Assembly (NCBI GenBank): GCA_031267675.1
Contig: JAIRYT010000011.1
Location: forward strand, 1 to 40,165
Source: Treponema sp.
GTDB lineage: Bacteria; Spirochaetota; Spirochaetia; Treponematales; Breznakiellaceae
Direction of reading: 5' to 3'
Length of the DNA stretch: 40,165 nt
Shown here: piece after piece, positions 1 through 40,165 of the stretch
Layout of the letters: every line of letters starts with the position of its first letter
How positions within the stretch are numbered: the stretch's first letter is position 1
The notes under the pieces: generated by a model
What the model was told of the DNA's origin: nothing
The model's database searches: none
Seen by the model: the letters and a program-made list of their open reading frames with translations, nothing else
Made by a program: the position numbers and the translations under genes

Positions 1-54
1 AAAATCAACCCACTCAACAAAAGTTTACCCGGGTTACTGATTTTAAATGCTTTA

Positions 55-78
55 CCCCCCCCCCCCCCCCCCCCCCCC
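55..78. repeat. Homopolymeric poly-C tract (24 nt) about 200 bp upstream of the gtr-like operon
   Basis: Direct reading: C x24 at 55-78, flanked by direct repeats 'tttacccgg(g)tta' at ~25-36 and ~163-174. Confidence 0.9.
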
Positions 79-276
79 GTAAAATTCGAGAGAATATCGC
101 ATAAAACCAGTATTTTAAAAGAGTATCCCCTTGAATATATAGCGGGGAAAAACGAACCTTTTTACCCGGTTAATAATCCCGGTAACAACGAAATTTACAA
201 TAAATACAAAAATACGGCGGCTCTCTTTCCCAATATTTATCTTTGCGGGAGGCTTGCGGAGTATACGTATTACAAC

Positions 277-738
277 ATGGATGCGGCGATAGGGAGTTCG
301 CTTGCCATTGCAAATTCCATCAGGGCAAAAACCAATAAATCAATTTTTTTGCGATTTCCTGTAATCAAAGAATTTTTTCTGTATGGGATTATCGGCAGCT
401 TTTCTGCCGGGGTGGACAGTTTTTTGTTCTGGATATTGCGAAAGCAGGGGATGGTCCTTTTTGCCGCCAATTTTATCGGCATAAATATGGGTATATGTTC
501 AAGTTTTTTATTAAACACGTTTTTTAACTTTAAAGCGCCGCAAAAACTGCTCCGCCGGGGAATAAAATTCTTTGCGGTTGGATATTTAGGACTGCTCTTA
601 TCCATGTTCATTCTGCATACCGGCGTCATTGTTCTTGAATTACGGGATATTTACGTTAAAATCGTTTCTGTTTTTATTGTCGCGCTAATTCAGTTTATAC
701 TCAATAAATTATTTACATTCAGGGAGACAGAGAGATGA
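277..738 (+). CDS. GtrA-family membrane protein (polyprenyl-phosphate-sugar flippase-like)
   Basis: 153 aa, ~4 hydrophobic helices; N-terminal 'KEFFLYGIIG' and C-terminal 'NKLFTFRE' resemble GtrA family signature blocks. Stop overlaps the next gene's ATG (ATGA). Confidence 0.6.
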   Translation: MDAAIGSSLAIANSIRAKTNKSIFLRFPVIKEFFLYGIIGSFSAGVDSFLFWILRKQGMVLFAANFIGINMGICSSFLLNTFFNFKAPQKLLRRGIKFFAVGYLGLLLSMFILHTGVIVLELRDIYVKIVSVFIVALIQFILNKLFTFRETER

Positions 739-2291
739 ATACCACAGAATCAAACGCAGAGAATTATTTGCTCCATAAAGCCGATGGCGCCTTGAACTTT
801 TGCGATTATTTAATCAGCCGCAAAAGCGCGCTCTTTTTGTGTATAGCAGCCTACAGTTTTGGCATGCTTCTGCTCTTTTCCATGTCATCTCCCCTGTACT
901 ATATCAATAAAGAAGTTGATGTTCATGCCTATTTTAATATGGGGAAAGGCCTGTTTAACGGCAAAGTTATTTACAGGGATTTATTTGACCATAAAGGCCC
1001 GCTGCTGTATTTTATCTACGGGCTGGGATATTTAATTTCCGGCAGAAACTTTTTGGGCATATATATTCTTGAAGCTGTCTTTTTAACAATTACACTTTCC
1101 TGTCTTTTTAAGACCGTTTCACTGTTTATAAAAAACAAACATGCCTTATTGGCTATACCGGTTTATGCCGCAATTTTGTTAAATGAAAAAATATTCGACG
1201 ATGGCGGCCATGCCGAAGAGTTTTGCCTTCCGTTCATTATGGCCGGATTGTTTTACCTTGTTAAAATGTGGCGTAACGAAGAAAATTTTAAATTCGGCGT
1301 CAAAGAAGGCGTTATCCTGGGATTCTGCACAGCGGCATTATTGCTGATAAAAATGACCATGGCGGCTGTTTTTGTTCCTTTTTTGCTTTGCGCGGCCATA
1401 TATCTGTGCAAATCAAAAAAAATCGCGGTCCTTCTAAAATTTATAACGGGATTCGTTTTGGGGCTGTTATTTATCTTTACCCCGTTTTTTATTTATTTGG
1501 TTTTGACAAAAAGTTTTAACGACTTCTATTTGGCGTATATAAAGTTCAATGCGATTTATTCCGGTGTGCATTTTAATATCGATACAATTATCAAATTCAT
1601 TAAATCGGCGCGGCGGGCATATTTATCCAATGAGCCGATACCGTTAATTATCATCGCGGGAATCCTGTTCTTTTGCTGTAGAAAAAAATATGTAACATTG
1701 TCAGGCAGAATAAGCATTGTATTGTCATTTATTTTTCTTTTATTTGTAATATATCTTTCCGGCAGAAGATATGCAAATAATTTTATTCCACTGACGGTAT
1801 TTATTGTTTTTGCATTAATAATAGCGATCAACGAGGTGCTGCCAAAAATATTTAAAGGCCGAAAAATAGAATATCTTTTATTATTATTGTTGTTATGTAT
1901 ACCAAGTAATAATAATATTAGATTTTTACGGTTTGTTTCTGACGAGCACGCGGTTGTTAAAATAGGAAAACGAATTGCCGGCGACGACCAGGCGACGCTT
2001 CTGTATTATCGTCAAATGGATTTTGGAATATTTACTACAGCAGGTTTAATTCCTTCGAATAAATATTTTTATAAAGCTGGTATTGAACCAGGGCTTTGGC
2101 CGGAAATGTTCGAGGAACAAGACCGGATTGTTAAAAATGGAGAAGTAAAATATATCGCATTGTCTACCCCGCCTGTCTTTTTGGACGAAAACTTGCCGGC
2201 GATTTTGACAGATAACTACCATGTTATTGAAACATACGAAGTGGACAGGGAAGAATACAATATAACTTTATTAAAAAGAAAGGAGGAATGA
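735..2291 (+). CDS. Polytopic membrane glycosyltransferase, GT-C fold (ArnT/PMT_2-like)
   Basis: 518 aa, many TM helices plus a C-terminal soluble domain. First-loop block 'YRDLFDHKGPLLYFIYGLGYLISG' resembles the ArnT/PMT 'YFEKPPL..W' region. Operon context with GtrA and GT2. Confidence 0.55.
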   Translation: MNTTESNAENYLLHKADGALNFCDYLISRKSALFLCIAAYSFGMLLLFSMSSPLYYINKEVDVHAYFNMGKGLFNGKVIYRDLFDHKGPLLYFIYGLGYLISGRNFLGIYILEAVFLTITLSCLFKTVSLFIKNKHALLAIPVYAAILLNEKIFDDGGHAEEFCLPFIMAGLFYLVKMWRNEENFKFGVKEGVILGFCTAALLLIKMTMAAVFVPFLLCAAIYLCKSKKIAVLLKFITGFVLGLLFIFTPFFIYLVLTKSFNDFYLAYIKFNAIYSGVHFNIDTIIKFIKSARRAYLSNEPIPLIIIAGILFFCCRKKYVTLSGRISIVLSFIFLLFVIYLSGRRYANNFIPLTVFIVFALIIAINEVLPKIFKGRKIEYLLLLLLLCIPSNNNIRFLRFVSDEHAVVKIGKRIAGDDQATLLYYRQMDFGIFTTAGLIPSNKYFYKAGIEPGLWPEMFEEQDRIVKNGEVKYIALSTPPVFLDENLPAILTDNYHVIETYEVDREEYNITLLKRKEE

Positions 2292-2294
2292 AAA

Positions 2295-2999
2295 ATGACC
2301 GATAAACTATACATTGTTATTCCTGCCTATAACGAAGAACTGAATATTAAAGCTGTCGCTGTAGAGTGGCATGCTGTTGCAAGAAAAATTGGCAAAGAAT
2401 CGCGCCTTGTCATTATTGATGACGGGAGCAGGGATTCGACGTTTAAATTAATTGCCGGGCTCACGAAGGAGCTGCCCCAATTGATTGCGCTGACAAAGCA
2501 AAACAGCGGGCACGGTGACACAATATTATATGGATATAATTACGCGCTTGAACACGGGGCCGATTTTATCTTTCAAACTGATTCCGATGGTCAAACAGTG
2601 CCAAACGAATTTTGGCGGTTTTGGGAGCAGAGAGGAAAATACGATGCTATTATTGGATACCGAAACCAGCGCAAGGATGGAATCGCGCGTATAGTGGTTA
2701 CAAAATTATTAAAAATGCTCCTATGGTGTATTTTTGGTGTACGCGTTGTGGATGCAAATACGCCATTTCGCCTTATGGAACGCGGCGTATTGTCAAAATA
2801 TTTGCCAAAGGTCCCGCCTCATTTTAATTTGTCAAATGTCATACTGACTGTTTGTTTTGTAAAATATGAAAACCCCCTGTTCCTTCCGATTAGTTTCCAC
2901 CAGCGCAGGGCGGGGGTAAATTCCATAAATCTAAAACGGATTATAAAAATTGGAAAGCGGGCTGTCAGGGATTTTTGGCGGATAAAAAAAAGTCTGTGA
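2295..2999 (+). CDS. Family 2 glycosyltransferase (polyprenyl-phosphate hexose synthase, GtrB/DPM1-like, lacking the C-terminal TM anchor)
   Basis: 'YIVIPAYNEELNI' and 'IDDGSRDST' GT2 motifs; AAGGAGG RBS 10 nt upstream of the ATG. Confidence 0.8.
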   Translation: MTDKLYIVIPAYNEELNIKAVAVEWHAVARKIGKESRLVIIDDGSRDSTFKLIAGLTKELPQLIALTKQNSGHGDTILYGYNYALEHGADFIFQTDSDGQTVPNEFWRFWEQRGKYDAIIGYRNQRKDGIARIVVTKLLKMLLWCIFGVRVVDANTPFRLMERGVLSKYLPKVPPHFNLSNVILTVCFVKYENPLFLPISFHQRRAGVNSINLKRIIKIGKRAVRDFWRIKKSL

Positions 3000-3047
3000 C
3001 ATTTTTACCCTTCCCGGTAAATACGGTCATCAAAGCTTAACCTTAAT

Positions 3048-3085
3048 GCCGCATAAGCGGCTTCCCATACAGCCGGAGCGTTTGG
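3048..3085. repeat. GC-rich hairpin 'gccgcataagcggc' plus 'acagccggagcgtttgg' variant of the inter-cassette repeat family, between convergent genes
   Basis: Sequence similarity to 'cgcataacagg' and 'acagccggaacgttatg' copies elsewhere in the window. Confidence 0.4.
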
Positions 3086-3104
3086 CGACGTGGGGCCCGC
3101 GTCA

Positions 3105-4391
3105 TTATTGTATTTTCTGCACCAATGCCCTCCCAAAACATTTTTTACCATTTTCATACGGAAAGTATTGTGTATCCTGAATAATTTTATATCCCTTTTC
3201 CAATAACCCGTTTAATATTGGCCTGGCGGATACCGCAAATGGTTTTTTATAATCATTTGGGATATAATTATTATCCACTACCAATATTTTTGAATCGTCA
3301 TATTTTTTATATTTTTCCGGTATTTCTTTTAACGGAATTATTTTTAAATTCCTGTATTTGGGCCTGTCTTTTATGGAAAAATTTGTATACCAATGCCCTG
3401 CAGCCCTTGTAAGTTCTTTCTTTGGCGTTAAAAACCAATCCACTTCGTTATAACCCGCCCATACTTTATTGTTTTTGAAATATGGAATAAACGCTGGTGT
3501 TATGGGGTTTGTTATATTGGAAATAATTAAAAAATTTTTTCCACTGTTAATGGTGAGGTCCCAATAGTCAGCTGCTCTTGAAAACGGCGGGTTTGTACAT
3601 ACTATATCCGTCTCTTTATTCAATATTTTCAAAGACAGCGGATGGTCAAAACTTCCCGTATAGCCTTCGGGATGCTCTTTGAATTCATTAAAGCCGTCTT
3701 TGGTAAATATATATCCTTTTGCGCCTTGATTGAACAAATCAACTACGCCACTGTAATGAGTACATATAAGTTTTTTCAATCCGAGTTCATTGAAATTTTT
3801 TATAAAATACAATGAAAACGCAGATGTATTTTTTTCGTTATCATCAACTGCGTCATCACAGTTGCAAAATACAACTTTATTCTTCCAAATTCTTTTATTA
3901 TACATTGTCAATTCTTTTTCAACATCTTCATACCTGGTATAAAATTCGTCATTATTTATTTTTTGAGCCTTTTGCAGTATTTCTTTTCGGGAAATCCCGC
4001 GTTCTTCAAGAGACGGAGTTGTTTTTTTTACTATTTTTACCATTTCTTTTTTATCTTCGGTTTTAATGAATATTTCTCTTACATACAGTTTGTGTAACTT
4101 TATAAAATTTGCATAATGCTGAAACAAGGGAGTATTATAAAAATATATTTCCTTGCTCTTTTCTTCTCGAAGAGCAGCAAATTTCTCTTTAACAGCATTT
4201 TCAACCTGTGCCATATCTTTTACTTCACAAGTAAATAAATACTGGTAAATGTTTTCTTTGGATTTACCGGTCATATTATTATATTCTTTCAAACGCCGTT
4301 CAAGGTCATTTGTCTTGCCAATTTTGCATTTTGAAGGCTCTAATGATGCCTGAACTATATAAATGTACTCCTTTTTCTTGTCTTTTGCCAA
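3105..4391 (-). CDS. Fusion protein: N-terminal T5orf172/GIY-YIG-like domain + C-terminal EcoRI-methylase-family N6-adenine DNA methyltransferase domain
   Basis: N-terminus 'EYIYIVQ...CKIGKTNDLERRLKEYN' is a GIY-YIG/T5orf172-like block. C-terminal half has blocks 'DEFYTRY', 'KVVFCNCDD', 'LGLKKLI', 'DIVCTNPPFS' (motif IV NPPF) and 'FLIISN', which match blocks of the M.EcoRI family as I remember them (from memory, not searched). Confidence 0.6.
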   Translation of the reverse strand: MAKDKKKEYIYIVQASLEPSKCKIGKTNDLERRLKEYNNMTGKSKENIYQYLFTCEVKDMAQVENAVKEKFAALREEKSKEIYFYNTPLFQHYANFIKLHKLYVREIFIKTEDKKEMVKIVKKTTPSLEERGISRKEILQKAQKINNDEFYTRYEDVEKELTMYNKRIWKNKVVFCNCDDAVDDNEKNTSAFSLYFIKNFNELGLKKLICTHYSGVVDLFNQGAKGYIFTKDGFNEFKEHPEGYTGSFDHPLSLKILNKETDIVCTNPPFSRAADYWDLTINSGKNFLIISNITNPITPAFIPYFKNNKVWAGYNEVDWFLTPKKELTRAAGHWYTNFSIKDRPKYRNLKIIPLKEIPEKYKKYDDSKILVVDNNYIPNDYKKPFAVSARPILNGLLEKGYKIIQDTQYFPYENGKKCFGRALVQKIQ

Positions 4392-4529
4392 TTTATGCCT
4401 CCTTCGATGATTTTAAACCATGCTAGAATATATTTTAAAAAAAGTCAAGCCCTCACTGCATGGTTTTTTATATGATCTGACGCAATGATGCGCAGCCGAC
4501 CCAGGCAAACGGAACCGCCGTAAAGCGAA

Positions 4530-4551
4530 GCGCAAACAGACCTGTTATGCG
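4530..4551. repeat. 22-bp near-palindromic site 'GCGCAAAC-AGACCT-GTTATGCG' (inter-cassette repeat family, copy A) within a GC-rich ~110-bp element
   Basis: Imperfect inverted arms around a 6-bp centre; the flanking ~70 bp ('gcgcagccgacccagg...ggaaccgcc...gtaaa') aligns with the copy at 38978-39060 in reverse orientation. Confidence 0.7.
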
Positions 4552-4580
4552 ATGTTTTTTCTTTTCATTATTTTTTTATC

Positions 4581-4943
4581 CTAAGGAAAATGTTCTGGAT
4601 AATATTCAACATATTGTTTTTCAGATACAATCCACGAGCCATTATATCCATTTCCACCATGCCCCGGGAATATATATAATGCATTCTTTTCTCCTCCTTT
4701 TATTTCGTTGATATAATTATCTGAAACCCAATTTCCTGTTTCCCCCAAATATCTGTTGCCATTCATTCTTGCATGACATTCCTCCCTTGCAATTTCCAAC
4801 GAAAACCCTATACCATTCAATGCGCTATTAATATCGTTTCCGTTTGTATCATTATCTTCAAAGATAATATTATTTGGTTTAACATTTTTATTTGAACACG
4901 ATAATAAAATTGTCATAAATAAAACACTAAATATCCATTTCAT
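4581..4943 (-). CDS. Small lipoprotein of unknown function
   Basis: 120 aa; signal peptide with lipobox 'LLSC'; AT-rich. Confidence 0.5.
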   Translation of the reverse strand: MKWIFSVLFMTILLSCSNKNVKPNNIIFEDNDTNGNDINSALNGIGFSLEIAREECHARMNGNRYLGETGNWVSDNYINEIKGGEKNALYIFPGHGGNGYNGSWIVSEKQYVEYYPEHFP

Positions 4944-5150
4944 ACCTGTTATATTAACATAGCGGTGTTATTTTGTCAATACTTTTAGAAAAATGGCACA
5001 TCCTGGTGTATACCAGCCCCCGGACAGGGACTTTGCGTTGCAAAGGCCGCCCGCCTCCAATCAACTGGAATGAGGCGCGGGAAGGAGCGTTCCCCGGCAA
5101 AGCCGGGGCTCGATTGACCTGACCAAAATGGAGGCAAGCCGTCGTAAGGC

Positions 5151-5172
5151 GGGCAAACAGTCCTGTTAGGCG
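5151..5172. repeat. 22-bp site 'GGGCAAAC-AGTCCT-GTTAGGCG' (inter-cassette repeat family, copy B) within a GC-rich ~200-bp element
   Basis: Same arm-centre-arm geometry as copy A; contains GTTAGGC (=GTTRRRY) and, on the other strand, GCCTAAC (=RYYYAAC). Confidence 0.7.
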
Positions 5173-5239
5173 AAAGGGTTAAAATCTATTGCAAAAATAG
5201 TATACATATAGTATAAAGGACAAAGGGGAATTTTAATCA

Positions 5240-6286
5240 ATGTATGATATTGCCATTATTGGGTTAGGGCCCGCCGGTGCTACATTAGCAAGATTATTGG
5301 ATAAAAAGTACAATGTAATTGCGATAGATCGAAAAAATTCCAAATTTAATAAATGTTGCGGGGGATTATTATCGCCGGATGCGCAAAAAATACTTGCCCA
5401 GTTTGACATCTGCCTGCCAAAAGACGTTTTGGTAAACCCGCAAATATTTTCTGTAAAAACGATTGATTTTGATAATAATATTGTTAAATATTATCAAAGG
5501 TTTTATATGAACATGAACAGGAAAAAGTTTGATAATTTTCTGATTTCGTTAATTTCGAATAATATAGAGATTTGCAGTAATAGCATTTGTGAAGAAATAG
5601 AAAAAGAAAATGATATATACTGTTTTACAATAAAAACAAATGGAATAAAACGAAAAGAACGGGCTAAAATTATAATTGGCGCAGATGGCGCAAATTCTAT
5701 AGTCAGGAATACATTCTATAAAAAGAATAAAATTAATAGATATGTATCCATTCAAGAATGGTATAAAGACGATATAAATTCACCTTTTTATTCCTGTATT
5801 TTTGATAAAGAGATAACAGATTCATATTGCTGGACAATATCAAAGGACAATTGTTTTATAATCGGGGGAGCATTTCCAATGAAAAATAGCAGTAAAAAAT
5901 TTGAAAAATTAAAGGAAAAAATAAAAAATACCGGCATAAATTTTGAAAAATTGATAAAACGGGAAGGTTGTTTGGTCAATCTGAATAAAGGACTTATGAG
6001 TACGTGTACGGGAAAAAACGGGGCCTATTTAACAGGAGAGGCGGCGGGAATGATTAGTCCAAGTTCTTTGGAAGGAATTAGTTATTCCATGGAGAGCGCA
6101 AAAATATTGGCAGAAATAATAAATGAAAGTTTAACGAATATAGGACAAAAATATTTCTTGAGGACATTGGGAATTAGAATGAAATTAATTTTAAAAATAT
6201 TCAAAATGCCGTTTATGTATAACAGGTATTTGAGGAAAATAGTTATGATAAGCGGAATAAAAACAATAAAACGCCCCTTCGTATAA
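5240..6286 (+). CDS. FAD-dependent oxidoreductase (geranylgeranyl-reductase/monooxygenase-like)
   Basis: N-terminal 'YDIAIIGLGPAGATLA' Rossmann GxGxxG; 'GADGANSIVR' FAD-binding block; AT-rich. Confidence 0.75.
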   Translation: MYDIAIIGLGPAGATLARLLDKKYNVIAIDRKNSKFNKCCGGLLSPDAQKILAQFDICLPKDVLVNPQIFSVKTIDFDNNIVKYYQRFYMNMNRKKFDNFLISLISNNIEICSNSICEEIEKENDIYCFTIKTNGIKRKERAKIIIGADGANSIVRNTFYKKNKINRYVSIQEWYKDDINSPFYSCIFDKEITDSYCWTISKDNCFIIGGAFPMKNSSKKFEKLKEKIKNTGINFEKLIKREGCLVNLNKGLMSTCTGKNGAYLTGEAAGMISPSSLEGISYSMESAKILAEIINESLTNIGQKYFLRTLGIRMKLILKIFKMPFMYNRYLRKIVMISGIKTIKRPFV

Positions 6287-6308
6287 ACAGTCAGGAACGT
6301 TATATGCG
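6283..6308. repeat. Short variant of the inter-cassette motif 'ATAAACAGTCAGGAACGTTATATGCG', overlapping the stop of the oxidoreductase gene
   Basis: Contains both 'ATAAACAGTC' (type-1-like) and 'AGGAACGTTAT' (type-2-like) halves; followed by hairpin 'tgtcgttaaataacgaca' at ~6326-6345. Confidence 0.5.
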
Positions 6309-6325
6309 GTATCCGCCTGCCCATT

Positions 6326-7243
6326 TTACCTGTCGTTAAATAACGACAATTCATTCTGTCTTTTTTTAGAATTATATTTTACTTCTACCTGCTTCTCAAA
6401 AGACTCTAAAGACTCCCGGTGATATTTTAAAAACCATTCTTTATGATTATTTAAATAGGTATTACGAATATCATCATCATTAAGATCGTTTGGAACACGC
6501 TCCATTCTTTCATCAATACTATCAAATCCCATAAATGGTTCTGCGAGTCTATTTTTTGTTAACTCGATATAATCAGGATTTAACTCTATACCTATACAAT
6601 TTCTATTTAATTGCTGGCATGCCCTTAAAGTCGTTCCACTTCCAGAAAAAGGATCAACAATCAAATCGCCCTCTTTACTTGAAGCTAAAACCATACGTTC
6701 AATTAAGCCTTCTGGTTTTTGGGTGGGATGATTTTGCCGGTTCGCGTTACAATAATGTACATGCGAAAACATCCAAACGTCCCCGGGATTGGCTCCGCGC
6801 ATATTATTTATCGATCGGTAATATTTTTGGGGAACTCTGATGTTATCCAAATAGAAATTAAAGCGTTTGGACTTCGTAAACATTAAAATATCATCGTGCC
6901 TCGGTGAAAACCCCTTTGTTTTACCCAAGCCCTGCGTATAATGCCATGTAATCCAGCTATTAAAAATAAAATGGTATTCTCGTTCTAAAATGGTATACAG
7001 ATAGGATATAAAACGCACTCCCATAAATATATATATAGAACCGGTGTTTTTTAATACGCGATGAGACTCTTTTAACCAATTGCGCGAAAATACCAAATAC
7101 TCGTCAAATTCTTTTGAATCATTATTATTACCGTAATCCTTTCCAAGATTATAAGGAGGATCTGCGATAATAACATCTACTGTATTTGCATCAATATCTT
7201 TTAGACGCTGTATAGCATCGCCTCGCAGTATATTGAGTTTCAT
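6326..7243 (-). CDS. Beta-class N6-adenine (or N4-cytosine) DNA methyltransferase of a type II R-M system
   Basis: Motif IV 'IIADPPYN' near the N-terminus and motif I 'VDPFSGSGTT' near the C-terminus (beta-class order); start overlaps the upstream gene. Confidence 0.85.
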   Translation of the reverse strand: MKLNILRGDAIQRLKDIDANTVDVIIADPPYNLGKDYGNNNDSKEFDEYLVFSRNWLKESHRVLKNTGSIYIFMGVRFISYLYTILEREYHFIFNSWITWHYTQGLGKTKGFSPRHDDILMFTKSKRFNFYLDNIRVPQKYYRSINNMRGANPGDVWMFSHVHYCNANRQNHPTQKPEGLIERMVLASSKEGDLIVDPFSGSGTTLRACQQLNRNCIGIELNPDYIELTKNRLAEPFMGFDSIDERMERVPNDLNDDDIRNTYLNNHKEWFLKYHRESLESFEKQVEVKYNSKKRQNELSLFNDR

Positions 7244-8025
7244 TATTCATCCTTTATCCAATGATTTTGTTTTGCGTAGCGCAGCCATTCCGAAAAACCC
7301 TTGCGCGAGGCGATACATTTTTCATCTAATAATTGACAAAACTCCCATGCGGTTCTTATTTCGCGGGAAACATAGTGAATATCCCTTATTTGCAATTGCC
7401 CGCTGCCCAATGCGGGATTATAACTAATATCATTTTTACCAAGAAATTTTAAATCATATGCATTAAAATCAACTACTTCCATTACACCAAACATCATATT
7501 AGATGCATTGTCTCTATGGCTATAGACCTTATGCTTAATAGATAAAATAATAAACAAATAATCCGGGTCTTTTACATATTCTGTGCGTATCCGTACAAAC
7601 GATGTAATATTAGGAGATTTTCCACTGCCGTCAATATCGTTGCTTGTTGCTTTAACATCAACAAAACCCGTAACAGAACTTTGTCGCTTTCGCTGCCGCT
7701 TAAATTGCAGAATAATATCCGCCATATTAAGGCGTTCGCCTGCTTCAACATTAATGAGTTGATATTTATTATTTTTATCTTCCAAGATGTCGTTGAATAT
7801 TTCAAATGCCCATGCTTCAACAAATGGCCCTGCTATTTTATTGATATTTTCCATAGGCAATCCAAGTTTTAAATTAGTGTTGATAACGATTTTATTTTTA
7901 TAATTCCGTATTGAATCATTAACAATAGCCTCAATTTGCCCAACAACAAAGTTAGAGCAATCCTGGTAATCTTCAGATTCAGCGGGTGTCTTAAAATCAA
8001 GTGTCGAATATTCCATATTTGGCAT
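7243..8025 (-). CDS. Putative type II restriction endonuclease partnered with the adjacent methyltransferase
   Basis: 260 aa ORF immediately upstream of and 1-nt overlapping the MTase on the same strand; candidate PD-(D/E/S)xK-like segment 'DPDYLFIILSIKHK'. No family assignment possible by eye. Confidence 0.45.
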   Translation of the reverse strand: MPNMEYSTLDFKTPAESEDYQDCSNFVVGQIEAIVNDSIRNYKNKIVINTNLKLGLPMENINKIAGPFVEAWAFEIFNDILEDKNNKYQLINVEAGERLNMADIILQFKRQRKRQSSVTGFVDVKATSNDIDGSGKSPNITSFVRIRTEYVKDPDYLFIILSIKHKVYSHRDNASNMMFGVMEVVDFNAYDLKFLGKNDISYNPALGSGQLQIRDIHYVSREIRTAWEFCQLLDEKCIASRKGFSEWLRYAKQNHWIKDE

Positions 8026-8163
8026 AAAATCAACCTCTTTGCATGATATTTTATAACATCAAAAAAAATCAAGAGGGTTCCGTATGGTCCGCTTTGATAA
8101 AAAACGCCGACTGCGGAATGGGGCATCGGAACACCGGCGTTTTAATTACGCGAAGCGCAATCT

Positions 8164-8180
8164 TGCCGGAACGTTATTCT
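8164..8180. repeat. 'GCCGGAACGTTATTCTG' type-2 variant of the inter-cassette motif at the island-core boundary
   Basis: Matches 'ccggaacgttatgtg' at 39134-39148 and 'caggaacgttatatg' at 6290-6304. Confidence 0.5.
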
Positions 8181-8917
8181 GCAAGAAATATTACAGAAAT
8201 TTGGGTAGAAATTTCCAATTCACCCGTTGGCAGTATTGAACCGGGAACATCCTCCGCTTCTCTACCACCGGCAAAACCCCTTGCGGCATAAAGTACCATA
8301 TCGCGCGGAGAAATTTGCCGGGCTCCGTCTTCGGAAATATTCAGGACTTTAACAATTTTTAATCCGGAAAGTTCCGCGTATTGCTCCGCTTTCGCCAGGG
8401 CTTTTTGATACGCCGCCTCTCTGGACTTTGCCAGTAATTCCGTATCATCTTTAATTCCAAAATGAATTTGATTTAACCTGACATTGTCCAGTTGTGTAAT
8501 TTTGTCCAATATTTCCGGCGCTTTTTCAACATTTACGCCTATAGTATCAACGGAAAACACTATGGTTTGTTCAACTTTTTGACCGGTCAAAACCCTTCTA
8601 TTGCCTCTGTATTCATATTCAGAATTAAACCGTAAAGATGCTGTTCGTATATTTTTATCCTCAATTCCGGCTTCATTCAATATGTCCAATAATTGTTTTG
8701 CAATCTTGTTTACTTCAATTTGAGCCTGCCGTGTTGTTCGCGCGACATTACTCAGGGAAACGCTCATTTGAACCATGTCGGGCTGTGCCAATATTGTACC
8801 AGTTCCGGTAACAGTAATACTGCTTTGCCCATAAACATTTGTTGTATTAAAGCTCAATAATACAAGAAAAGCAAACAGGATAAAAGCTGCATGCAGAGTA
8901 CCTTTATTTTTCTTCAT
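8174..8917 (-). CDS. SIMPL-domain (DUF541/BP26-like) periplasmic protein
   Basis: Signal peptide; 'SITVTGTGTILAQPDMVQMSVSL' resembles the SIMPL/YggE family N-terminal block. Confidence 0.7.
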   Translation of the reverse strand: MKKNKGTLHAAFILFAFLVLLSFNTTNVYGQSSITVTGTGTILAQPDMVQMSVSLSNVARTTRQAQIEVNKIAKQLLDILNEAGIEDKNIRTASLRFNSEYEYRGNRRVLTGQKVEQTIVFSVDTIGVNVEKAPEILDKITQLDNVRLNQIHFGIKDDTELLAKSREAAYQKALAKAEQYAELSGLKIVKVLNISEDGARQISPRDMVLYAARGFAGGREAEDVPGSILPTGELEISTQISVIFLAE

Positions 8918-8940
8918 AAATATTCCCCTTTACGGCGCGC

Positions 8941-10599
8941 TTATTCTTCCTTCTTCTCGTCCTTTCGTTCCTTCTTCTGCGGTTCCGGCTTTTTTTCTGC
9001 CGCGCCGTCTTTAGCGTCCCTCTCCAGCGTACCCAGGAAGCCGGGCAGATCAAGGCCCGCCTGCTGGGCGATATCGTGAAGAGGTGGCAGGGTTTTTACC
9101 AGATTGCGTACAAAATTCGCCGTGGAACTGCTGTCGCCGTTGGGGCTGTCCCACACGGTAATTTTATCAATCTTGATATTCTTGATTGCTTCGGTCTGCA
9201 TTTTAACAATGTCTTCAAGTTTTTCAACCAAAAGCAGCGTGGCGGCGCTTTTTGCGTCGCTGTTCGCGGCTTTGACAAGCGTTTGATACCCTGTGGCTTT
9301 TGCGTCAAGAACTTTTCTAATTCCTTCCGCTTCGGCCGATTTAACCAGAAGAATCGCGTCGGCTTCGCCCTGGGCAAGACGCCGCTGTTGTTCCGCCTGC
9401 GCGGCCGCGTCAATTTCGCGCTTCCGCTTTTCGATCTCGCGGGGCACCACTTCTTCCGCCTCAAGACGGCGCTGTTCGGCAAGCGCCTTTGCCTTTTGTA
9501 TTTCGGCAAGGGCCTGCTGCTGGGCTACTTCGCCCCGCATCGAAGCCTCGGCCTCGCGCTCAAACAGCGTGGCGTTGGATACGGCAATTTCGGCCTTTGA
9601 GGTATTTTCGCCTTCAACGGCCTTTGCGTTATAATCGGCTGTTTGTATACGCTGTTCCCTGGAAAATTCGGCTACCTTAACCTGTTGTTCCTTGTTAAGT
9701 TCCGCTATTCGTACCTGTTCGTCCTTGGAATATTGCGCCAGTTGAATCTGCTGGTCCCGGTTGTATTCCGCCGTTTTTACCTGCTGTTCCTTGCTGTACT
9801 CGGCTATTTGTACCTGTTTTTCCTTATCCAGTTCCGCAACCTGAACCTGCTGATCCTTGTTAAACTGGGCGATAAGAACTTCCTGTTCCTTGGCGAATTC
9901 GGCTACCTTAACCTGCTGCTGTTTACGCGCGTCGGCCTCGCCAATGGCCCCCAGTTTATCCTGTTCCGCCACATCGACCTTGGCCTGGTTGATTGCCGTA
10001 AGGGCGGCCTTTTTACCGATGCTTTCGATGTATCCCGACTCGTCGGTTATGTCGGTAACGTTTACGTTGATAAGACAAAGCCCAATCTTGTCCAGTTCTA
10101 TGTCGATATTTTTTCGTATCGCGTCAAGAAATCGCTCGCGGTCCTGGTTGATTTGTTCAATAGTAAGGGACGCGACCGTCAGGCGGAGCTGCCCAAGGAT
10201 GATTTCGGTCGCCATGGATTCCACTGTTTCACGGTCAAGCCCAAGCAGGCGCACCGCGGCTGAATTCATGCTTTCGCTTTCTGTGGCAATGGCGACGGTA
10301 AACGTGCTGGGCACATTTATGCGGATATTCTGGAGCGACAACGCCCCCTTAAGGGGAATGTTGATGGTCATCGGCGTAAGCTCCAGATACTTGTAATCCT
10401 GGATTAACGGCCAGACAAAGGCGCCGCCTCCGTGCATACAGCGCGACGACCTGCCCCCGCCGACTTTTCCAAATATAACCAAAATCTGGTTGGAGGCGCA
10501 GCGTTTATAACGGCTTGCAAGAAATATGACAAGCACAAAAATAAAAACCGCCAAAAAAAGAATGGCAATCAAAACAAAATCAAAATTCAGCGACATCAT
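8941..10599 (-). CDS. Flotillin (SPFH/band-7 family, FloT/YuaG-like)
   Basis: N-terminal TM helix, SPFH block 'ILVIFGKVGGG', then a long charged heptad/11-mer repeat region ('KEQQVKVAEF' repeats). Confidence 0.8.
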   Translation of the reverse strand: MMSLNFDFVLIAILFLAVFIFVLVIFLASRYKRCASNQILVIFGKVGGGRSSRCMHGGGAFVWPLIQDYKYLELTPMTINIPLKGALSLQNIRINVPSTFTVAIATESESMNSAAVRLLGLDRETVESMATEIILGQLRLTVASLTIEQINQDRERFLDAIRKNIDIELDKIGLCLINVNVTDITDESGYIESIGKKAALTAINQAKVDVAEQDKLGAIGEADARKQQQVKVAEFAKEQEVLIAQFNKDQQVQVAELDKEKQVQIAEYSKEQQVKTAEYNRDQQIQLAQYSKDEQVRIAELNKEQQVKVAEFSREQRIQTADYNAKAVEGENTSKAEIAVSNATLFEREAEASMRGEVAQQQALAEIQKAKALAEQRRLEAEEVVPREIEKRKREIDAAAQAEQQRRLAQGEADAILLVKSAEAEGIRKVLDAKATGYQTLVKAANSDAKSAATLLLVEKLEDIVKMQTEAIKNIKIDKITVWDSPNGDSSSTANFVRNLVKTLPPLHDIAQQAGLDLPGFLGTLERDAKDGAAEKKPEPQKKERKDEKKEE

Positions 10600-11198
10600 T
10601 TTTCTTCCTCCGTTAAGCGCGCGACAGCCGCCGTGTGCGAATCGATAATTCCGGTAATTCGTACCTTTTCAAATGAATCTATCATTTTTCCGCTGCCGGA
10701 AACAGCGTTGGTTTCGTACTTTGTTCCGTTCACGGAAAACGAAATTTTTCCTGTTCCCGAAGGGGGAATTTGCAGGTAGACTTCGGCGATGGTTCCGACC
10801 GCCTGGGATATATTGAATTCTTCGCCCGGACTTTTTAGTTTCATGGCAAAATAAAACAGCAGCGCCGTAATAACAAGTACAAAGAAGCCGGAAACCCCCG
10901 CTATGGCGAGCGCCGCGGGAAAGGGAAGCCCGTACTGCAGATAAGCGGCAAGCCCCGCCCAGCCAAACATGGCGATAAACCCGGTAATGGAATTGAGCGA
11001 GAGCAGTTTGAACGCGCCGTCAGACGCCTCCAATCCATCATGACCGGAATCGTGTACATCACCATGCACATCGTGCGCATCCATGCTCCCGTCGTGCACA
11101 TCGTCCGCGCCAAAGCCGCCGATGATAAACATCGCCACCCGCAGGAGAAAAAATACCGACCCGAAAATCGCCGCTCCCCAAAAAACAAGCATAGACAC
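10596..11198 (-). CDS. NfeD-family membrane protein (flotillin partner)
   Basis: Membrane N-terminus plus C-terminal OB-like domain; overlaps the flotillin start; conserved NfeD-flotillin gene order; His-rich stretch 'HDVHGDVHDSGHDG'. Confidence 0.6.
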   Translation of the reverse strand: MSMLVFWGAAIFGSVFFLLRVAMFIIGGFGADDVHDGSMDAHDVHGDVHDSGHDGLEASDGAFKLLSLNSITGFIAMFGWAGLAAYLQYGLPFPAALAIAGVSGFFVLVITALLFYFAMKLKSPGEEFNISQAVGTIAEVYLQIPPSGTGKISFSVNGTKYETNAVSGSGKMIDSFEKVRITGIIDSHTAAVARLTEEEK

Positions 11199-11271
11199 TC
11201 CCGCCCAAAAGTGTACACCGGGCGGTATGGTATGTCAATGACTATACATATGTTAAGGTATTTTTGCCGGC

Positions 11272-11300
11272 TTGACGGAGGGCCGTGATTCGCCTACAAT
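11272..11300 (+). promoter_or_regulatory. Sigma70-like promoter (TTGACG-17-TACAAT) with the -10 element 6 nt before the ATG at 11307 (possible leaderless mRNA)
   Basis: TTGACG 11272-11277, 17-nt spacer, TACAAT 11295-11300. Confidence 0.4.
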
Positions 11301-11306
11301 TTGTAT

Positions 11307-11675
11307 ATGACGTACAAATCCATGCGGGTGCTTTTGTTCGCATACGACTGTCTGCGGCTCTTCTTCCTGCTTGCAATTCTTTTACCCCTGTCAGATTTTG
11401 ATCCGCCGAGGGCGGGAATTCCCCTGCTTATGTACGCCGCTCCCAACGCGCTGTTCCCGCTTATGTCGCTGTTTCTCTTAATCCGTTTTGAGGCTTCAAA
11501 ACAGTATATTCCCCTTTATGCAACCGGCAAACTTGTTGTGCTGGCCTGCGTCGTCGTCTGGCTGTTTTTTGATCTGCATCTGGCGGGCATGCGCCGCCCG
11601 CTTTTTTGGGCGTTTATTGGCGCCGCCGATCTTGGTTCCCTGGGGGTAATGGCCCTGTTAAAGGGCGAAGAATAA
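11307..11675 (+). CDS. Small membrane protein, unknown function (ORF track begins at TTG 11301)
   Basis: Hydrophobic 122-124 aa ORF; stop overlaps the ATG of the next gene. Confidence 0.35.
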   Translation: MTYKSMRVLLFAYDCLRLFFLLAILLPLSDFDPPRAGIPLLMYAAPNALFPLMSLFLLIRFEASKQYIPLYATGKLVVLACVVVWLFFDLHLAGMRRPLFWAFIGAADLGSLGVMALLKGEE

Positions 11676-12814
11676 TGCGGATTATTCCCATTGCGAGCGG
11701 AAAGGGCGGCGTCGGCAAATCCCTGGTAGCGGCTAATCTGGCGGTAGCGTTTGCCCAGGCGGGGCAGCGTGTTGTACTGGCCGACCTTGACCTTGGCGCG
11801 TCGAACCTTCACCTGGTACTTGGGTTTCATTCGCCGTTAAAGGGAATTGGCAGTTTTTTGGCCAACACCAAATCGGATTTTATGAACGTGGTAAACAAAA
11901 CCGATATTCGAGGCCTGCGCTTTATTCCCGGCGATCAGGAAATGCCCGGACTTGCCAACCTTAAAAGCTTTCAGCGCAACGCCCTGATACGCCGCCTGCT
12001 TGCGCTGGAAGCGGATACGGACATTCTTGTTCTTGACCTTGGCGCGGGAACACATCAGTCAATACTTGATTTCTTTCTGCTTTCGGGGCAGGGAATTGTG
12101 GTAAGTTCTCCGGCGGTAACAGCCACCCTTAACGCGTATGTATTTTTAAAAAATACGGTCTTTCGCCTTATGTATACCGTGTTTAAAAAAGGAACAGAGG
12201 CGTTTACCGTTTTGGAAAATATACGCAAAGACAATAAACATTTATACATACCGCAGATTCTTAAAGAAATCGAGCAGGTCGATCCCGAGGCGCACAAAAA
12301 ATTTGTTGACGCGTCAAAACACTTTCACCCCCGGCTTGTCATGAACATGATCGCCAATCCAAAAGACGCCGATGTCGCCATGAAGATACGCCGTTCATGC
12401 GAAGAATATTTGGATATTATGCTGGAACACCTGGGAATAATGTACCATGATACGATTCAGGATACGGCGCTTTCTTCGCGGCTTCCGGTGCTTTTGTACA
12501 AGCCCAATTCGGTAATCGCGCAGTCCATCTATCGCATTGCCGACAAGATCATGCAGGATGATGAAGAAACATTTACCCTTACCAAAGAAGATATTGACGA
12601 CAGCTTTCAGGAGGCGGGCCTTGAAGCGGAAATTGATTTTGAGACAAAAATGGATTATGTAGAAGAACTGCTTCATACCGGGGCGCTTTCGCAGGGGGAT
12701 TTGCTTGAAACCGTAAAGAGCCAGCAGTTTGAATTAGGTAAATTAAAAAAAGAGAATAATTTTCTTAAACATAAACTTGCCCAGGCAATTTCGCGGGATT
12801 TAAACCAGGAGTGA
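11675..12814 (+). CDS. MinD/ParA-family P-loop ATPase (FlhG/MinD-like) with a C-terminal coiled-coil extension
   Basis: 'MRIIPIASGKGGVGKS' deviant Walker A. The ORF track starts upstream at 11606, but the Walker motif places the start at 11675. Confidence 0.75.
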   Translation: MRIIPIASGKGGVGKSLVAANLAVAFAQAGQRVVLADLDLGASNLHLVLGFHSPLKGIGSFLANTKSDFMNVVNKTDIRGLRFIPGDQEMPGLANLKSFQRNALIRRLLALEADTDILVLDLGAGTHQSILDFFLLSGQGIVVSSPAVTATLNAYVFLKNTVFRLMYTVFKKGTEAFTVLENIRKDNKHLYIPQILKEIEQVDPEAHKKFVDASKHFHPRLVMNMIANPKDADVAMKIRRSCEEYLDIMLEHLGIMYHDTIQDTALSSRLPVLLYKPNSVIAQSIYRIADKIMQDDEETFTLTKEDIDDSFQEAGLEAEIDFETKMDYVEELLHTGALSQGDLLETVKSQQFELGKLKKENNFLKHKLAQAISRDLNQE

Positions 12815-12836
12815 CCTAAAGGTCAATCCTCGGCCT
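12808..12836. repeat. 28-nt box 'GGAGTGACCTAAAGGTCAATCCTCGGCC' containing the stop codon of the MinD-like gene; related to the xseA-xseB tandem repeat
   Basis: Near-identical to 'GGAGCGACCTAAAGGTCGATCC(C/T)CGCC' at 32240, 32335 and 32425. Confidence 0.7.
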
Positions 12837-12872
12837 GCCGCCTGAAATATGTTGATATAAAACGGAGGAGCA

Positions 12873-15749
12873 ATGGCCGTAGCAAGGGGAACCGTTGAGA
12901 TACGCGTTAACAGCGAAGAAACAGCGGCCGCGCTCGCCTTTACTCCCGACAGCGGGGGCCTTGGCTGGGACGTTGACGCGGTAATCAAGCTGGCCCGCGA
13001 AACGGGAATTGTTCCTTTGCCTGCCGCCGCAGATTTGGAAAAATTTATTTCAAAAGCGGCGCGGGCCAAAGAACCCATGACAACCGTAATTGCCGAAAGC
13101 GCCGGACCCGGAGCAGCCCTGGCAGAAAGCGTCGCCTGGGAACCGCTGCCAATTCCCCCCGATATGGAAGCGTTTACCAAAGAAACCATTGCCAAAGGAA
13201 AAGGCCCGCTGCTCTTTCGTATAAAAACCGAAAAGGTAAAACGCGACACCATTGTTAAAAAACGCGGCAAGTTTCCCTTTATGGGCGAAAAGGAAGAAAT
13301 AGTTACCGTATGGGACAAAAAAGAAATCCGCGAACCGGTGCTGGTAAAACCGGAACCGGTAAGCGTGCGCTATGCCGCCGCCAATGACCGGCTCGGGGTT
13401 TTTAACGCGGCAAAACCGGGGAAACCCGGAAAAACCGTTTACGGGAAACCCTCGCCTCCTCCCTCCCCGGAAGATCCGCAGTTTTATTTAGGCGAAGGAA
13501 TACGCCGCGAAAAAAATGATCTTTACGCCGTCTATGGCGGTTTTTTGCGTATCGGCGAAAACTGGGCCGACATACTGCCGCTTTCAAAATCGTATTTTGA
13601 AGTTAAAACCGGTTCTGACAATGTAACGCTGTTTCTTTACTTTTATCCGGGGGATCCGCGCTTTCCCGTTCCCGGCGCGCGGGAAGTGCTGGCGGCTGCA
13701 AAAGAAAAGGCCGATGCCGCAGACATGGTAAGCGCTGCCGAAATAGAACAGGCGATAAACGCCGCCGTTACCCGGCGCGAAGATTTGCAGGCGTTCCCGC
13801 TGATGCTGCCGCGCGAGGCGGAAGCGCGGGTTGTTATATCGCCTGACGAACTAACGGCGCGCCTTGTACTGCGCAAAGGCGTCGCCGGCGCGCCCGCGCT
13901 CCGGATGCAGGCAATATCCCAGGCGATACGCGATTCCAGGGTACAGGGCTATGACGCCGGCGCGTTAAAAAGCGCCGTAGCCGGATTTATGCAGGGAAAA
14001 ACAACTTCGCTTGACTACATCCTGGTAGAAGGCGCCGCCGCAACGCGGGGCGCCGACCGGGAAGTCGAACTTACCGTCAAGCCGCTGGAAAGCGATCCGG
14101 CGGAAACCCTGCGCGAACGGTTAAAAAAAGACGCTTCGGCGGCGCAGGGTTTTCCGGCGGGTGAGGCGGAACAGCTTTGCCTGGTAAAAAAAAACGCGCG
14201 TATCGCCCAGGTGAGCAAGGCTCCCAACGGCGAACAGGGAAAAGACGTATTTGGCTGCCTGCTCCCCGGTTTGCCGGGAAACGATCCCGACCTTAAACTG
14301 TTTCGGGGACTCTCGCTGCGCGGATCCGATATTATCGCCGATGAAGACGGCCTTTTGCTGGTAAAAGGCGGCGCAAAGACATTTTGGGCAACCATTACCG
14401 AATACCGCGACGCCGGCGCGCAGGTACAGGTAAGCGAAGACGGCATGGAGGCGGTCTGCGAATTCACGTCTCATCTTGGCGCCGGAATTCCCTTGACAAT
14501 GGAACTGGTTAAAGTCGCGCTGGCCGAAGCGGGCGTTACCAGCGGAATTAACCGCGACACCATCGAAACCGGCTGTAAATTGGCCGCGCTTAAAGGAACG
14601 GTAACCCAAACCGTCGCCAGGGGAGTGCTGCCGGTACCTGCCGGCGGAGAGGCGTTATCCTGGCTTATTCCCCAGCCAAAGACCGGCATTCGCATGGGAG
14701 TAACGCGGGGAATGCCCCTGGCCGATCTTACCGTGTTGCCCGACGGCCGCGCCGGGTTTACCGTTCGGGGCGAGGCCATAGCCCCGGACGAACGCGGCGC
14801 GCGTAAGATTACCCATGACGCATCCATTGTGGAACGGCTGCTCCCGCCTGAAGCCGGTCAACAAACTCCGCCGCAGACAAATCAGACAAAACGGCTTTTT
14901 GCGCTTTTTGCCGGTGATTTTATTTTGAGCGAAAATCATCTTTCGATCAGCAATTTAAAAAGCGTAGAAGGCGATGTAGGACCCTCATCGGGAAAAATTA
15001 ATTTTGCGGGCGAAGTACGGATAACCGGCTCGGTTCATCCCGGCTCCACAATAATGGGAGAAGGAGATGTGATCATCGCCGGCAGCGTCGAAGCCGCTCT
15101 TGTTTCGGGAAGCAAGGTTGTCATTGTGCAGGGAATCAGGGGAGGCGGGCGCGGGGTGGTGCGCGCAAAAACAACGATAGAATCTTCGTTTGCCGAATCG
15201 GCGACGCTTTTGGCGGTTGCGGATATAACGCTCATAAACCGCGCCCGTAATTGCAGCATTAAAACAAACGGCTGTTTTCTTTGCCAGGGAACGCTTTCAG
15301 GCGGCGTGTGCAGGGCGTGCGGCGGAATCCAGGCCGCCGAACTGGGCGACGAAGAACACAGCAGCACCGAAATTTCGTTTGGCCAAAATTATTTGATTCA
15401 GGATCAAATTGAAGCGGCTGAACGCGAGATCGAAAAACTAAAAACAGCCCTGGCGCGGACAGACGCGCTTATCGCCGAAATGGCAGAAAACCCCGTAAGC
15501 CTTGAATCGGCGCGGACAGAAAAAATCCGCCTGTTAAAGATTCTTGAGCAGTTTAAATTAAAGGTGTTTAACCTGAGGGAAAAATTTGAGGAACACTATG
15601 CGTCCGAGTTACGAATTAGCGGAACCGTGTACCCGGGGGTGGTCATGGAAAGTCATGGCAGGTATTATGAAATCAATGAAAAACGCCAGGGCGCGGTTTT
15701 TTATTTTGATCGTAAAACAGGGCGCATTATGGAAAAACCCTTTGCCTGA
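12873..15749 (+). CDS. FapA (DUF342) family protein, large
   Basis: N-terminal 'GTVEIRVNSEETAA' FapA-like start, C-terminal beta-helical Gly-rich repeats and coiled coil; located downstream of the MinD-like ATPase. Confidence 0.55.
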   Translation: MAVARGTVEIRVNSEETAAALAFTPDSGGLGWDVDAVIKLARETGIVPLPAAADLEKFISKAARAKEPMTTVIAESAGPGAALAESVAWEPLPIPPDMEAFTKETIAKGKGPLLFRIKTEKVKRDTIVKKRGKFPFMGEKEEIVTVWDKKEIREPVLVKPEPVSVRYAAANDRLGVFNAAKPGKPGKTVYGKPSPPPSPEDPQFYLGEGIRREKNDLYAVYGGFLRIGENWADILPLSKSYFEVKTGSDNVTLFLYFYPGDPRFPVPGAREVLAAAKEKADAADMVSAAEIEQAINAAVTRREDLQAFPLMLPREAEARVVISPDELTARLVLRKGVAGAPALRMQAISQAIRDSRVQGYDAGALKSAVAGFMQGKTTSLDYILVEGAAATRGADREVELTVKPLESDPAETLRERLKKDASAAQGFPAGEAEQLCLVKKNARIAQVSKAPNGEQGKDVFGCLLPGLPGNDPDLKLFRGLSLRGSDIIADEDGLLLVKGGAKTFWATITEYRDAGAQVQVSEDGMEAVCEFTSHLGAGIPLTMELVKVALAEAGVTSGINRDTIETGCKLAALKGTVTQTVARGVLPVPAGGEALSWLIPQPKTGIRMGVTRGMPLADLTVLPDGRAGFTVRGEAIAPDERGARKITHDASIVERLLPPEAGQQTPPQTNQTKRLFALFAGDFILSENHLSISNLKSVEGDVGPSSGKINFAGEVRITGSVHPGSTIMGEGDVIIAGSVEAALVSGSKVVIVQGIRGGGRGVVRAKTTIESSFAESATLLAVADITLINRARNCSIKTNGCFLCQGTLSGGVCRACGGIQAAELGDEEHSSTEISFGQNYLIQDQIEAAEREIEKLKTALARTDALIAEMAENPVSLESARTEKIRLLKILEQFKLKVFNLREKFEEHYASELRISGTVYPGVVMESHGRYYEINEKRQGAVFYFDRKTGRIMEKPFA

Positions 15750-15776
15750 TACGCGCCATACCGTTACGGAGGAAGC

Positions 15777-16808
15777 ATGCTGCTTTATGTAAATTTCCCT
15801 TCATGGCTTAAGCCCGAGATCGTCCCCTTTCTTCCCATTCGCTGGTACGGCCTTATGTACATTGTAGCGTTTGGCATTGCCTGGATGCTTTGCCGTTATC
15901 AGGTGCGCGAACGGAATTTTCCCGTCAAGGAAGAGGAGCTTTCCAGCCTCTTTTTTTGGGGAATACTGGCGCTTATTCTGGGCGCGCGGCTTATGGCGGC
16001 CCTTGTGTATTCGGGCGATATCTACTACCGCGAACCCTGGCGCATTTTTTGGCCGTTCGAAAACGGGCGCTTTACCGGCCTTATGGGAATGAGCTACCAC
16101 GGCGGAGTAATCGGCGCGCTGGCGGCGGTAATAATCTATTCAATAAAACACAAGTTTGATATGCGCGAAACAGGCGACATCGTAGCCGCGGGCATTCCGC
16201 TTGGGTACACAGCCGGCCGTCTGGGAAACTTTATTAACGGCGAACTGTACGGCCGGGTAACGGCAGGTCCGCTGGGAATGATCTTTCCGCAGGCCGAGCG
16301 CCTTTCGCTGGACAAAAGCTGGGTTGCGGACATTGCGGCAAAACTTGGTATTTTTGACGCAAGCGGATTTGTCAATCTGCCCCGCCATCCGTCGCAGTTG
16401 TACGAAGCGTTTTTTGAGGGAATTGTACTGTGGTGCATCATCTGGGCGTTGCGCAACAAAAAACCGTTCAAGGGTTTTCTTATGGGAATTTACATTGCCG
16501 GTTACGGTCTGTTTCGTTTTGTTATCGAATACTTTAGGGAGCCCGACGCCGATCTTGGCTACCGGATCACCCTGGTAAAAACAGAACTGCCTCCGGCGAT
16601 ATTTTCTTCGCTCTGGAATTTTTCTACCGGGCAGCTATTCTGCTTTGCCATGATTCTGGGCGGCCTCCTCTGGCTCCTTATCGCCGCCCGGCTCCCCAAC
16701 GCCACGCCGGTGCGTATTTACCCCGCCGGACCGGACAGCGAAGAAAAGGCCAAAACGGCAAAAAAAGAAGCCCGCAAAAACCGCAGAAAAACCCGCCGGA
16801 TTCGGTAG
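15777..16808 (+). CDS. lgt: Prolipoprotein diacylglyceryl transferase
   Basis: 'GRLGNFINGELYGR' Lgt signature; polytopic; Lys/Arg-rich C-terminal tail. Confidence 0.85.
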   Translation: MLLYVNFPSWLKPEIVPFLPIRWYGLMYIVAFGIAWMLCRYQVRERNFPVKEEELSSLFFWGILALILGARLMAALVYSGDIYYREPWRIFWPFENGRFTGLMGMSYHGGVIGALAAVIIYSIKHKFDMRETGDIVAAGIPLGYTAGRLGNFINGELYGRVTAGPLGMIFPQAERLSLDKSWVADIAAKLGIFDASGFVNLPRHPSQLYEAFFEGIVLWCIIWALRNKKPFKGFLMGIYIAGYGLFRFVIEYFREPDADLGYRITLVKTELPPAIFSSLWNFSTGQLFCFAMILGGLLWLLIAARLPNATPVRIYPAGPDSEEKAKTAKKEARKNRRKTRRIR

Positions 16809-16869
16809 CGGGAGTGGCGCCGTCAATTTCGCTCCATTCTGCAGGGTGGCCTAAAAAGACGGCGTTTTC

Positions 16870-17487
16870 CTATTGGGGCCGCGTTGCCCTGGCTGCCCGC
16901 CCGGCTTGTTCATTCTTTAACCGGATAATAATATCGGGAGCCTGTTCATGCTGTAACGAATCCGGAAGAGCAAAACTATTTAGAAATGACTTTAGTTTTT
17001 CAACCGGCAAAGGCATGCCGTTTCTTAGCCAGTCGGCAAGAATATACACTGATCCAACTATCTGGTAATATACAACATAACGGTATATCGCATATTCTTC
17101 GGCGCTTGGTTTTTCTTTATAATCTTTATGGGTATCAATTAAATCTTCAACCCATTCCCTAAACCGGGAAAAAAATAAATTTTGCAGATTTGTTTTTGAT
17201 GTAATTATTGAAAAAATATCTTTATGGCTTATCAAATAGCCAAGATCAAAGGTCAGGGCAAAGCCGGCTTTTTTCCTGTCGCCTTCCGCCGCCAGTGATT
17301 CTATCATGATTGATTTAGAAAGGCAGTGTTCGATAATATCGCTCTTTTTGGTATAATTGCGGTAAAATGTCTGCCGCGCCACTCCCGCCCTTTTGGTAAT
17401 ATCAGAAACAGTTATTTTATTGTAGGGCTTTTGATCCAGCAGCAGCATAAAAGCTTCAAAAATGTCCGACATTGTCTGCATTTTCAC
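16870..17487 (-). CDS. TetR/AcrR-family transcriptional regulator
   Basis: N-terminal HTH 'ITKRAGVARQTFYRNYTKKSDI'; lower GC than its neighbours. Confidence 0.7.
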   Translation of the reverse strand: MKMQTMSDIFEAFMLLLDQKPYNKITVSDITKRAGVARQTFYRNYTKKSDIIEHCLSKSIMIESLAAEGDRKKAGFALTFDLGYLISHKDIFSIITSKTNLQNLFFSRFREWVEDLIDTHKDYKEKPSAEEYAIYRYVVYYQIVGSVYILADWLRNGMPLPVEKLKSFLNSFALPDSLQHEQAPDIIIRLKNEQAGRAARATRPQ

Positions 17488-17874
17488 AAGATTCCGGCGG
17501 AACCAAGGTGGACAAATTTGAGAAATCGCTTACGTTCCTCTTTATTCCATACGCGGTGGTACGGGCAAGGCTGGAAATGAACGGAAGTGAAATTATCATA
17601 CGAACCGACAGAAGAGTACCCGGTATGTCTTCCCCGAATTGGTATTAGGCCGGGAACTAAGGTAACCGGGAATGGAAACCAGTGCCGTCACACAAGGCAG
17701 CCGTTGCCCTTGGGTCGGCGCTGGTCTTTTCTCTTCTGTATCTGACTCCCTTTTTTACCGCCGCCGAGGCAAAGATCTACGACGCCTTTCTTCTCCTTCT
17801 ATAAGGAGTCTCCCATCGTTGCCGGCGCAATCTGCTCCCTTGATAAAACCGCAAAAGTGTTTCACCATAGCGGT

Positions 17875-18822
17875 ATGAGCTATGAGCAATTTCGGGGACG
17901 TTCGCTTTTGAGCTGGCTGGATTATTCAGCCGAAGATATTAACGCGCTGCTTGATCTGTCAAAGCAGGTAAAGGCAGAAGCAAAACGCGGCGAGGTAAAA
18001 CAACGCTTTTTGGGCAAAACAATCGCGCTGGTATTTGAAAAACGCTCTACCCGTACCCGCTGCGCCTTTGAGACCGCCTTTGGCGAAGAAGGCGGTCATC
18101 CCGTGTTCCTCTCTACCGCCGATATACAGCTGGGCGCAAAAGAATCGGTAGACGATACCGCCCGCATTCTGGGGCGCATGTTTTCCGCAATTCAGTTCCG
18201 GGGTTTTAGCCAGGATACCGTAGAGACGCTGGCCCGCTTTTCGGGCGTTCCGGTTTACAACGGGCTGACCGATGTGTACCATCCCACCCAGGCGCTTGCC
18301 GACATTATGACGCTGGAAGAAAATTTTGGTTCCGGCGGGATAAACCTTTGTTTTGTGGGCAACGGCCGCAGTAATGTGGCCAATTCCCTTATGGTGATTT
18401 GTTCAAAACTGGGGGTGAATTTTACCATCGTCACGCCGGCCTCTCTTGTTCCCGGACGCGAGTTGACAGAGCGCTGCGCGATCCTGTCCGCCGCTTCGGG
18501 GGCAAAACTGCGGATTAGCGACAAACTTGACAGTGTAACGGACGCTCACGCCCTTTATACCGATGTATGGGCCTCAATGGGCGAGGAAGACAAAAAGGCC
18601 GAGCGGCGGGCGCTGCTTTCGCCCTATCAGGTAAACAGCTCCCTTATGAAGGCGAGCGGGCGGAGCGACACGATTTTTCTTCACTGCCTGCCGGCGATCA
18701 AGGGCGAAGAAGTAAGCGCCGAGGTAATTGACGGCCCGCAGAGCCGCGCCTGGGATCAAGCGGAAAACCGCAAGCATACCATAAAGGCGATTATGCTGGC
18801 CACACTGGGATTGGCCCCTTAG
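17875..18822 (+). CDS. argF: Ornithine carbamoyltransferase
   Basis: 'STRTRCAFE' carbamoyl-phosphate-binding motif and 'HCLP' motif; start set at ATG 17875 (MSYEQF...) by N-terminal homology to known OTCases. Confidence 0.85.
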   Translation: MSYEQFRGRSLLSWLDYSAEDINALLDLSKQVKAEAKRGEVKQRFLGKTIALVFEKRSTRTRCAFETAFGEEGGHPVFLSTADIQLGAKESVDDTARILGRMFSAIQFRGFSQDTVETLARFSGVPVYNGLTDVYHPTQALADIMTLEENFGSGGINLCFVGNGRSNVANSLMVICSKLGVNFTIVTPASLVPGRELTERCAILSAASGAKLRISDKLDSVTDAHALYTDVWASMGEEDKKAERRALLSPYQVNSSLMKASGRSDTIFLHCLPAIKGEEVSAEVIDGPQSRAWDQAENRKHTIKAIMLATLGLAP

Positions 18823-18888
18823 TTGACCTTTGGAGAAAGCTGAAATATACTATAGTTAGCAGCTGTATCGAAGATAAGGAGGACCACA

Positions 18889-19332
18889 TTGGATATGCCA
18901 AAATCGAAAAAATTGCCGTTTTTTGCCCTGTTGGGGTTTCTTGCCCTGGGGGCGGCGCCCGTCCAGGCCCAGCAGCCCATTCCGCCCCAGGATCTTTCCG
19001 ATCTTTACTATGTGACAGTGCCTATCGAAAAGGTGTACCCGTACCGCAAGGGCTATGTCGTTGTGTACCGCAGGGGCGCCAACCGTGTCGCCCAGGCTTA
19101 CATTCCGTTCGAATGGTTCCGCGCCAATGTTAAAAAGGCCGATCTTATCCAGATTGGCTACGGAAGCACCCAACCCTGCCTTTCTGTTTTCTACAAAGAG
19201 GGCAAATTCCACTATGTACGCCTTTATGTAAGCCGGCAAAAGAGCCACGCCACCTGGGGGCTTATTCCTTCCATCATCAATATTGATGATCGTTTCGAGG
19301 GGCTTGAAGAGCTTCAAATGGCTTACGATTAG
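18889..19332 (+). CDS. Secreted hypothetical protein
   Basis: Signal peptide 'FFALLGFLALGAAPVQAQ'. Confidence 0.45.
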   Translation: MDMPKSKKLPFFALLGFLALGAAPVQAQQPIPPQDLSDLYYVTVPIEKVYPYRKGYVVVYRRGANRVAQAYIPFEWFRANVKKADLIQIGYGSTQPCLSVFYKEGKFHYVRLYVSRQKSHATWGLIPSIINIDDRFEGLEELQMAYD

Positions 19333-19334
19333 TA

Positions 19335-20528
19335 ATGACTCGGGAACTACTCGAAAAAATTCAAAAAGCCATTCGTCACGAAAATCTTGACGGATGGCTT
19401 TTTTGCAACTTCCGCCACCGGGACAGGCTTGCCGACCAGATTCTTGACCGGTCCGATAGTCTTGCCAATTCGCGGCTCTGGGTATACGCCGTTCCCGCCC
19501 GGGGAGAGCCGCTGGCGATCACCCACGTGATTGAATCCGGCCACCTTGACGGCCTTCCCGCCGGTACAAGGCGCTGTTACGCAAACCGCGCCGGCCTGCG
19601 GGAATGCCTTGTCCCATTAAAAGAGAAGCGCTGGGGCGTTCATCTTTCGGAACAGATCACGGCGATCTCATATCTGGACGGAGGAACCGCGGCGCTGTTT
19701 TCCGGCGCGGGATTAATTTTGACAAGCGCCGAAAGCTTGATTCAGCGCTTTAAATCGCTTCTTGACCGCGCCCAAATTGAAAGCCATGAACGGGCCGCAA
19801 ACGGCCTGTACGAAATTGTCGAAAGCGTGTGGGATTTTGTGTGCGCCTCATACAAAAGCGGCGCCGTAATTTACGAGGGCGATTTGCGCGATCGTATGGA
19901 AGACGGTTTTGTACGCCGCAATCTGGTGCGGGATCACCCGCCCCTGGCCGCGGCGGGAAAGAACAGCGCGAATCCCCACTACGATTTTACCGGAAAGGGA
20001 AGCATGGTACAGGCGGGCGACGTAATTCAGCTTGATCTGTGGGCAAAAGAAGTGGACGGTATTTACGCCGATATTTCCTGGGCCGGCTATTACGGTAAAA
20101 ATCCCCCAAAGGAAATTGAAGCCGCGTTTGCCTGTGTCCTTGAGGCACGGGATCGCGCGTTTGATTTTATTGCCGCCTCTTTTGCGGAACACCGTCCGGT
20201 TACCGGCGCGGAAGTTGATCACGAAGCGCGGAGAGTGCTGTTTAACAGGGGATACGGGGAAGCGGTTAAACACCGCACCGGACACGGCATAGACACCAAC
20301 GTACACGGCTCGGGGGTAAATATTGACGAGACGGAGTTCCCCGATACGCGCCGCATTCTTGAAGGCTCCTGTTTTTCGCTGGAGCCGGGAATCTATCTAA
20401 CCGATTACGGTTTTCGTACCGAAATCGATGTATACATTGACGGCGGCAAGGCCCTTGTATCGGGCGGCGCTGTCCCGCTGACCGGGAGTAAAATTACCCG
20501 GCTGCAGCGTGCACTGCTGGAACTTTAA
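19335..20528 (+). CDS. M24-family metallopeptidase (Xaa-Pro aminopeptidase/creatinase-like)
   Basis: 'HRTGHGIDTNVHGSGVNI' and 'SLEPGIY' M24 metal-binding blocks. Confidence 0.7.
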   Translation: MTRELLEKIQKAIRHENLDGWLFCNFRHRDRLADQILDRSDSLANSRLWVYAVPARGEPLAITHVIESGHLDGLPAGTRRCYANRAGLRECLVPLKEKRWGVHLSEQITAISYLDGGTAALFSGAGLILTSAESLIQRFKSLLDRAQIESHERAANGLYEIVESVWDFVCASYKSGAVIYEGDLRDRMEDGFVRRNLVRDHPPLAAAGKNSANPHYDFTGKGSMVQAGDVIQLDLWAKEVDGIYADISWAGYYGKNPPKEIEAAFACVLEARDRAFDFIAASFAEHRPVTGAEVDHEARRVLFNRGYGEAVKHRTGHGIDTNVHGSGVNIDETEFPDTRRILEGSCFSLEPGIYLTDYGFRTEIDVYIDGGKALVSGGAVPLTGSKITRLQRALLEL

Positions 20529-21540
20529 GTCTGCCGCAAGGAGGTTTACTACGTCACACGACAATCAGTCCCATACAATAGCCAGAACCCATGAAGAAGT
20601 TCCCGCAGAATTAATCGCGTTTATCCGCAGGGGTGATTTTTTTATTGTTGCCGGTCACAAAGAACCTGACGGCGATTGCGTGGGAAGCCAGCTTGCCATC
20701 GCGTCGGCATTGCGTCGTCTGGGAAAAACAGTGACCGTCTGTTCCGCCGGGCCTTTTAAACGGCCCGAGGTAAAGGCGTACGAACACCTTTTTTCGCCCA
20801 TGCCGGAAACAACAGGCACCCGCGTTCTGGTAATGGACTGCGCCGCTCCCGATCGTGTCGGCGATCTGCAGCTGGAGGGCCTTCCCCTTTTCTGTATCGA
20901 TCATCATGATACCTCGGGCAGCTGGGGGAACTTTACCTATCTGGACAGAAAGGCGCCGTCAGTTACCTTTATGGCGGCAAAAATAATTACCGCGCTCGGA
21001 CTGGAAATAACAAAAGAAGAAGCAGAGCTGCTTCTTTTTGGACTTTGTACCGATACGGGATTTTTTCGCCATGTAGACTCGGAGGGCGCGGAGGTATTCG
21101 CCGCTGCCGCGCGCCTTACAAAAGCCGGCGCCAATCCCAAAACAGTGTTTGCCGCCATGAACGGGAACAAAACGCTTGCCTCGCGGCTTCTTATGGGCCG
21201 TATCCTTTCGCGGACAAAAGCGTACCATAATGGACGGCTGCTGGTTTCGTACGAAGCGCTGGATGATACCAGGGAATTTGGCGAAGAAAGCCGCGACTCC
21301 GACATGCTTTACCAGCTGCTTCAAAGCGTGGCGGGTGTTGAAGCAATCGCGCTTATCAGACAGGAAAGCGTCGAAAAATGCACCCTGGGGCTGCGTTCGC
21401 GCGACCGCGTTAATGTCGCGCTTATCGCCAAACAGTTTGGCGGCGGCGGACATTACAACGCGGCCGGGGCGCTTGTTCCCGGAACAATAGCCGATCTTGT
21501 TGAACCGCTTGTAGACGCGTTTGCTCCCCAAATGACGTGA
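20509..21540 (+). CDS. nrnA: DHH-family phosphoesterase (NrnA-like nanoRNase/pAp phosphatase)
   Basis: 'DGDCVGSQLA' DHH region, 'DHHD', and DHHA1 'GGGGH'; GTG start overlapping the previous gene by 20 nt. Confidence 0.75.
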   Translation: MHCWNFKSAARRFTTSHDNQSHTIARTHEEVPAELIAFIRRGDFFIVAGHKEPDGDCVGSQLAIASALRRLGKTVTVCSAGPFKRPEVKAYEHLFSPMPETTGTRVLVMDCAAPDRVGDLQLEGLPLFCIDHHDTSGSWGNFTYLDRKAPSVTFMAAKIITALGLEITKEEAELLLFGLCTDTGFFRHVDSEGAEVFAAAARLTKAGANPKTVFAAMNGNKTLASRLLMGRILSRTKAYHNGRLLVSYEALDDTREFGEESRDSDMLYQLLQSVAGVEAIALIRQESVEKCTLGLRSRDRVNVALIAKQFGGGGHYNAAGALVPGTIADLVEPLVDAFAPQMT

Positions 21541-21612
21541 CACGCGTCATAAAATTTAAAAAATAAGCTCGTCTTCTTTCCAAAAAAATAAAAATCTATC
21601 GATGATCATCAC

Positions 21613-22449
21613 ATGAAAGAACGGCATATCGAAGAACGGGATCTTGACAAACTGCTAAAGGCGTACCGCCTGGGCATGATTTCGCAAAAGGATCTGGAAG
21701 AACGGATTTATGTAGGTATTCGTGAAAAGGGCGATTACTTTCATCTTAATTTGCTGCATGGCGAAATGCGCAGCGATTACATCCACTGGCTGTATCCGCG
21801 CCTAAAAAACGCCATAGAACGCTACAGGGATGTCGGTTCAACATTTGACGCGTATATTGCCGCGCTGGTGCGCTTTACGATCAGGGAATATACTTCGCGC
21901 ATCAAAAAACACCGCATTATGGAAAATTCCTGGTGGCGATGCAACGCGGAACATTATTTTGTAAAAGAAGAAGAAGAGGAGTATGATGAAAAACCGCCGT
22001 CCATACGGAACAAGCGGCAGGTGCTTATTCTGATTTTAAAATCGTATCAGTATCTTTCCGATCACCATCTTGAAAAATATGCAAAAGCGTTAAAGATGAG
22101 CAAAGAAAAACTCGAAAAAATGATAAGCAGCCTTCGCGGCAAAAAACTGCGGCAGGAAGAGGCTTTTCGCAAGCTGTGCGAAACCATGCACAGCCAGTAT
22201 TACCGCTGCATTGGTTTTGAAAGACGCCTTGCGGCTTTTGACGCCGGATCGGAGGCGTGGCATAAAACAGAAAAAAGTCTTGCGCTGGCCCGCAGAAGGC
22301 TGCTTTCGATACGGCGGCGCGTAAGGGTAATGCGCACCGAAGCGACAAACCGCGAAATTGCCGATATAATGGGAATTTCAAAGGGAACCGTAGATTCCTG
22401 CCTTTTCGCGGCCAAACAAAAACTCACTCGTGCGCCGCGTAAAGATTGA
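21613..22449 (+). CDS. Hypothetical regulatory protein with a C-terminal sigma-70 region-4/LuxR-type HTH
   Basis: C-terminal 'NREIADIMGISKGTVDSCLFAAKQKL' HTH. Confidence 0.35.
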   Translation: MKERHIEERDLDKLLKAYRLGMISQKDLEERIYVGIREKGDYFHLNLLHGEMRSDYIHWLYPRLKNAIERYRDVGSTFDAYIAALVRFTIREYTSRIKKHRIMENSWWRCNAEHYFVKEEEEEYDEKPPSIRNKRQVLILILKSYQYLSDHHLEKYAKALKMSKEKLEKMISSLRGKKLRQEEAFRKLCETMHSQYYRCIGFERRLAAFDAGSEAWHKTEKSLALARRRLLSIRRRVRVMRTEATNREIADIMGISKGTVDSCLFAAKQKLTRAPRKD

Positions 22450-22481
22450 CGCAACGGCGCGTAATGTTCCATAATTGGCGT

Positions 22482-22979
22482 ATGAAGACGCGGCCTTTGT
22501 TGTTGATTTTCGCTTCCCTTGCGGCGCTTTCGTGCCGGAATCTGCCTTCCGCGCCAGAGAGGGCGCTGGAACCGTCATTTAAAATTGTCGACATTGTGAT
22601 ACTGCAAAATTCACTTGTCAACACCCGCCTTAAAGTACGCATGCATATCGAAAACCCCAACGCCTTTCCTTTGGAACTTTCCGCGTTCAGCTACGAACTG
22701 CGAAGCAACGGAAGCTACTGGGCTGACGGCAAAGAAAAACAAATCCGTACCGTTCCCCCCAAATCCGCCGCGCTTGCCGATTTGGTGTTAGTAATGAATT
22801 TTACCAGCCAGTCGCGGGCGCTTCTTGACAAGGTGATTGGGCAGTCGCTTGTCGAGTACCATTTTTTTGGCAGCGCCCAAATAAACGCCGTAAAACCGTA
22901 TAACTGCGAACACGAATTACCGGCGGAACCATTTACCGCTTATTTTGATTTACAGGGAGTTTCAGAAGTACGACAATGA
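22482..22979 (+). CDS. LEA_2/WHy-domain lipoprotein
   Basis: Lipobox 'ALSC'; 'FKIVDIVILQNSLVNTRLKVRMHIENPNAFPLEL' LEA14-like block. The ORF track begins at 22446; an internal ATG carrying a signal peptide is preferred. Confidence 0.5.
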   Translation: MKTRPLLLIFASLAALSCRNLPSAPERALEPSFKIVDIVILQNSLVNTRLKVRMHIENPNAFPLELSAFSYELRSNGSYWADGKEKQIRTVPPKSAALADLVLVMNFTSQSRALLDKVIGQSLVEYHFFGSAQINAVKPYNCEHELPAEPFTAYFDLQGVSEVRQ

Positions 22980-24844
22980 TTACCATCACCACCATCAAAG
23001 AAACCGTGGAACCGAACGGAACCGGCGAAACCATAAAAACAATTCCTGCCCGCGCCGAAATCCCTTCCCGCCATAAATGGAATCTGGGATCGCTTTATGC
23101 CGATGATAACGCGTGGAACGCGGACCTTGCCGTTTATGCGGCAAACGAAGGCGAATTTGAGCAATTCCGGGGAACGCTGGGATCGTCGGCCGGGGCGCTC
23201 AAGGCGTACCTTGATTTTTGCAGCACGCTGGGAATGCTGGAAGAACGCCTTGCCTATTACAGCGATCTTCGGCAGACAGAGGACGAAGGCGACGACACCG
23301 CGCGCACCATGGCGGGAAAATTTATAATGGCCTCCTCGCGCCTGCGGGCGGCTTCGTCCTGGGACACGCCCGAAATACAGGCAATTCCCGATGCGACAAT
23401 GCAAAGTTTTCTTGCCGATCCCCGCATGGCCGATTATGTAATTTATCTGCAAAAAATACTCCGCTTTAAACCCCACATACTCAGTGACAAAGAAGAGCGT
23501 ATTTTAGCCGTTCATTCAGAAGGCGAAAATATTGCCGCCGAAACATTTTCGGTTCTGACCAATGTTGATATGGACTTTGGCGTAATTGACACGCCCCAGG
23601 GAACGCTGCCGCTTTCGCAGTCAACCTATTCGTCATTTATGGAAAACAGCGGACGCGAAGTCCGCAGCGCCGCCTACAGGGCGTTCTACCGCTGTTTTGA
23701 CGCGCATAAAACAACACTCGCCGCCCTTTATTCGGGGCAGATAAAACAGGATGTAATTAATGCGCGGATACGCGGTTATACTTCCGCCCGCGCCGCGGCG
23801 CTTTTTCCGGATCGTGTTGACGAAGCGGTATACGACAATCTGGTAAAAACCGTAAGCGCGAATCTTGAACCCCTTCACCGCTACTACGCGCTCCGCAAAA
23901 GAGTGCTTGGCGTTAAAGATCTGCGGCACTACGATGTATATGTGCCGCTTGTCTCCGGCGTAAAGCGCCAGACAAGCTGGGAAGAAGCAGTGGATATTGT
24001 CTCGGCGGCGCTCGCGCCTTTGGGCGGGGAATATGTTTCCACGCTGCGCGGCGGACTCCTTGGCAGCTGGGCCGACCGCTACGAAAACAAAGGCAAACGT
24101 TCCGGCGCTTTTTCCGCGGGAAGCTACTCAGGCGATCCGTACATCCTTATGAACTACAAAAGCGACACCATCCGCGATGTGTTTACCCTGGCCCACGAGG
24201 GCGGACACTCAATGCATTCCTGGTATTCGGCGCGGAATAATCCGTTCATGCAGTATAACTATACAATTTTTGAAGCGGAAGTCGCGTCAACATTTAACGA
24301 GGAACTGCTCTTTTACTATCTTGAACAAAATGCCGAAAAACTTTCGGGGGGCGCTTCAACGGCGGATCTTCGCCGGTACATTATCAACAAACGCGCCGAT
24401 GATTTTCTTGCCACCCTTTACCGCCAGACAATGTTTGCCGAATTCGAGCAGCGTTCCCATGAACTGGAAGAGGGCGGCACGCCGCTTACCGTCGATCTGC
24501 TGCGCGCCGAATACCGAAAACTCCTTGAAAAATACTTTGGAAGCGAAGTCGTGTTCGAAGAAGAAAGCGATCTGGAAGGCCTGCGTATTCCGCACTTTTA
24601 CCGCGCGTTCTATGTGTACAAATACGCCACCGGAATTTCCGCGTCCCATGTGCTTGCGCAGCGGGTTATTCAGGGCGGTAAAAGCGAACGCGAAGCGTAC
24701 TTTGGTTTTCTTAAATCGGGCGGCTCCCGCTTTCCCATTGATTCGCTCAAGGCCGCCGGGGTTGACATGAGCAAAAGCGGCGCGGTAGAAGACGCCTGCA
24801 GGGCCTTTGGCGGACTGGTGGAACAGCTGGAAAAATTATTTTAA
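22976..24844 (+). CDS. pepF: Oligoendopeptidase F (M3B)
   Basis: 'HEGGHSMH' HExxH zinc motif in an ~620-aa protein with M3B-like architecture. Confidence 0.8.
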   Translation: MITITTIKETVEPNGTGETIKTIPARAEIPSRHKWNLGSLYADDNAWNADLAVYAANEGEFEQFRGTLGSSAGALKAYLDFCSTLGMLEERLAYYSDLRQTEDEGDDTARTMAGKFIMASSRLRAASSWDTPEIQAIPDATMQSFLADPRMADYVIYLQKILRFKPHILSDKEERILAVHSEGENIAAETFSVLTNVDMDFGVIDTPQGTLPLSQSTYSSFMENSGREVRSAAYRAFYRCFDAHKTTLAALYSGQIKQDVINARIRGYTSARAAALFPDRVDEAVYDNLVKTVSANLEPLHRYYALRKRVLGVKDLRHYDVYVPLVSGVKRQTSWEEAVDIVSAALAPLGGEYVSTLRGGLLGSWADRYENKGKRSGAFSAGSYSGDPYILMNYKSDTIRDVFTLAHEGGHSMHSWYSARNNPFMQYNYTIFEAEVASTFNEELLFYYLEQNAEKLSGGASTADLRRYIINKRADDFLATLYRQTMFAEFEQRSHELEEGGTPLTVDLLRAEYRKLLEKYFGSEVVFEEESDLEGLRIPHFYRAFYVYKYATGISASHVLAQRVIQGGKSEREAYFGFLKSGGSRFPIDSLKAAGVDMSKSGAVEDACRAFGGLVEQLEKLF

Positions 24845-24915
24845 ACGGGTGGACAAACCGTTAAAACATCTTTACAGTAAGCTTGTTCGCACCAATTTTT
24901 GGAAAAGAGGAAGTA

Positions 24916-25479
24916 ATGATTAGAGGCGGAGATATTGTCAAAGGAACCTGTCTGCTGCAGAAGGGCCAGCCCTTTTTGGTGGTTGAGCGGGAATTTCATA
25001 ATCCGGGAAAGGGTACCGCGATAGCCCGCGTAAAAATGAAAAGCATCAAAGACGGTTCGGTGCTTAGTCTTACCATTCCTACCCAGCAGGAAGTCGAAGA
25101 CGCCCAGGTAGATATCGCAGCCTGCCAGTATCAGTACGCCGATCAGGATTTTTTTCATTTTATGAACAATGAATTATACGATCAGTATGAAATTCCCATC
25201 GCCGAAATGGAAGAAAAAAAATATTACCTGCAGGAAGGCAATTCCTACGAACTTACCATTTGGGAAGGCAGCGTTATCGACATTAAAATTCCCTACAAGG
25301 TTGTTTTTACGGTCGCGGAAAGCGAAAACTATGTCAAAGGCGACACGGTGTCGGGCGCTACCAAACCGGTAACCACCGAAACAGGCTTAACGGTGCGGGT
25401 GCCGCTTTTTATCAAACAGGACGAAAAGATTCTGGTAAACACGGAAACCAACGAGTATGTGGAGCGGGTAAACGGCTAA
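24916..25479 (+). CDS. efp: Elongation factor P
   Basis: 'MIRGGDIVKGTCLLQKGQPFLVVEREFHNPGKGTAIARVK' EF-P N-terminus; RBS AAAGAGGAAG upstream of ATG 24916. Confidence 0.9.
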   Translation: MIRGGDIVKGTCLLQKGQPFLVVEREFHNPGKGTAIARVKMKSIKDGSVLSLTIPTQQEVEDAQVDIAACQYQYADQDFFHFMNNELYDQYEIPIAEMEEKKYYLQEGNSYELTIWEGSVIDIKIPYKVVFTVAESENYVKGDTVSGATKPVTTETGLTVRVPLFIKQDEKILVNTETNEYVERVNG

Positions 25480-26105
25480 TCTTCCAAAGTCCAGATACGA
25501 TCGGTACACACATAAAGCCCCGCCCGTTTTCCCGTGCTAAGGTAGTAGTTGACAAATGACCGGTCAAAACCCTGGGTAATAAAAATATTGCGGCGCGCGC
25601 TCATGATAACGCGTTCAAGTTTATTGCCGGTAAAGGCGTCTACGCCGATAAAGGTAACCCGTCCGGGAATGGTAAGCACGGCGATACGGTTGCCGGCAAA
25701 CGCCCGTACTCCCACCGACAAGATGTTTTCCGGCAGCGCGACTTCAACAAGCCTGTTGCCGGAAAAAGCGCCATATTCAATTGAAGCCAGCGACACGGGA
25801 AACTCAACAGAATCAAGTTCGTTGTCGGCGAACGCTTCGTAGGCTATTGCAGTAACGCCCTGGGGAATCTGTACACGGGTAAGGCCGCGCCCAAAAAAAG
25901 CGCGGGCGCCTATTACCGTTACCTGCTGGCCGCCGACGCGCTCGGGTATGATTACTTCGCTTTCACTGCCGTGATAGCCCAAAATAGTAACGCCGCCGCT
26001 TTTATTTTGGAACACTTCAAACTCATTGTCCGGCGGCGGAAATTCCTGCGCAAAAAGAAGGCTGCCGGCAAGCGCCAATACAAACAGAAAGCTACCATTT
26101 TTCAT
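25476..26105 (-). CDS. BspA-type leucine-rich-repeat surface protein
   Basis: Signal peptide 'MKNGSFLFVLALAGSLLFAQ'; repeated 'I..IG..AF.GN.L' LRR units. The 5' end of the tracked ORF is trimmed to the signal-peptide Met. Stop overlaps the efp stop (convergent). Confidence 0.6.
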   Translation of the reverse strand: MKNGSFLFVLALAGSLLFAQEFPPPDNEFEVFQNKSGGVTILGYHGSESEVIIPERVGGQQVTVIGARAFFGRGLTRVQIPQGVTAIAYEAFADNELDSVEFPVSLASIEYGAFSGNRLVEVALPENILSVGVRAFAGNRIAVLTIPGRVTFIGVDAFTGNKLERVIMSARRNIFITQGFDRSFVNYYLSTGKRAGLYVCTDRIWTLED

Positions 26106-26625
26106 AATGCACCCGCGCGGGATCAAAACGATCCTTGCTCTGGCCTTCTTTTGCCGGATATCCCAGAGCAATAAGCGTAACGGGAACAATATGTTCAGGA
26201 AGTTTAAAATATGCCTTAAAAGAATCGACCCGTTCTTTTGCCGGATACCAGCCAAGCCATACGCCGCCAAGACCTTCGTCGCAAATCTGGAGCAGGGCGT
26301 TTTGGGTCGCGGCAGAAAGATCCTGCTCCCACAGCGCCTCTTCTGTCATCTTTATGTTGGGGTCGCCGTAACCGGGATCGCCGCGTTTCAGGTTGGCGCA
26401 GCAGGCAATCAGCGCCGGAGCGGCCGCGCACAGTTTGGCCCAGGGGCTCATTCCCGCAACGGCTTTTAGATCGTCTTTGCCGGTAACCACCAAAAATTCC
26501 CAGGGCTGGCGGTTATGGGCCGACGGAGCCTGAAAGGCGGCCCTGAGTATGCGCTCAATTTTTTCCGGTTCAACCGCTTTGGGCAAAAATTCCCGCACTG
26601 AACGGCGTTTAAAAATAGCATTCAT
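26092..26625 (-). CDS. Nitroreductase-family protein
   Basis: 'FKRRSVREF' nitroreductase N-terminal block; 177 aa. Confidence 0.7.
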   Translation of the reverse strand: MNAIFKRRSVREFLPKAVEPEKIERILRAAFQAPSAHNRQPWEFLVVTGKDDLKAVAGMSPWAKLCAAAPALIACCANLKRGDPGYGDPNIKMTEEALWEQDLSAATQNALLQICDEGLGGVWLGWYPAKERVDSFKAYFKLPEHIVPVTLIALGYPAKEGQSKDRFDPARVHYEKW

Positions 26626-26672
26626 GTATCCGATACTAGCATAAAAGAAAAAGAACCGCCATACTTTTATCC

Positions 26673-27812
26673 ATGAAAACGACCCGGCTAAAACCCTGGC
26701 ACGAAGCCGCGGGAGCCCGCTTTGCCGCCTTTGCGGGTTTCGACATGCCGATTCAGTATCCCGCCGGCGCGCTCGAAGAACACCGGCTGTGCAGAAGATC
26801 CGCCGGGTTTTTTGATATTGACCACATGGGCCAGCTCGTCATATCGGGCGAAGGCGCGGGCGCGGCGCTGTCGGCTATCGTATCGGGAACAATCCTTGAC
26901 ATGAAAACCGGCGACGCGCGGTACAGCCTGCTTCTTAACGAGGAAGGCGGCATTATTGACGATCTCTTTATTTACCGTTCAACTAAAAATGAAATTGACA
27001 TCGACGGTTCGCCTTTGGGTAACGATCCCTGGTTTGTTATTGTAAACGCGGGGAACCGTGAAACCGATGCCGCCTGGTTACGCGGTCACCTTCCCCCGAA
27101 CGTGCTATGCGACGATGTGTCGGACCGTACCTATATGATTTCCGTTCAGGGCCCGCGCGCAATGGAACTGCTTGACGCGCTCGCCGAAGGCAAAAAGCCG
27201 TCGTCAATGGCCCGCGCGTCGTACTGCATGGGAACAATTGCCGGAATTAAAACGCGCATAGGCCGGACCGGTTACACCGGCGAAGACGGCGCGGAATTAT
27301 ACTACCCCGCTTCCAGCGCCCTCCTCCTGTGGGAAGCGCTCGTTGAAAAAGCCGCCGCGCTCGGCATTGAGGCCGGTCCGGTAGGATTGGCGGCCCGCGA
27401 CTCACTGCGTTTTGAAGCGGGAATGCCGCTCCACGGCCACGAGATCAGCGCCGAAATTACGCCGCTCGAAGCGCTGCTGGGCTGGAGCTGCGATTTTAAC
27501 AAAGACTTTATCGGAAAAACAGCCCTGCTCGCGCAAAAGGAAAAAGGGCTTAGCCGCAAACTGGTAACCGTAAATGTTTCCGGCGGCGTTCCCCGCGAAG
27601 GTTACGCCGTACTCGGCAAAGACGGAAAAAACATCGGCAGGGTTGCGGCGGGAATGTTCTGCCCGACAACCGGAACCTATTCGGCAAACTGTTTTGTTTT
27701 TCCCGAATACGCCGCCGCGGGAACAAAATGCGCGGTAGAAATACGCGGTTCGGCAAAAGAAGCAGAAGTCGTCAAACGACCGATCTATCTGCCCGTATAC
27801 CGCAGAAAATAA
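26673..27812 (+). CDS. gcvT: Glycine cleavage system T protein (aminomethyltransferase)
   Basis: 'PWHEAAGARFAAFAGFDMPIQY' GcvT N-terminus; gcv operon context. Confidence 0.9.
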   Translation: MKTTRLKPWHEAAGARFAAFAGFDMPIQYPAGALEEHRLCRRSAGFFDIDHMGQLVISGEGAGAALSAIVSGTILDMKTGDARYSLLLNEEGGIIDDLFIYRSTKNEIDIDGSPLGNDPWFVIVNAGNRETDAAWLRGHLPPNVLCDDVSDRTYMISVQGPRAMELLDALAEGKKPSSMARASYCMGTIAGIKTRIGRTGYTGEDGAELYYPASSALLLWEALVEKAAALGIEAGPVGLAARDSLRFEAGMPLHGHEISAEITPLEALLGWSCDFNKDFIGKTALLAQKEKGLSRKLVTVNVSGGVPREGYAVLGKDGKNIGRVAAGMFCPTTGTYSANCFVFPEYAAAGTKCAVEIRGSAKEAEVVKRPIYLPVYRRK

Positions 27813-27844
27813 CGCGGGCAGACCTAAGGTTTTTTATAGGAGTA

Positions 27845-28231
27845 ATGGCAATGGTAGATAATAACGTTCGATACACCAAAACCCACGAATGGGCCCGCAG
27901 GGACGGCGCGCTTGTTACCGTGGGAATCAGCGATCATGCCCAGCACAGCCTGGGCGACATTGTGTTTGTAGATCTGCCCAAAGCCGGCGCGTCTTTTAAG
28001 GCCGGACAGGTTTTTGGCGTGGTAGAAAGCGTTAAAGCAGCCAGCGATCTGTATCTTCCCGTATCCGGAAAAATAGCCGAAGTAAACGCCGTCCTTGCGG
28101 GCGCTCCTGAAACAGTCAACACCGACTGTTACGGGGCGGGCTGGTTTGTTAAAGTAGAAGCGGAAAACGCCGCCGAATTCGACGCGCTTCTTGACCCCGC
28201 CGATTACGAAAAGATTTCTTCGCTCGAATAA
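27845..28231 (+). CDS. gcvH: Glycine cleavage system H protein
   Basis: 'VRYTKTHEWAR' and the lipoyl-lysine region 'VESVKAASDLY'; RBS GGAG upstream of ATG 27845. Confidence 0.9.
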   Translation: MAMVDNNVRYTKTHEWARRDGALVTVGISDHAQHSLGDIVFVDLPKAGASFKAGQVFGVVESVKAASDLYLPVSGKIAEVNAVLAGAPETVNTDCYGAGWFVKVEAENAAEFDALLDPADYEKISSLE

Positions 28232-28256
28232 CAGTAATCACCCAAGGAGGAATACG

Positions 28257-29606
28257 GTGCCCTACATTCCTGCTACTTCCTCCCAGACCGGACAAATGTT
28301 GTCCGCGCTGGGACGCGTGTCTATCGATGAATTATTTTCCGATGTGCCGGAACAATTCCGCTTTCCGCCGCTTGATTTGCCGGAAGGTTTAAGCGAATAC
28401 GAAGTCCTCAAAGAAATTTCCACAATGGCCGAAAAAAACACAGGCGCTTCCCGGTGGTTTTTGGGAGCGGGCGCGTACGACCACTTTATTCCGGCGGCAG
28501 TCGGCGCGCTTGCTTCGCGCGGGGAATTCCTTACCGCCTACACTCCCTATCAGCCGGAGGTAAGCCAGGGAACATTACAGGCGATTTTTGAATATCAAAG
28601 CATGGTTTGCGAACTGCTGGGAACCGAAGTCGTAAACGCCGGCCACTATGACGGGGCCACCGCGCTGGCAGAAGCGGTGATCATGGCGTTAAAAAACGCG
28701 AACGTCCGGCCCGGCGCGGAATCCGACAGGGCGTTGGTGCTCATCCCCGAAGGGCTTCATCCTGAATACCGCCGGGTGCTCGACACCTATCTTGTTTCCT
28801 TTGCCATAACCATAAAACCATACGCGGGGAATCCTGCCGCCGCCGCCCAAAAAGCCGGCAAACTTGCCTGTCTTGTCGCCTCGTACCCCGACTTCTTTGG
28901 GGTAATTCCCGATTTAGGCGGCGCGGCGGAGGCGGTTCACCAGGCGGGCGGCACGTTTATTGTACAGGCCGATCCCTTTATGCTCGGGCTGCTAAAAAGC
29001 CCGGGCGAAGCGGGCGCGGACATCGTTACCGCCGAAGGGCAGGCGCTGGGGAATGAATTAAATTACGGCGGGCCCTTTCTGGGCATTATGGGCGCAAACA
29101 GGGAATATATGCGCAAAATTCCCGGACGCATTGCAGGCGAAGCGCGTGACCATGAACAGCGGCGCGGATTTGTACTTACCCTTTCCGCCCGCGAACAGCA
29201 CATACGCCGCGAAAAAGCGGTATCAAACATTTGTTCAAACCAGGGGCTTTCCATGCTGCGTTCGTGTATATACCTTGCCCTTATGGGAAAATCCGGCCTG
29301 CGTAACGCCGCCGAACTTTGCTGGCACCGCGCGCATTACGCCGCGGACCAGCTTGGAAAGCGATTTACGGTCGCGCGAGAGGCGGGCGGGGCCAAAGGAA
29401 ACTTCTTTAAGGAATTTACCGTAACGCTTTCGGTAAACGCCGAAACCGCGCTTAAAACATGCGCCCAAAAAGGTATTGCCGCGGGGCTTCCCCTGTCGCG
29501 CTACTTTCCCGAACGTAAAAATGATTTACTTGTTTGTGTAACCGAAAAAAATTCAAAAGCGGATATTGACCAGTTGGTTTCCGCGCTGGGAGACCTCGAT
29601 GCCTGA
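28257..29606 (+). CDS. gcvPA: Glycine dehydrogenase (decarboxylating) subunit 1
   Basis: N-terminal 'PYIPATSSQTGQMLSALG' typical of GcvPA; GTG start after AAGGAGG. Confidence 0.85.
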   Translation: MPYIPATSSQTGQMLSALGRVSIDELFSDVPEQFRFPPLDLPEGLSEYEVLKEISTMAEKNTGASRWFLGAGAYDHFIPAAVGALASRGEFLTAYTPYQPEVSQGTLQAIFEYQSMVCELLGTEVVNAGHYDGATALAEAVIMALKNANVRPGAESDRALVLIPEGLHPEYRRVLDTYLVSFAITIKPYAGNPAAAAQKAGKLACLVASYPDFFGVIPDLGGAAEAVHQAGGTFIVQADPFMLGLLKSPGEAGADIVTAEGQALGNELNYGGPFLGIMGANREYMRKIPGRIAGEARDHEQRRGFVLTLSAREQHIRREKAVSNICSNQGLSMLRSCIYLALMGKSGLRNAAELCWHRAHYAADQLGKRFTVAREAGGAKGNFFKEFTVTLSVNAETALKTCAQKGIAAGLPLSRYFPERKNDLLVCVTEKNSKADIDQLVSALGDLDA

Positions 29607-31044
29607 CAAACAAACTCCCCTGCTTTGCGAAGAAAGTGTAAGCGGACGCTGCGGCGCGCTGCTCCCCCGCCTTGATGTTCCGCAGACACCGGTGCCGGAG
29701 ACACTGCTGCGCGATTCGCTCAAGCTTCCCGAGCTGGATGAATGTACCGTGGTACGGCACTTTACGCTGCTTTCGCAAAAGAATTTTTCTGTCGACAGCC
29801 AGTTTTATCCGCTTGGGTCCTGTACCATGAAGTACAACCCCAAAATGAACGAAGACGCCGCCGCGCAAAAAGGCTTTCGCCAGTCGCATCCGCTTTCGGG
29901 CGACAGCGCCAATCAGGGAAACCTTGAACTTATGTATAAACTGCAGGAGGCGCTTAAGGCAATTACCGGTTTTGTCTCGTGTACCCTGCAGCCTGCGGCG
30001 GGCGCTCACGGCGAATTAACCGGCATTCTTATGATACGCGCCTGGCATCTTTCGCGCCGTGATAAAACCCGGAACCGCATTCTTGTTCCCGATTCCGCCC
30101 ACGGCACCAATCCCGCAACCTGTACAATGGCAGGCTACATCACCGAAACAATTCCCTCGGACGCAAAAGGAGCGGTGGACCTTGACGCGCTAAAAGAAGC
30201 GGTGGCGGGCGGCAGGGCAAAAACTGTCGCGGGAATGATGATCACCAATCCCGGAACCCAGGGCCTTTTTGAAATACATATTGCCGATATTATAAAAATC
30301 ATCCATGACGCGGGAGGCCTTGTTTACGGGGACGGCGCAAACATGAACGCGCTTATGGGAATTGTTAAACCGGCGGAACTTGGTTTTGACGTTATGCATC
30401 TTAACCTGCATAAAACATTCTCTACTCCCCACGGAGGAGGCGGTCCGGGCGCCGGCGCGGTTATTGCCAATAAAACCCTTGCCGCGTTTTTGCCGGGGCC
30501 CATCGCCGCCAAAAATAAGGATGCCTACGAACTTGCGTCGCCCGAACAGACAATCGGCGCGGTAAAAAGTTTCCACGGAAACTTTGCCGTGCTGGTACGG
30601 GCCTATGCCTACATTCGGGCGCTGGGGGCTGACGGTTTAAAACGCGCGTCGCAGTACGCGGTGCTTAACGCCAATTATCTGCGCCATTTGTGCAGGGCAA
30701 AATTCCCCACGCCCTACGGAGCGGAACGTCCCTGTATGCACGAATTTACCGCCTCGCCCAATTTAGGTAACGGCGTTCATACCCTGGACATTGCAAAACG
30801 CCTTATTGATTACGGGTTTCATCCGCCGACCATTTACTTTCCCCTTACCGTGAAGGAGGCGTTTATGGCCGAGCCCACCGAAACAGAAACAATGGAAACG
30901 CTGGAAGCGTTTGCCGGGGCGCTCGAAAAAATTGCCGCAGAAGCGGAGGCGGAACCGGAGCTTCTTCATGACGCGCCGCACCATACGCCTGTCGGGCGCC
31001 TTGATGAAGTTGCCGCCGCGCGTAATTTAAAACTGCGGTGGTAA
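29599..31044 (+). CDS. gcvPB: Glycine dehydrogenase (decarboxylating) subunit 2
   Basis: PLP-enzyme blocks typical of GcvPB ('NLHKTFSTPHGGGGPG'); start 8 nt inside the gcvPA 3' end. Confidence 0.85.
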   Translation: MPDKQTPLLCEESVSGRCGALLPRLDVPQTPVPETLLRDSLKLPELDECTVVRHFTLLSQKNFSVDSQFYPLGSCTMKYNPKMNEDAAAQKGFRQSHPLSGDSANQGNLELMYKLQEALKAITGFVSCTLQPAAGAHGELTGILMIRAWHLSRRDKTRNRILVPDSAHGTNPATCTMAGYITETIPSDAKGAVDLDALKEAVAGGRAKTVAGMMITNPGTQGLFEIHIADIIKIIHDAGGLVYGDGANMNALMGIVKPAELGFDVMHLNLHKTFSTPHGGGGPGAGAVIANKTLAAFLPGPIAAKNKDAYELASPEQTIGAVKSFHGNFAVLVRAYAYIRALGADGLKRASQYAVLNANYLRHLCRAKFPTPYGAERPCMHEFTASPNLGNGVHTLDIAKRLIDYGFHPPTIYFPLTVKEAFMAEPTETETMETLEAFAGALEKIAAEAEAEPELLHDAPHHTPVGRLDEVAAARNLKLRW

Positions 31045-31054
31045 AGGAAAGGCA

Positions 31055-32251
31055 GTGAGCCGCCAGAGTTATACCGTTTTTGAAATCACCTCGCTCATTC
31101 AGTCGCAGCTGGAAAACGCTTTTCCTTCTGTTATTGTAGAGGGGGAGCTTTCAAACTTGAGGCCGTCAAGCACCGGACATCTTTATTTTTCGCTCAAAGA
31201 CAGCCGCGCAAAAATAGACGCGGTACTGTTTAAAAGCCGGCTGCCCTTTCTTGGCTTTCAGCCAAAAGACGGCATGCTGGTTCGGACGCGGGGACGTATT
31301 TCGGTGTACGCCCTGCGGGGAAACTACCAGCTTATTGCCGACGACCTTGAACTTGCCGGCGCGGGCGATATTCTTGCCATGCTGGAAGAACGCAAACGCC
31401 TTCTTGCCGCCGAAGGACTTTTTGATGAAGGGCGAAAAAAGCCAATTCCGCGCTTTCCCGAAACTGTCGGCATTGTCAGTTCACCAACCGGCGCGGCGGT
31501 GCAGGATATTCTTACCATTCTGCAAAGGCGCGCCCGGGGCATACATGTTGTAATTTTGGGCGCTCCGGTTCAGGGCGCGGAGGCGGCGGGAATTATCGCC
31601 GCGCGGATTAAACAGGCCAACCAGTGGCATCTTGCCGATGTCCTTATTGTCGGGCGCGGCGGCGGTTCGCTGGAAGATCTTCTTCCCTTTTCCGAAGAAC
31701 AGGTGGTGCGCGCAATTGCGGAATCCGCGATTCCCGTGGTAAGCGCCGTAGGCCACGAAATTGACAACGCGCTTTCTGATTTGGCCGCCGATCTCCGCGC
31801 GCCTACGCCTTCGGCCGCCGCAGAACTGGTAAGCGAAAAACGCGCGGAAACATTTGACCGCATTGTCGAAATAAGAAACGAAATGGTTTCCTGCCTTGAG
31901 CGGCGCATAGAACGCGTCCGTCTTTTGGCAAAACCATTTTGCGCGGAAGATTTGGAATACCGCATTAGAACCATACTACAGCCGCGCCTGATACGTCTTG
32001 ATGACGCAAAAGACGCCCTGCTCACCGGCCTTAAAACAATTACCGCTTCCCTAAGCCGCCGCCTTGAGCTGGCAAAGACCGGGCTTGAAGCGGGAAACCC
32101 CCGGGCCATTCTGGAGCGGGGATTTTCGGTAGTGGTAAACGAAGCAAGCGGAAAAACGCTGCGTACCACGAACGACTGTACGGAAGGCGACAGGCTGCGA
32201 ATCAGGCTTCTTGACGGATCTGTGTACGCGGTCACGGAGGGAGCGACCTAA
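31055..32251 (+). CDS. xseA: Exodeoxyribonuclease VII large subunit
   Basis: OB-fold N-terminus 'SVIVEGELSNLRPSSTGHLYFSLKD' and 'GRGGGSLEDL' block; GTG start. Confidence 0.85.
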   Translation: MSRQSYTVFEITSLIQSQLENAFPSVIVEGELSNLRPSSTGHLYFSLKDSRAKIDAVLFKSRLPFLGFQPKDGMLVRTRGRISVYALRGNYQLIADDLELAGAGDILAMLEERKRLLAAEGLFDEGRKKPIPRFPETVGIVSSPTGAAVQDILTILQRRARGIHVVILGAPVQGAEAAGIIAARIKQANQWHLADVLIVGRGGGSLEDLLPFSEEQVVRAIAESAIPVVSAVGHEIDNALSDLAADLRAPTPSAAAELVSEKRAETFDRIVEIRNEMVSCLERRIERVRLLAKPFCAEDLEYRIRTILQPRLIRLDDAKDALLTGLKTITASLSRRLELAKTGLEAGNPRAILERGFSVVVNEASGKTLRTTNDCTEGDRLRIRLLDGSVYAVTEGAT

Positions 32252-32497
32252 AGGTCGATCCCCGCCAAGCCGCTATGCGGCTTGCGAATTTGTTCGCTGG
32301 TGCAGCCTGCCGGTAAACCGGACGGGCTTGCAGGGAGCGACCTAAAGGTCGATCCTCGCCAAGCCGCTGCCTTGCGAATTTATCTGCTGGCGCAGCCTTG
32401 CCGGTAAACCGGACAGGCTTGCGGGGAGCGGCCTAAAGATCGATCCCCGGCTATGCTATGCCGCGCATAGTTGCGAATTTATCGGCTGGGAGGGTAC
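32237..32497. repeat. Three tandem copies (96, 90 and ~72 bp) of a hairpin-rich GC repeat between xseA and xseB
   Basis: Units begin with 'GGGAGCGACCTAAAGGTCGATCC'. The first unit contains the xseA stop; the last contains the xseB RBS. Internal hairpins 'caagccgc-tat-gcggcttg' and 'ccggtaaaccgg'. Confidence 0.85.
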
Positions 32498-32725
32498 ATG
32501 AAGAACTTTGAAGAACGTTTGCAAAAACTGGAAGACCTGGGCGAAGCAATACGCCGCCCCGATATTCCCCTGGAAGACGCGCTCAAGGCGTTTGAGGAGG
32601 GAATAAAACTCGCCCATTCCCTTGAAACCGATCTTGAAAAAGTAGAAAACAGAATTGAAACCCTGCTCAACGCGCCCGATGAAAAGCCGGACGCAAAACC
32701 GGAACTGGAATTATTTGATTTATAA
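32498..32725 (+). CDS. xseB: Exodeoxyribonuclease VII small subunit
   Basis: 75-aa helical protein 'MKNFEERLQKLEDLGEAI' directly after xseA; the ORF track begins upstream at 32471. Confidence 0.8.
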   Translation: MKNFEERLQKLEDLGEAIRRPDIPLEDALKAFEEGIKLAHSLETDLEKVENRIETLLNAPDEKPDAKPELELFDL

Positions 32726-32731
32726 CAATTT

Positions 32732-34504
32732 ATGGCAATGATACGAATATTAAAAAGCGAGGAAGCAAAAAAAATTGCCGCCGGAGAGGTCATTGACCGT
32801 CCGGCCGCGCTGGTGCGGGAATTTATCGACAACGCAATTGACTCGGGGGCGTCGTCAATAGAAGTTTCCATTGCCAACGGGGGAAGCAGCAAGGTCGAAG
32901 TAATTGACAACGGCTCCGGCATGGACAAAACCGATCTTGAACTTTGCATCCTGACCCACGCGACAAGTAAAATTGAAACCCTTGACGATTTATCCAAAAG
33001 CCATACCCTGGGTTTTCGCGGCGAAGCGCTGGCTGCGGCAGCCGCCGTATCAACGCTGGAAATACTTTCCAGCGTTGACGGCCGCGAAGCATACCTCCTT
33101 ACCGCCGCGGACGGTAAAAGCAAAATTATTCAAAGCCGCCGCGTGCGCGGAACCAGCATACGCGCGTTTGGCCTGTTTGACGCCATACCCGCCCGCAAAC
33201 GCTTTCTTAAACGCGAAGCAAGCGAAGCGGCAATCTGTAAACAAATTTTTATGGAAAAGGCGCTGGCGTTTCCCTCGATAAATTTTCGTTTTATACAGGA
33301 CGGCAAATTAAAAATAAACGCGCTTCCCCATACAGAAGAAAACATGGCTGTTACAAAACGCTTTGGCGAACTTATTCTTTCAAACCAGGCGTTTCTTCAC
33401 GAAATCCATGCGGCGGGCAGCGGCTTTACCGTATGCATAGTCACCGGAGGCCCCGAGCTGTTCCGGCAGGATCGCAGGGGGCAGTATATTTTTGCCAACA
33501 GGCGGCGCATTCAGGATTTTTCGCTTATGCAGGCGCTGGAATACGGCCTTGCCGGATTTTTCCCCAACGGCTCGCACGCCATTGGCGCGGTTTTTGTAGA
33601 TGTTGATCCCGCGCTCGCCGATTTTAACATTCATCCGGCAAAACGGGAGGTACGCTTTGCCTGCGCGTCCGAAATCCATCATGCGATAACATCGGCGCTC
33701 CGCGATTATACCAGACGCAGCGGGCTTGCGATAAGTTCTACCACTGCGGACGAGGCGCTTGAAAACAGCCCGGCCTTTGCCTTTGACGGGGACCGGCACA
33801 AATCGGGTGAATATGGAGATACGCGCGACCGCCGCGAGGCGCCCGGTTCAAAGGCAGGCGCCGCCGCGCTGGCGGCGCTGCTGGAACGTAAAGATGAATT
33901 CGCGCCCTCACACGCTTTATACGCGGGCGAAACAGAAGCGGAATATAAAACCGGGGAAAGCGTAACCCTTGCCGGCCGCGCGTTTAATTTATTTATTATT
34001 GTTCAAAAGGAAGAACGCCTTTTTTTAATTGATCAGCACGCCGCCCACGAACGCCTGCTTTACAATCATTTTTTGTCAAAACCCATCACCGCGCAGGAAT
34101 TACTCGTTCCCATTCCGTTTGTCACCGAAAGCAAAGAAGACGATGATTTTTTATCCCTTAAAAAAGAAGAATTAAAGCAATTGGGAATTCTGCTTAAAAA
34201 TGAGGGAAACGGAAACTGGCTCATTGACGCGCTCCCCGCCGGCTGGGGGCAGGGAGACACCGTACAGGAGATCCTCGCGCTGCGAAACGCCGGCGGCAAC
34301 ATGACCGAACACTGGGCGGCTACACTCGCCTGCAAGGCGGCAATCAAAGACGGCGGTTACCTTGACGACAGCGCCGCCCTTGCCCTTGCGAAAGAAGCCC
34401 TTGCCCTGCAAAATGACGGCTCACGGCCGCGCTGCCCCCACGGTCGTCCGCTGTGGATGGAACTTACCCGCGACGATCTATTCCGCGCCGTACGCAGAAC
34501 TTGA
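32732..34504 (+). CDS. mutL: DNA mismatch repair protein MutL
   Basis: GHKL ATPase N-terminus 'IAAGEVIDRPAALVREFIDNAIDSGA'; 590 aa. Confidence 0.9.
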   Translation: MAMIRILKSEEAKKIAAGEVIDRPAALVREFIDNAIDSGASSIEVSIANGGSSKVEVIDNGSGMDKTDLELCILTHATSKIETLDDLSKSHTLGFRGEALAAAAAVSTLEILSSVDGREAYLLTAADGKSKIIQSRRVRGTSIRAFGLFDAIPARKRFLKREASEAAICKQIFMEKALAFPSINFRFIQDGKLKINALPHTEENMAVTKRFGELILSNQAFLHEIHAAGSGFTVCIVTGGPELFRQDRRGQYIFANRRRIQDFSLMQALEYGLAGFFPNGSHAIGAVFVDVDPALADFNIHPAKREVRFACASEIHHAITSALRDYTRRSGLAISSTTADEALENSPAFAFDGDRHKSGEYGDTRDRREAPGSKAGAAALAALLERKDEFAPSHALYAGETEAEYKTGESVTLAGRAFNLFIIVQKEERLFLIDQHAAHERLLYNHFLSKPITAQELLVPIPFVTESKEDDDFLSLKKEELKQLGILLKNEGNGNWLIDALPAGWGQGDTVQEILALRNAGGNMTEHWAATLACKAAIKDGGYLDDSAALALAKEALALQNDGSRPRCPHGRPLWMELTRDDLFRAVRRT

Positions 34505-34518
34505 CAGCGCCGGAAAAA
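34431..34518. repeat. Direct repeat copy 1 (mutL 3' end + TTGACA-18-TAAAAT promoter), partner at 35302-35384
   Basis: ~93% identity to 35302-35384, with a 3-bp indel. Confidence 0.85.
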
Positions 34519-34572
34519 GCATGGTAAAATTATAAAAGCGGTAAAAATTCGCGCTATCAAAAAAGAGAGGTC

Positions 34573-34896
34573 ATGGACAAAGCGGTACAAGCGGAACTGG
34601 ACATGCTCAAGGACATTATTGTAAAAACTGTTCCCGTTGAACAAATTCACCTCTTTGGTTCTTATGCCCAAGGGGTCCCACACAGCGATTCAGATTTAGA
34701 TTTATATATTGTTTTGAAAGATAATGCCGAAATGCGGGATATTGACGCTTCTTTAAAAATATACCGCGCAATTGGCGGCAAAAAAAATATGCCGGTAGAT
34801 ATTCTAGTTAGTAAACAAAGCGCCTTTACGCACAGAAAAAACAATCCTACTCTTGAACAAAAAATAGTCAAAGAGGGAATACTGGTGTATGGCTGA
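34573..34896 (+). CDS. Minimal nucleotidyltransferase (MNT) antitoxin of a HEPN/MNT pair
   Basis: 'GSYAQGVPHSDSDLDL' GS...DxD nucleotidyltransferase motif; 8-nt overlap with the downstream HEPN gene; AT-rich. Confidence 0.75.
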   Translation: MDKAVQAELDMLKDIIVKTVPVEQIHLFGSYAQGVPHSDSDLDLYIVLKDNAEMRDIDASLKIYRAIGGKKNMPVDILVSKQSAFTHRKNNPTLEQKIVKEGILVYG

Positions 34897-35341
34897 TATC
34901 GCCCTTGTCAGGCAATGGATTTTTCTTGCGGAAGATGATCTGCGGGTGGCTCAACATCTGGAGCAGACTTTGCGGCCTACACCTTTTGAATTGATATGCT
35001 TCCATTGTCAACAGGCAGCGGAAAAATACCTGAAAAGCTGCCTTGAATTTCATGATGAAATCCCGCCAAAGACCCATGACCTGATTGAACTTAATAACCG
35101 GTGTAAAAAATATAGTGCAGCCTTTGGTGATTTGGCGGAAGCCTGCCAGGCATTAACTGCGTATGGTGTTCAACCACGGTATACCTATGGAATGGAGCTG
35201 GAATATGGAGACACGCTAAAAGCCTTGCAATGTGCAGAAAAGGTAAAAATGTTTTTGCAAAAGGAAGCTCCTGAGTTGTTTAAAAATGACCCTCTAAAGG
35301 AGCTGCCCCCACGGTCGTCCGTGGATGGAACTTACCCGTGA
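34889..35341 (+). CDS. HEPN-domain toxin partner
   Basis: 'AEDDLRVAQHLEQ' ... 'CQQAAEKYLK' ... 'PKTHDL' HEPN blocks; the C-terminal ~15 codons read into the duplicated repeat. Confidence 0.7.
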   Translation: MADIALVRQWIFLAEDDLRVAQHLEQTLRPTPFELICFHCQQAAEKYLKSCLEFHDEIPPKTHDLIELNNRCKKYSAAFGDLAEACQALTAYGVQPRYTYGMELEYGDTLKALQCAEKVKMFLQKEAPELFKNDPLKELPPRSSVDGTYP

Positions 35342-35384
35342 CGATCTGTTCCGCGCCGTACAGAACTTGACAGCGCCGGAAAAA
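35302..35384. repeat. Direct repeat copy 2 (duplicated mutL 3' end + TTGACA-18-TATCAT promoter)
   Basis: See copy 1. Confidence 0.85.
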
Positions 35385-35429
35385 TGGGTGTATCATAGGG
35401 TGCCGGAGATTTGTAAAAGAGGGTGTTTT

Positions 35430-35900
35430 ATGTATCGATTTGTAAAACGTTCTTTCGTTGCGGCGGTGATACTGGTAGCGCTGGTTTTGGTTTTGGGGTC
35501 CTGTGTTTCCTATCCGTTAAATTCGAGAAGCTTTAGCCATAACAGACTTTATTGGGATAAAAACATGCCTGTGGATCAGAGCGTTGAATTATGTTTAATG
35601 CAGGGGCTAACCGCAACCAGTTATAACGGTATACCGGTGAATTGGGGGTTTAAGCCCAATATTTTTCTGCCGACTGGGCAAACCGCTCTTGCTCTGGACC
35701 TTAATTACTGGCTGGGACAGACCAACGTCAAGGGTGATGCTGTTTTTGTCTGGAATTTTAAAGCTGGTGACAGGTTTATCTTGCACGGATGGCGAAGAGA
35801 TGGTAAACTGGGAATTCTATTATGGAACATGGATGTGAAAAAAGAACTGGCCGAGTATGATTTCTTCCCGTTTCCAGAATCAAAAATGATTTTAGAATAG
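35430..35900 (+). CDS. Lipoprotein, paralog family member A1
   Basis: 'MYRFVKRSF...LGSC' lipobox; ~60% identical to the 36433-36900 product. Start placed at the internal ATG; the ORF track's 5' extension (35325) is repeat-derived. Confidence 0.55.
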   Translation: MYRFVKRSFVAAVILVALVLVLGSCVSYPLNSRSFSHNRLYWDKNMPVDQSVELCLMQGLTATSYNGIPVNWGFKPNIFLPTGQTALALDLNYWLGQTNVKGDAVFVWNFKAGDRFILHGWRRDGKLGILLWNMDVKKELAEYDFFPFPESKMILE

Positions 35901-35909
35901 GAGGCCAAA

Positions 35910-36395
35910 ATGAAGAATCGAAAATGTATGTGGGCAAGTGTTGTTCTGTGTGCGGCATTGTTTGCCGGATGTGCCGGTGTTCCCGGTAGGTTTGCCTTTG
36001 ATGAAACGGTACCTGCGGAACAAAGCACTCTGGTCGTTTTTGGCACCGGAATAAGGGTCCTGGAGTACAACGGAATCGACATTAGAACCGGCTGGTATCC
36101 AAACGACAAATGGCGGGTTAATAGAATTACTTTGCCGATTGGCGAAACTACAATACTTTTTAATTACTTTAACACAATTAACATGGGAAATACTGCTTAC
36201 TATGCTCATTCAGAAGATATTACACTTAAGTTTACCTTTGAGGCCGGGAAGGAATACACGGTAGCCAGTTACACAAGGAGGAAAGGCCTCTTTACAAAAG
36301 AATACGGTGTGGCGGTTTGGGAACTTGCTTCACAGACTGGTAGTCCCGCCACTGTTGAAAATGCGGTAAAATTCTGGAAGTTTGGAGAAGTCTGA
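35910..36395 (+). CDS. Lipoprotein, paralog family member B1
   Basis: Lipobox 'LFAGC'; shares 'VLEYNG(I/V)D', 'NRITLP.G.TT' and 'FEAGKEYTVA.Y' blocks with the 36910-37428 product. Confidence 0.55.
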   Translation: MKNRKCMWASVVLCAALFAGCAGVPGRFAFDETVPAEQSTLVVFGTGIRVLEYNGIDIRTGWYPNDKWRVNRITLPIGETTILFNYFNTINMGNTAYYAHSEDITLKFTFEAGKEYTVASYTRRKGLFTKEYGVAVWELASQTGSPATVENAVKFWKFGEV

Positions 36396-36432
36396 CACTA
36401 TCCTTCAATGATTCACAAAAAGGGGGCGTTTT

Positions 36433-36900
36433 ATGCATCGATTCGTAAAAAGATCTTTCGTTATTGCGGCGGTGATACTGGCGGCGATGGTTTTGGGGTC
36501 CTGCTATTCCTATCCCATAAATGTTGACAGATTGACAAGCAATAAACAGTACTGGGATAACGATTTGCCCAGGGAACAAAGCGTTGAACTATATATTTTA
36601 TATGGATTAAAACCGACCAGCTATAACGGAGTCGAGGTGAATTGGGGAGCAAAACCAGATGTCTTTTTGCCGCCAGGGCGAGCTGTCCTTACCCTGGATT
36701 TGAACTTTACCTATTACTATACAAATTACAAGGGCAATAATGTATTTGTCTGGGATTTCAAAGCGGGCGACAGATATATGCTCTATGGATGGGAACGAGA
36801 TGGTAAACCGGGAGTCATGCTGTTTGATATGGATGTAAAGAAAAACGAGGAAGATCAATATTTTTTTCCATTTCCGGAATCAAAAATAATTTTAGAATAG
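36433..36900 (+). CDS. Lipoprotein, paralog family member A2
   Basis: 'MHRFVKRSF...LGSC'; paralog of A1. Confidence 0.55.
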   Translation: MHRFVKRSFVIAAVILAAMVLGSCYSYPINVDRLTSNKQYWDNDLPREQSVELYILYGLKPTSYNGVEVNWGAKPDVFLPPGRAVLTLDLNFTYYYTNYKGNNVFVWDFKAGDRYMLYGWERDGKPGVMLFDMDVKKNEEDQYFFPFPESKIILE

Positions 36901-36909
36901 GGGAAAAAG

Positions 36910-37428
36910 ATGTCAAGAAAAAAAGCCGTTTGGGCAATGCTTTTTGTTTGCGCCGTGTTTTTACTTTTTGGATGCGAGACAATATCCAGATTGTCGACAG
37001 CGGAGGATATTACCGTTGACGATACGGCCGCCGAAAAAAGCGCGCTGGTTATTTTTGGTCCGGAAGTATATGTACTTGAGTATAATGGCGTTGATGTCGA
37101 AAAAGAATGGTATCCCCGAAAGAAAACCCGCCTAAACAGGATTACCCTGCCTGCCGGCGATACTACGCTCCGTTTTAATTTGGATTTTGAAATAAGCAGC
37201 GGTGGTATTATATACCGGTATAGACAAAAAAACGTGGAGATGCAGTACACCTTTGAGGCAGGCAAGGAATATACCGTAGCCCCTTATGGAAAAACGATCG
37301 AGCGCCGCTTCCTTACTGAAAACCATTTTGAATATGGCCTGGGTATCTGGGACAGGGCGTCGACCGATGGCACCGGATGGAGTGTTGAAACCGCGATAAA
37401 ATCCTGGAAGCTTGGGGATCACCAGTAA
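36910..37428 (+). CDS. Lipoprotein, paralog family member B2
   Basis: Lipobox 'LLFGC'; paralog of B1. Confidence 0.55.
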   Translation: MSRKKAVWAMLFVCAVFLLFGCETISRLSTAEDITVDDTAAEKSALVIFGPEVYVLEYNGVDVEKEWYPRKKTRLNRITLPAGDTTLRFNLDFEISSGGIIYRYRQKNVEMQYTFEAGKEYTVAPYGKTIERRFLTENHFEYGLGIWDRASTDGTGWSVETAIKSWKLGDHQ

Positions 37429-37480
37429 TACCCCGCTTGCCATCGTCCCGCCGCCGGATTATACTCAGAGTGTGAAGAGT

Positions 37481-38269
37481 ATGAAAGATCTGGCGCAGAT
37501 CAGGTCAAAAGGCGCCTTTATTATCGACATGGACGGTGTTATCTACCACGGTAATCAGCGGCTCCAGGGCGCGCTGGAATTTGTCCAGTGGATGGAAGAA
37601 AACAACAAGGCGTTCCTTTTTTTAACCAATTCCAGCGAGCGGTCCCCGCTTGAACTGTCGCAAAAACTTTCGCGCCTGGGCATCGAAGTCGACCCCGAAC
37701 ATTTTTATACCAGCGCGCTGGCCACGGCGGGGTTTTTGGCAACCCAGCGTCCGGGCGGTTCGGTTTATGTCATTGGCGAGCCGGGCCTTATTCAGGCGTT
37801 GTATGACCAGGGTTTTACCATGAACAACGTAAACCCCGACTATGTTATTGTCGGCGAGGGCCGGGGCTACAGCCTTGAAGCGCTGGAACGCGCCGTTAAA
37901 CTGGTGGAACAGGGCGCGCGCCTTATCGGTACAAACCCCGACGCTTCGGGCCCCATTGAGGGGGGAATTATTGTTCCCGCCTGCGGGGCGCTTGTTTCGC
38001 CCATCGAAATGGCCACCGGGAAAAAAGCTTATTTTGTGGGAAAACCAAACCCGCTTATGATGAGGCACGGCCTTCGCCGCCTTAACGCAAAACGTGAAGA
38101 AACAGCGATCATCGGCGACCGCATGGACACGGATATCCAGGCGGGTGTCGAATCCGAAATTGAAACGGTGCTCGTGCTGTCCGGCGTAACAAAACTGGAA
38201 GAAGTAGCTTCCTACCCCTACCAACCCCGCCACATCCTCGACGGCGTCTTTGAAATCGTCCCGCAGTAA
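37481..38269 (+). CDS. HAD-superfamily hydrolase, subfamily IIA (NagD-like)
   Basis: 'FIIDMDGVIY' motif I (DxDG), 'LTNSS' motif II and 'GDRMDTDI' motif IV; the ORF track begins at 37412. Confidence 0.7.
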   Translation: MKDLAQIRSKGAFIIDMDGVIYHGNQRLQGALEFVQWMEENNKAFLFLTNSSERSPLELSQKLSRLGIEVDPEHFYTSALATAGFLATQRPGGSVYVIGEPGLIQALYDQGFTMNNVNPDYVIVGEGRGYSLEALERAVKLVEQGARLIGTNPDASGPIEGGIIVPACGALVSPIEMATGKKAYFVGKPNPLMMRHGLRRLNAKREETAIIGDRMDTDIQAGVESEIETVLVLSGVTKLEEVASYPYQPRHILDGVFEIVPQ

Positions 38270-38287
38270 AGCAAAGTACCCGCCAGT

Positions 38288-38340
38288 AAGTCAAAGGCCC
38301 CCGATTGACTTCATAATATAAATGGGCTATACTTAGTATA
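38288..38340 (+). promoter_or_regulatory. mazEF promoter/operator region: inverted repeat AAGTCAA-N10-TTGACTT, -35 TTGACT, 17-nt spacer, -10 TATACT, and palindrome TATACTtAGTATA overlapping the -10
   Basis: Direct reading of 38288-38340; ATG of mazE at 38365. Confidence 0.5.
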
Positions 38341-38364
38341 TCCTATAAATCAAGGACAGAAATT

Positions 38365-38628
38365 ATGACAACAACAATTGTTAAATGGGGAAACAGCCAG
38401 GGAATACGGCTCCCAAAGGTTTTTTTACAAAATATCGATATATCTGAAAATGATATGGTTGATGTTTTGGTAGAAAATGAAGCAATTGTCATTAAAAAAG
38501 TATACGGCAAAAAGCACCGGACCACAAAAGAACGGCTTGCTGATTTCTATGGTCAGAATATAAAAAGTATTACAAAAAAACAAAAAGAAATAGATTGGGG
38601 AAAACCGGCAGGAAAAGAAGTATGGTAA
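38365..38628 (+). CDS. mazE: MazE/PemI-family antitoxin
   Basis: 'VKWGNSQGIRLPK' AbrB/MazE fold start and C-terminal 'IDWGKPAGKEVW'. Confidence 0.8.
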   Translation: MTTTIVKWGNSQGIRLPKVFLQNIDISENDMVDVLVENEAIVIKKVYGKKHRTTKERLADFYGQNIKSITKKQKEIDWGKPAGKEVW

Positions 38629-38954
38629 AACAGGGCGATATAATCTGGCTTGATTTTGATCCACAAACAGGTCGTGAACAACGCGGCAGACGGCCTGCTT
38701 TGGTTGTAAGTAATAAAAGTTTTAACAGCTTTTCGAAATTGGCTATTGTTTGCCCGATAACAAATAGAGACAAAGATCATCCGTTTCATATAAAGTTAGA
38801 TGGAAAAACAAAAACATCCGGAGTTATTCTTTGTGATCAGGCAAGGACCCTTGACATTAATGCCCGTAATTTTGAATATATTGAAACTATTCCTGAAGAA
38901 ATATTATTGGATGTTATTGATATAGTAAACGGATTTATTGAGATAGAAAAATAA
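38622..38954 (+). CDS. mazF: MazF/PemK-family endoribonuclease toxin
   Basis: 'GDIIWLDFDPQTGREQRGRRPALVVS' MazF signature; ATG overlaps the mazE stop. The ORF track begins 27 nt upstream. Confidence 0.8.
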   Translation: MVKQGDIIWLDFDPQTGREQRGRRPALVVSNKSFNSFSKLAIVCPITNRDKDHPFHIKLDGKTKTSGVILCDQARTLDINARNFEYIETIPEEILLDVIDIVNGFIEIEK

Positions 38955-38977
38955 AAACCGTATAAAATGCGGCACCA

Positions 38978-38999
38978 CACATAACAGGACAGTTTACGT
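38978..38999. repeat. 22-bp site 'CACATAAC-AGGACA-GTTTACGT' (inter-cassette repeat family, copy D, reverse orientation), start of a ~175-bp GC-rich element ending at 39152
   Basis: 8-bp terminal inverted repeat CACATAAC (38978) / GTTATGTG (39141-39148); the internal ~70 bp align with the 4440-4550 element. Confidence 0.7.
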
Positions 39000-39130
39000 T
39001 TCACCGCCTTTGGCGGTTCCGGGGTTCCAGTCGCCCAGGTCGGCTGCGCCTCCCACGGCTCCTTTCACCCACATTTTTGCAAGCCCTGGAAACCTGCGGT
39101 TTCCTTTATCGGGCTTGCAAAAACGTCATT

Positions 39131-39152
39131 ACAGCCGGAACGTTATGTGAAA
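39131..39152. repeat. 'ACAGCCGGAACGTTATGTGAAA' type-2 motif; 'TTATGTGAAAC' resembles a XerD-type arm
   Basis: Recurs at 3069, 6290 and 8164. Confidence 0.5.
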
Positions 39153-39167
39153 CGCGCGCAAAAACAG

Positions 39168-39196
39168 TTGACAAAATTAGCAAAATGTTTTAAAGT
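39168..39196 (+). promoter_or_regulatory. Sigma70-like promoter TTGACA-17-TAAAGT ending 6 nt before ATG 39203 (leaderless candidate)
   Basis: TTGACA 39168-39173; TAAAGT 39191-39196. Confidence 0.4.
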
Positions 39197-39202
39197 AAAT
39201 TT

Positions 39203-39973
39203 ATGAAATATCTGGTTAAACTAATATTTGAATTACTAATATTATTAGTTTTTGTGGCATTTACAATATTAATTCATTATGTTATTAATGAAGCACTTTC
39301 ATTGTTTAGTTTTTTCCTTATTTTTCTCACAATTTATTCTGCTTATAGCTGTTTTATGATAATATTTTTGAGAAAAAGGAAAAAATATATACTAAATATA
39401 ATAATTGGAATAATTCAATTTATTATAATAAGCATCATGCTGACGTTAATCATTTCATGTTATATTTGGTTCAATCGGGATGTTAAATTATTACAAGTTA
39501 CTAACTTAATCGAATATGATTTTGGACTTGTATTTTTTACGATGTTGTTAAAATTATTATTTTTCTCATTTATTATTGTTCAAATAATTAATACTAAAAA
39601 ATCATTTTTCATAAATAAATACATATTCATCAGGTTTTTTCCGTTAAAAATAATATTTTTCTTTTTTCTTATTTTTTTAACTCCTGGATGGGAAGGAGTA
39701 TGCCCCTGGAATATTTTGGAAGATACTGTGTATTCAGAAAATTTTAATATTTATAATATCGATAAAATTAAAATTGATATGACAAGAACAGAAATAATCG
39801 ATCTTATTGGCGACCCATTAACAAAATACAATTTTCAAGATAAAGAACATTGGGAAAGTTGGACAAGAGATGGAAAAAGTAAAGTCGGAGATTACGCATG
39901 GTTTGGGTTACATATACAATTTGATGACAATAATAAAGTTAAAAAAATATCTAGTGAATGGAATTACGATTGA
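39203..39973 (+). CDS. AT-rich polytopic membrane protein, unknown function (C-terminal soluble SmpA/OmlA-like segment possible)
   Basis: 256 aa, ~6 TM helices, very low GC. Confidence 0.4.
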   Translation: MKYLVKLIFELLILLVFVAFTILIHYVINEALSLFSFFLIFLTIYSAYSCFMIIFLRKRKKYILNIIIGIIQFIIISIMLTLIISCYIWFNRDVKLLQVTNLIEYDFGLVFFTMLLKLLFFSFIIVQIINTKKSFFINKYIFIRFFPLKIIFFFFLIFLTPGWEGVCPWNILEDTVYSENFNIYNIDKIKIDMTRTEIIDLIGDPLTKYNFQDKEHWESWTRDGKSKVGDYAWFGLHIQFDDNNKVKKISSEWNYD

Positions 39974-39989
39974 TAGCAATGCGTGCGCA

Positions 39990-40012
39990 TCGCATAACAG
40001 GCCTGTATGCGT
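39990..40012. repeat. 22-bp near-perfect palindrome 'TCGCATAAC-AGGCCT-GTATGCG' (inter-cassette repeat family, copy F), 18 nt after the membrane-protein stop
   Basis: Left arm CGCATAA is identical to the inner part of the E. coli dif XerC arm (GGTGCGCATAA). Confidence 0.7.
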
Positions 40013-40165
40013 TCCGGGCCTTCGGCCCTCCAGGGCTCCGCAACGGCTAGTATTGTGTCAACAATGAAATAGTGGATAAAGATGGTGAAGTTTAATTCGC
40101 GCGCCGTCTGTCGTAAACCTCCGGTTTATTTTGTTTGCGTTTTCATTGCGTGTAGTATTCCACTC

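Follow-up and report, generated by a model that had tools for sequence, protein, structure and literature searches.

A probable integron-like cassette system in termite-gut Treponema, with branched attC-like elements

The Vibrio cholerae superintegron is a sedentary chromosomal integron with attC sites (VCR) of ~125 nt, and clusters of attC sites without an integron integrase are known as CALINs. In Acinetobacter, pdif modules are bounded by duplex sites of 28 bp (11-6-11) whose orientation alternates and on which the housekeeping XerC/D recombinases act. Within the genus, T. denticola has a 'reverse' integron, reportedly described by Coleman in 2004, whose IntI is presumably canonical. This integron is chromosomal and strain-variable, and its integrase is co-directional with the cassette array (Wu 2013, PMC3607928; PMC4909258). 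Of termite-gut isolates, T. primitia and T. azotonutricium were the two examined, and both reportedly lack intI and integrons (PMC3607928). A published study reports that cassette capture and single-strand recombination depend on the I2 domain (PMC7790495).

Here we describe GC-rich elements that, with a probability of roughly 0.75, are the attC-like sites of an integron-like cassette system abundant in termite-gut Treponema. This reading is supported by co-oriented arrays, by a chimeric-R' signature and by a tyrosine recombinase adjoining the arrays in related loci. It would be an integron-like system whose array-linked recombinase lacks a domain thought essential for integrons.

Two cassette clusters in a Treponema contig

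The window, that is, the whole stretch of DNA analysed (40,165 nt), is an entire 40-kb contig of a Treponema metagenome-assembled genome (MAG). Cassette clusters at 3.0-8.2 kb (perhaps to 8.9 kb) and 38.3-40.2 kb lie on either side of ~29 kb of core genes, and their cargo includes R-M, T5orf172-methyltransferase and MazEF genes (Table 1). The core block is colinear coding sequence in which covariance model (CM) and nhmmer searches found no elements of the family; it carries a different REP-like family.

The observation of repeated palindromic motifs in the preliminary description is confirmed. All four copies of its type-1 palindrome are present, the core AACAGNCCTGTTA occurring four times with at most one mismatch where 0.07 were expected, a count reached by 0 of 100 shuffles. 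For the type-2 motif, three exact copies of GGAACGTTAT were recovered, each on the + strand (6294, 8168 and 39137; 0.07 expected), but the copy claimed at 3069 (CATACAGCCGGAGCGTTTGG) is borderline (nhmmer E=0.07, CM E=0.37). Conserved flanking blocks were likewise recovered, as nhmmer family-profile matches at four elements and as repeat pairs I1 and I3. The GC contrast also holds, with 50-61% in the four well-supported elements, e1 and e5 against 24-35% in the gene units; the collapsed remnant e4 (37%) lies outside the element range. Of the five AT-rich units proposed as cassettes, however, the gtr-like operon was not borne out as one.

Table 1 Motif copies, elements and cassette-like genes in the window. 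Type-1 copies are written in a common orientation.
Feature	Position	Strand	Evidence and details
Type-1 copy	4530-4551 reverse complement		reads CGCATAACAGGTCTGTTTGCGC
Type-1 copy	5151-5172 reverse complement		reads CGCCTAACAGGACTGTTTGCCC
Type-1 copy	38978-38999		reads CACATAACAGGACAGTTTACGT
Type-1 copy	39990-40011		reads CGCATAACAGGCCTGTATGCGT
e1, possible degenerate 3' end (L'-spacer-R'), ...TCCCATACAGCCGGAGCGTTTGGCG	3043..3088	+	borderline; profile positions 137-180, nhmmer E=0.073; CM E=0.37; 61% GC; ~20/25 bases same as consensus 3' end
T5orf172/GIY-YIG domain + EcoRI-type adenine methyltransferase fusion, cassette-like gene	3105..4391	-	Pfam; PADLOC MTase_II 1e-39, PDC-S57; 32% GC
e2, 5' 65-79 nt of element; 3' half and R' deleted	4487..4551	-	R'' CGCATAAC, spacer, L'' GTTTGCG, first inner stems; nhmmer E=1e-9, profile positions 1-79; 5'-end HMM E=3e-6; pairwise alignment diverges past ~75 nt; starts 30 nt past stop of next ORF
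Small cassette ORF, 120 aa, co-oriented with e2	4581..4943	-	31% GC; no family match in Pfam
e3, full-length element, R' lacking exactly AACGTT (CCAGG^ATGTGCCAT)	4997..5172	-	nhmmer E=8e-7 (5020-5171); 5'-end HMM E=0.003; 6-nt deletion seen in global alignment; 61% GC
FAD-dependent oxidoreductase-like cassette gene	5240..6286	+	Pfam; 31% GC; stop codon within e4
e4, collapsed element; only R''-like CGTATAAAC and ...GGAACGTTATATG remain	6280..6306	+	CM 13.3 bits, E=0.013, 159 inner positions deleted; one exact GGAACGTTAT
Type II R-M pair: N6/N4 methyltransferase 6326-7243, restriction enzyme 7243-8025	6326..8025	-	Pfam N6_N4_Mtase 7e-66; PADLOC MTase_II 3e-88, REase_II 2e-96
e5, element 3' part (…CGCAATCTTGCCGGAACGTTATTCTG), then cassette-leader-like sequence	8112..8183	+	exact GGAACGTTAT; R' and leader conserved in pairwise alignment; weak profile scores, nhmmer E=1.4, CM E=2.5
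SIMPL/DUF541 gene	8174..8917	-	Pfam; lower GC (40%); stop codon within R' of e5
MazE/MazF toxin-antitoxin cassette, co-oriented with e6	38365..38954	+	Pfam MazE_antitoxin, PemK_toxin; stop codon 24 nt ahead of e6
e6, sole intact element in window, 172 nt	38978..39149	+	R'' CACATAAC, AGGACA, L'' GTTTACG, branched centre, L', AGCCGGAAC, R' GTTATGTG; CM 146 bits, E=2.5e-38, 181/181 model positions; nhmmer E=1e-37 (38979-39149); predicted fold
AT-rich cassette ORF, weak BamE-like C-terminus	39203..39973	+	24% GC; TTGACA-N17-TAAAGT promoter-like box ahead, ~39168-39196
e7, intact 5' 60 nt, replaced centre, degenerate 3' end (CGTAAACCTCCGGTTTATTTTG)	39991..40135	+	nhmmer E=3e-10 for positions 1-60 (39991-40049); CM 20.6 bits, E=1.4e-4 end to end; alignment

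Apart from e6, the sites are truncated, internally deleted, collapsed or decayed, and e1, e4 and e5 are each singly a weak profile match. Given a single intact site, damage to the rest and a left cluster scrambled in orientation, we therefore regard the clusters as CALIN-like, with largely immobilised cassettes. The SIMPL/DUF541 gene may belong to the left island, and no GTTA junction was found at the left boundary of the mazEF unit. The window also departs from the family pattern, as neither a recombinase gene nor an attI-like junction was found in the whole contig and the left cluster has a mixed orientation, which goes with truncated and decayed copies.

A folded element and its cassettes

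The 22-mer had been taken for a site by itself, and the two motifs for two site variants; instead, both belong to a single GC-rich element as its two ends. Element length is 63-228 nt, most often ~175-180 nt. Type-1 forms its 5' end (R''-spacer-L''; consensus R'' CGCATAAC, a 6-nt spacer and L'' GTATGCG) and type-2 its 3' end (L'-spacer-R'; consensus L' CGCATAC, AGCCGGAAC and R' GTTATGCG), and in full copies CGCATACAGCCGGAACGTTAnnnG closes the element 63-228 nt downstream of the 5' motif. The majority R' (GTTATGC/T) is one position off the integron form GTTRRRY. Rather than a free 28-bp dif-like duplex site, we find an 8-6-7 geometry at one end and 7-9-8 at the other, within a strongly covarying predicted hairpin; the GTTAGGC/GCCTAAC noted at copy B and the CGCATAA in common with E. 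coli dif are right as strings.

Covariation across 150 copies strongly supports an imperfect, branched fold. Paired cells reach 96%, against 74% in shuffles and 31-44% with partners slid, compensatory changes occur in 28 of 39 pairs, and the L''/L' helix is 97% paired (covarying pairs, 8/11). Non-Watson-Crick cells on the top strand are A.C in 51 cases versus G.T in 20, and the bottom strand is predicted to be the more stable in 150/150 copies.

In related loci of termite-gut Treponema, arrays hold up to 13 AT-rich cassettes in one orientation. Adjacent elements share their orientation in 205 cases and oppose each other in 3, so the pdif-style alternation suggested earlier is not the rule. Cassette interiors (n=145; median ~0.73 kb, 27% GC) usually contain one ORF whose stop lies ~24 nt ahead of its own site, the longest ORF being co-oriented in 124 and pointing the opposite way in 2, with no ORF in the other 19. 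Promoter-like boxes were found in 63% of cassettes, and most cassettes have a conserved leader and a TTGACA-like box. At 39 of 39 informative junctions (p=4e-12), the R' tail of an element is complementary to R'' of the following element and not to its own, a signature of integron cassettes. Each cassette is likewise a circularly permuted unit, the R' bases past GTTA belonging to the next cassette and pairing with its R''. At the two testable junctions of the window (e6 to e7, e3 to e2), three of four bases agree, compared with four of four in related arrays. The earlier reading is thus supported in part: the genes are mobile cassettes with tyrosine-recombinase-type sites at their borders, and among the three options the integron-like one fits; the dif-like site, the two variants and the pdif orientation do not.

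In GTDB genomes, an exact 21-mer pattern occurs in 52 stretches; almost all lie in termite-gut MAGs, and most are assigned to Treponema/Spirochaetaceae. The 3' 20-mer occurs in >120 stretches. Almost all of these come from a few JGI metagenome projects, several of which we take to be termite-gut samples. A CM search returned 201 element copies in 269 kb, and copies number in the hundreds across MAGs of termite-gut Treponema and metagenomes. All sequences come from MAGs or short metagenome contigs, and copies in bins of other phyla may reflect mis-binning.

The array-linked recombinase and competing readings

The recombinase sought near the cassettes is missing from the window but adjoins arrays in six related lineages (L143, L173/174, L175/176, L177/178, L184/185, L186), in the order recombinase gene, junction, cassettes. 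These lineages differ in core neighbour genes. Each array starts at a ...|GTTAnnCG junction just downstream of the co-directional gene, and the GGGGAGTTA junction is confined to three of the six lineages (five loci); none of the loci that lack the recombinase gene has it.

The catalytic residues R, K, H, R, H and Y are invariant. The best NCBIfam matches are XerA/integron-integrase (NF040815; 201-206 bits for the Treponema family against a cut-off of 220) and TIGR02249, each under cut-off, and the closest structural match of the model is VchIntIA, followed by XerA. The I2 domain has no counterpart here: nothing corresponds to VchIntIA residues 180-239, and no helix is modelled by AlphaFold2 at residues 301-317. 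An insertion is likewise absent from the alignments of its 150 nearest representative relatives. Like the recombinase itself, relatives in its 50% clusters score best with NF040815, all lack I2, and match TIGR02249 in two pieces. An extra N-terminal domain of ~90 aa is conserved in the Treponema family and is not common to more distant relatives. Among 186 loci, surveyed as 8-20-kb stretches around motif matches, this I2-less family was the only IntI-like match; the first screen used an approximate IntI1 sequence as query, and the match was confirmed by NCBIfam profiles and comparison with VchIntIA. The gene represents a dedicated, N-terminally extended family, though annotated Xer-like.

From its position alone, we infer that the adjoining recombinase moves the cassettes. 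Excision would proceed through site-by-site exchange inside GTT(A) of R', and insertion would take place at the array-start junction. Its most likely substrate is the bottom strand in folded form, as happens in integrons. Because the recombinase lacks I2, however, the single-strand mechanism may not apply.

An unlikely alternative is that the cassettes are real and move by Xer/dif-type exchange on duplex DNA. The 8-6-7 R''-spacer-L'' and/or L'-R' would then be a double-stranded core site undergoing two sequential strand exchanges, and the long hairpin would serve otherwise, e.g., as a terminator or in accessory-protein binding. Such exchange would suit a recombinase without I2 that is equally close to XerA and IntI, as well as a 5' end with classic core-site geometry whose left arm has the dif CGCATAA, and it would more easily produce the two orientations and solo 5' ends of the window. 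Yet covariation through L''/L' and three inner helices argues for selection on intrastrand pairing, and the asymmetry of wobble-compatible mismatches and of stability favours one folded strand. Furthermore, the 9-nt spacer of the 3' simple site is unusual for duplex sites, co-orientation of arrays is almost strict, and the mapped crossover falls in the R box alone.

Rather less probable is that these are ordinary attC sites served by a canonical, I2-bearing IntI encoded elsewhere, the adjoining Xer-like gene being a bystander. The attC-like anatomy and chimeric R' are just as in integrons, CALINs, with no intI next to them, are common (PMC4889954), and the survey covered 8-20 kb around motif matches. 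Against this, the sole IntI-like match in the 186 loci is I2-less and lies directly upstream of the array start in six lineages whose core flanks are unrelated, no insertion appears in its 150 nearest representative relatives, and T. primitia and T. azotonutricium were reported without intI (PMC3607928).

We doubt strongly that the truncated sites, mixed orientation and cassettes at both ends of the window are assembly chimeras at shared repeats. Cassette DNA does lie at both contig ends, arrays break assemblies everywhere, and the assemblies are apparently short-read with long k-mers (k119 or k141 in contig names); but identical runs between window copies are far shorter than 119-141 nt, the e3 6-nt deletion and e4 collapse are not repeat-junction artefacts, and the core block is colinear coding sequence. 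That the elements are REP/BIME- or MITE-like repeats or terminators accumulating after genes, with no role in recombination, is the least credible reading: they are highly repeated GC-rich hairpins directly past stop codons that break assemblies, but the R'-tail rule (39/39) cannot be explained unless site-specific exchange takes place at R', the 29-kb core part holds none of them and has another REP-like family, and arrays are linked both to a recombinase and to a unique junction.

Comparison with described systems

Like pdif/Xer-dif modules, the integron-like system proposed here involves a tyrosine recombinase family of the Xer type and a short palindromic core whose arms enclose a 6-nt spacer; it also has CGCATAA in common with the XerC arm of dif, and its sites bound accessory genes. 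Unlike pdif, its palindrome is the end of a covarying ~180-nt predicted hairpin, its arrays are co-oriented (205 vs 3), and its recombinase is dedicated and array-linked. The recombinase resembles the XerA-type 'site-specific tyrosine recombinase/integron integrase' family (NF040815), its best-scoring family and also without I2, but falls just under the cut-off and has its own conserved N-terminal domain. As in CALINs (Cury 2016, PMC4889954), each window cluster places at least two sites within 4 kb of DNA and has no integrase close by; the sites differ in belonging to a non-canonical family, several being truncated or decayed, and in the mixed orientation of the left cluster.

With the T. denticola 'reverse' integron, the system shares the genus, an integrase co-directional with the array, chromosomal location and strain variability, whereas the T. 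denticola attCs are canonical (63-68 nt, GTCTAAC...GTTAGAT), unlike the termite-gut family, to which no sequence similarity was found. Sedentary chromosomal integrons differ in that the Treponema integrase lacks I2, carries an additional domain at its N-terminus and is encoded in the same direction as the array, and in that the sites are branched and mostly ~175-180 nt; unlike classical integron cassettes, most cassettes here have a conserved leader and a TTGACA-like box. The likeness to sedentary chromosomal integrons extends to long arrays of short, co-oriented, AT-rich cassettes, homogeneous structured attC repeats between them, AAC/GTT in R''/R', an L''/L' second box with unpaired bases, a chimeric R' (i.e., crossover in the R box), and toxin-antitoxin and defence cargo.

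Anatomy of the GC-rich element

The 22-bp palindrome of the preliminary description was found at all four claimed positions in the window (core motif 4 times vs. 0.07 expected), and its longer second motif held at three of four: the heart of that motif, GGAACGTTAT, occurs three times, always on the plus strand (0.07 expected), and the copy at 3069 is just borderline. The two motifs had been taken for separate site types, but complete copies terminate 63–228 nt downstream of the palindrome, mostly at about 175–180 nt, in ...CGTCGCATACAGCCGGAACGTTAnnnG, which is the longer motif; the two are therefore opposite ends of one element. The upstream end consists of R'' (CGCATAAC), 6 nt and L'' (GTATGCG), and the downstream end of L' (CGCATAC), AGCCGGAAC and R' (GTTATGCG), with the AAC of R'' and the GTT of R' invariant. 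Of the integron core-site forms GTTRRRY/RYYYAAC proposed for these motifs, GTTRRRY fits about 36 of 146 R' octamers by our tally (GTTAGGC, GTTAGAC, GTTAAGC, GTTAAGT, GTTAAAC), and the majority read GTTATGC or GTTATGT, one position off.

A motif scan with CGCATAACAGGNCTGTNTGCG over one genome per GTDB species returned 52 stretches (about four chance matches by our own rough estimate), nearly all from termite-gut metagenome-assembled genomes (MAGs), mainly Treponema/Spirochaetaceae. Metagenomes scanned for the 3' 20-mer gave at least 120 stretches, nearly all from a handful of JGI projects, several of which we take to be termite-gut samples; the scan output gives no source. MAG bins named Prevotellaceae, Azoarcus, Tannerella, Alistipes, Oscillospiraceae and Clostridiales (loci L002, L010, L019/L020/L036/L043, L024, L037/L039, L004 and L051) likewise contain the exact 21-mer and full elements, and their isolate names follow the style of the Treponema bins; these copies could reflect cassette transfer across phyla, or AT-rich array contigs placed in the wrong bins.

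When 18 full copies were aligned, they gave a branched hairpin with compensatory changes in 17 of 29 pairs, and the covariance model (CM) derived from this alignment picked up 201 copies across metagenome loci totalling 269 kb. Across 150 aligned copies, 96% of cells fall in standard pairs (vs. 74% when shuffled and 31–44% with slid partners), and double changes affect 28 of 39 pairs; this alignment was fitted to the CM and is thus biased towards the structure, and RNAalifold, run independently, and the slid controls both concur with it. With RNAalifold applied to the full set of 150, most helices disappeared owing to the heterogeneous element centres, and the CM-based alignment took its place. 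In the L''/L' helix 97% of cells are paired and 8 of 11 pairs covary, and an alternative pairing of CGTTCCGG with CCGGAACG, suggested by single-sequence folding, was set aside as the covarying pairing is L''/L'. The four inner pairs of helix R (TAAC/GTTA) form in practically every copy (~99–100% of the 150), and the four outer ones often do not. A bulged base at alignment column 12 and GGAAC beside R' stay unpaired. The element thus has the second box pair, imperfect stem and variable-length centre of an attC site (lengths 63–228 nt), and is a selected hairpin. Predicted stability is higher for the bottom than for the top strand in 150 of 150 copies, and top-strand mismatches (A.C 51 vs. G.T 20) favour the bottom strand by wobble compatibility. 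This is suggestive of bottom-strand folding, as in attC sites, on evidence that is not independent of shared ancestry.

Cassette arrays and an adjacent recombinase in related loci

In arrays from related loci, neighbouring elements share orientation in 205 cases and oppose in 3, and the arrays reach 13 sites per 11 kb. The both-orientation layout that the preliminary description likened to pdif modules does not extend to them, mixing being confined to the window's left cluster, which is decayed. At 39 of 39 informative junctions (38 perfect; p = 4e-12), the outer four bases of R' in one element complement R'' of the following element and not their own R''. This R'-tail rule is the classical signature of integron cassettes. 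Crossover would lie in the GTT(A) of R', with all bases beyond it belonging to the next cassette, so that the cassettes are circularly permuted; a terminator or REP-type explanation does not account for the rule.

The 145 distinct cassette interiors measure 728 bp at the median, with 27% GC. In 124 of them the longest open reading frame (ORF) is co-oriented, in 2 it is reversed and in 19 there is none; the stop codon precedes the next site by a median of 24 nt. Integron cassettes are generally promoterless and expressed from Pc. Here, by contrast, TTGAC[AGT] occurs within the first 120 nt of 92 of the 145 interiors (a consensus match only), downstream of a conserved ~25-nt leader (CAATTGGGGCTAAAATTTG-like), which follows R' in most cassettes. 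Judged by such boxes, including one in the right cluster of the window (see table), the cassettes seem to carry their own putative promoters.

A tblastn screen with an IntI1 query, used as a lead only, gave one strong match, in L143. The gene lies immediately upstream of the array in the same direction and is followed by the junction ...GGTAAGGGGA/GTTATGCGACATAGTGG..., then by a cassette and a complete element. Full-length homologues of its product (55–91% identity), annotated as XerD or 'site-specific integrase', occur in Treponema MAGs and JGI/ENA metagenome contigs, and in every fetched context the recombinase gene is followed within 0.15–1.1 kb by a junction opening on GTTAnnCG and then by AT-rich cassette DNA. 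A tyrosine recombinase gene thus adjoins an attI-type junction and first cassette in six lineages, set beside trkA-trkH (L143, L173/174), clpB (L175/176, L184/185), an HhH-GPD gene (L177/178) or uvrA (L186). Family elements follow the gene in L143, L175/176, L177 and L186, and the remaining contigs end before any site. The sequence GGGGAGTTA is confined to three recombinase lineages (L143, L173/174, L175/176) and occurs in no locus without the gene.

From L173 to L186, each recombinase-bearing contig, one of them 191 kb long, stops 0.3–3.5 kb past the gene, and many metagenome contigs start or finish inside an element. Short-read assemblies are thus broken systematically at the arrays, so that much of the accessory gene content of the termite-gut symbiont guild is probably under-recovered.

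Integron integrases are defined by the IntI-specific additional domain (I2). The array-linked recombinase lacks this domain and falls outside the canonical integron integrases. Its catalytic residues R, K, H, R, H and Y do not vary among 48 members. Its best NCBIfam model is NF040815 (XerA/'integron integrase'; 201 bits, cut-off 220), followed by TIGR02249 in two pieces (196, cut-off 265), with scores of about 180 for the XerC and XerD models. It aligns gap-free with archaeal XerA, and against VchIntIA in two blocks that leave IntI residues 180–239, the I2 region, opposite just 18 recombinase residues. An AlphaFold2 model (mean pLDDT 75) has an N-terminal beta-beta-alpha-beta-beta-alpha-beta-beta domain (residues 1–86), a disordered linker and an Xer-like core, with no I2 helix at residues 301–317; Foldseek ranks VchIntIA first and XerA next. 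No I2 insertion was found in the best 150 50%-cluster representatives from an exhaustive profile search, all of which are colinear, and the ten of these that were scanned are NF040815-like. From the linkage of gene and arrays, we infer that this recombinase performs the cassette exchange; it would probably act on a folded single strand.

Related genes for a phage-type integrase, a small protein and a terminase-like protein also adjoin cassette arrays in L170 (5976–7427) and L009 (3074–4288). These integrases were rejected as the platform recombinase, being prophage genes. The L170 array stops with no more than the final 25 nt of an element, immediately beside the phage end, and a prophage may therefore use the attC-like site for attachment.

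Cassette clusters of the window

Co-oriented arrays, chimeric R' boxes and a recombinase beside the arrays in relatives bear out the modular cassette platform of the preliminary description, for which an integron was among the options. The observation was real, and the window holds the integron-like cassette system in the form of decayed clusters that lack a recombinase. Between about 8.9 and 38.3 kb lie ordinary core genes of ~52% GC (flotillin, a ParA-like gene, FapA, Lgt, OTCase, glycine-cleavage genes, EF-P, XseA, MutL, HAD). Both window ends are AT-rich, with segments of 50–61% GC separating the gene units. The left end carries a T5orf172-EcoRI-type methyltransferase fusion, a small ORF, a FAD oxidoreductase-like gene, a type II restriction-modification pair and a SIMPL gene, and the right end MazE/MazF and an ORF of 24% GC. 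The window is an entire MAG contig of 40,165 bp; no tyrosine recombinase gene was found anywhere on it, and the attI-type junction beside a recombinase, though found in related loci, is absent from it.

Features of the window (forward-strand coordinates)
Coordinates	Strand	Feature	Observation
3043-3088	+	GC-rich element	resembles element 3' end
4487-4551	-	GC-rich element	5' fragment, ~75 nt
4997-5172	-	GC-rich element	full-length; exactly AACGTT missing from R'
6280-6306	+	GC-rich element	collapsed; R''...R' remain
8112-8183	+	GC-rich element	resembles element 3' end
8174-8230	-	SIMPL gene, 3' end	runs through leader-like sequence after the 8112-8183 element; TAA stop within R' (GTTATT)
9652-9918		33-nt periodicity	seven copies, within flotillin-like gene
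12808-12841, 32240-32273, 32334-32367, 32425-32458		REP-like repeat GGGAGCGACCTAAAGGTCGATCC...	core intergenic
34446-34518, 35314-35384		73-nt direct repeat	90-100% identity; made up of the final ~59 nt of mutL and 14 further nt
34573-35341		nucleotidyltransferase/HEPN pair	toxin-antitoxin-like
35325-37428		four tandem paralogous ORFs	~155-190 aa; repeated segments ~1 kb apart
38978-39149	+	GC-rich element	sole intact site; CM 146 bits
39150-39202		region with TTGACA-N17-TAAAGT	upstream of ORF 39203
39991-40135	+	GC-rich element	60 good 5' bases kept; centre replaced, 3' end degenerate

Genes and sites are co-oriented in the right cluster, like true arrays, and site orientations are mixed in the left, where uniformly plus or uniformly minus sites, assigned by eye, were dropped since profiles give both orientations. 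The two testable junctions fit the R'-tail rule at three of four bases only, and no GTTA junction was seen at the left edge of the mazEF unit. Two pairs of elements (4487–4551 with 4997–5172, and 38978–39149 with 39991–40135) qualify as CALINs, clusters in which two or more attC sites lie within 4 kb with no integron integrase nearby, presupposing that the sites are attC. We read the clusters as CALIN-like and largely immobilised through decay and rearrangement; they may stem from the splitting of an array or from insertion at secondary sites. In the 186 loci that were fetched, no close homologues of the window cassette proteins were found, only distant methyltransferases. At the HAD gene, the closest relative (95% amino acid identity) has a DNA-level match to that gene alone, and the neighbours differ in other relatives.

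Other repeats and junctions were noted in the window. The C-terminus of the SIMPL protein may have been remodelled by the neighbouring cassette junction. The periodicity in the flotillin-like gene is probably a repetitive coiled-coil segment. The mutL-derived repeat flanks the nucleotidyltransferase/HEPN pair, which looks like an insertion that duplicated the mutL 3' end; the four tandem ORFs that follow have no Pfam match. The REP-like repeat is unrelated to the cassette sites.

An integron-like platform and known systems

The novelty lies in the platform of the related loci, which joins long branched attC-like sites to an I2-less, N-terminally extended Xer/IntI-like recombinase; we found no prior description of such a termite-gut cassette system in the searchable literature. 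The element anatomy, covariation, cassette permutation and recombinase-gene linkage are shown here. We put at about one half the probability that termite-gut Treponema harbour a working integron-like platform whose integrase never gained I2 or has lost it, acting by a folded single-stranded or a duplex route. By the first route, an Xer-like enzyme, perhaps via its novel N-terminal domain, would recombine folded single-stranded attC-like hairpins without I2; by the other, cassette arrays would be built by duplex Xer-type exchange. Cassette capture is reported to require I2, and the domain is described as conferring single-strand recombination, the innovation by which an Xer-like enzyme became a single-strand recombinase (PMC7790495). 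A working I2-less platform would be a natural 'proto-integron' or a convergent re-invention, and would contradict the view of I2 as indispensable for capture. Moreover, an abundant natural system that ties integron-type cassette DNA, chimeric R' included, to an I2-less recombinase makes the origin and minimal requirements of integron recombination directly testable. The impression of integron-free termite-gut treponemes, two examined isolates of which were reported to lack integrons (PMC3607928), would be reversed. Screens based on IntI would detect CALINs only, or nothing, in arrays that carry defence and toxin-antitoxin genes.

The element DNA has the defining features of integron attC sites and cassettes, bar the one-position departure of most copies from GTTRRRY and the promoter-like boxes. 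T. denticola's 'reverse integron' shares with the termite-gut Treponema arrays a co-directional integrase gene, but its attC sites are canonical, 63–68 nt long and without sequence similarity to the present family. A pdif site is a 28-bp duplex with 11-bp XerC/XerD arms around a 6-bp centre, carried by modules in alternating orientation. The elements have in common with pdif/Xer modules the recombinase superfamily and a short palindrome only; that palindrome does not have the form of such a 28-bp dif site, its arms being 8 and 7 nt long and its dif match limited to CGCATAA, and it is embedded in a covarying hairpin. Finally, no REP/BIME-like spread through core intergenic DNA was seen in the 29-kb core of the window (8.9–38.3 kb), which has no significant copy, the copies lying only in the cassette clusters.

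Follow-up and report, generated by a model that had tools for sequence, protein, structure and literature searches.

A duplicated mutL end brackets an MNT-HEPN gene pair in a Treponema contig: a probable recombination scar in a variable islet

We describe the DNA that follows mutL in a contig of 40,165 nucleotides from the metagenome-assembled genome (MAG) of a termite-gut Treponema sp., the whole of which was analysed and is referred to here as the window. Downstream of mutL, a pair of genes predicted to form a toxin-antitoxin (TA) module lies between two copies of an 88-nt direct repeat and is followed by an array of lipoprotein genes. The features of the locus are as follows.

32732..34504, + strand: mutL, intact, with the Pfam domains HATPase_c_3, DNA_mis_repair and MutL_C
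34431..34518, + strand: repeat copy 1, made of 74 nt of the functional mutL 3′ end including the stop codon and 14 nt of intergenic DNA with TTGACA
34501..34530, + strand: promoter-like site P1, TTGACA (34501-34506), 18-nt spacer, TAAAAT (34525-34530), 11/12 consensus matches, TG-extended
34519..35301, + strand: unique inter-repeat segment of 783 nt, holding a candidate −10 box, a leader, the MNT gene and HEPN codons 1-138
34573..34896, + strand: MNT, minimal nucleotidyltransferase, predicted antitoxin of 107 aa (PF18765, 1.5e-13; PF01909, 2.8e-10)
34889..35341, + strand: HEPN-domain protein, predicted toxin of 150 aa (PF05168, 1.8e-20, residues 7-123)
35302..35384, + strand: repeat copy 2, a mutL 3′-end relic with the duplicated TTGACA box
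35367..35396, + strand: promoter-like site P2, TTGACA (35367-35372), 18-nt spacer, TATCAT (35391-35396), 11/12 consensus matches
from 35385, + strand: TGGGTGTATCAT, the DNA directly after repeat copy 2
35430..37428, + strand: lipoprotein array, two tandem copies of a two-gene unit (repeat families D1, D2, D4 and D6), with genes A1 (35430-35900), B1 (35910-36395), A2 (36433-36900) and B2 (36910-37428), all +

The mutL open reading frame (ORF) encodes 590 aa and matches the deposited MutL of the Treponema sp. MAG, of 588 aa, at 100%. Its last 25 codons lie inside repeat copy 1, its stop codon occupies 34502-34504, and its C-terminus, ...RCPHGRPLWMELTRDDLFRAVRRT*, has the length and pattern seen in the closest relatives (L164 and L165). 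The repeat pair had been reported in an earlier note on this DNA, and a repeat search, MAFFT and blastn-short confirm it as an 88-column alignment of 34431-34518 with 35302-35384, at 92% identity with gaps counted (blastn E=6e-27). The whole window has no further copy, none being found by blastn-short at the far end of the lipoprotein array, and the edges of the two are sharp, identity being at background left of 34431/35302 and right of 34518/35384. The copies differ by two substitutions (cgc/cgt and cta/ctg), each at a third codon position of the mutL frame, and by two deletions in copy 2, of CTG (a Leu codon) and of GC, the latter shifting the frame four codons ahead of the old mutL stop; exact runs common to both copies reach at most 24 nt. 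Copy 1 corresponds to the MutL C-terminus of L164 and L165 and copy 2 departs from it by both deletions, the loss of a Leu codon and of 2 nt marking copy 2 as a relic in decay. Nine third-position states are common to both copies and differ from L164 and L165, which indicates that the duplicated DNA is that of this lineage and not a foreign attachment site. As outgroups, the same two relatives assign one substitution to each copy, a pattern that, together with the deletions in copy 2, would fit duplication in situ followed by neutral decay of one copy. The synonymous substitutions had suggested two once-functional mutL ends, an idea weakened by this assignment, as one change per copy is what in-situ decay predicts. 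In keeping with a homology-driven insertion, the duplicated DNA is native to the resident locus and the intact mutL continues unbroken into one of the copies.

The MNT carries the motif FGSYAQGVPHSDSDLDL, which conforms to the hG[GS]x9-13Dx[DE] pattern of minimal nucleotidyltransferases, matches the PADLOC PDC-S09 models and, among PDB sequences, gives weak matches to MntA (5yep), 1wot and HI0073 (1no5). Its gene overlaps that of the HEPN protein by 8 nt, the HEPN being adjacent in the same operon and preceded by the MNT, an order also seen in the homologous loci L161-L163 and L130. Domains and operon layout bear out the overlapping MNT/HEPN pair described previously, and the further observation that the HEPN ORF ends within the second repeat in another frame holds as well, its codons 139-150 (LPPRSSVDGTYP) and stop codon coming from copy 2, one base off the mutL frame. 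Most HEPN homologues are 125-145 aa long and end at query positions 128-143. An alignment of 120 homologues identifies EIICFHCQQAAEKYLK, KTHDL and RYP as conserved motifs; the Rx4-6H RNase motif is absent from the window HEPN, which lacks an Arg at a distance of 4-6 residues ahead of H63, the conserved His of its KTHDL, and has R96 in RYT; any Rx4-6H string occurs in 24 of the 120 homologues. The protein belongs to a PF05168 subfamily without the canonical Rx4-6H, and the word toxin is therefore used here as a prediction. The nearest HEPN homologue elsewhere is 55% identical and no near-identical MNT-HEPN cassette was found elsewhere, while the closest cassettes have no leader or trailer DNA in common beyond the coding regions. 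The loci with the closest HEPN homologues (L161, L162 and L163) were considered as analogues of the window and rejected, since they do not adjoin mutL.

P1 and P2, candidate promoters by consensus match, are the two best promoter-like sites between 34000 and 38500 in a consensus scan. The TTGACA of P1 shares bases with the mutL stop codon and is part of the repeat, the edge of which falls within the spacer and leaves TAAAAT outside; P2 precedes the lipoprotein array, and its TATCAT is likewise beyond the repeat. The duplicated promoter claimed earlier is thus reduced to a duplicated −35 box, each unit having its own −10. No terminator-like structure is predicted in the repeat.

Within the lipoprotein array the repeat families D1, D2, D4 and D6 are spaced at ~1000 nt, A1 and A2 are 58% identical, B1 and B2 42%, and the encoded proteins have no Pfam matches. 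Homologous A-B pairs elsewhere occupy unrelated loci. The GC content of the array is 0.41-0.46, that of the inter-repeat segment 0.414 and that of mutL 0.54, so that the insert may be called AT-rich, as it had been, relative to mutL but not relative to the array or to the spread of the contig, where 783-nt windows over the remainder have a mean GC of 0.485 (sd 0.078) and the insert, at 0.41, falls within 1 sd. Because TA module and array are equally low in GC, composition is silent on which arrived last, and low GC does not mark the TA module as the foreign part.

For comparison, 160 related mutL loci were gathered by MutL-based scans of genome and metagenome collections (best identity 60%), and a search of 5.8 billion proteins gave best non-self MutL matches of 69% and 66%, on the L164 and L165 contigs. 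Exact-protein look-ups for MutL, MNT and HEPN found no match on record, and the 90%-identity clusters of MutL and HEPN have no member besides this contig. The arrangement of the window is absent from 160/160 related loci and from the two closest relatives (MutL 66-69%), and a second copy of the mutL coding end was found downstream in 0/146; the earlier note had named an ancient duplication, fixed in all relatives, as the alternative to an insertion, and these loci do not bear that alternative out. Relatives without the arrangement are too distant to count as empty sites, the closest MutL being 69% identical; the L165 contig stops 60 nt past mutL, and in L164 the neighbour after mutL differs, being a c22-type gene as in Breznakiella. 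The order gcvP-xseA-xseB-mutL is conserved in ~160 relatives, none of which has the window's downstream genes near mutL.

In distant relatives synteny breaks off directly 3′ of mutL, and this DNA is a hot spot for insertions, some alleles being filled and others empty. Within one clade, 7 loci have mutL directly against a convergent gene, and in others 0.5-6 kb lie between the two. A 768-nt insert with an HEPN relic sits exactly between the two stop codons in L125, the site being empty in L036, and in L152 (empty in L153) the 3′ end of the neighbouring gene is present a second time, as a 119-nt duplicate of 98% identity flanking a 2.4-kb insert, the same topology as in the window; L130 has an MNT and an HEPN pseudogene 317 nt past mutL. 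Insert boundaries differ in every case among L125, L130, L152 and the window, as expected of illegitimate and not of site-specific joins. Only two HEPN-family matches occur in 1.88 Mb of related mutL loci, both less than 1 kb downstream of mutL, for which the chance probability is roughly p ~0.006. The lipoprotein array is the other occupant of this variable islet.

We propose a model of homology-driven accretion, in which the TA module entered the variable islet 3′ of mutL with no dedicated recombinase, and to which we give about an even chance of being correct. The module would have been added between mutL and the lipoprotein operon either by Campbell-type integration, a single RecA-type crossover with a small fragment that had circularised and bore the mutL end and the TA genes, or by homology-facilitated illegitimate recombination (HFIR), with homologous exchange on one side only, in mutL, and an illegitimate join on the other. 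Either route would duplicate the homologous segment, that is, the last 74 nt of mutL and 14 nt with the −35 box, and such a duplication would explain why mutL stays intact through copy 1 and the lipoprotein operon retains its −35 box through copy 2. Copy 1 would still be under selection as copy 2 decays, the relic supplying the last 12 codons and stop of the HEPN gene and giving rise, in the deposited annotation, to a probably spurious extension at the N-terminus of the first lipoprotein. Expression of the TA pair would come from a hybrid promoter, formed by the −35 overlapping the mutL stop and the module's own −10, and alternatively or additionally from read-through out of mutL, which is conceivable because no terminator is predicted. 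The MNT is predicted to neutralise its HEPN partner, as in other minimal-nucleotidyltransferase/HEPN modules, and a module that is addictive in this predicted manner would help to fix itself and its neighbours. The locus is a real and fairly ordinary recombination scar in a variable spot and no new kind of mobile element; of the site-specific or homology-mediated acquisition put forward in the earlier note, the homology-mediated part fits best and the site-specific part finds no support.

The dimensions of the repeat bear on this model. At 88 nt the duplication far exceeds any transposase target duplication and falls slightly below the 109-950 bp of homologous-segment duplications seen in single-crossover integration in E. 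coli (PMC3240628). With exact runs of no more than 24 nt it is near the lower limit for RecA-dependent exchange, although when the event took place the copies probably did not yet differ. No microhomology is visible, as read from the window side alone, at the presumed illegitimate junction 35301|35302. A good −10 at an equal 18-nt spacing in both units, outside the repeat, would arise by chance in roughly a few per cent of cases; it is unpredicted by a random join and hints either that some junctions were selected over others or that the point of recombination lay within a promoter spacer.

The same spacing, with the repeat edge inside the promoter spacer, would suit site-specific integration, in which the 88-nt segment or its core is an attachment site and the 871-nt unit an integrase-less mini-element, akin to cis-mobilisable elements or left over from a larger island, that brought a replacement mutL end and was moved by a recombinase encoded elsewhere. 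The topology is the classic one, with direct repeats of 88 nt bracketing the cargo, the 3′ end of the target restored and the displaced end at the far side, and HEPN modules do recur beside mutL. Against this, a domain scan of 40 ORFs across the 40-kb contig (its main ORFs and the small ORFs adjoining the feature) found no integrase, transposase or recombinase domain, in the insert, as had been noted, or elsewhere among those ORFs. Nor do attachment boundaries recur, given that a second mutL coding end is present in none of the 146 loci and that boundaries vary among the filled alleles; the repeat is free of notable secondary structure and inverted repeats, both copies derive from this lineage's own mutL, the nearest HEPN remains at 55%, and viral contigs gave neither an exact match of the repeat end nor an HEPN relative. 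Site-specific action, as suggested, and mobility at the present day are accordingly left without support, and we regard this explanation as quite unlikely. A bolder version, in which the mutL stop/−35 region of termite-gut treponemes is a dedicated docking site where cassettes are swapped by a recombinase encoded elsewhere, is a long shot, as is its corollary that crossover takes place in the promoter spacer and that cassettes (TA pairs, lipoprotein operons) bring a −10 and borrow the −35 of the mutL stop; were it true, a mismatch-repair gene would anchor a cassette system of integron-like kind with its integrase in trans. A small cargo flanked by direct repeats also recalls a transposon target-site duplication or an integron gene cassette, and TA cassettes are common in chromosomal integrons. 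We give next to no credence to either, as transposons and insertion sequences would bring a transposase, inverted repeats and a target duplication of 2-15 bp, far below 88 nt, and the insert has neither transposase nor detectable terminal inverted repeats, while the repeat is conserved coding sequence in which no attC-like fold was found (copy 1 folding z=+0.5 and +0.1) and no intI occurs among the scanned ORFs. The window also contains no Rfam RNAs.

The event could have had either polarity, with insertion of the TA module or with the lipoprotein array, led by a mutL end, being appended. In the reverse order MNT-HEPN would be the resident after mutL, and conspecific DNA consisting of a mutL end, −35 box and lipoprotein array would have been added after HEPN through homology at its right-hand end and an illegitimate join at 35301|35302, copy 2 being the donor's mutL end. 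We consider this rather unlikely, though several observations speak for it: the array is as AT-rich as the TA module and, with homologues at unrelated loci elsewhere, is itself accessory; MNT-HEPN remnants adjoin mutL in two other lineages (L130 and L125); and the join falls at the natural end of HEPN. On the other side, the cargo of a single-crossover or att-type event is the DNA between the repeats, here the TA module, no homologous right-hand anchor is identifiable, and the two deletions in copy 2 suit a displaced relic as well as a donor variant. That the tandem arrangement exists in no single cell, the contig being a chimera of co-occurring strains, seems very improbable. The window is a whole MAG contig, its exact proteins are found on this one contig only, and strain-level chimeras do form at variable islets; but a de Bruijn assembler, at the final k normally used, cannot collapse or loop copies that are set apart by indels and agree exactly over no more than 24 nt at a stretch, reads must exist for each of the two novel junctions (from repeat into TA and from the HEPN end into repeat), and the HEPN reading frame stays open across the junction.

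Under homology-driven accretion the locus can be compared with several known systems. Thermus TT1695/TT1696 (1wot/1ufb) and Haemophilus HI0073/HI0074 (1no5), which are the best or near-best, though weak (E=0.004-0.16), sequence matches of solved structure, are likewise small adjacent genes with a G-S...D-x-D MNT first and a four-helix HEPN second; the window HEPN differs from theirs in its 12-residue tail encoded by the mutL relic. In intact gene, cargo and displaced gene-end fragment, the window has the topology of integrative elements that replace the 3′ end of their target gene, such as e14 and phage 21 in E. coli icd and the integrase-less, cis-mobilisable elements of streptococci. Such elements have a known integrase of their own or rely on one, and their boundaries are identical from one occurrence to the next, whereas no integrase (40 ORFs) and no recurrent boundaries (146 loci) were found for the window. 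Gene order and domain classes also agree with the type VII HepT/MntA systems of Shewanella, Aphanizomenon and Legionella (PMC7641770, PMC11586414), the MntA structure 5yep being the top solved-structure match of the window MNT. In those systems a nucleotidyltransferase antitoxin chemically neutralises an HEPN RNase, which for the strict type VII sense means AMPylation of the toxin by the MNT, a logic that we propose, as a prediction, for the window pair also, but HepT proteins carry the Rx4-6H RNase motif (PMC7641770, PMC11586414) that the window HEPN family lacks, so the pair departs from the strict type VII motif and HepT-type membership is not established. As regards the recombination itself, Campbell-type integration (PMC3240628) similarly leaves the homologous chromosomal segment as direct duplicates on the two sides of the insert, and the model of HFIR with C-terminal displacement drawn from T6SS and Rhs arrays (PMC5361080) adds a module beside a conserved anchor, the old 3′ end being displaced as an orphan relic. 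In the window, by contrast, a housekeeping gene for repair serves as anchor and a TA pair as cargo, the duplicated stretch is shorter than the Campbell-type ones measured, and the process is one we infer, route and direction included, from one sequence, a single MAG contig, and not one observed.

If homology-driven accretion is the correct reading, the locus is a clean and datable case of small addictive modules and surface-protein operons accumulating beside a housekeeping gene with no need for mobile-element machinery, and one in which gene-end relics distort annotation, through the borrowed tail of HEPN and the N-terminal extension of a lipoprotein from mutL sequence. The finding leaves knowledge of TA systems or recombination unchanged. 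The filled and empty alleles 3′ of mutL do make a usable hot spot for the study of gene flux in uncultured termite-gut treponemes, a group with almost no genetics.

Some apparent insertions at related loci proved to be of another nature. Between mutL and c4, its convergent neighbour, many of them come down to the presence or absence of a single conserved lipoprotein gene of ~545 aa and are not mobile DNA, and the small ORFs of the L152 insert, considered as a GNAT-type TA pair, are without Pfam support. The 50-nt perfect repeats around an IS200-like Y1 transposase after mutL in L150 were rejected as a third case of long duplication; they involve no target duplication and are part of a ~130-nt palindromic, REP/RAYT-like element dispersed in that locus.

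The arrangement downstream of mutL is best read as the scar of a homology-mediated acquisition, of the Campbell type or of the homology-facilitated illegitimate recombination (HFIR) type, at a variable islet. The features concerned are the following.

32732-34504, plus strand, mutL
34431-34518, repeat copy 1
34573-34896, plus strand, MNT gene
34889-35341, plus strand, HEPN gene
35302-35384, repeat copy 2
35430-37428, plus strand, lipoprotein array (genes A1, B1, A2, B2)

Three methods (find_repeats, MAFFT and blastn-short) agree on a segment in two copies, 34431-34518 and 35302-35384, aligning over 88 columns at 92% identity with gaps counted (E=6e-27), which bears out the claim of the earlier note that the 3' end of mutL is duplicated around the insert. 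The repeat edges are abrupt on both sides and no third copy lies within the window. Copy 1 comprises the last 74 nt of mutL, with its stop codon at 34502-34504, and the following 14 nt, and its end has the length and pattern of the two closest MutL proteins, those of loci L165 (69% identity) and L164 (66%), which read ...RCPHGRPLWMELSRxDLFxAVRRT*. Copy 2 has substitutions at two third positions and has lost CTG (a Leu codon) and GC; with the Leu that follows CPHGRP missing and the frame shifted four codons ahead of the stop, it is a relic. Nine synonymous states common to the copies, unlike both of these outgroups, make the copies each other's closest relatives, and with a single private substitution in each the duplicated DNA is, judged by its sequence, the mutL end of this very lineage, fairly recently copied and with one copy in decay. 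An assembly chimera is unlikely, since indels distinguish the copies and no exact run they share exceeds 24 nt, which requires both junctions to be present in reads.

Between the copies lie 783 nt holding two genes that overlap by 8 nt, encoding an MNT protein of 107 aa (PF18765, 1.5e-13; PF01909, 2.8e-10; motif FGS...DLDL) and a HEPN protein of 150 aa (PF05168, 1.8e-20). Domains, gene order and overlap identify a minimal-nucleotidyltransferase/HEPN module in the broad sense, as had been proposed. The closest solved structures by sequence are weak matches, 1ufb and 1wol (Thermus, Sulfolobus) for HEPN and 5yep (MntA), 1wot and 1no5 for MNT. The HEPN frame does end inside the second repeat in a frame other than that of mutL, copy 2 supplying codons 139-150 and the stop, one base off the mutL frame; since HEPN homologues, mostly 125-145 aa long, usually end at the equivalent of residues 128-143, the junction falls at the natural end of the HEPN gene and the domain is intact. 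Conserved among 120 aligned HEPN homologues are EIICFHCQQAAEKYLK, KTHDL and RYP, and Rx4-6H, the defining motif of HepT-type RNase toxins (PMC7641770, PMC11586414), is absent. This is our reason for filing the pair in the broad sense; a function as a type VII toxin-antitoxin (TA) system (HepT/MntA) (PMC7641770, PMC11586414) is a prediction only.

The insert is AT-rich relative to mutL (GC 0.41 versus 0.54), and in that sense its earlier description holds, but not as a compositional signature of the TA pair, for the lipoprotein array past copy 2 is equally AT-rich (GC 0.41-0.46) and 0.41 lies less than 1 sd from the mean of windows of 783 nt taken elsewhere on the contig. The conspicuous parts are the repeat copies, at GC 0.60 each, fragments of core DNA of which one is isolated in an AT-rich accessory stretch from 34519 to about 37400.

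The window is a complete contig of a metagenome-assembled Treponema sp. of the termite-gut clade, and its HEPN, MutL and lipoprotein ORFs are 100% identical to deposited proteins. The closest genomes are MAGs of Treponema and Spirochaetaceae from termite guts, together with Breznakiella homolactica; no collection searched contained same-species or closely related sequence. The order gcvP-xseA-xseB-mutL is kept in about 160 loci, whereas the downstream genes of the window (MNT, HEPN, lipoproteins, HAD hydrolase, MazEF) occur near mutL in no relative but L130 and those of the relatives are absent from the window, and the mutL stop codon is thus a synteny breakpoint. L164, the closest relative, has a downstream gene of the Breznakiella type. 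One large clade has a conserved gene, c4, convergent with mutL; the two stop codons overlap (TTAA) in seven loci and stand 0.5-6 kb apart in others. L125 carries a 768-nt AT-rich insert (11755-12522) exactly between these overlapping stops; the insert contains a degenerate minus-strand HEPN gene with a broken frame and has no flanking duplication. L036 (position 6901) is its empty counterpart, with flanks 81% identical. The 2.4-kb insert of L152 codes for a repeat-rich DUF6242-like lipoprotein and lies between the copies of a 119-nt direct repeat (8083-8200 and 10625-10743, 98% identical) that duplicates the 3' end of c4, and L153 and L157 are precise empty sites relative to it; its topology is that of the window, an intact gene, then cargo, then a displaced gene-end fragment. 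In L130 (3923-7132) an MNT gene, its product 58% identical to the window MNT, and an internally deleted HEPN gene lie 317 nt past mutL, with DUF3791/DUF3990 genes and an IS110 transposase beyond them. Only two HEPN-family matches exist in 1.88 Mb of related loci, both less than 1 kb downstream of mutL (p ~0.006 under a uniform null, a rough figure, variable regions attracting such modules anyway). Insert boundaries differ in each filled case, and none of 146 related loci carries the mutL coding end twice.

Long duplications of resident sequence around an insert are the signature of single-crossover integration, for which flanking duplications of 109-950 bp have been measured in E. coli (PMC3240628), or of one-sided homologous recombination with an illegitimate join, the process proposed to explain effector-immunity arrays and Rhs 'C-terminal displacement', in which former 3' ends are displaced downstream and orphaned (PMC5361080). 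A circular molecule with a short homologous segment could have integrated by a single crossover, or homologous recombination on one side could have been coupled to an illegitimate join on the other; both routes fit the window structure without a dedicated recombinase and would explain the varying boundaries among loci. The duplication would have an advantage, since it leaves intact both the conserved CPHGRP-containing MutL C-terminus and the lipoprotein operon's -35 box. We favour the TA pair as the newcomer, since the repeats enclose it as cargo; a less favoured possibility is the reverse polarity, a fragment of mutL end plus lipoprotein imported behind a resident TA pair. A recombination point within the promoter spacer has a small probability, its attraction being a good -10 at equal 18-nt spacing just outside the repeat in both units. 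The repeat includes TTGACA, which overlaps the stop codon of mutL, but not the -10-like hexamer 18 nt after it (TAAAAT for copy 1, TATCAT for copy 2), and the supposed duplication of a whole promoter is not supported. These are the two best-scoring promoter-like sites in 34000-38500, and no terminator-like site is predicted between mutL, the TA pair and the lipoprotein genes. Neither route fully accounts for the matching spacing, which may stem from selection among possible junctions or from a pair of alternative alleles that each evolved a promoter using this -35 box.

The data give no sign of an element that moves itself or is mobile at present. A scan of 40 ORFs across the 40,165-nt window found no domain of an integrase, recombinase or transposase, in line with the reported lack of an integrase, and there are no terminal inverted repeats in the insert, no unusual fold of the repeat and no matches in viral contigs. 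Among 5.8 billion proteins no HEPN homologue is closer than 55% identity, and the best MNT match found has 68%; the nearest cassettes (L161, L162) sit between Hen1/PNKP-like and metallophosphatase genes, not adjoining mutL, and comparison of leader and trailer DNA of the closest cassettes gave no similarity. Of the site-specific or homology-mediated acquisition suggested earlier, the homology-mediated form is retained as the best reading and site-specific mobility is not supported. The MNT/HEPN pair, and the proposed duplication scar of Campbell or HFIR type at a variable islet, are both of kinds already known.

In the lipoprotein array a tandemly duplicated unit of two genes repeats about every 1003 nt (A1/A2 58%, B1/B2 42% identity). 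A search of 5.8 billion proteins gave just 11 clusters of the A family, every one from spirochaetes of termite guts, and other genomes (L166, L168) have one A-B pair followed by a trypsin-like protease at unrelated loci. The first lipoprotein is annotated (LBJ31_01080) as 191 aa, 35325-35900, from an ATG within the mutL relic (MELTRDDLFRAVQNL...); paralogue A2 and the lipobox (LGSC) indicate instead a probable true start at the ATG at 35430, giving 156 aa. Further features of the window are these.

3105-4391, minus strand, EcoRI-like adenine methyltransferase fused to a GIY-YIG/T5orf172 domain
6326-7243, minus strand, N6/N4 DNA methylase
37412-38269, HAD hydrolase, GC-normal
38365-38954, MazE/MazF (PemK) pair, GC 0.35
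39203-39973 (contig end), membrane ORF with a weak BamE-like domain, GC 0.24

The MazE/MazF pair and the membrane ORF form a second accessory AT-rich patch past the HAD hydrolase gene, and the left 8.5 kb (1-8500; GC 0.32-0.41 versus about 0.53 in the core) encodes GtrA, PMT_2 and GT2 glycosylation genes along with the two methylase genes listed. A second duplicated gene end lies between xseA and xseB, where a 91-nt unit is repeated in 2.3 tandem copies (32238-32489, 87% matches, third copy partial); the unit starts with the last codons of xseA, including its TAA stop, and has a weak 34-nt match at 12808-12841. In L150 (10305-11535) an IS200-like Y1 transposase gene directly follows mutL, bordered by hairpin ends together with copies of a palindromic element of about 130 nt, of which the same 20-kb locus has at least four further copies, a REP/RAYT-like arrangement in a termite-gut treponeme.

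Follow-up and report, generated by a model that had tools for sequence, protein, structure and literature searches.

The window, by which we mean the whole 40,165-nucleotide stretch analysed (one contig), ends in a block ordered as core gene nagD, mazEF cassette, long attC-type site, membrane-protein cassette, decayed short attC-type site and contig end. The features of this block are as follows.

38305-38333, + strand: putative sigma-70-like promoter of the mazEF cassette (TTGACT, 17 nt, TATACT), read from the sequence
38365-38628, + strand: mazE antitoxin, 87 aa (Pfam PF04014 MazE_antitoxin, E 1.9e-10)
38622-38954, + strand: mazF (PemK-like) toxin, 110 aa (Pfam PF02452 PemK_toxin, E 2.2e-30)
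38978-39149, + strand: long-form attC-type site, 172 nt (105.5 bits, covariance model R2)
38978-38985, + strand: R'' of the long site, CACATAAC
38986-38989, + strand: spacer AGGA
38990-38998, + strand: L'', CAGTTTACG
38999-39126, + strand: variable region, branched and GC-rich
39127-39134, + strand: L', CATTACAG
39135-39141, + strand: spacer CCGGAAC
39142-39149, + strand: R', GTTATGTG
39143-39990, + strand: body of the second cassette, beginning TTATGTG
39168-39196, + strand: promoter-like sequence of the second cassette (TTGACA at 39168-39173, 17 nt, TAAAGT at 39191-39196)
39203-39973, + strand: multi-pass membrane protein ORF with a weak BamE-like C-terminus
39991-40057, + strand: decayed short-form attC-type site (R1 16.2 bits, R2 15.7 bits)

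The first cassette carries a type II toxin-antitoxin pair of the MazEF kind, with adjacent genes for a MazE (AbrB-fold) antitoxin and a PemK/MazF toxin that overlap by 7 nt. Its promoter overlaps an operator-like palindromic sequence, and the homologous mazEF unit of contig L084 has a similar GGATATACTTAATATATCC region at the promoter. The mazE and mazF products are 54% and 64% identical to their cassette-borne homologues in L084, where an R''-L'' half site lies 28 nt 3' of the mazF stop. The second cassette has a GC content of 0.30, against 0.53 for the core. Its membrane-protein ORF matches Pfam BamE with an E-value of 2.8e-4, below the curated cut-off, and has homologues at 40-42% identity, among them P0243 on the array-like contig L214, with a minimal R''-R' site 18 nt 3' of its stop. 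An earlier sequence-only reading of this DNA had proposed checking whether both units recur elsewhere with identical boundaries; homologues of both are found in further arrays, each with a family site at the corresponding position beyond its stop codon. That reading also had the block bounded by one element family. This holds on the right side of mazEF but not on the left, where a search of 38270-38364 for an R', an attI or a family element found none.

The second cassette was said to end 18 nt before a near-perfect palindrome. The order is correct, but the gap is 17 nt, with CGCATAAC-AGGC-CTGTATGCG at 39991-40011, and the palindrome does not stand alone: it is the R''-L'' half of the decayed short site. 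There R'' (CGCATAAC), spacer AGGC and L'' (CTGTATGCG) are intact and accompanied by a small hairpin, GGGCC-TTC-GGCCC, and the L'-R' half is degenerate (CGCA-ACGG CTA GTATTGTG). No attC-type hairpin fold was obtained for 39991-40057 (z -0.6 and -1.0). Its R'' matches the start of its own cassette, GTTATGTG, at 7/8 positions. A longer 3' end for this site (~40134-40155, GTCGTAAAC-CTCCGG-TTTAT) received no covariance-model support.

The long element had been drawn as ~175 bp, 38978-39152. Its start stands, and its end, read from the sequence, is at 39149, giving 172 nt, which exceeds the usual attC range of 57-141 nt. The 8-bp terminal inverted repeat noticed earlier, CACATAAC at 38978-38985 and GTTATGTG at 39142-39149, is plainly present in the sequence and corresponds to the core sites R'' and R'; the L''/L' box and the branched variable region account for the inner palindromes. 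The internal hairpin gcaagccc...gggcttgc was likewise found within the claimed element (39079-39086 / 39113-39120) and forms part of the minimum-free-energy fold of both strands. The element as a whole folds with z-scores of -2.8 and -2.9 on the two strands, and 0/200 shuffles fold equally well. Boxes taken from the minimum-free-energy fold of this one element proved misleading, with ACGTTT paired with GAACGT, so that the boxes could be resolved only by comparative data. The 8-bp inverted pair alone could be due to chance, whereas the family evidence could not. Covariance model R2, built on 44 metagenome copies with the window sequence excluded, recovers 38978-39149 at 105.5 bits (E ~3e-28). 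The L box of the window copy is defective: in several L-box columns it is the one aligned copy whose pair is broken. We infer that crossover at this site would occur at G|TT, 39142/39143.

The family is widespread. One of its end patterns ("type A") occurs in at least 120 contigs, nearly all of termite-gut metagenomic origin, and its matches often form same-strand arrays 0.8-1.7 kb apart, with up to 5 pattern matches in one array (L118). A pattern scan of viral contigs gave 3 single matches. A full copy scoring 94 bits is present in Leadbettera azotonutricia ZAS-9. A reading in which "type A" ends and "type B" ends belong to distinct sites was rejected on the evidence of L118, in favour of R''-L'' and L'-R' halves. 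We extracted 55 full elements of 61-216 nt, which share the anatomy R''(CRCMTAAC)-AGGN-L''...L'-CCGGAAC-R'(GTTAKGYG). In 45 aligned copies (44 from metagenomes plus the window), AAC, AGG, CC, AAC and GTTA are invariant. An R'' of the form RYYYAAC at the 5' end and an R' of the form GTTRRRY at the 3' end, with conserved AAC/GTT, are the core sites of an attC.

Compensatory changes occur at 20/30 consensus pairs. The L box comprises 9 bp with compensatory changes at 5 columns and a mutual information of 2.03 bits, compared with 0.44 after shuffling; its column pair 19/174, for example, is AU in 22 copies, GC in 19 and CG in 4. A second L''/L' stem is thus clear in the family and weak in the window copy, where several pairs are broken. 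Short forms fold into an R box, an asymmetric loop, an L box and a hairpin (z -5.8 and -6.6). Aligning and folding the copies, as had been proposed from the sequence, therefore recovers attC-like R''-L''-L'-R' boxes. These copies lack extrahelical bases of the classical kind (in L'' a G that protrudes, in the spacer a T): L'' matches L' in length and pairs with it throughout. What asymmetry there is comes from a bulge of 1 nt at the N of AGGN and from 4 surplus nt in CCGGAAC, and is not classical.

Inverted repeats at the ends of a multicopy element could also mark insertion-sequence fragments or MITE-like derivatives, with the 8-bp ends as terminal inverted repeats. Such an origin is hardly credible here, because the window proteins scanned include no transposase family, no target-site duplications were seen, and the inverted repeats are functionally part of the neighbouring ORF units. 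Searches of plasmid records gave no match, and no Rfam family reached its gathering score, the sole sub-threshold match being at chance level. None of the findings that the sequence-only reading had named as fatal to it, such as a known insertion sequence or RNA gene, appeared. There are no tRNA genes in the window.

The units between the elements have the form of gene cassettes. Across 89 cassettes, drawn like all our comparative data from short metagenome contigs, the median length is 800 bp and the GC content 27.7%. In 83 of them the longest ORF is co-oriented, in 3 it runs the other way, and 3 have none. The arrays are tandem, and each ORF, usually a single co-oriented one, is followed by one attC-type site. 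A sigma-70-like promoter is found at the 5' end of 43/89 cassettes. Cassettes common to several contigs have different neighbours. The R' at a cassette start perfectly complements the R'' of its downstream site in 81/90 cases, compared with 20/67 for R' and R'' within one site. The same test in T. denticola gave 51/58 (PMC4909258).

These observations bear on the simplest alternative, that the elements are non-recombinogenic extragenic palindromes, such as REP/BIME-like sequences or terminator or mRNA-stabilising hairpins, which are common between genes. The elements are indeed GC-rich, strongly folding, intergenic and downstream of ORFs, and there is no recombinase in the window. However, such palindromes would leave unexplained why R' complements the next R'' rather than its own, why low-GC single-ORF units are confined to islands, why the same ORF unit has different neighbours, and why an integrase and an attI-like site are associated with the arrays. 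The family hairpins are preceded by T-runs and followed by A-runs on both strands and hence are not standard terminators, and the covariance models found no strong family copies among 29 kb of core genes. We regard inert palindromes as very unlikely.

By itself, complementarity is compatible with crossover at either of two junctions, L'/R' or R''/L''. L'', the variable region, L' and spacer B are tightly linked, and the linkage of L' and spacer B to R' breaks exactly at the L'/R' junction, which favours crossover there. Nor is R'' linked to L'' (p 0.86 with the spacer base and 0.04 with L''), and of 4 informative pairs, 3 show one cassette end attached to differing L''...L' modules. The classical single-crossover model predicts neither the differing L modules nor the lack of R''/L'' linkage.

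This pattern raises the possibility of Xer/dif-type (pdif-like) modules. Both ends of the element would then serve, in double-stranded form, as core sites, each with a pair of inverted arms, and a recombinase resembling Xer would catalyse exchange at the two spacers, with ORF modules and hairpin modules as separate units between oppositely oriented sites. Taken together, R'', spacer and L'' come close to a palindrome (CGCATAAC-AGGC-CTGTATGCG is an example), and site orientation alternates. The linkage pattern and the exchanged L modules fit this scheme, as do minimal R''-R' sites without an L module and an array-associated integrase that aligns full-length with XerA and is missing the IntI insertion. 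Nevertheless, with arms of 8-9 bp and spacers of 4 and 7 nt, the elements do not have the 11-6-11 arrangement of a 28-bp pdif site. The L arms vary freely yet covary with a partner 60-200 nt away, which indicates base pairing rather than recognition of sequence by a protein. ORFs are strongly directional (83 vs 3), a dedicated integrase and attI-like site stand at array starts, and that integrase is closer to IntI1 (37%) than to XerD (29%) and has an IntI-like SPLD motif at its C-terminus. Xer/dif modules are therefore improbable as the identity of these elements. The sequence-only reading had named integron cassettes and Xer-dif modules together; the former are supported, and the latter, not the best fit, find an echo in hints of a two-junction exchange.

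Taken together, our results indicate that 38978-39149 is very probably an attC-type site and that 38290-40165 is the edge of an integron-type cassette array in a termite-gut Treponema chromosome. Box anatomy with L''/L' covariation, arrays of co-oriented single-ORF cassettes, complementarity of R' and R'' across cassettes, and homologues of both window units in other arrays all speak for this assignment, as do the integrase genes and attI-like platforms of related contigs.

In those contigs, an attI-like site and the first cassette adjoin the gene for an integrase of 290-309 aa. The attI-like site has the form ...TA|GTTAKGYG and lies next to the integrase gene in L207/L206, L209-211, L213, L212 and L087; in L207 the attI sequence GTTAGGCG matches the R'' of the first cassette, CGCCTAAC. 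Both divergent and co-oriented platforms occur, the integrase being co-oriented with the cassettes in L087, L212 and L204. The integrases match PF00589 and PF13495, and the catalytic residues R166, K191, H256, R259, H282 and Y291 are invariant. The 37% identity to IntI1, computed with a hand-entered IntI1 sequence, is accompanied by a gap of ~41 residues against that sequence. Compared with VchIntIA (2A3V), P0176 lacks the IntI-specific domain: its alignment falls into two parts and has 19 residues opposite the 61 of IntI4. Scores against TIGR02249 are 200-213 bits (cut-off 265) and against NF011946 146-164 bits (cut-off 435). The IntI-specific domain around patch III is required by IntegronFinder and was reported necessary for activity by Messier and Roy 2001, as cited in PMC9668308. 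Because the integrases lack this domain and fall below the integron-integrase cut-offs, the arrays stand outside a strict definition of integrons. A tblastn search of all array contigs with the same IntI1 sequence found no canonical IntI; its hits were confined to L087, which has a C-terminal remnant, and to L132 and L151, which have integrases of phage type. These phage-type enzymes were rejected as the array recombinase, being generic, 424-432 aa long and far below the IntI cut-offs. The likely cognate enzyme in related contigs is the 290-309-aa integrase, related to IntI and lacking the IntI-specific insertion.

No integrase, other tyrosine recombinase or attI was found in the window, which is the whole 40-kb contig, and so no intI and attI adjoin an array here. 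Exact-sequence look-ups of four window proteins returned nothing, and a homology hit, P0241, established that the 40,165 bp make up an entire contig with no DNA beyond it. With two sites (38978-39149 and 39991-40057) and no integrase on the 40-kb contig, the cluster is of the CALIN type. The window block is probably an immobilised relic, given the damaged L box of its long site and the decay of the next one, and the mazEF addiction module plausibly keeps it in position. The sequence-only reading had placed the same family in a first island some distance away, and the covariance models did find degenerate copies there, the clearest on the opposite strand.

4997-5172, - strand: degenerate full-length attC-type site (R1 22.6 bits, R2 22.9 bits), inverted repeat I1
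4386-4551, - strand: partial attC-type site (R1 14.1 bits, R2 14.7 bits)
3050-3087, + strand: attC remnant, a weak call (R1 12.5, R2 12.9 bits, E 0.01-0.03)
6280-6306, + strand: minimal R''-R' site without an L module, a weak call (R1 9.3, R2 9.1 bits)
8112-8180, + strand: very weak remnant ending CCGGAAC-GTTATTCT (R1 6.0 bits, E ~1.5)

The first of these has an R''-L'' half reading CGCCTAAC-AGGA-CTGTTTGCC and a decayed R' end. The site at 4386-4551 retains a good R''-L'' half, CGCATAAC-AGGT-CTGTTTGCG, and a first hairpin at ~4487-4551, followed by an unrecognisable 3' half; inverted repeat I3 pairs it with 39988-40016. The remnant at 3050-3087, CGCATAAG...CATACAG-CCGGAGC-GTTTGGCG, lies downstream of a gtrA/PMT/GT2 gene cluster. 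At 6280-6306, CGTATAAAC-AGTCAG-GAAC-GTTATATG sits at the 3' end of an FAD-protein ORF, and the same minimal architecture is found at L214:6324-6344 (CGCTTAAC-GAAAC-GTTAGGCG). The match at 8112-8180, on the first island's inner edge, includes an exact GGAACGTTAT and is non-significant on its own. Both low-GC islands are decaying cassette arrays that carry toxin-antitoxin, restriction-modification and surface-protein genes.

Relatives of nagD are in termite-gut Treponema MAGs. Across 20 related Treponema/Spirochaetaceae loci, DNA-level conservation is confined to nagD; what lies downstream of it differs in every relative, and no insertion point could be defined. A set of 92-nt GC-rich repeats at 32214-32462 has no copies in the related loci examined.

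As an integron-type system, the arrays would work through a tyrosine recombinase that binds the R and L boxes of attC, most likely as a folded single-stranded hairpin. Strand exchange would take place at G|TT in R', and the unit TTAKGYG - promoter - ORF - attC...G would be released in circular form, to integrate again at an attI-like site or a different attC. Both the single-strand folding and the identity of the recombinase are what we infer for such a system. Exchange at R''|L'' as well as L'|R' would let ORF modules assort separately from hairpin modules, as though recombination could use either strand or the double-stranded half-sites; hairpin modules do appear to swap independently of ORFs. 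We therefore put forward, tentatively and at rather less than even chance, that termite-gut treponemes possess an integron-like system with an IntI-related recombinase without the extra domain, attC sites without an L-box extrahelical base, promoters on about half of the cassettes, and exchange at two junctions (R''|L'' and L'|R').

Both the definition of integrons and the software that detects them rely on an integrase with an extra domain and on attC hairpins with flipped-out bases, which that domain reads. Here a family of attC sites that looks active at the population level fills the metagenomes of termite-gut Treponema, a group earlier reported to be integron-free, and the only integrase found at array starts is without the extra IntI domain. 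If the 290-309-aa enzyme does recombine cassettes, the accepted minimum requirements are too narrow, and surveys with the IntI-specific profile would under-count integron-like systems, reporting them as orphan CALINs. That hairpin modules appear to swap independently would bear on the origin of attC sites and cassettes, and cassette-borne promoters on the expression of distal cassettes.

Several known systems invite comparison. The Vibrio cholerae superintegron is a sedentary chromosomal array whose VCR attC sites form one lineage-specific family of ~120-130 nt, with conserved internal sequence, branched variable structures and extrahelical bases, recombined by a canonical IntI with an I2 helix. 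Toxin-antitoxin cassettes with their own promoters stabilise that array, and most of its cassettes are described as promoterless. The sedentary chromosomal setting, the lineage-specific attC family with conserved internal sequence, branched structures and promoter-bearing toxin-antitoxin cassette are shared, whereas here 43/89 cassettes have a 5' sigma-70-like promoter. The pdif modules of Acinetobacter plasmids, often toxin-antitoxin genes, lie between oppositely oriented 28-bp sites (11-6-11) acted on by host XerCD. Short, oppositely oriented sites flank gene modules in our arrays too, and exchange seemingly occurs at both flanks; pdif modules are not known to have a covarying hairpin between sites or a dedicated integrase or attI. 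XerCD also integrates the folded single-stranded DNA of CTX phage by exchanging one strand, a mechanistic precedent for a Xer-type recombinase without the IntI domain acting on a single-stranded hairpin, although in a phage attP/dif system rather than a cassette array.

CALINs are clusters of attC sites without an integron integrase (IntegronFinder, Cury 2016, PMC4889954). The window resembles them in having at least 2 sites within 1 kb, no integrase on 40 kb, and sites partly degenerate, as expected of decaying arrays. Also comparable are the chromosomal integrons of host-associated Treponema, namely T. denticola's "reverse" integron and those of T. succinifaciens and T. vincentii (Coleman 2004; Wu 2013, PMC3607928). 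They belong to the same genus-level host group and share single-ORF cassettes, attC sites with AAC/GTT core sites in short (63-68 bp) and long (115-132 bp) classes, some platforms with the integrase co-oriented with the cassettes, and R'/R'' complementarity across the cassette. In contrast, our sites lack a protruding L-box G and include long forms of 167-216 nt, and the adjoining integrase lacks the IntI-specific domain and occurs in divergent as well as co-oriented platforms. Whereas Wu 2013 (PMC3607928) reported finding no integron traces in treponemes of the termite gut, the attC family described here is abundant in them and is present in ZAS-9.

The right end of the window is an integron-type cassette array, in which nagD is followed by the mazEF promoter, mazE, mazF, a long attC, a membrane-protein cassette, a decayed short attC and the contig end. 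The sequence-only reading had placed a GC-rich element with an 8-bp terminal inverted pair here, and the pair is borne out (CACATAAC, 38978-38985; GTTATGTG, 39142-39149). Its start at 38978 stands; the true end is 39149 rather than 39152, giving 172 nt. The inner hairpin gcaagccc/gggcttgc is present, and each strand folds better than 200 of 200 shuffles. The ORF at 39203-39973 does precede a palindrome, CGCATAAC-AGGC-CTGTATGCG at 39991-40011, with a gap of 17 nt instead of 18. Elements bound the mazEF block on the right as proposed, but on the left no R' or attI junction is present. The family also occurs in the first island, as had been claimed: exact end-motif copies are confined to the two islands of the window, and an exact-match search of the window places those of the first island mostly on the opposite strand.

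A degenerate 20-mer of one element end matches at least 120 contigs, and among the matches listed nearly all contigs come from a few termite-gut metagenomes. Many carry several copies on the same strand, spaced 0.8-1.7 kb. Box anatomy was worked out from one such array (L118), read in gene orientation, and the family layout is R''(CRCMTAAC)-AGGN-L''(9 nt)-variable region-L'(9 nt)-CCGGAAC-R'(GTTAKGYG). We extracted 55 full copies: 5 short (61-70 nt), 44 main (167-183 nt) and 6 long (194-216 nt). Either strand of the short copies folds into the classical attC hairpin of R box, asymmetric internal loop, L box and terminal hairpin (z -5.8 and -6.6). In a 45-copy alignment the L box and three inner stems covary, one L-box pair being AU in 22 copies, GC in 19 and CG in 4, and double changes occur in 20 of 30 consensus pairs. 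Aligning and folding the copies thus recovered the anticipated R''-L''-L'-R' boxes, but no protruding base in the L box. Under a covariance model from which the window sequence was left out, 38978-39149 reaches 105.5 bits; the model also finds weaker matches.

Weaker covariance-model matches in the window
4997-5172, minus strand: weaker match
39991-40057, plus strand: weaker match (the decayed short attC)
4386-4551, minus strand: weaker match
3050-3087, plus strand: weaker match
6280-6306, plus strand: weaker match

That the elements are fragments of a known RNA gene finds no support, the window holding no Rfam family at gathering score. In the main window attC, base pairing is poor between L'' CAGTTTACG and L' CAT-TACAG; the second (39991-40057) no longer folds as a hairpin, and the first island has degenerate sites only, in mixed orientation. 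Our reading is that the two islands are CALIN-type arrays in decay. No tyrosine recombinase and no tRNA genes were found in the window.

Taken as a whole, the attC family seems active at the population level. In 81 of 90 cases the R' at a cassette start is a perfect complement of R'' in the attC that ends the same cassette, while R'' and R' match inside one attC in 20 of 67, about chance. This cross-cassette complementarity is the classical cassette signature. The same test has also been applied to T. denticola cassettes (PMC4909258). In a linkage analysis the association breaks off between spacer B and R', with L'', variable region, L' and spacer B remaining linked. Among 89 distinct cassettes the median length is 800 bp and the GC content 27.7%; the longest ORF runs in the same direction as the attC in 83, and cassettes are found again in differing contexts. 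Both window units occur elsewhere: mazEF has a homologue in L084 (54% and 64% identity) with an R''-L'' half site 28 nt past the stop, and the membrane protein one in L214 (40% identity) with a minimal R''-R' site 18 nt past the stop.

R'' is unlinked to L'' in the same analysis, and in three of four contig pairs sharing a cassette 3' end and R'', a different L''...L' module follows downstream. L118 and L197 share a cassette 97.4% identical across 738 bp, with L boxes CTGTAACTG versus CTGTATGCG. One first cassette has a 67-nt attC in L206 (237-303) and a long-form attC in L207 (1-131), from different samples. Minimal sites of R'' and R' alone (CGCTTAAC-GAAAC-GTTAGGCG; 21-27 nt) lie at L214:6324-6344 and window 6280-6306. 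Because short and long attC occur on one cassette and minimal sites exist, the L''-hairpin-L' block behaves as an optional module. The differing L modules suggest exchange at a second junction, by recombination of the top strand or of double-stranded DNA, or by gene conversion, though the cases are few and come from metagenome assemblies, which calls for caution.

The window is an entire metagenome contig of 40,165 bp. Its islands (1 to ~8930 and ~38290 to the end) are low in GC and flank a ~29-kb gene core (50-57% GC): flotillin, ParA-like, FapA, lgt, OTCase, pepF, efp, gcvT/P, xseA, mutL and a NagD-type HAD hydrolase. The nearest relatives of nagD are termite-gut Treponema/Spirochaetaceae MAGs (protein identity up to 95%). 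Near the left contig end, 5' of a gtrA-like gene, a 24-C run (55-78) may be a phase-variable tract, or else an artefact of assembly. A low-GC GtrA-like, PMT_2 (518 aa) and GT2 gene cluster (277-2999) resembles a surface glycosylation module, and with the weak attC remnant at 3050-3087 downstream may form a multi-gene cassette. In the cassette ORF at 3105-4391 (minus), an N-terminus resembling GIY-YIG/T5orf172 nucleases is joined to an EcoRI-type adenine methyltransferase domain. At 6326-8025 (minus), an N6/N4 DNA methyltransferase (305 aa) is translationally coupled with a 260-aa ORF that has no Pfam match; the two probably form a type II restriction-modification pair, which lies reversed between the minimal site at 6280-6306 and a weak remnant at 8112-8180. 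Within the core, the flotillin-like gene contains seven 33-nt (11-aa) tandem repeats (9652-9918) encoding a QQVKVAEF-type coiled-coil repeat. A GC-rich 91-94-nt repeat containing GGAGCGACCTAAAGGTCGATCC has three tandem copies between xseA and mutL (32214-32462) and a further copy 3' of the ParA-like gene (12808-12841), with no copy in any fetched locus. Small lipoprotein-like paralogues at 34446-37428, without Pfam match, stand in tandem with a period of ~1 kb (repeat families D5, D10, D14, D15 and D19).

In L087 a cassette is preceded by the C-terminal remnant of an integrase, and starting from this remnant we reached a decayed integrase in Leadbettera azotonutricia ZAS-9 (L204, CP001841, ~3.779-3.783 Mb; features 9640-10312, 10448-11049 and 12828-13003). 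There a frameshifted gene from this integrase family stands ahead of a toxin-antitoxin (PIN) cassette bearing a partial attC, after which come IS elements and a full 94-bit attC. This locus is a decayed platform. Termite treponemes, the ZAS-9 species included, had been described as without trace of integrons (Wu 2013, PMC3607928). Full-length relatives (290-309 aa) occur in five independent gene contexts, at most 1.4 kb from a contig end and each adjoining an attI-like ...TA|GTTAKGYG. On the attI side, all contigs L206-L213 with this family stop within 0.3-1.4 kb of the integrase gene, which fits assembly breaking off inside the repeat array and means that arrays are systematically under-assembled. 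The integrase is divergent from the array in L206/L207, L209-211 and L213, and co-oriented in L212 and L087. In L207 the attI-like GTTAGGCG matches R'' CGCCTAAC of the first cassette, and a 57-bit attC follows. In L209 (150-720) the attI-like region is tandemly duplicated (~284 bp, two extra copies), every copy joined to an ORF-less hairpin unit ahead of the final GAAATTCGTATACAAGTA|GTTAGACG. By adjacency, this integrase is likely the one serving these attC sites.

These integrases retain every catalytic residue as well as the IntI-like SPLD C-terminus. Identity is 37% to IntI1 versus 29% to XerD, and a multiple alignment shows ~41 residues of the IntI-specific insertion missing. Alignment to VchIntIA falls into two pieces (19 residues here versus 61), and scores lie under integron-integrase cut-offs. 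The IntI-specific domain is regarded as defining, and is reported as necessary for activity (Messier and Roy 2001, cited in PMC9668308). Homologous phage-type integrases (424-432 aa; Arm/SAM/catalytic architecture, far under IntI cut-offs) lie directly beside attC at L151:882-2156 (minus) and L132:1183-2481 (plus) and may be part of an element inserting at attC sites, or cargo.

A sigma-70-like promoter (TTGACA, 16-18 nt, TAnnnT) lies in the first 110 nt after R' in 43 of 89 cassettes (L084-L203), against 2 of 89 at mid-cassette and 5 of 89 when the reverse strand is scored; the two cassettes of the window each carry such a promoter (38305-38333 and 39168-39196). Classical integron cassettes are described as promoterless, whereas about half of the present ones carry a promoter, and the lack of a protruding L-box base likewise sets this site family apart from classical attC. 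By structure and cassette signature the sites are of the attC kind; their membership of a canonical integron is not demonstrable, since the one integrase associated with them does not pass the IntI-domain test. Taken together, these attC sites and cassettes are a variant of a system already known, integron cassettes.
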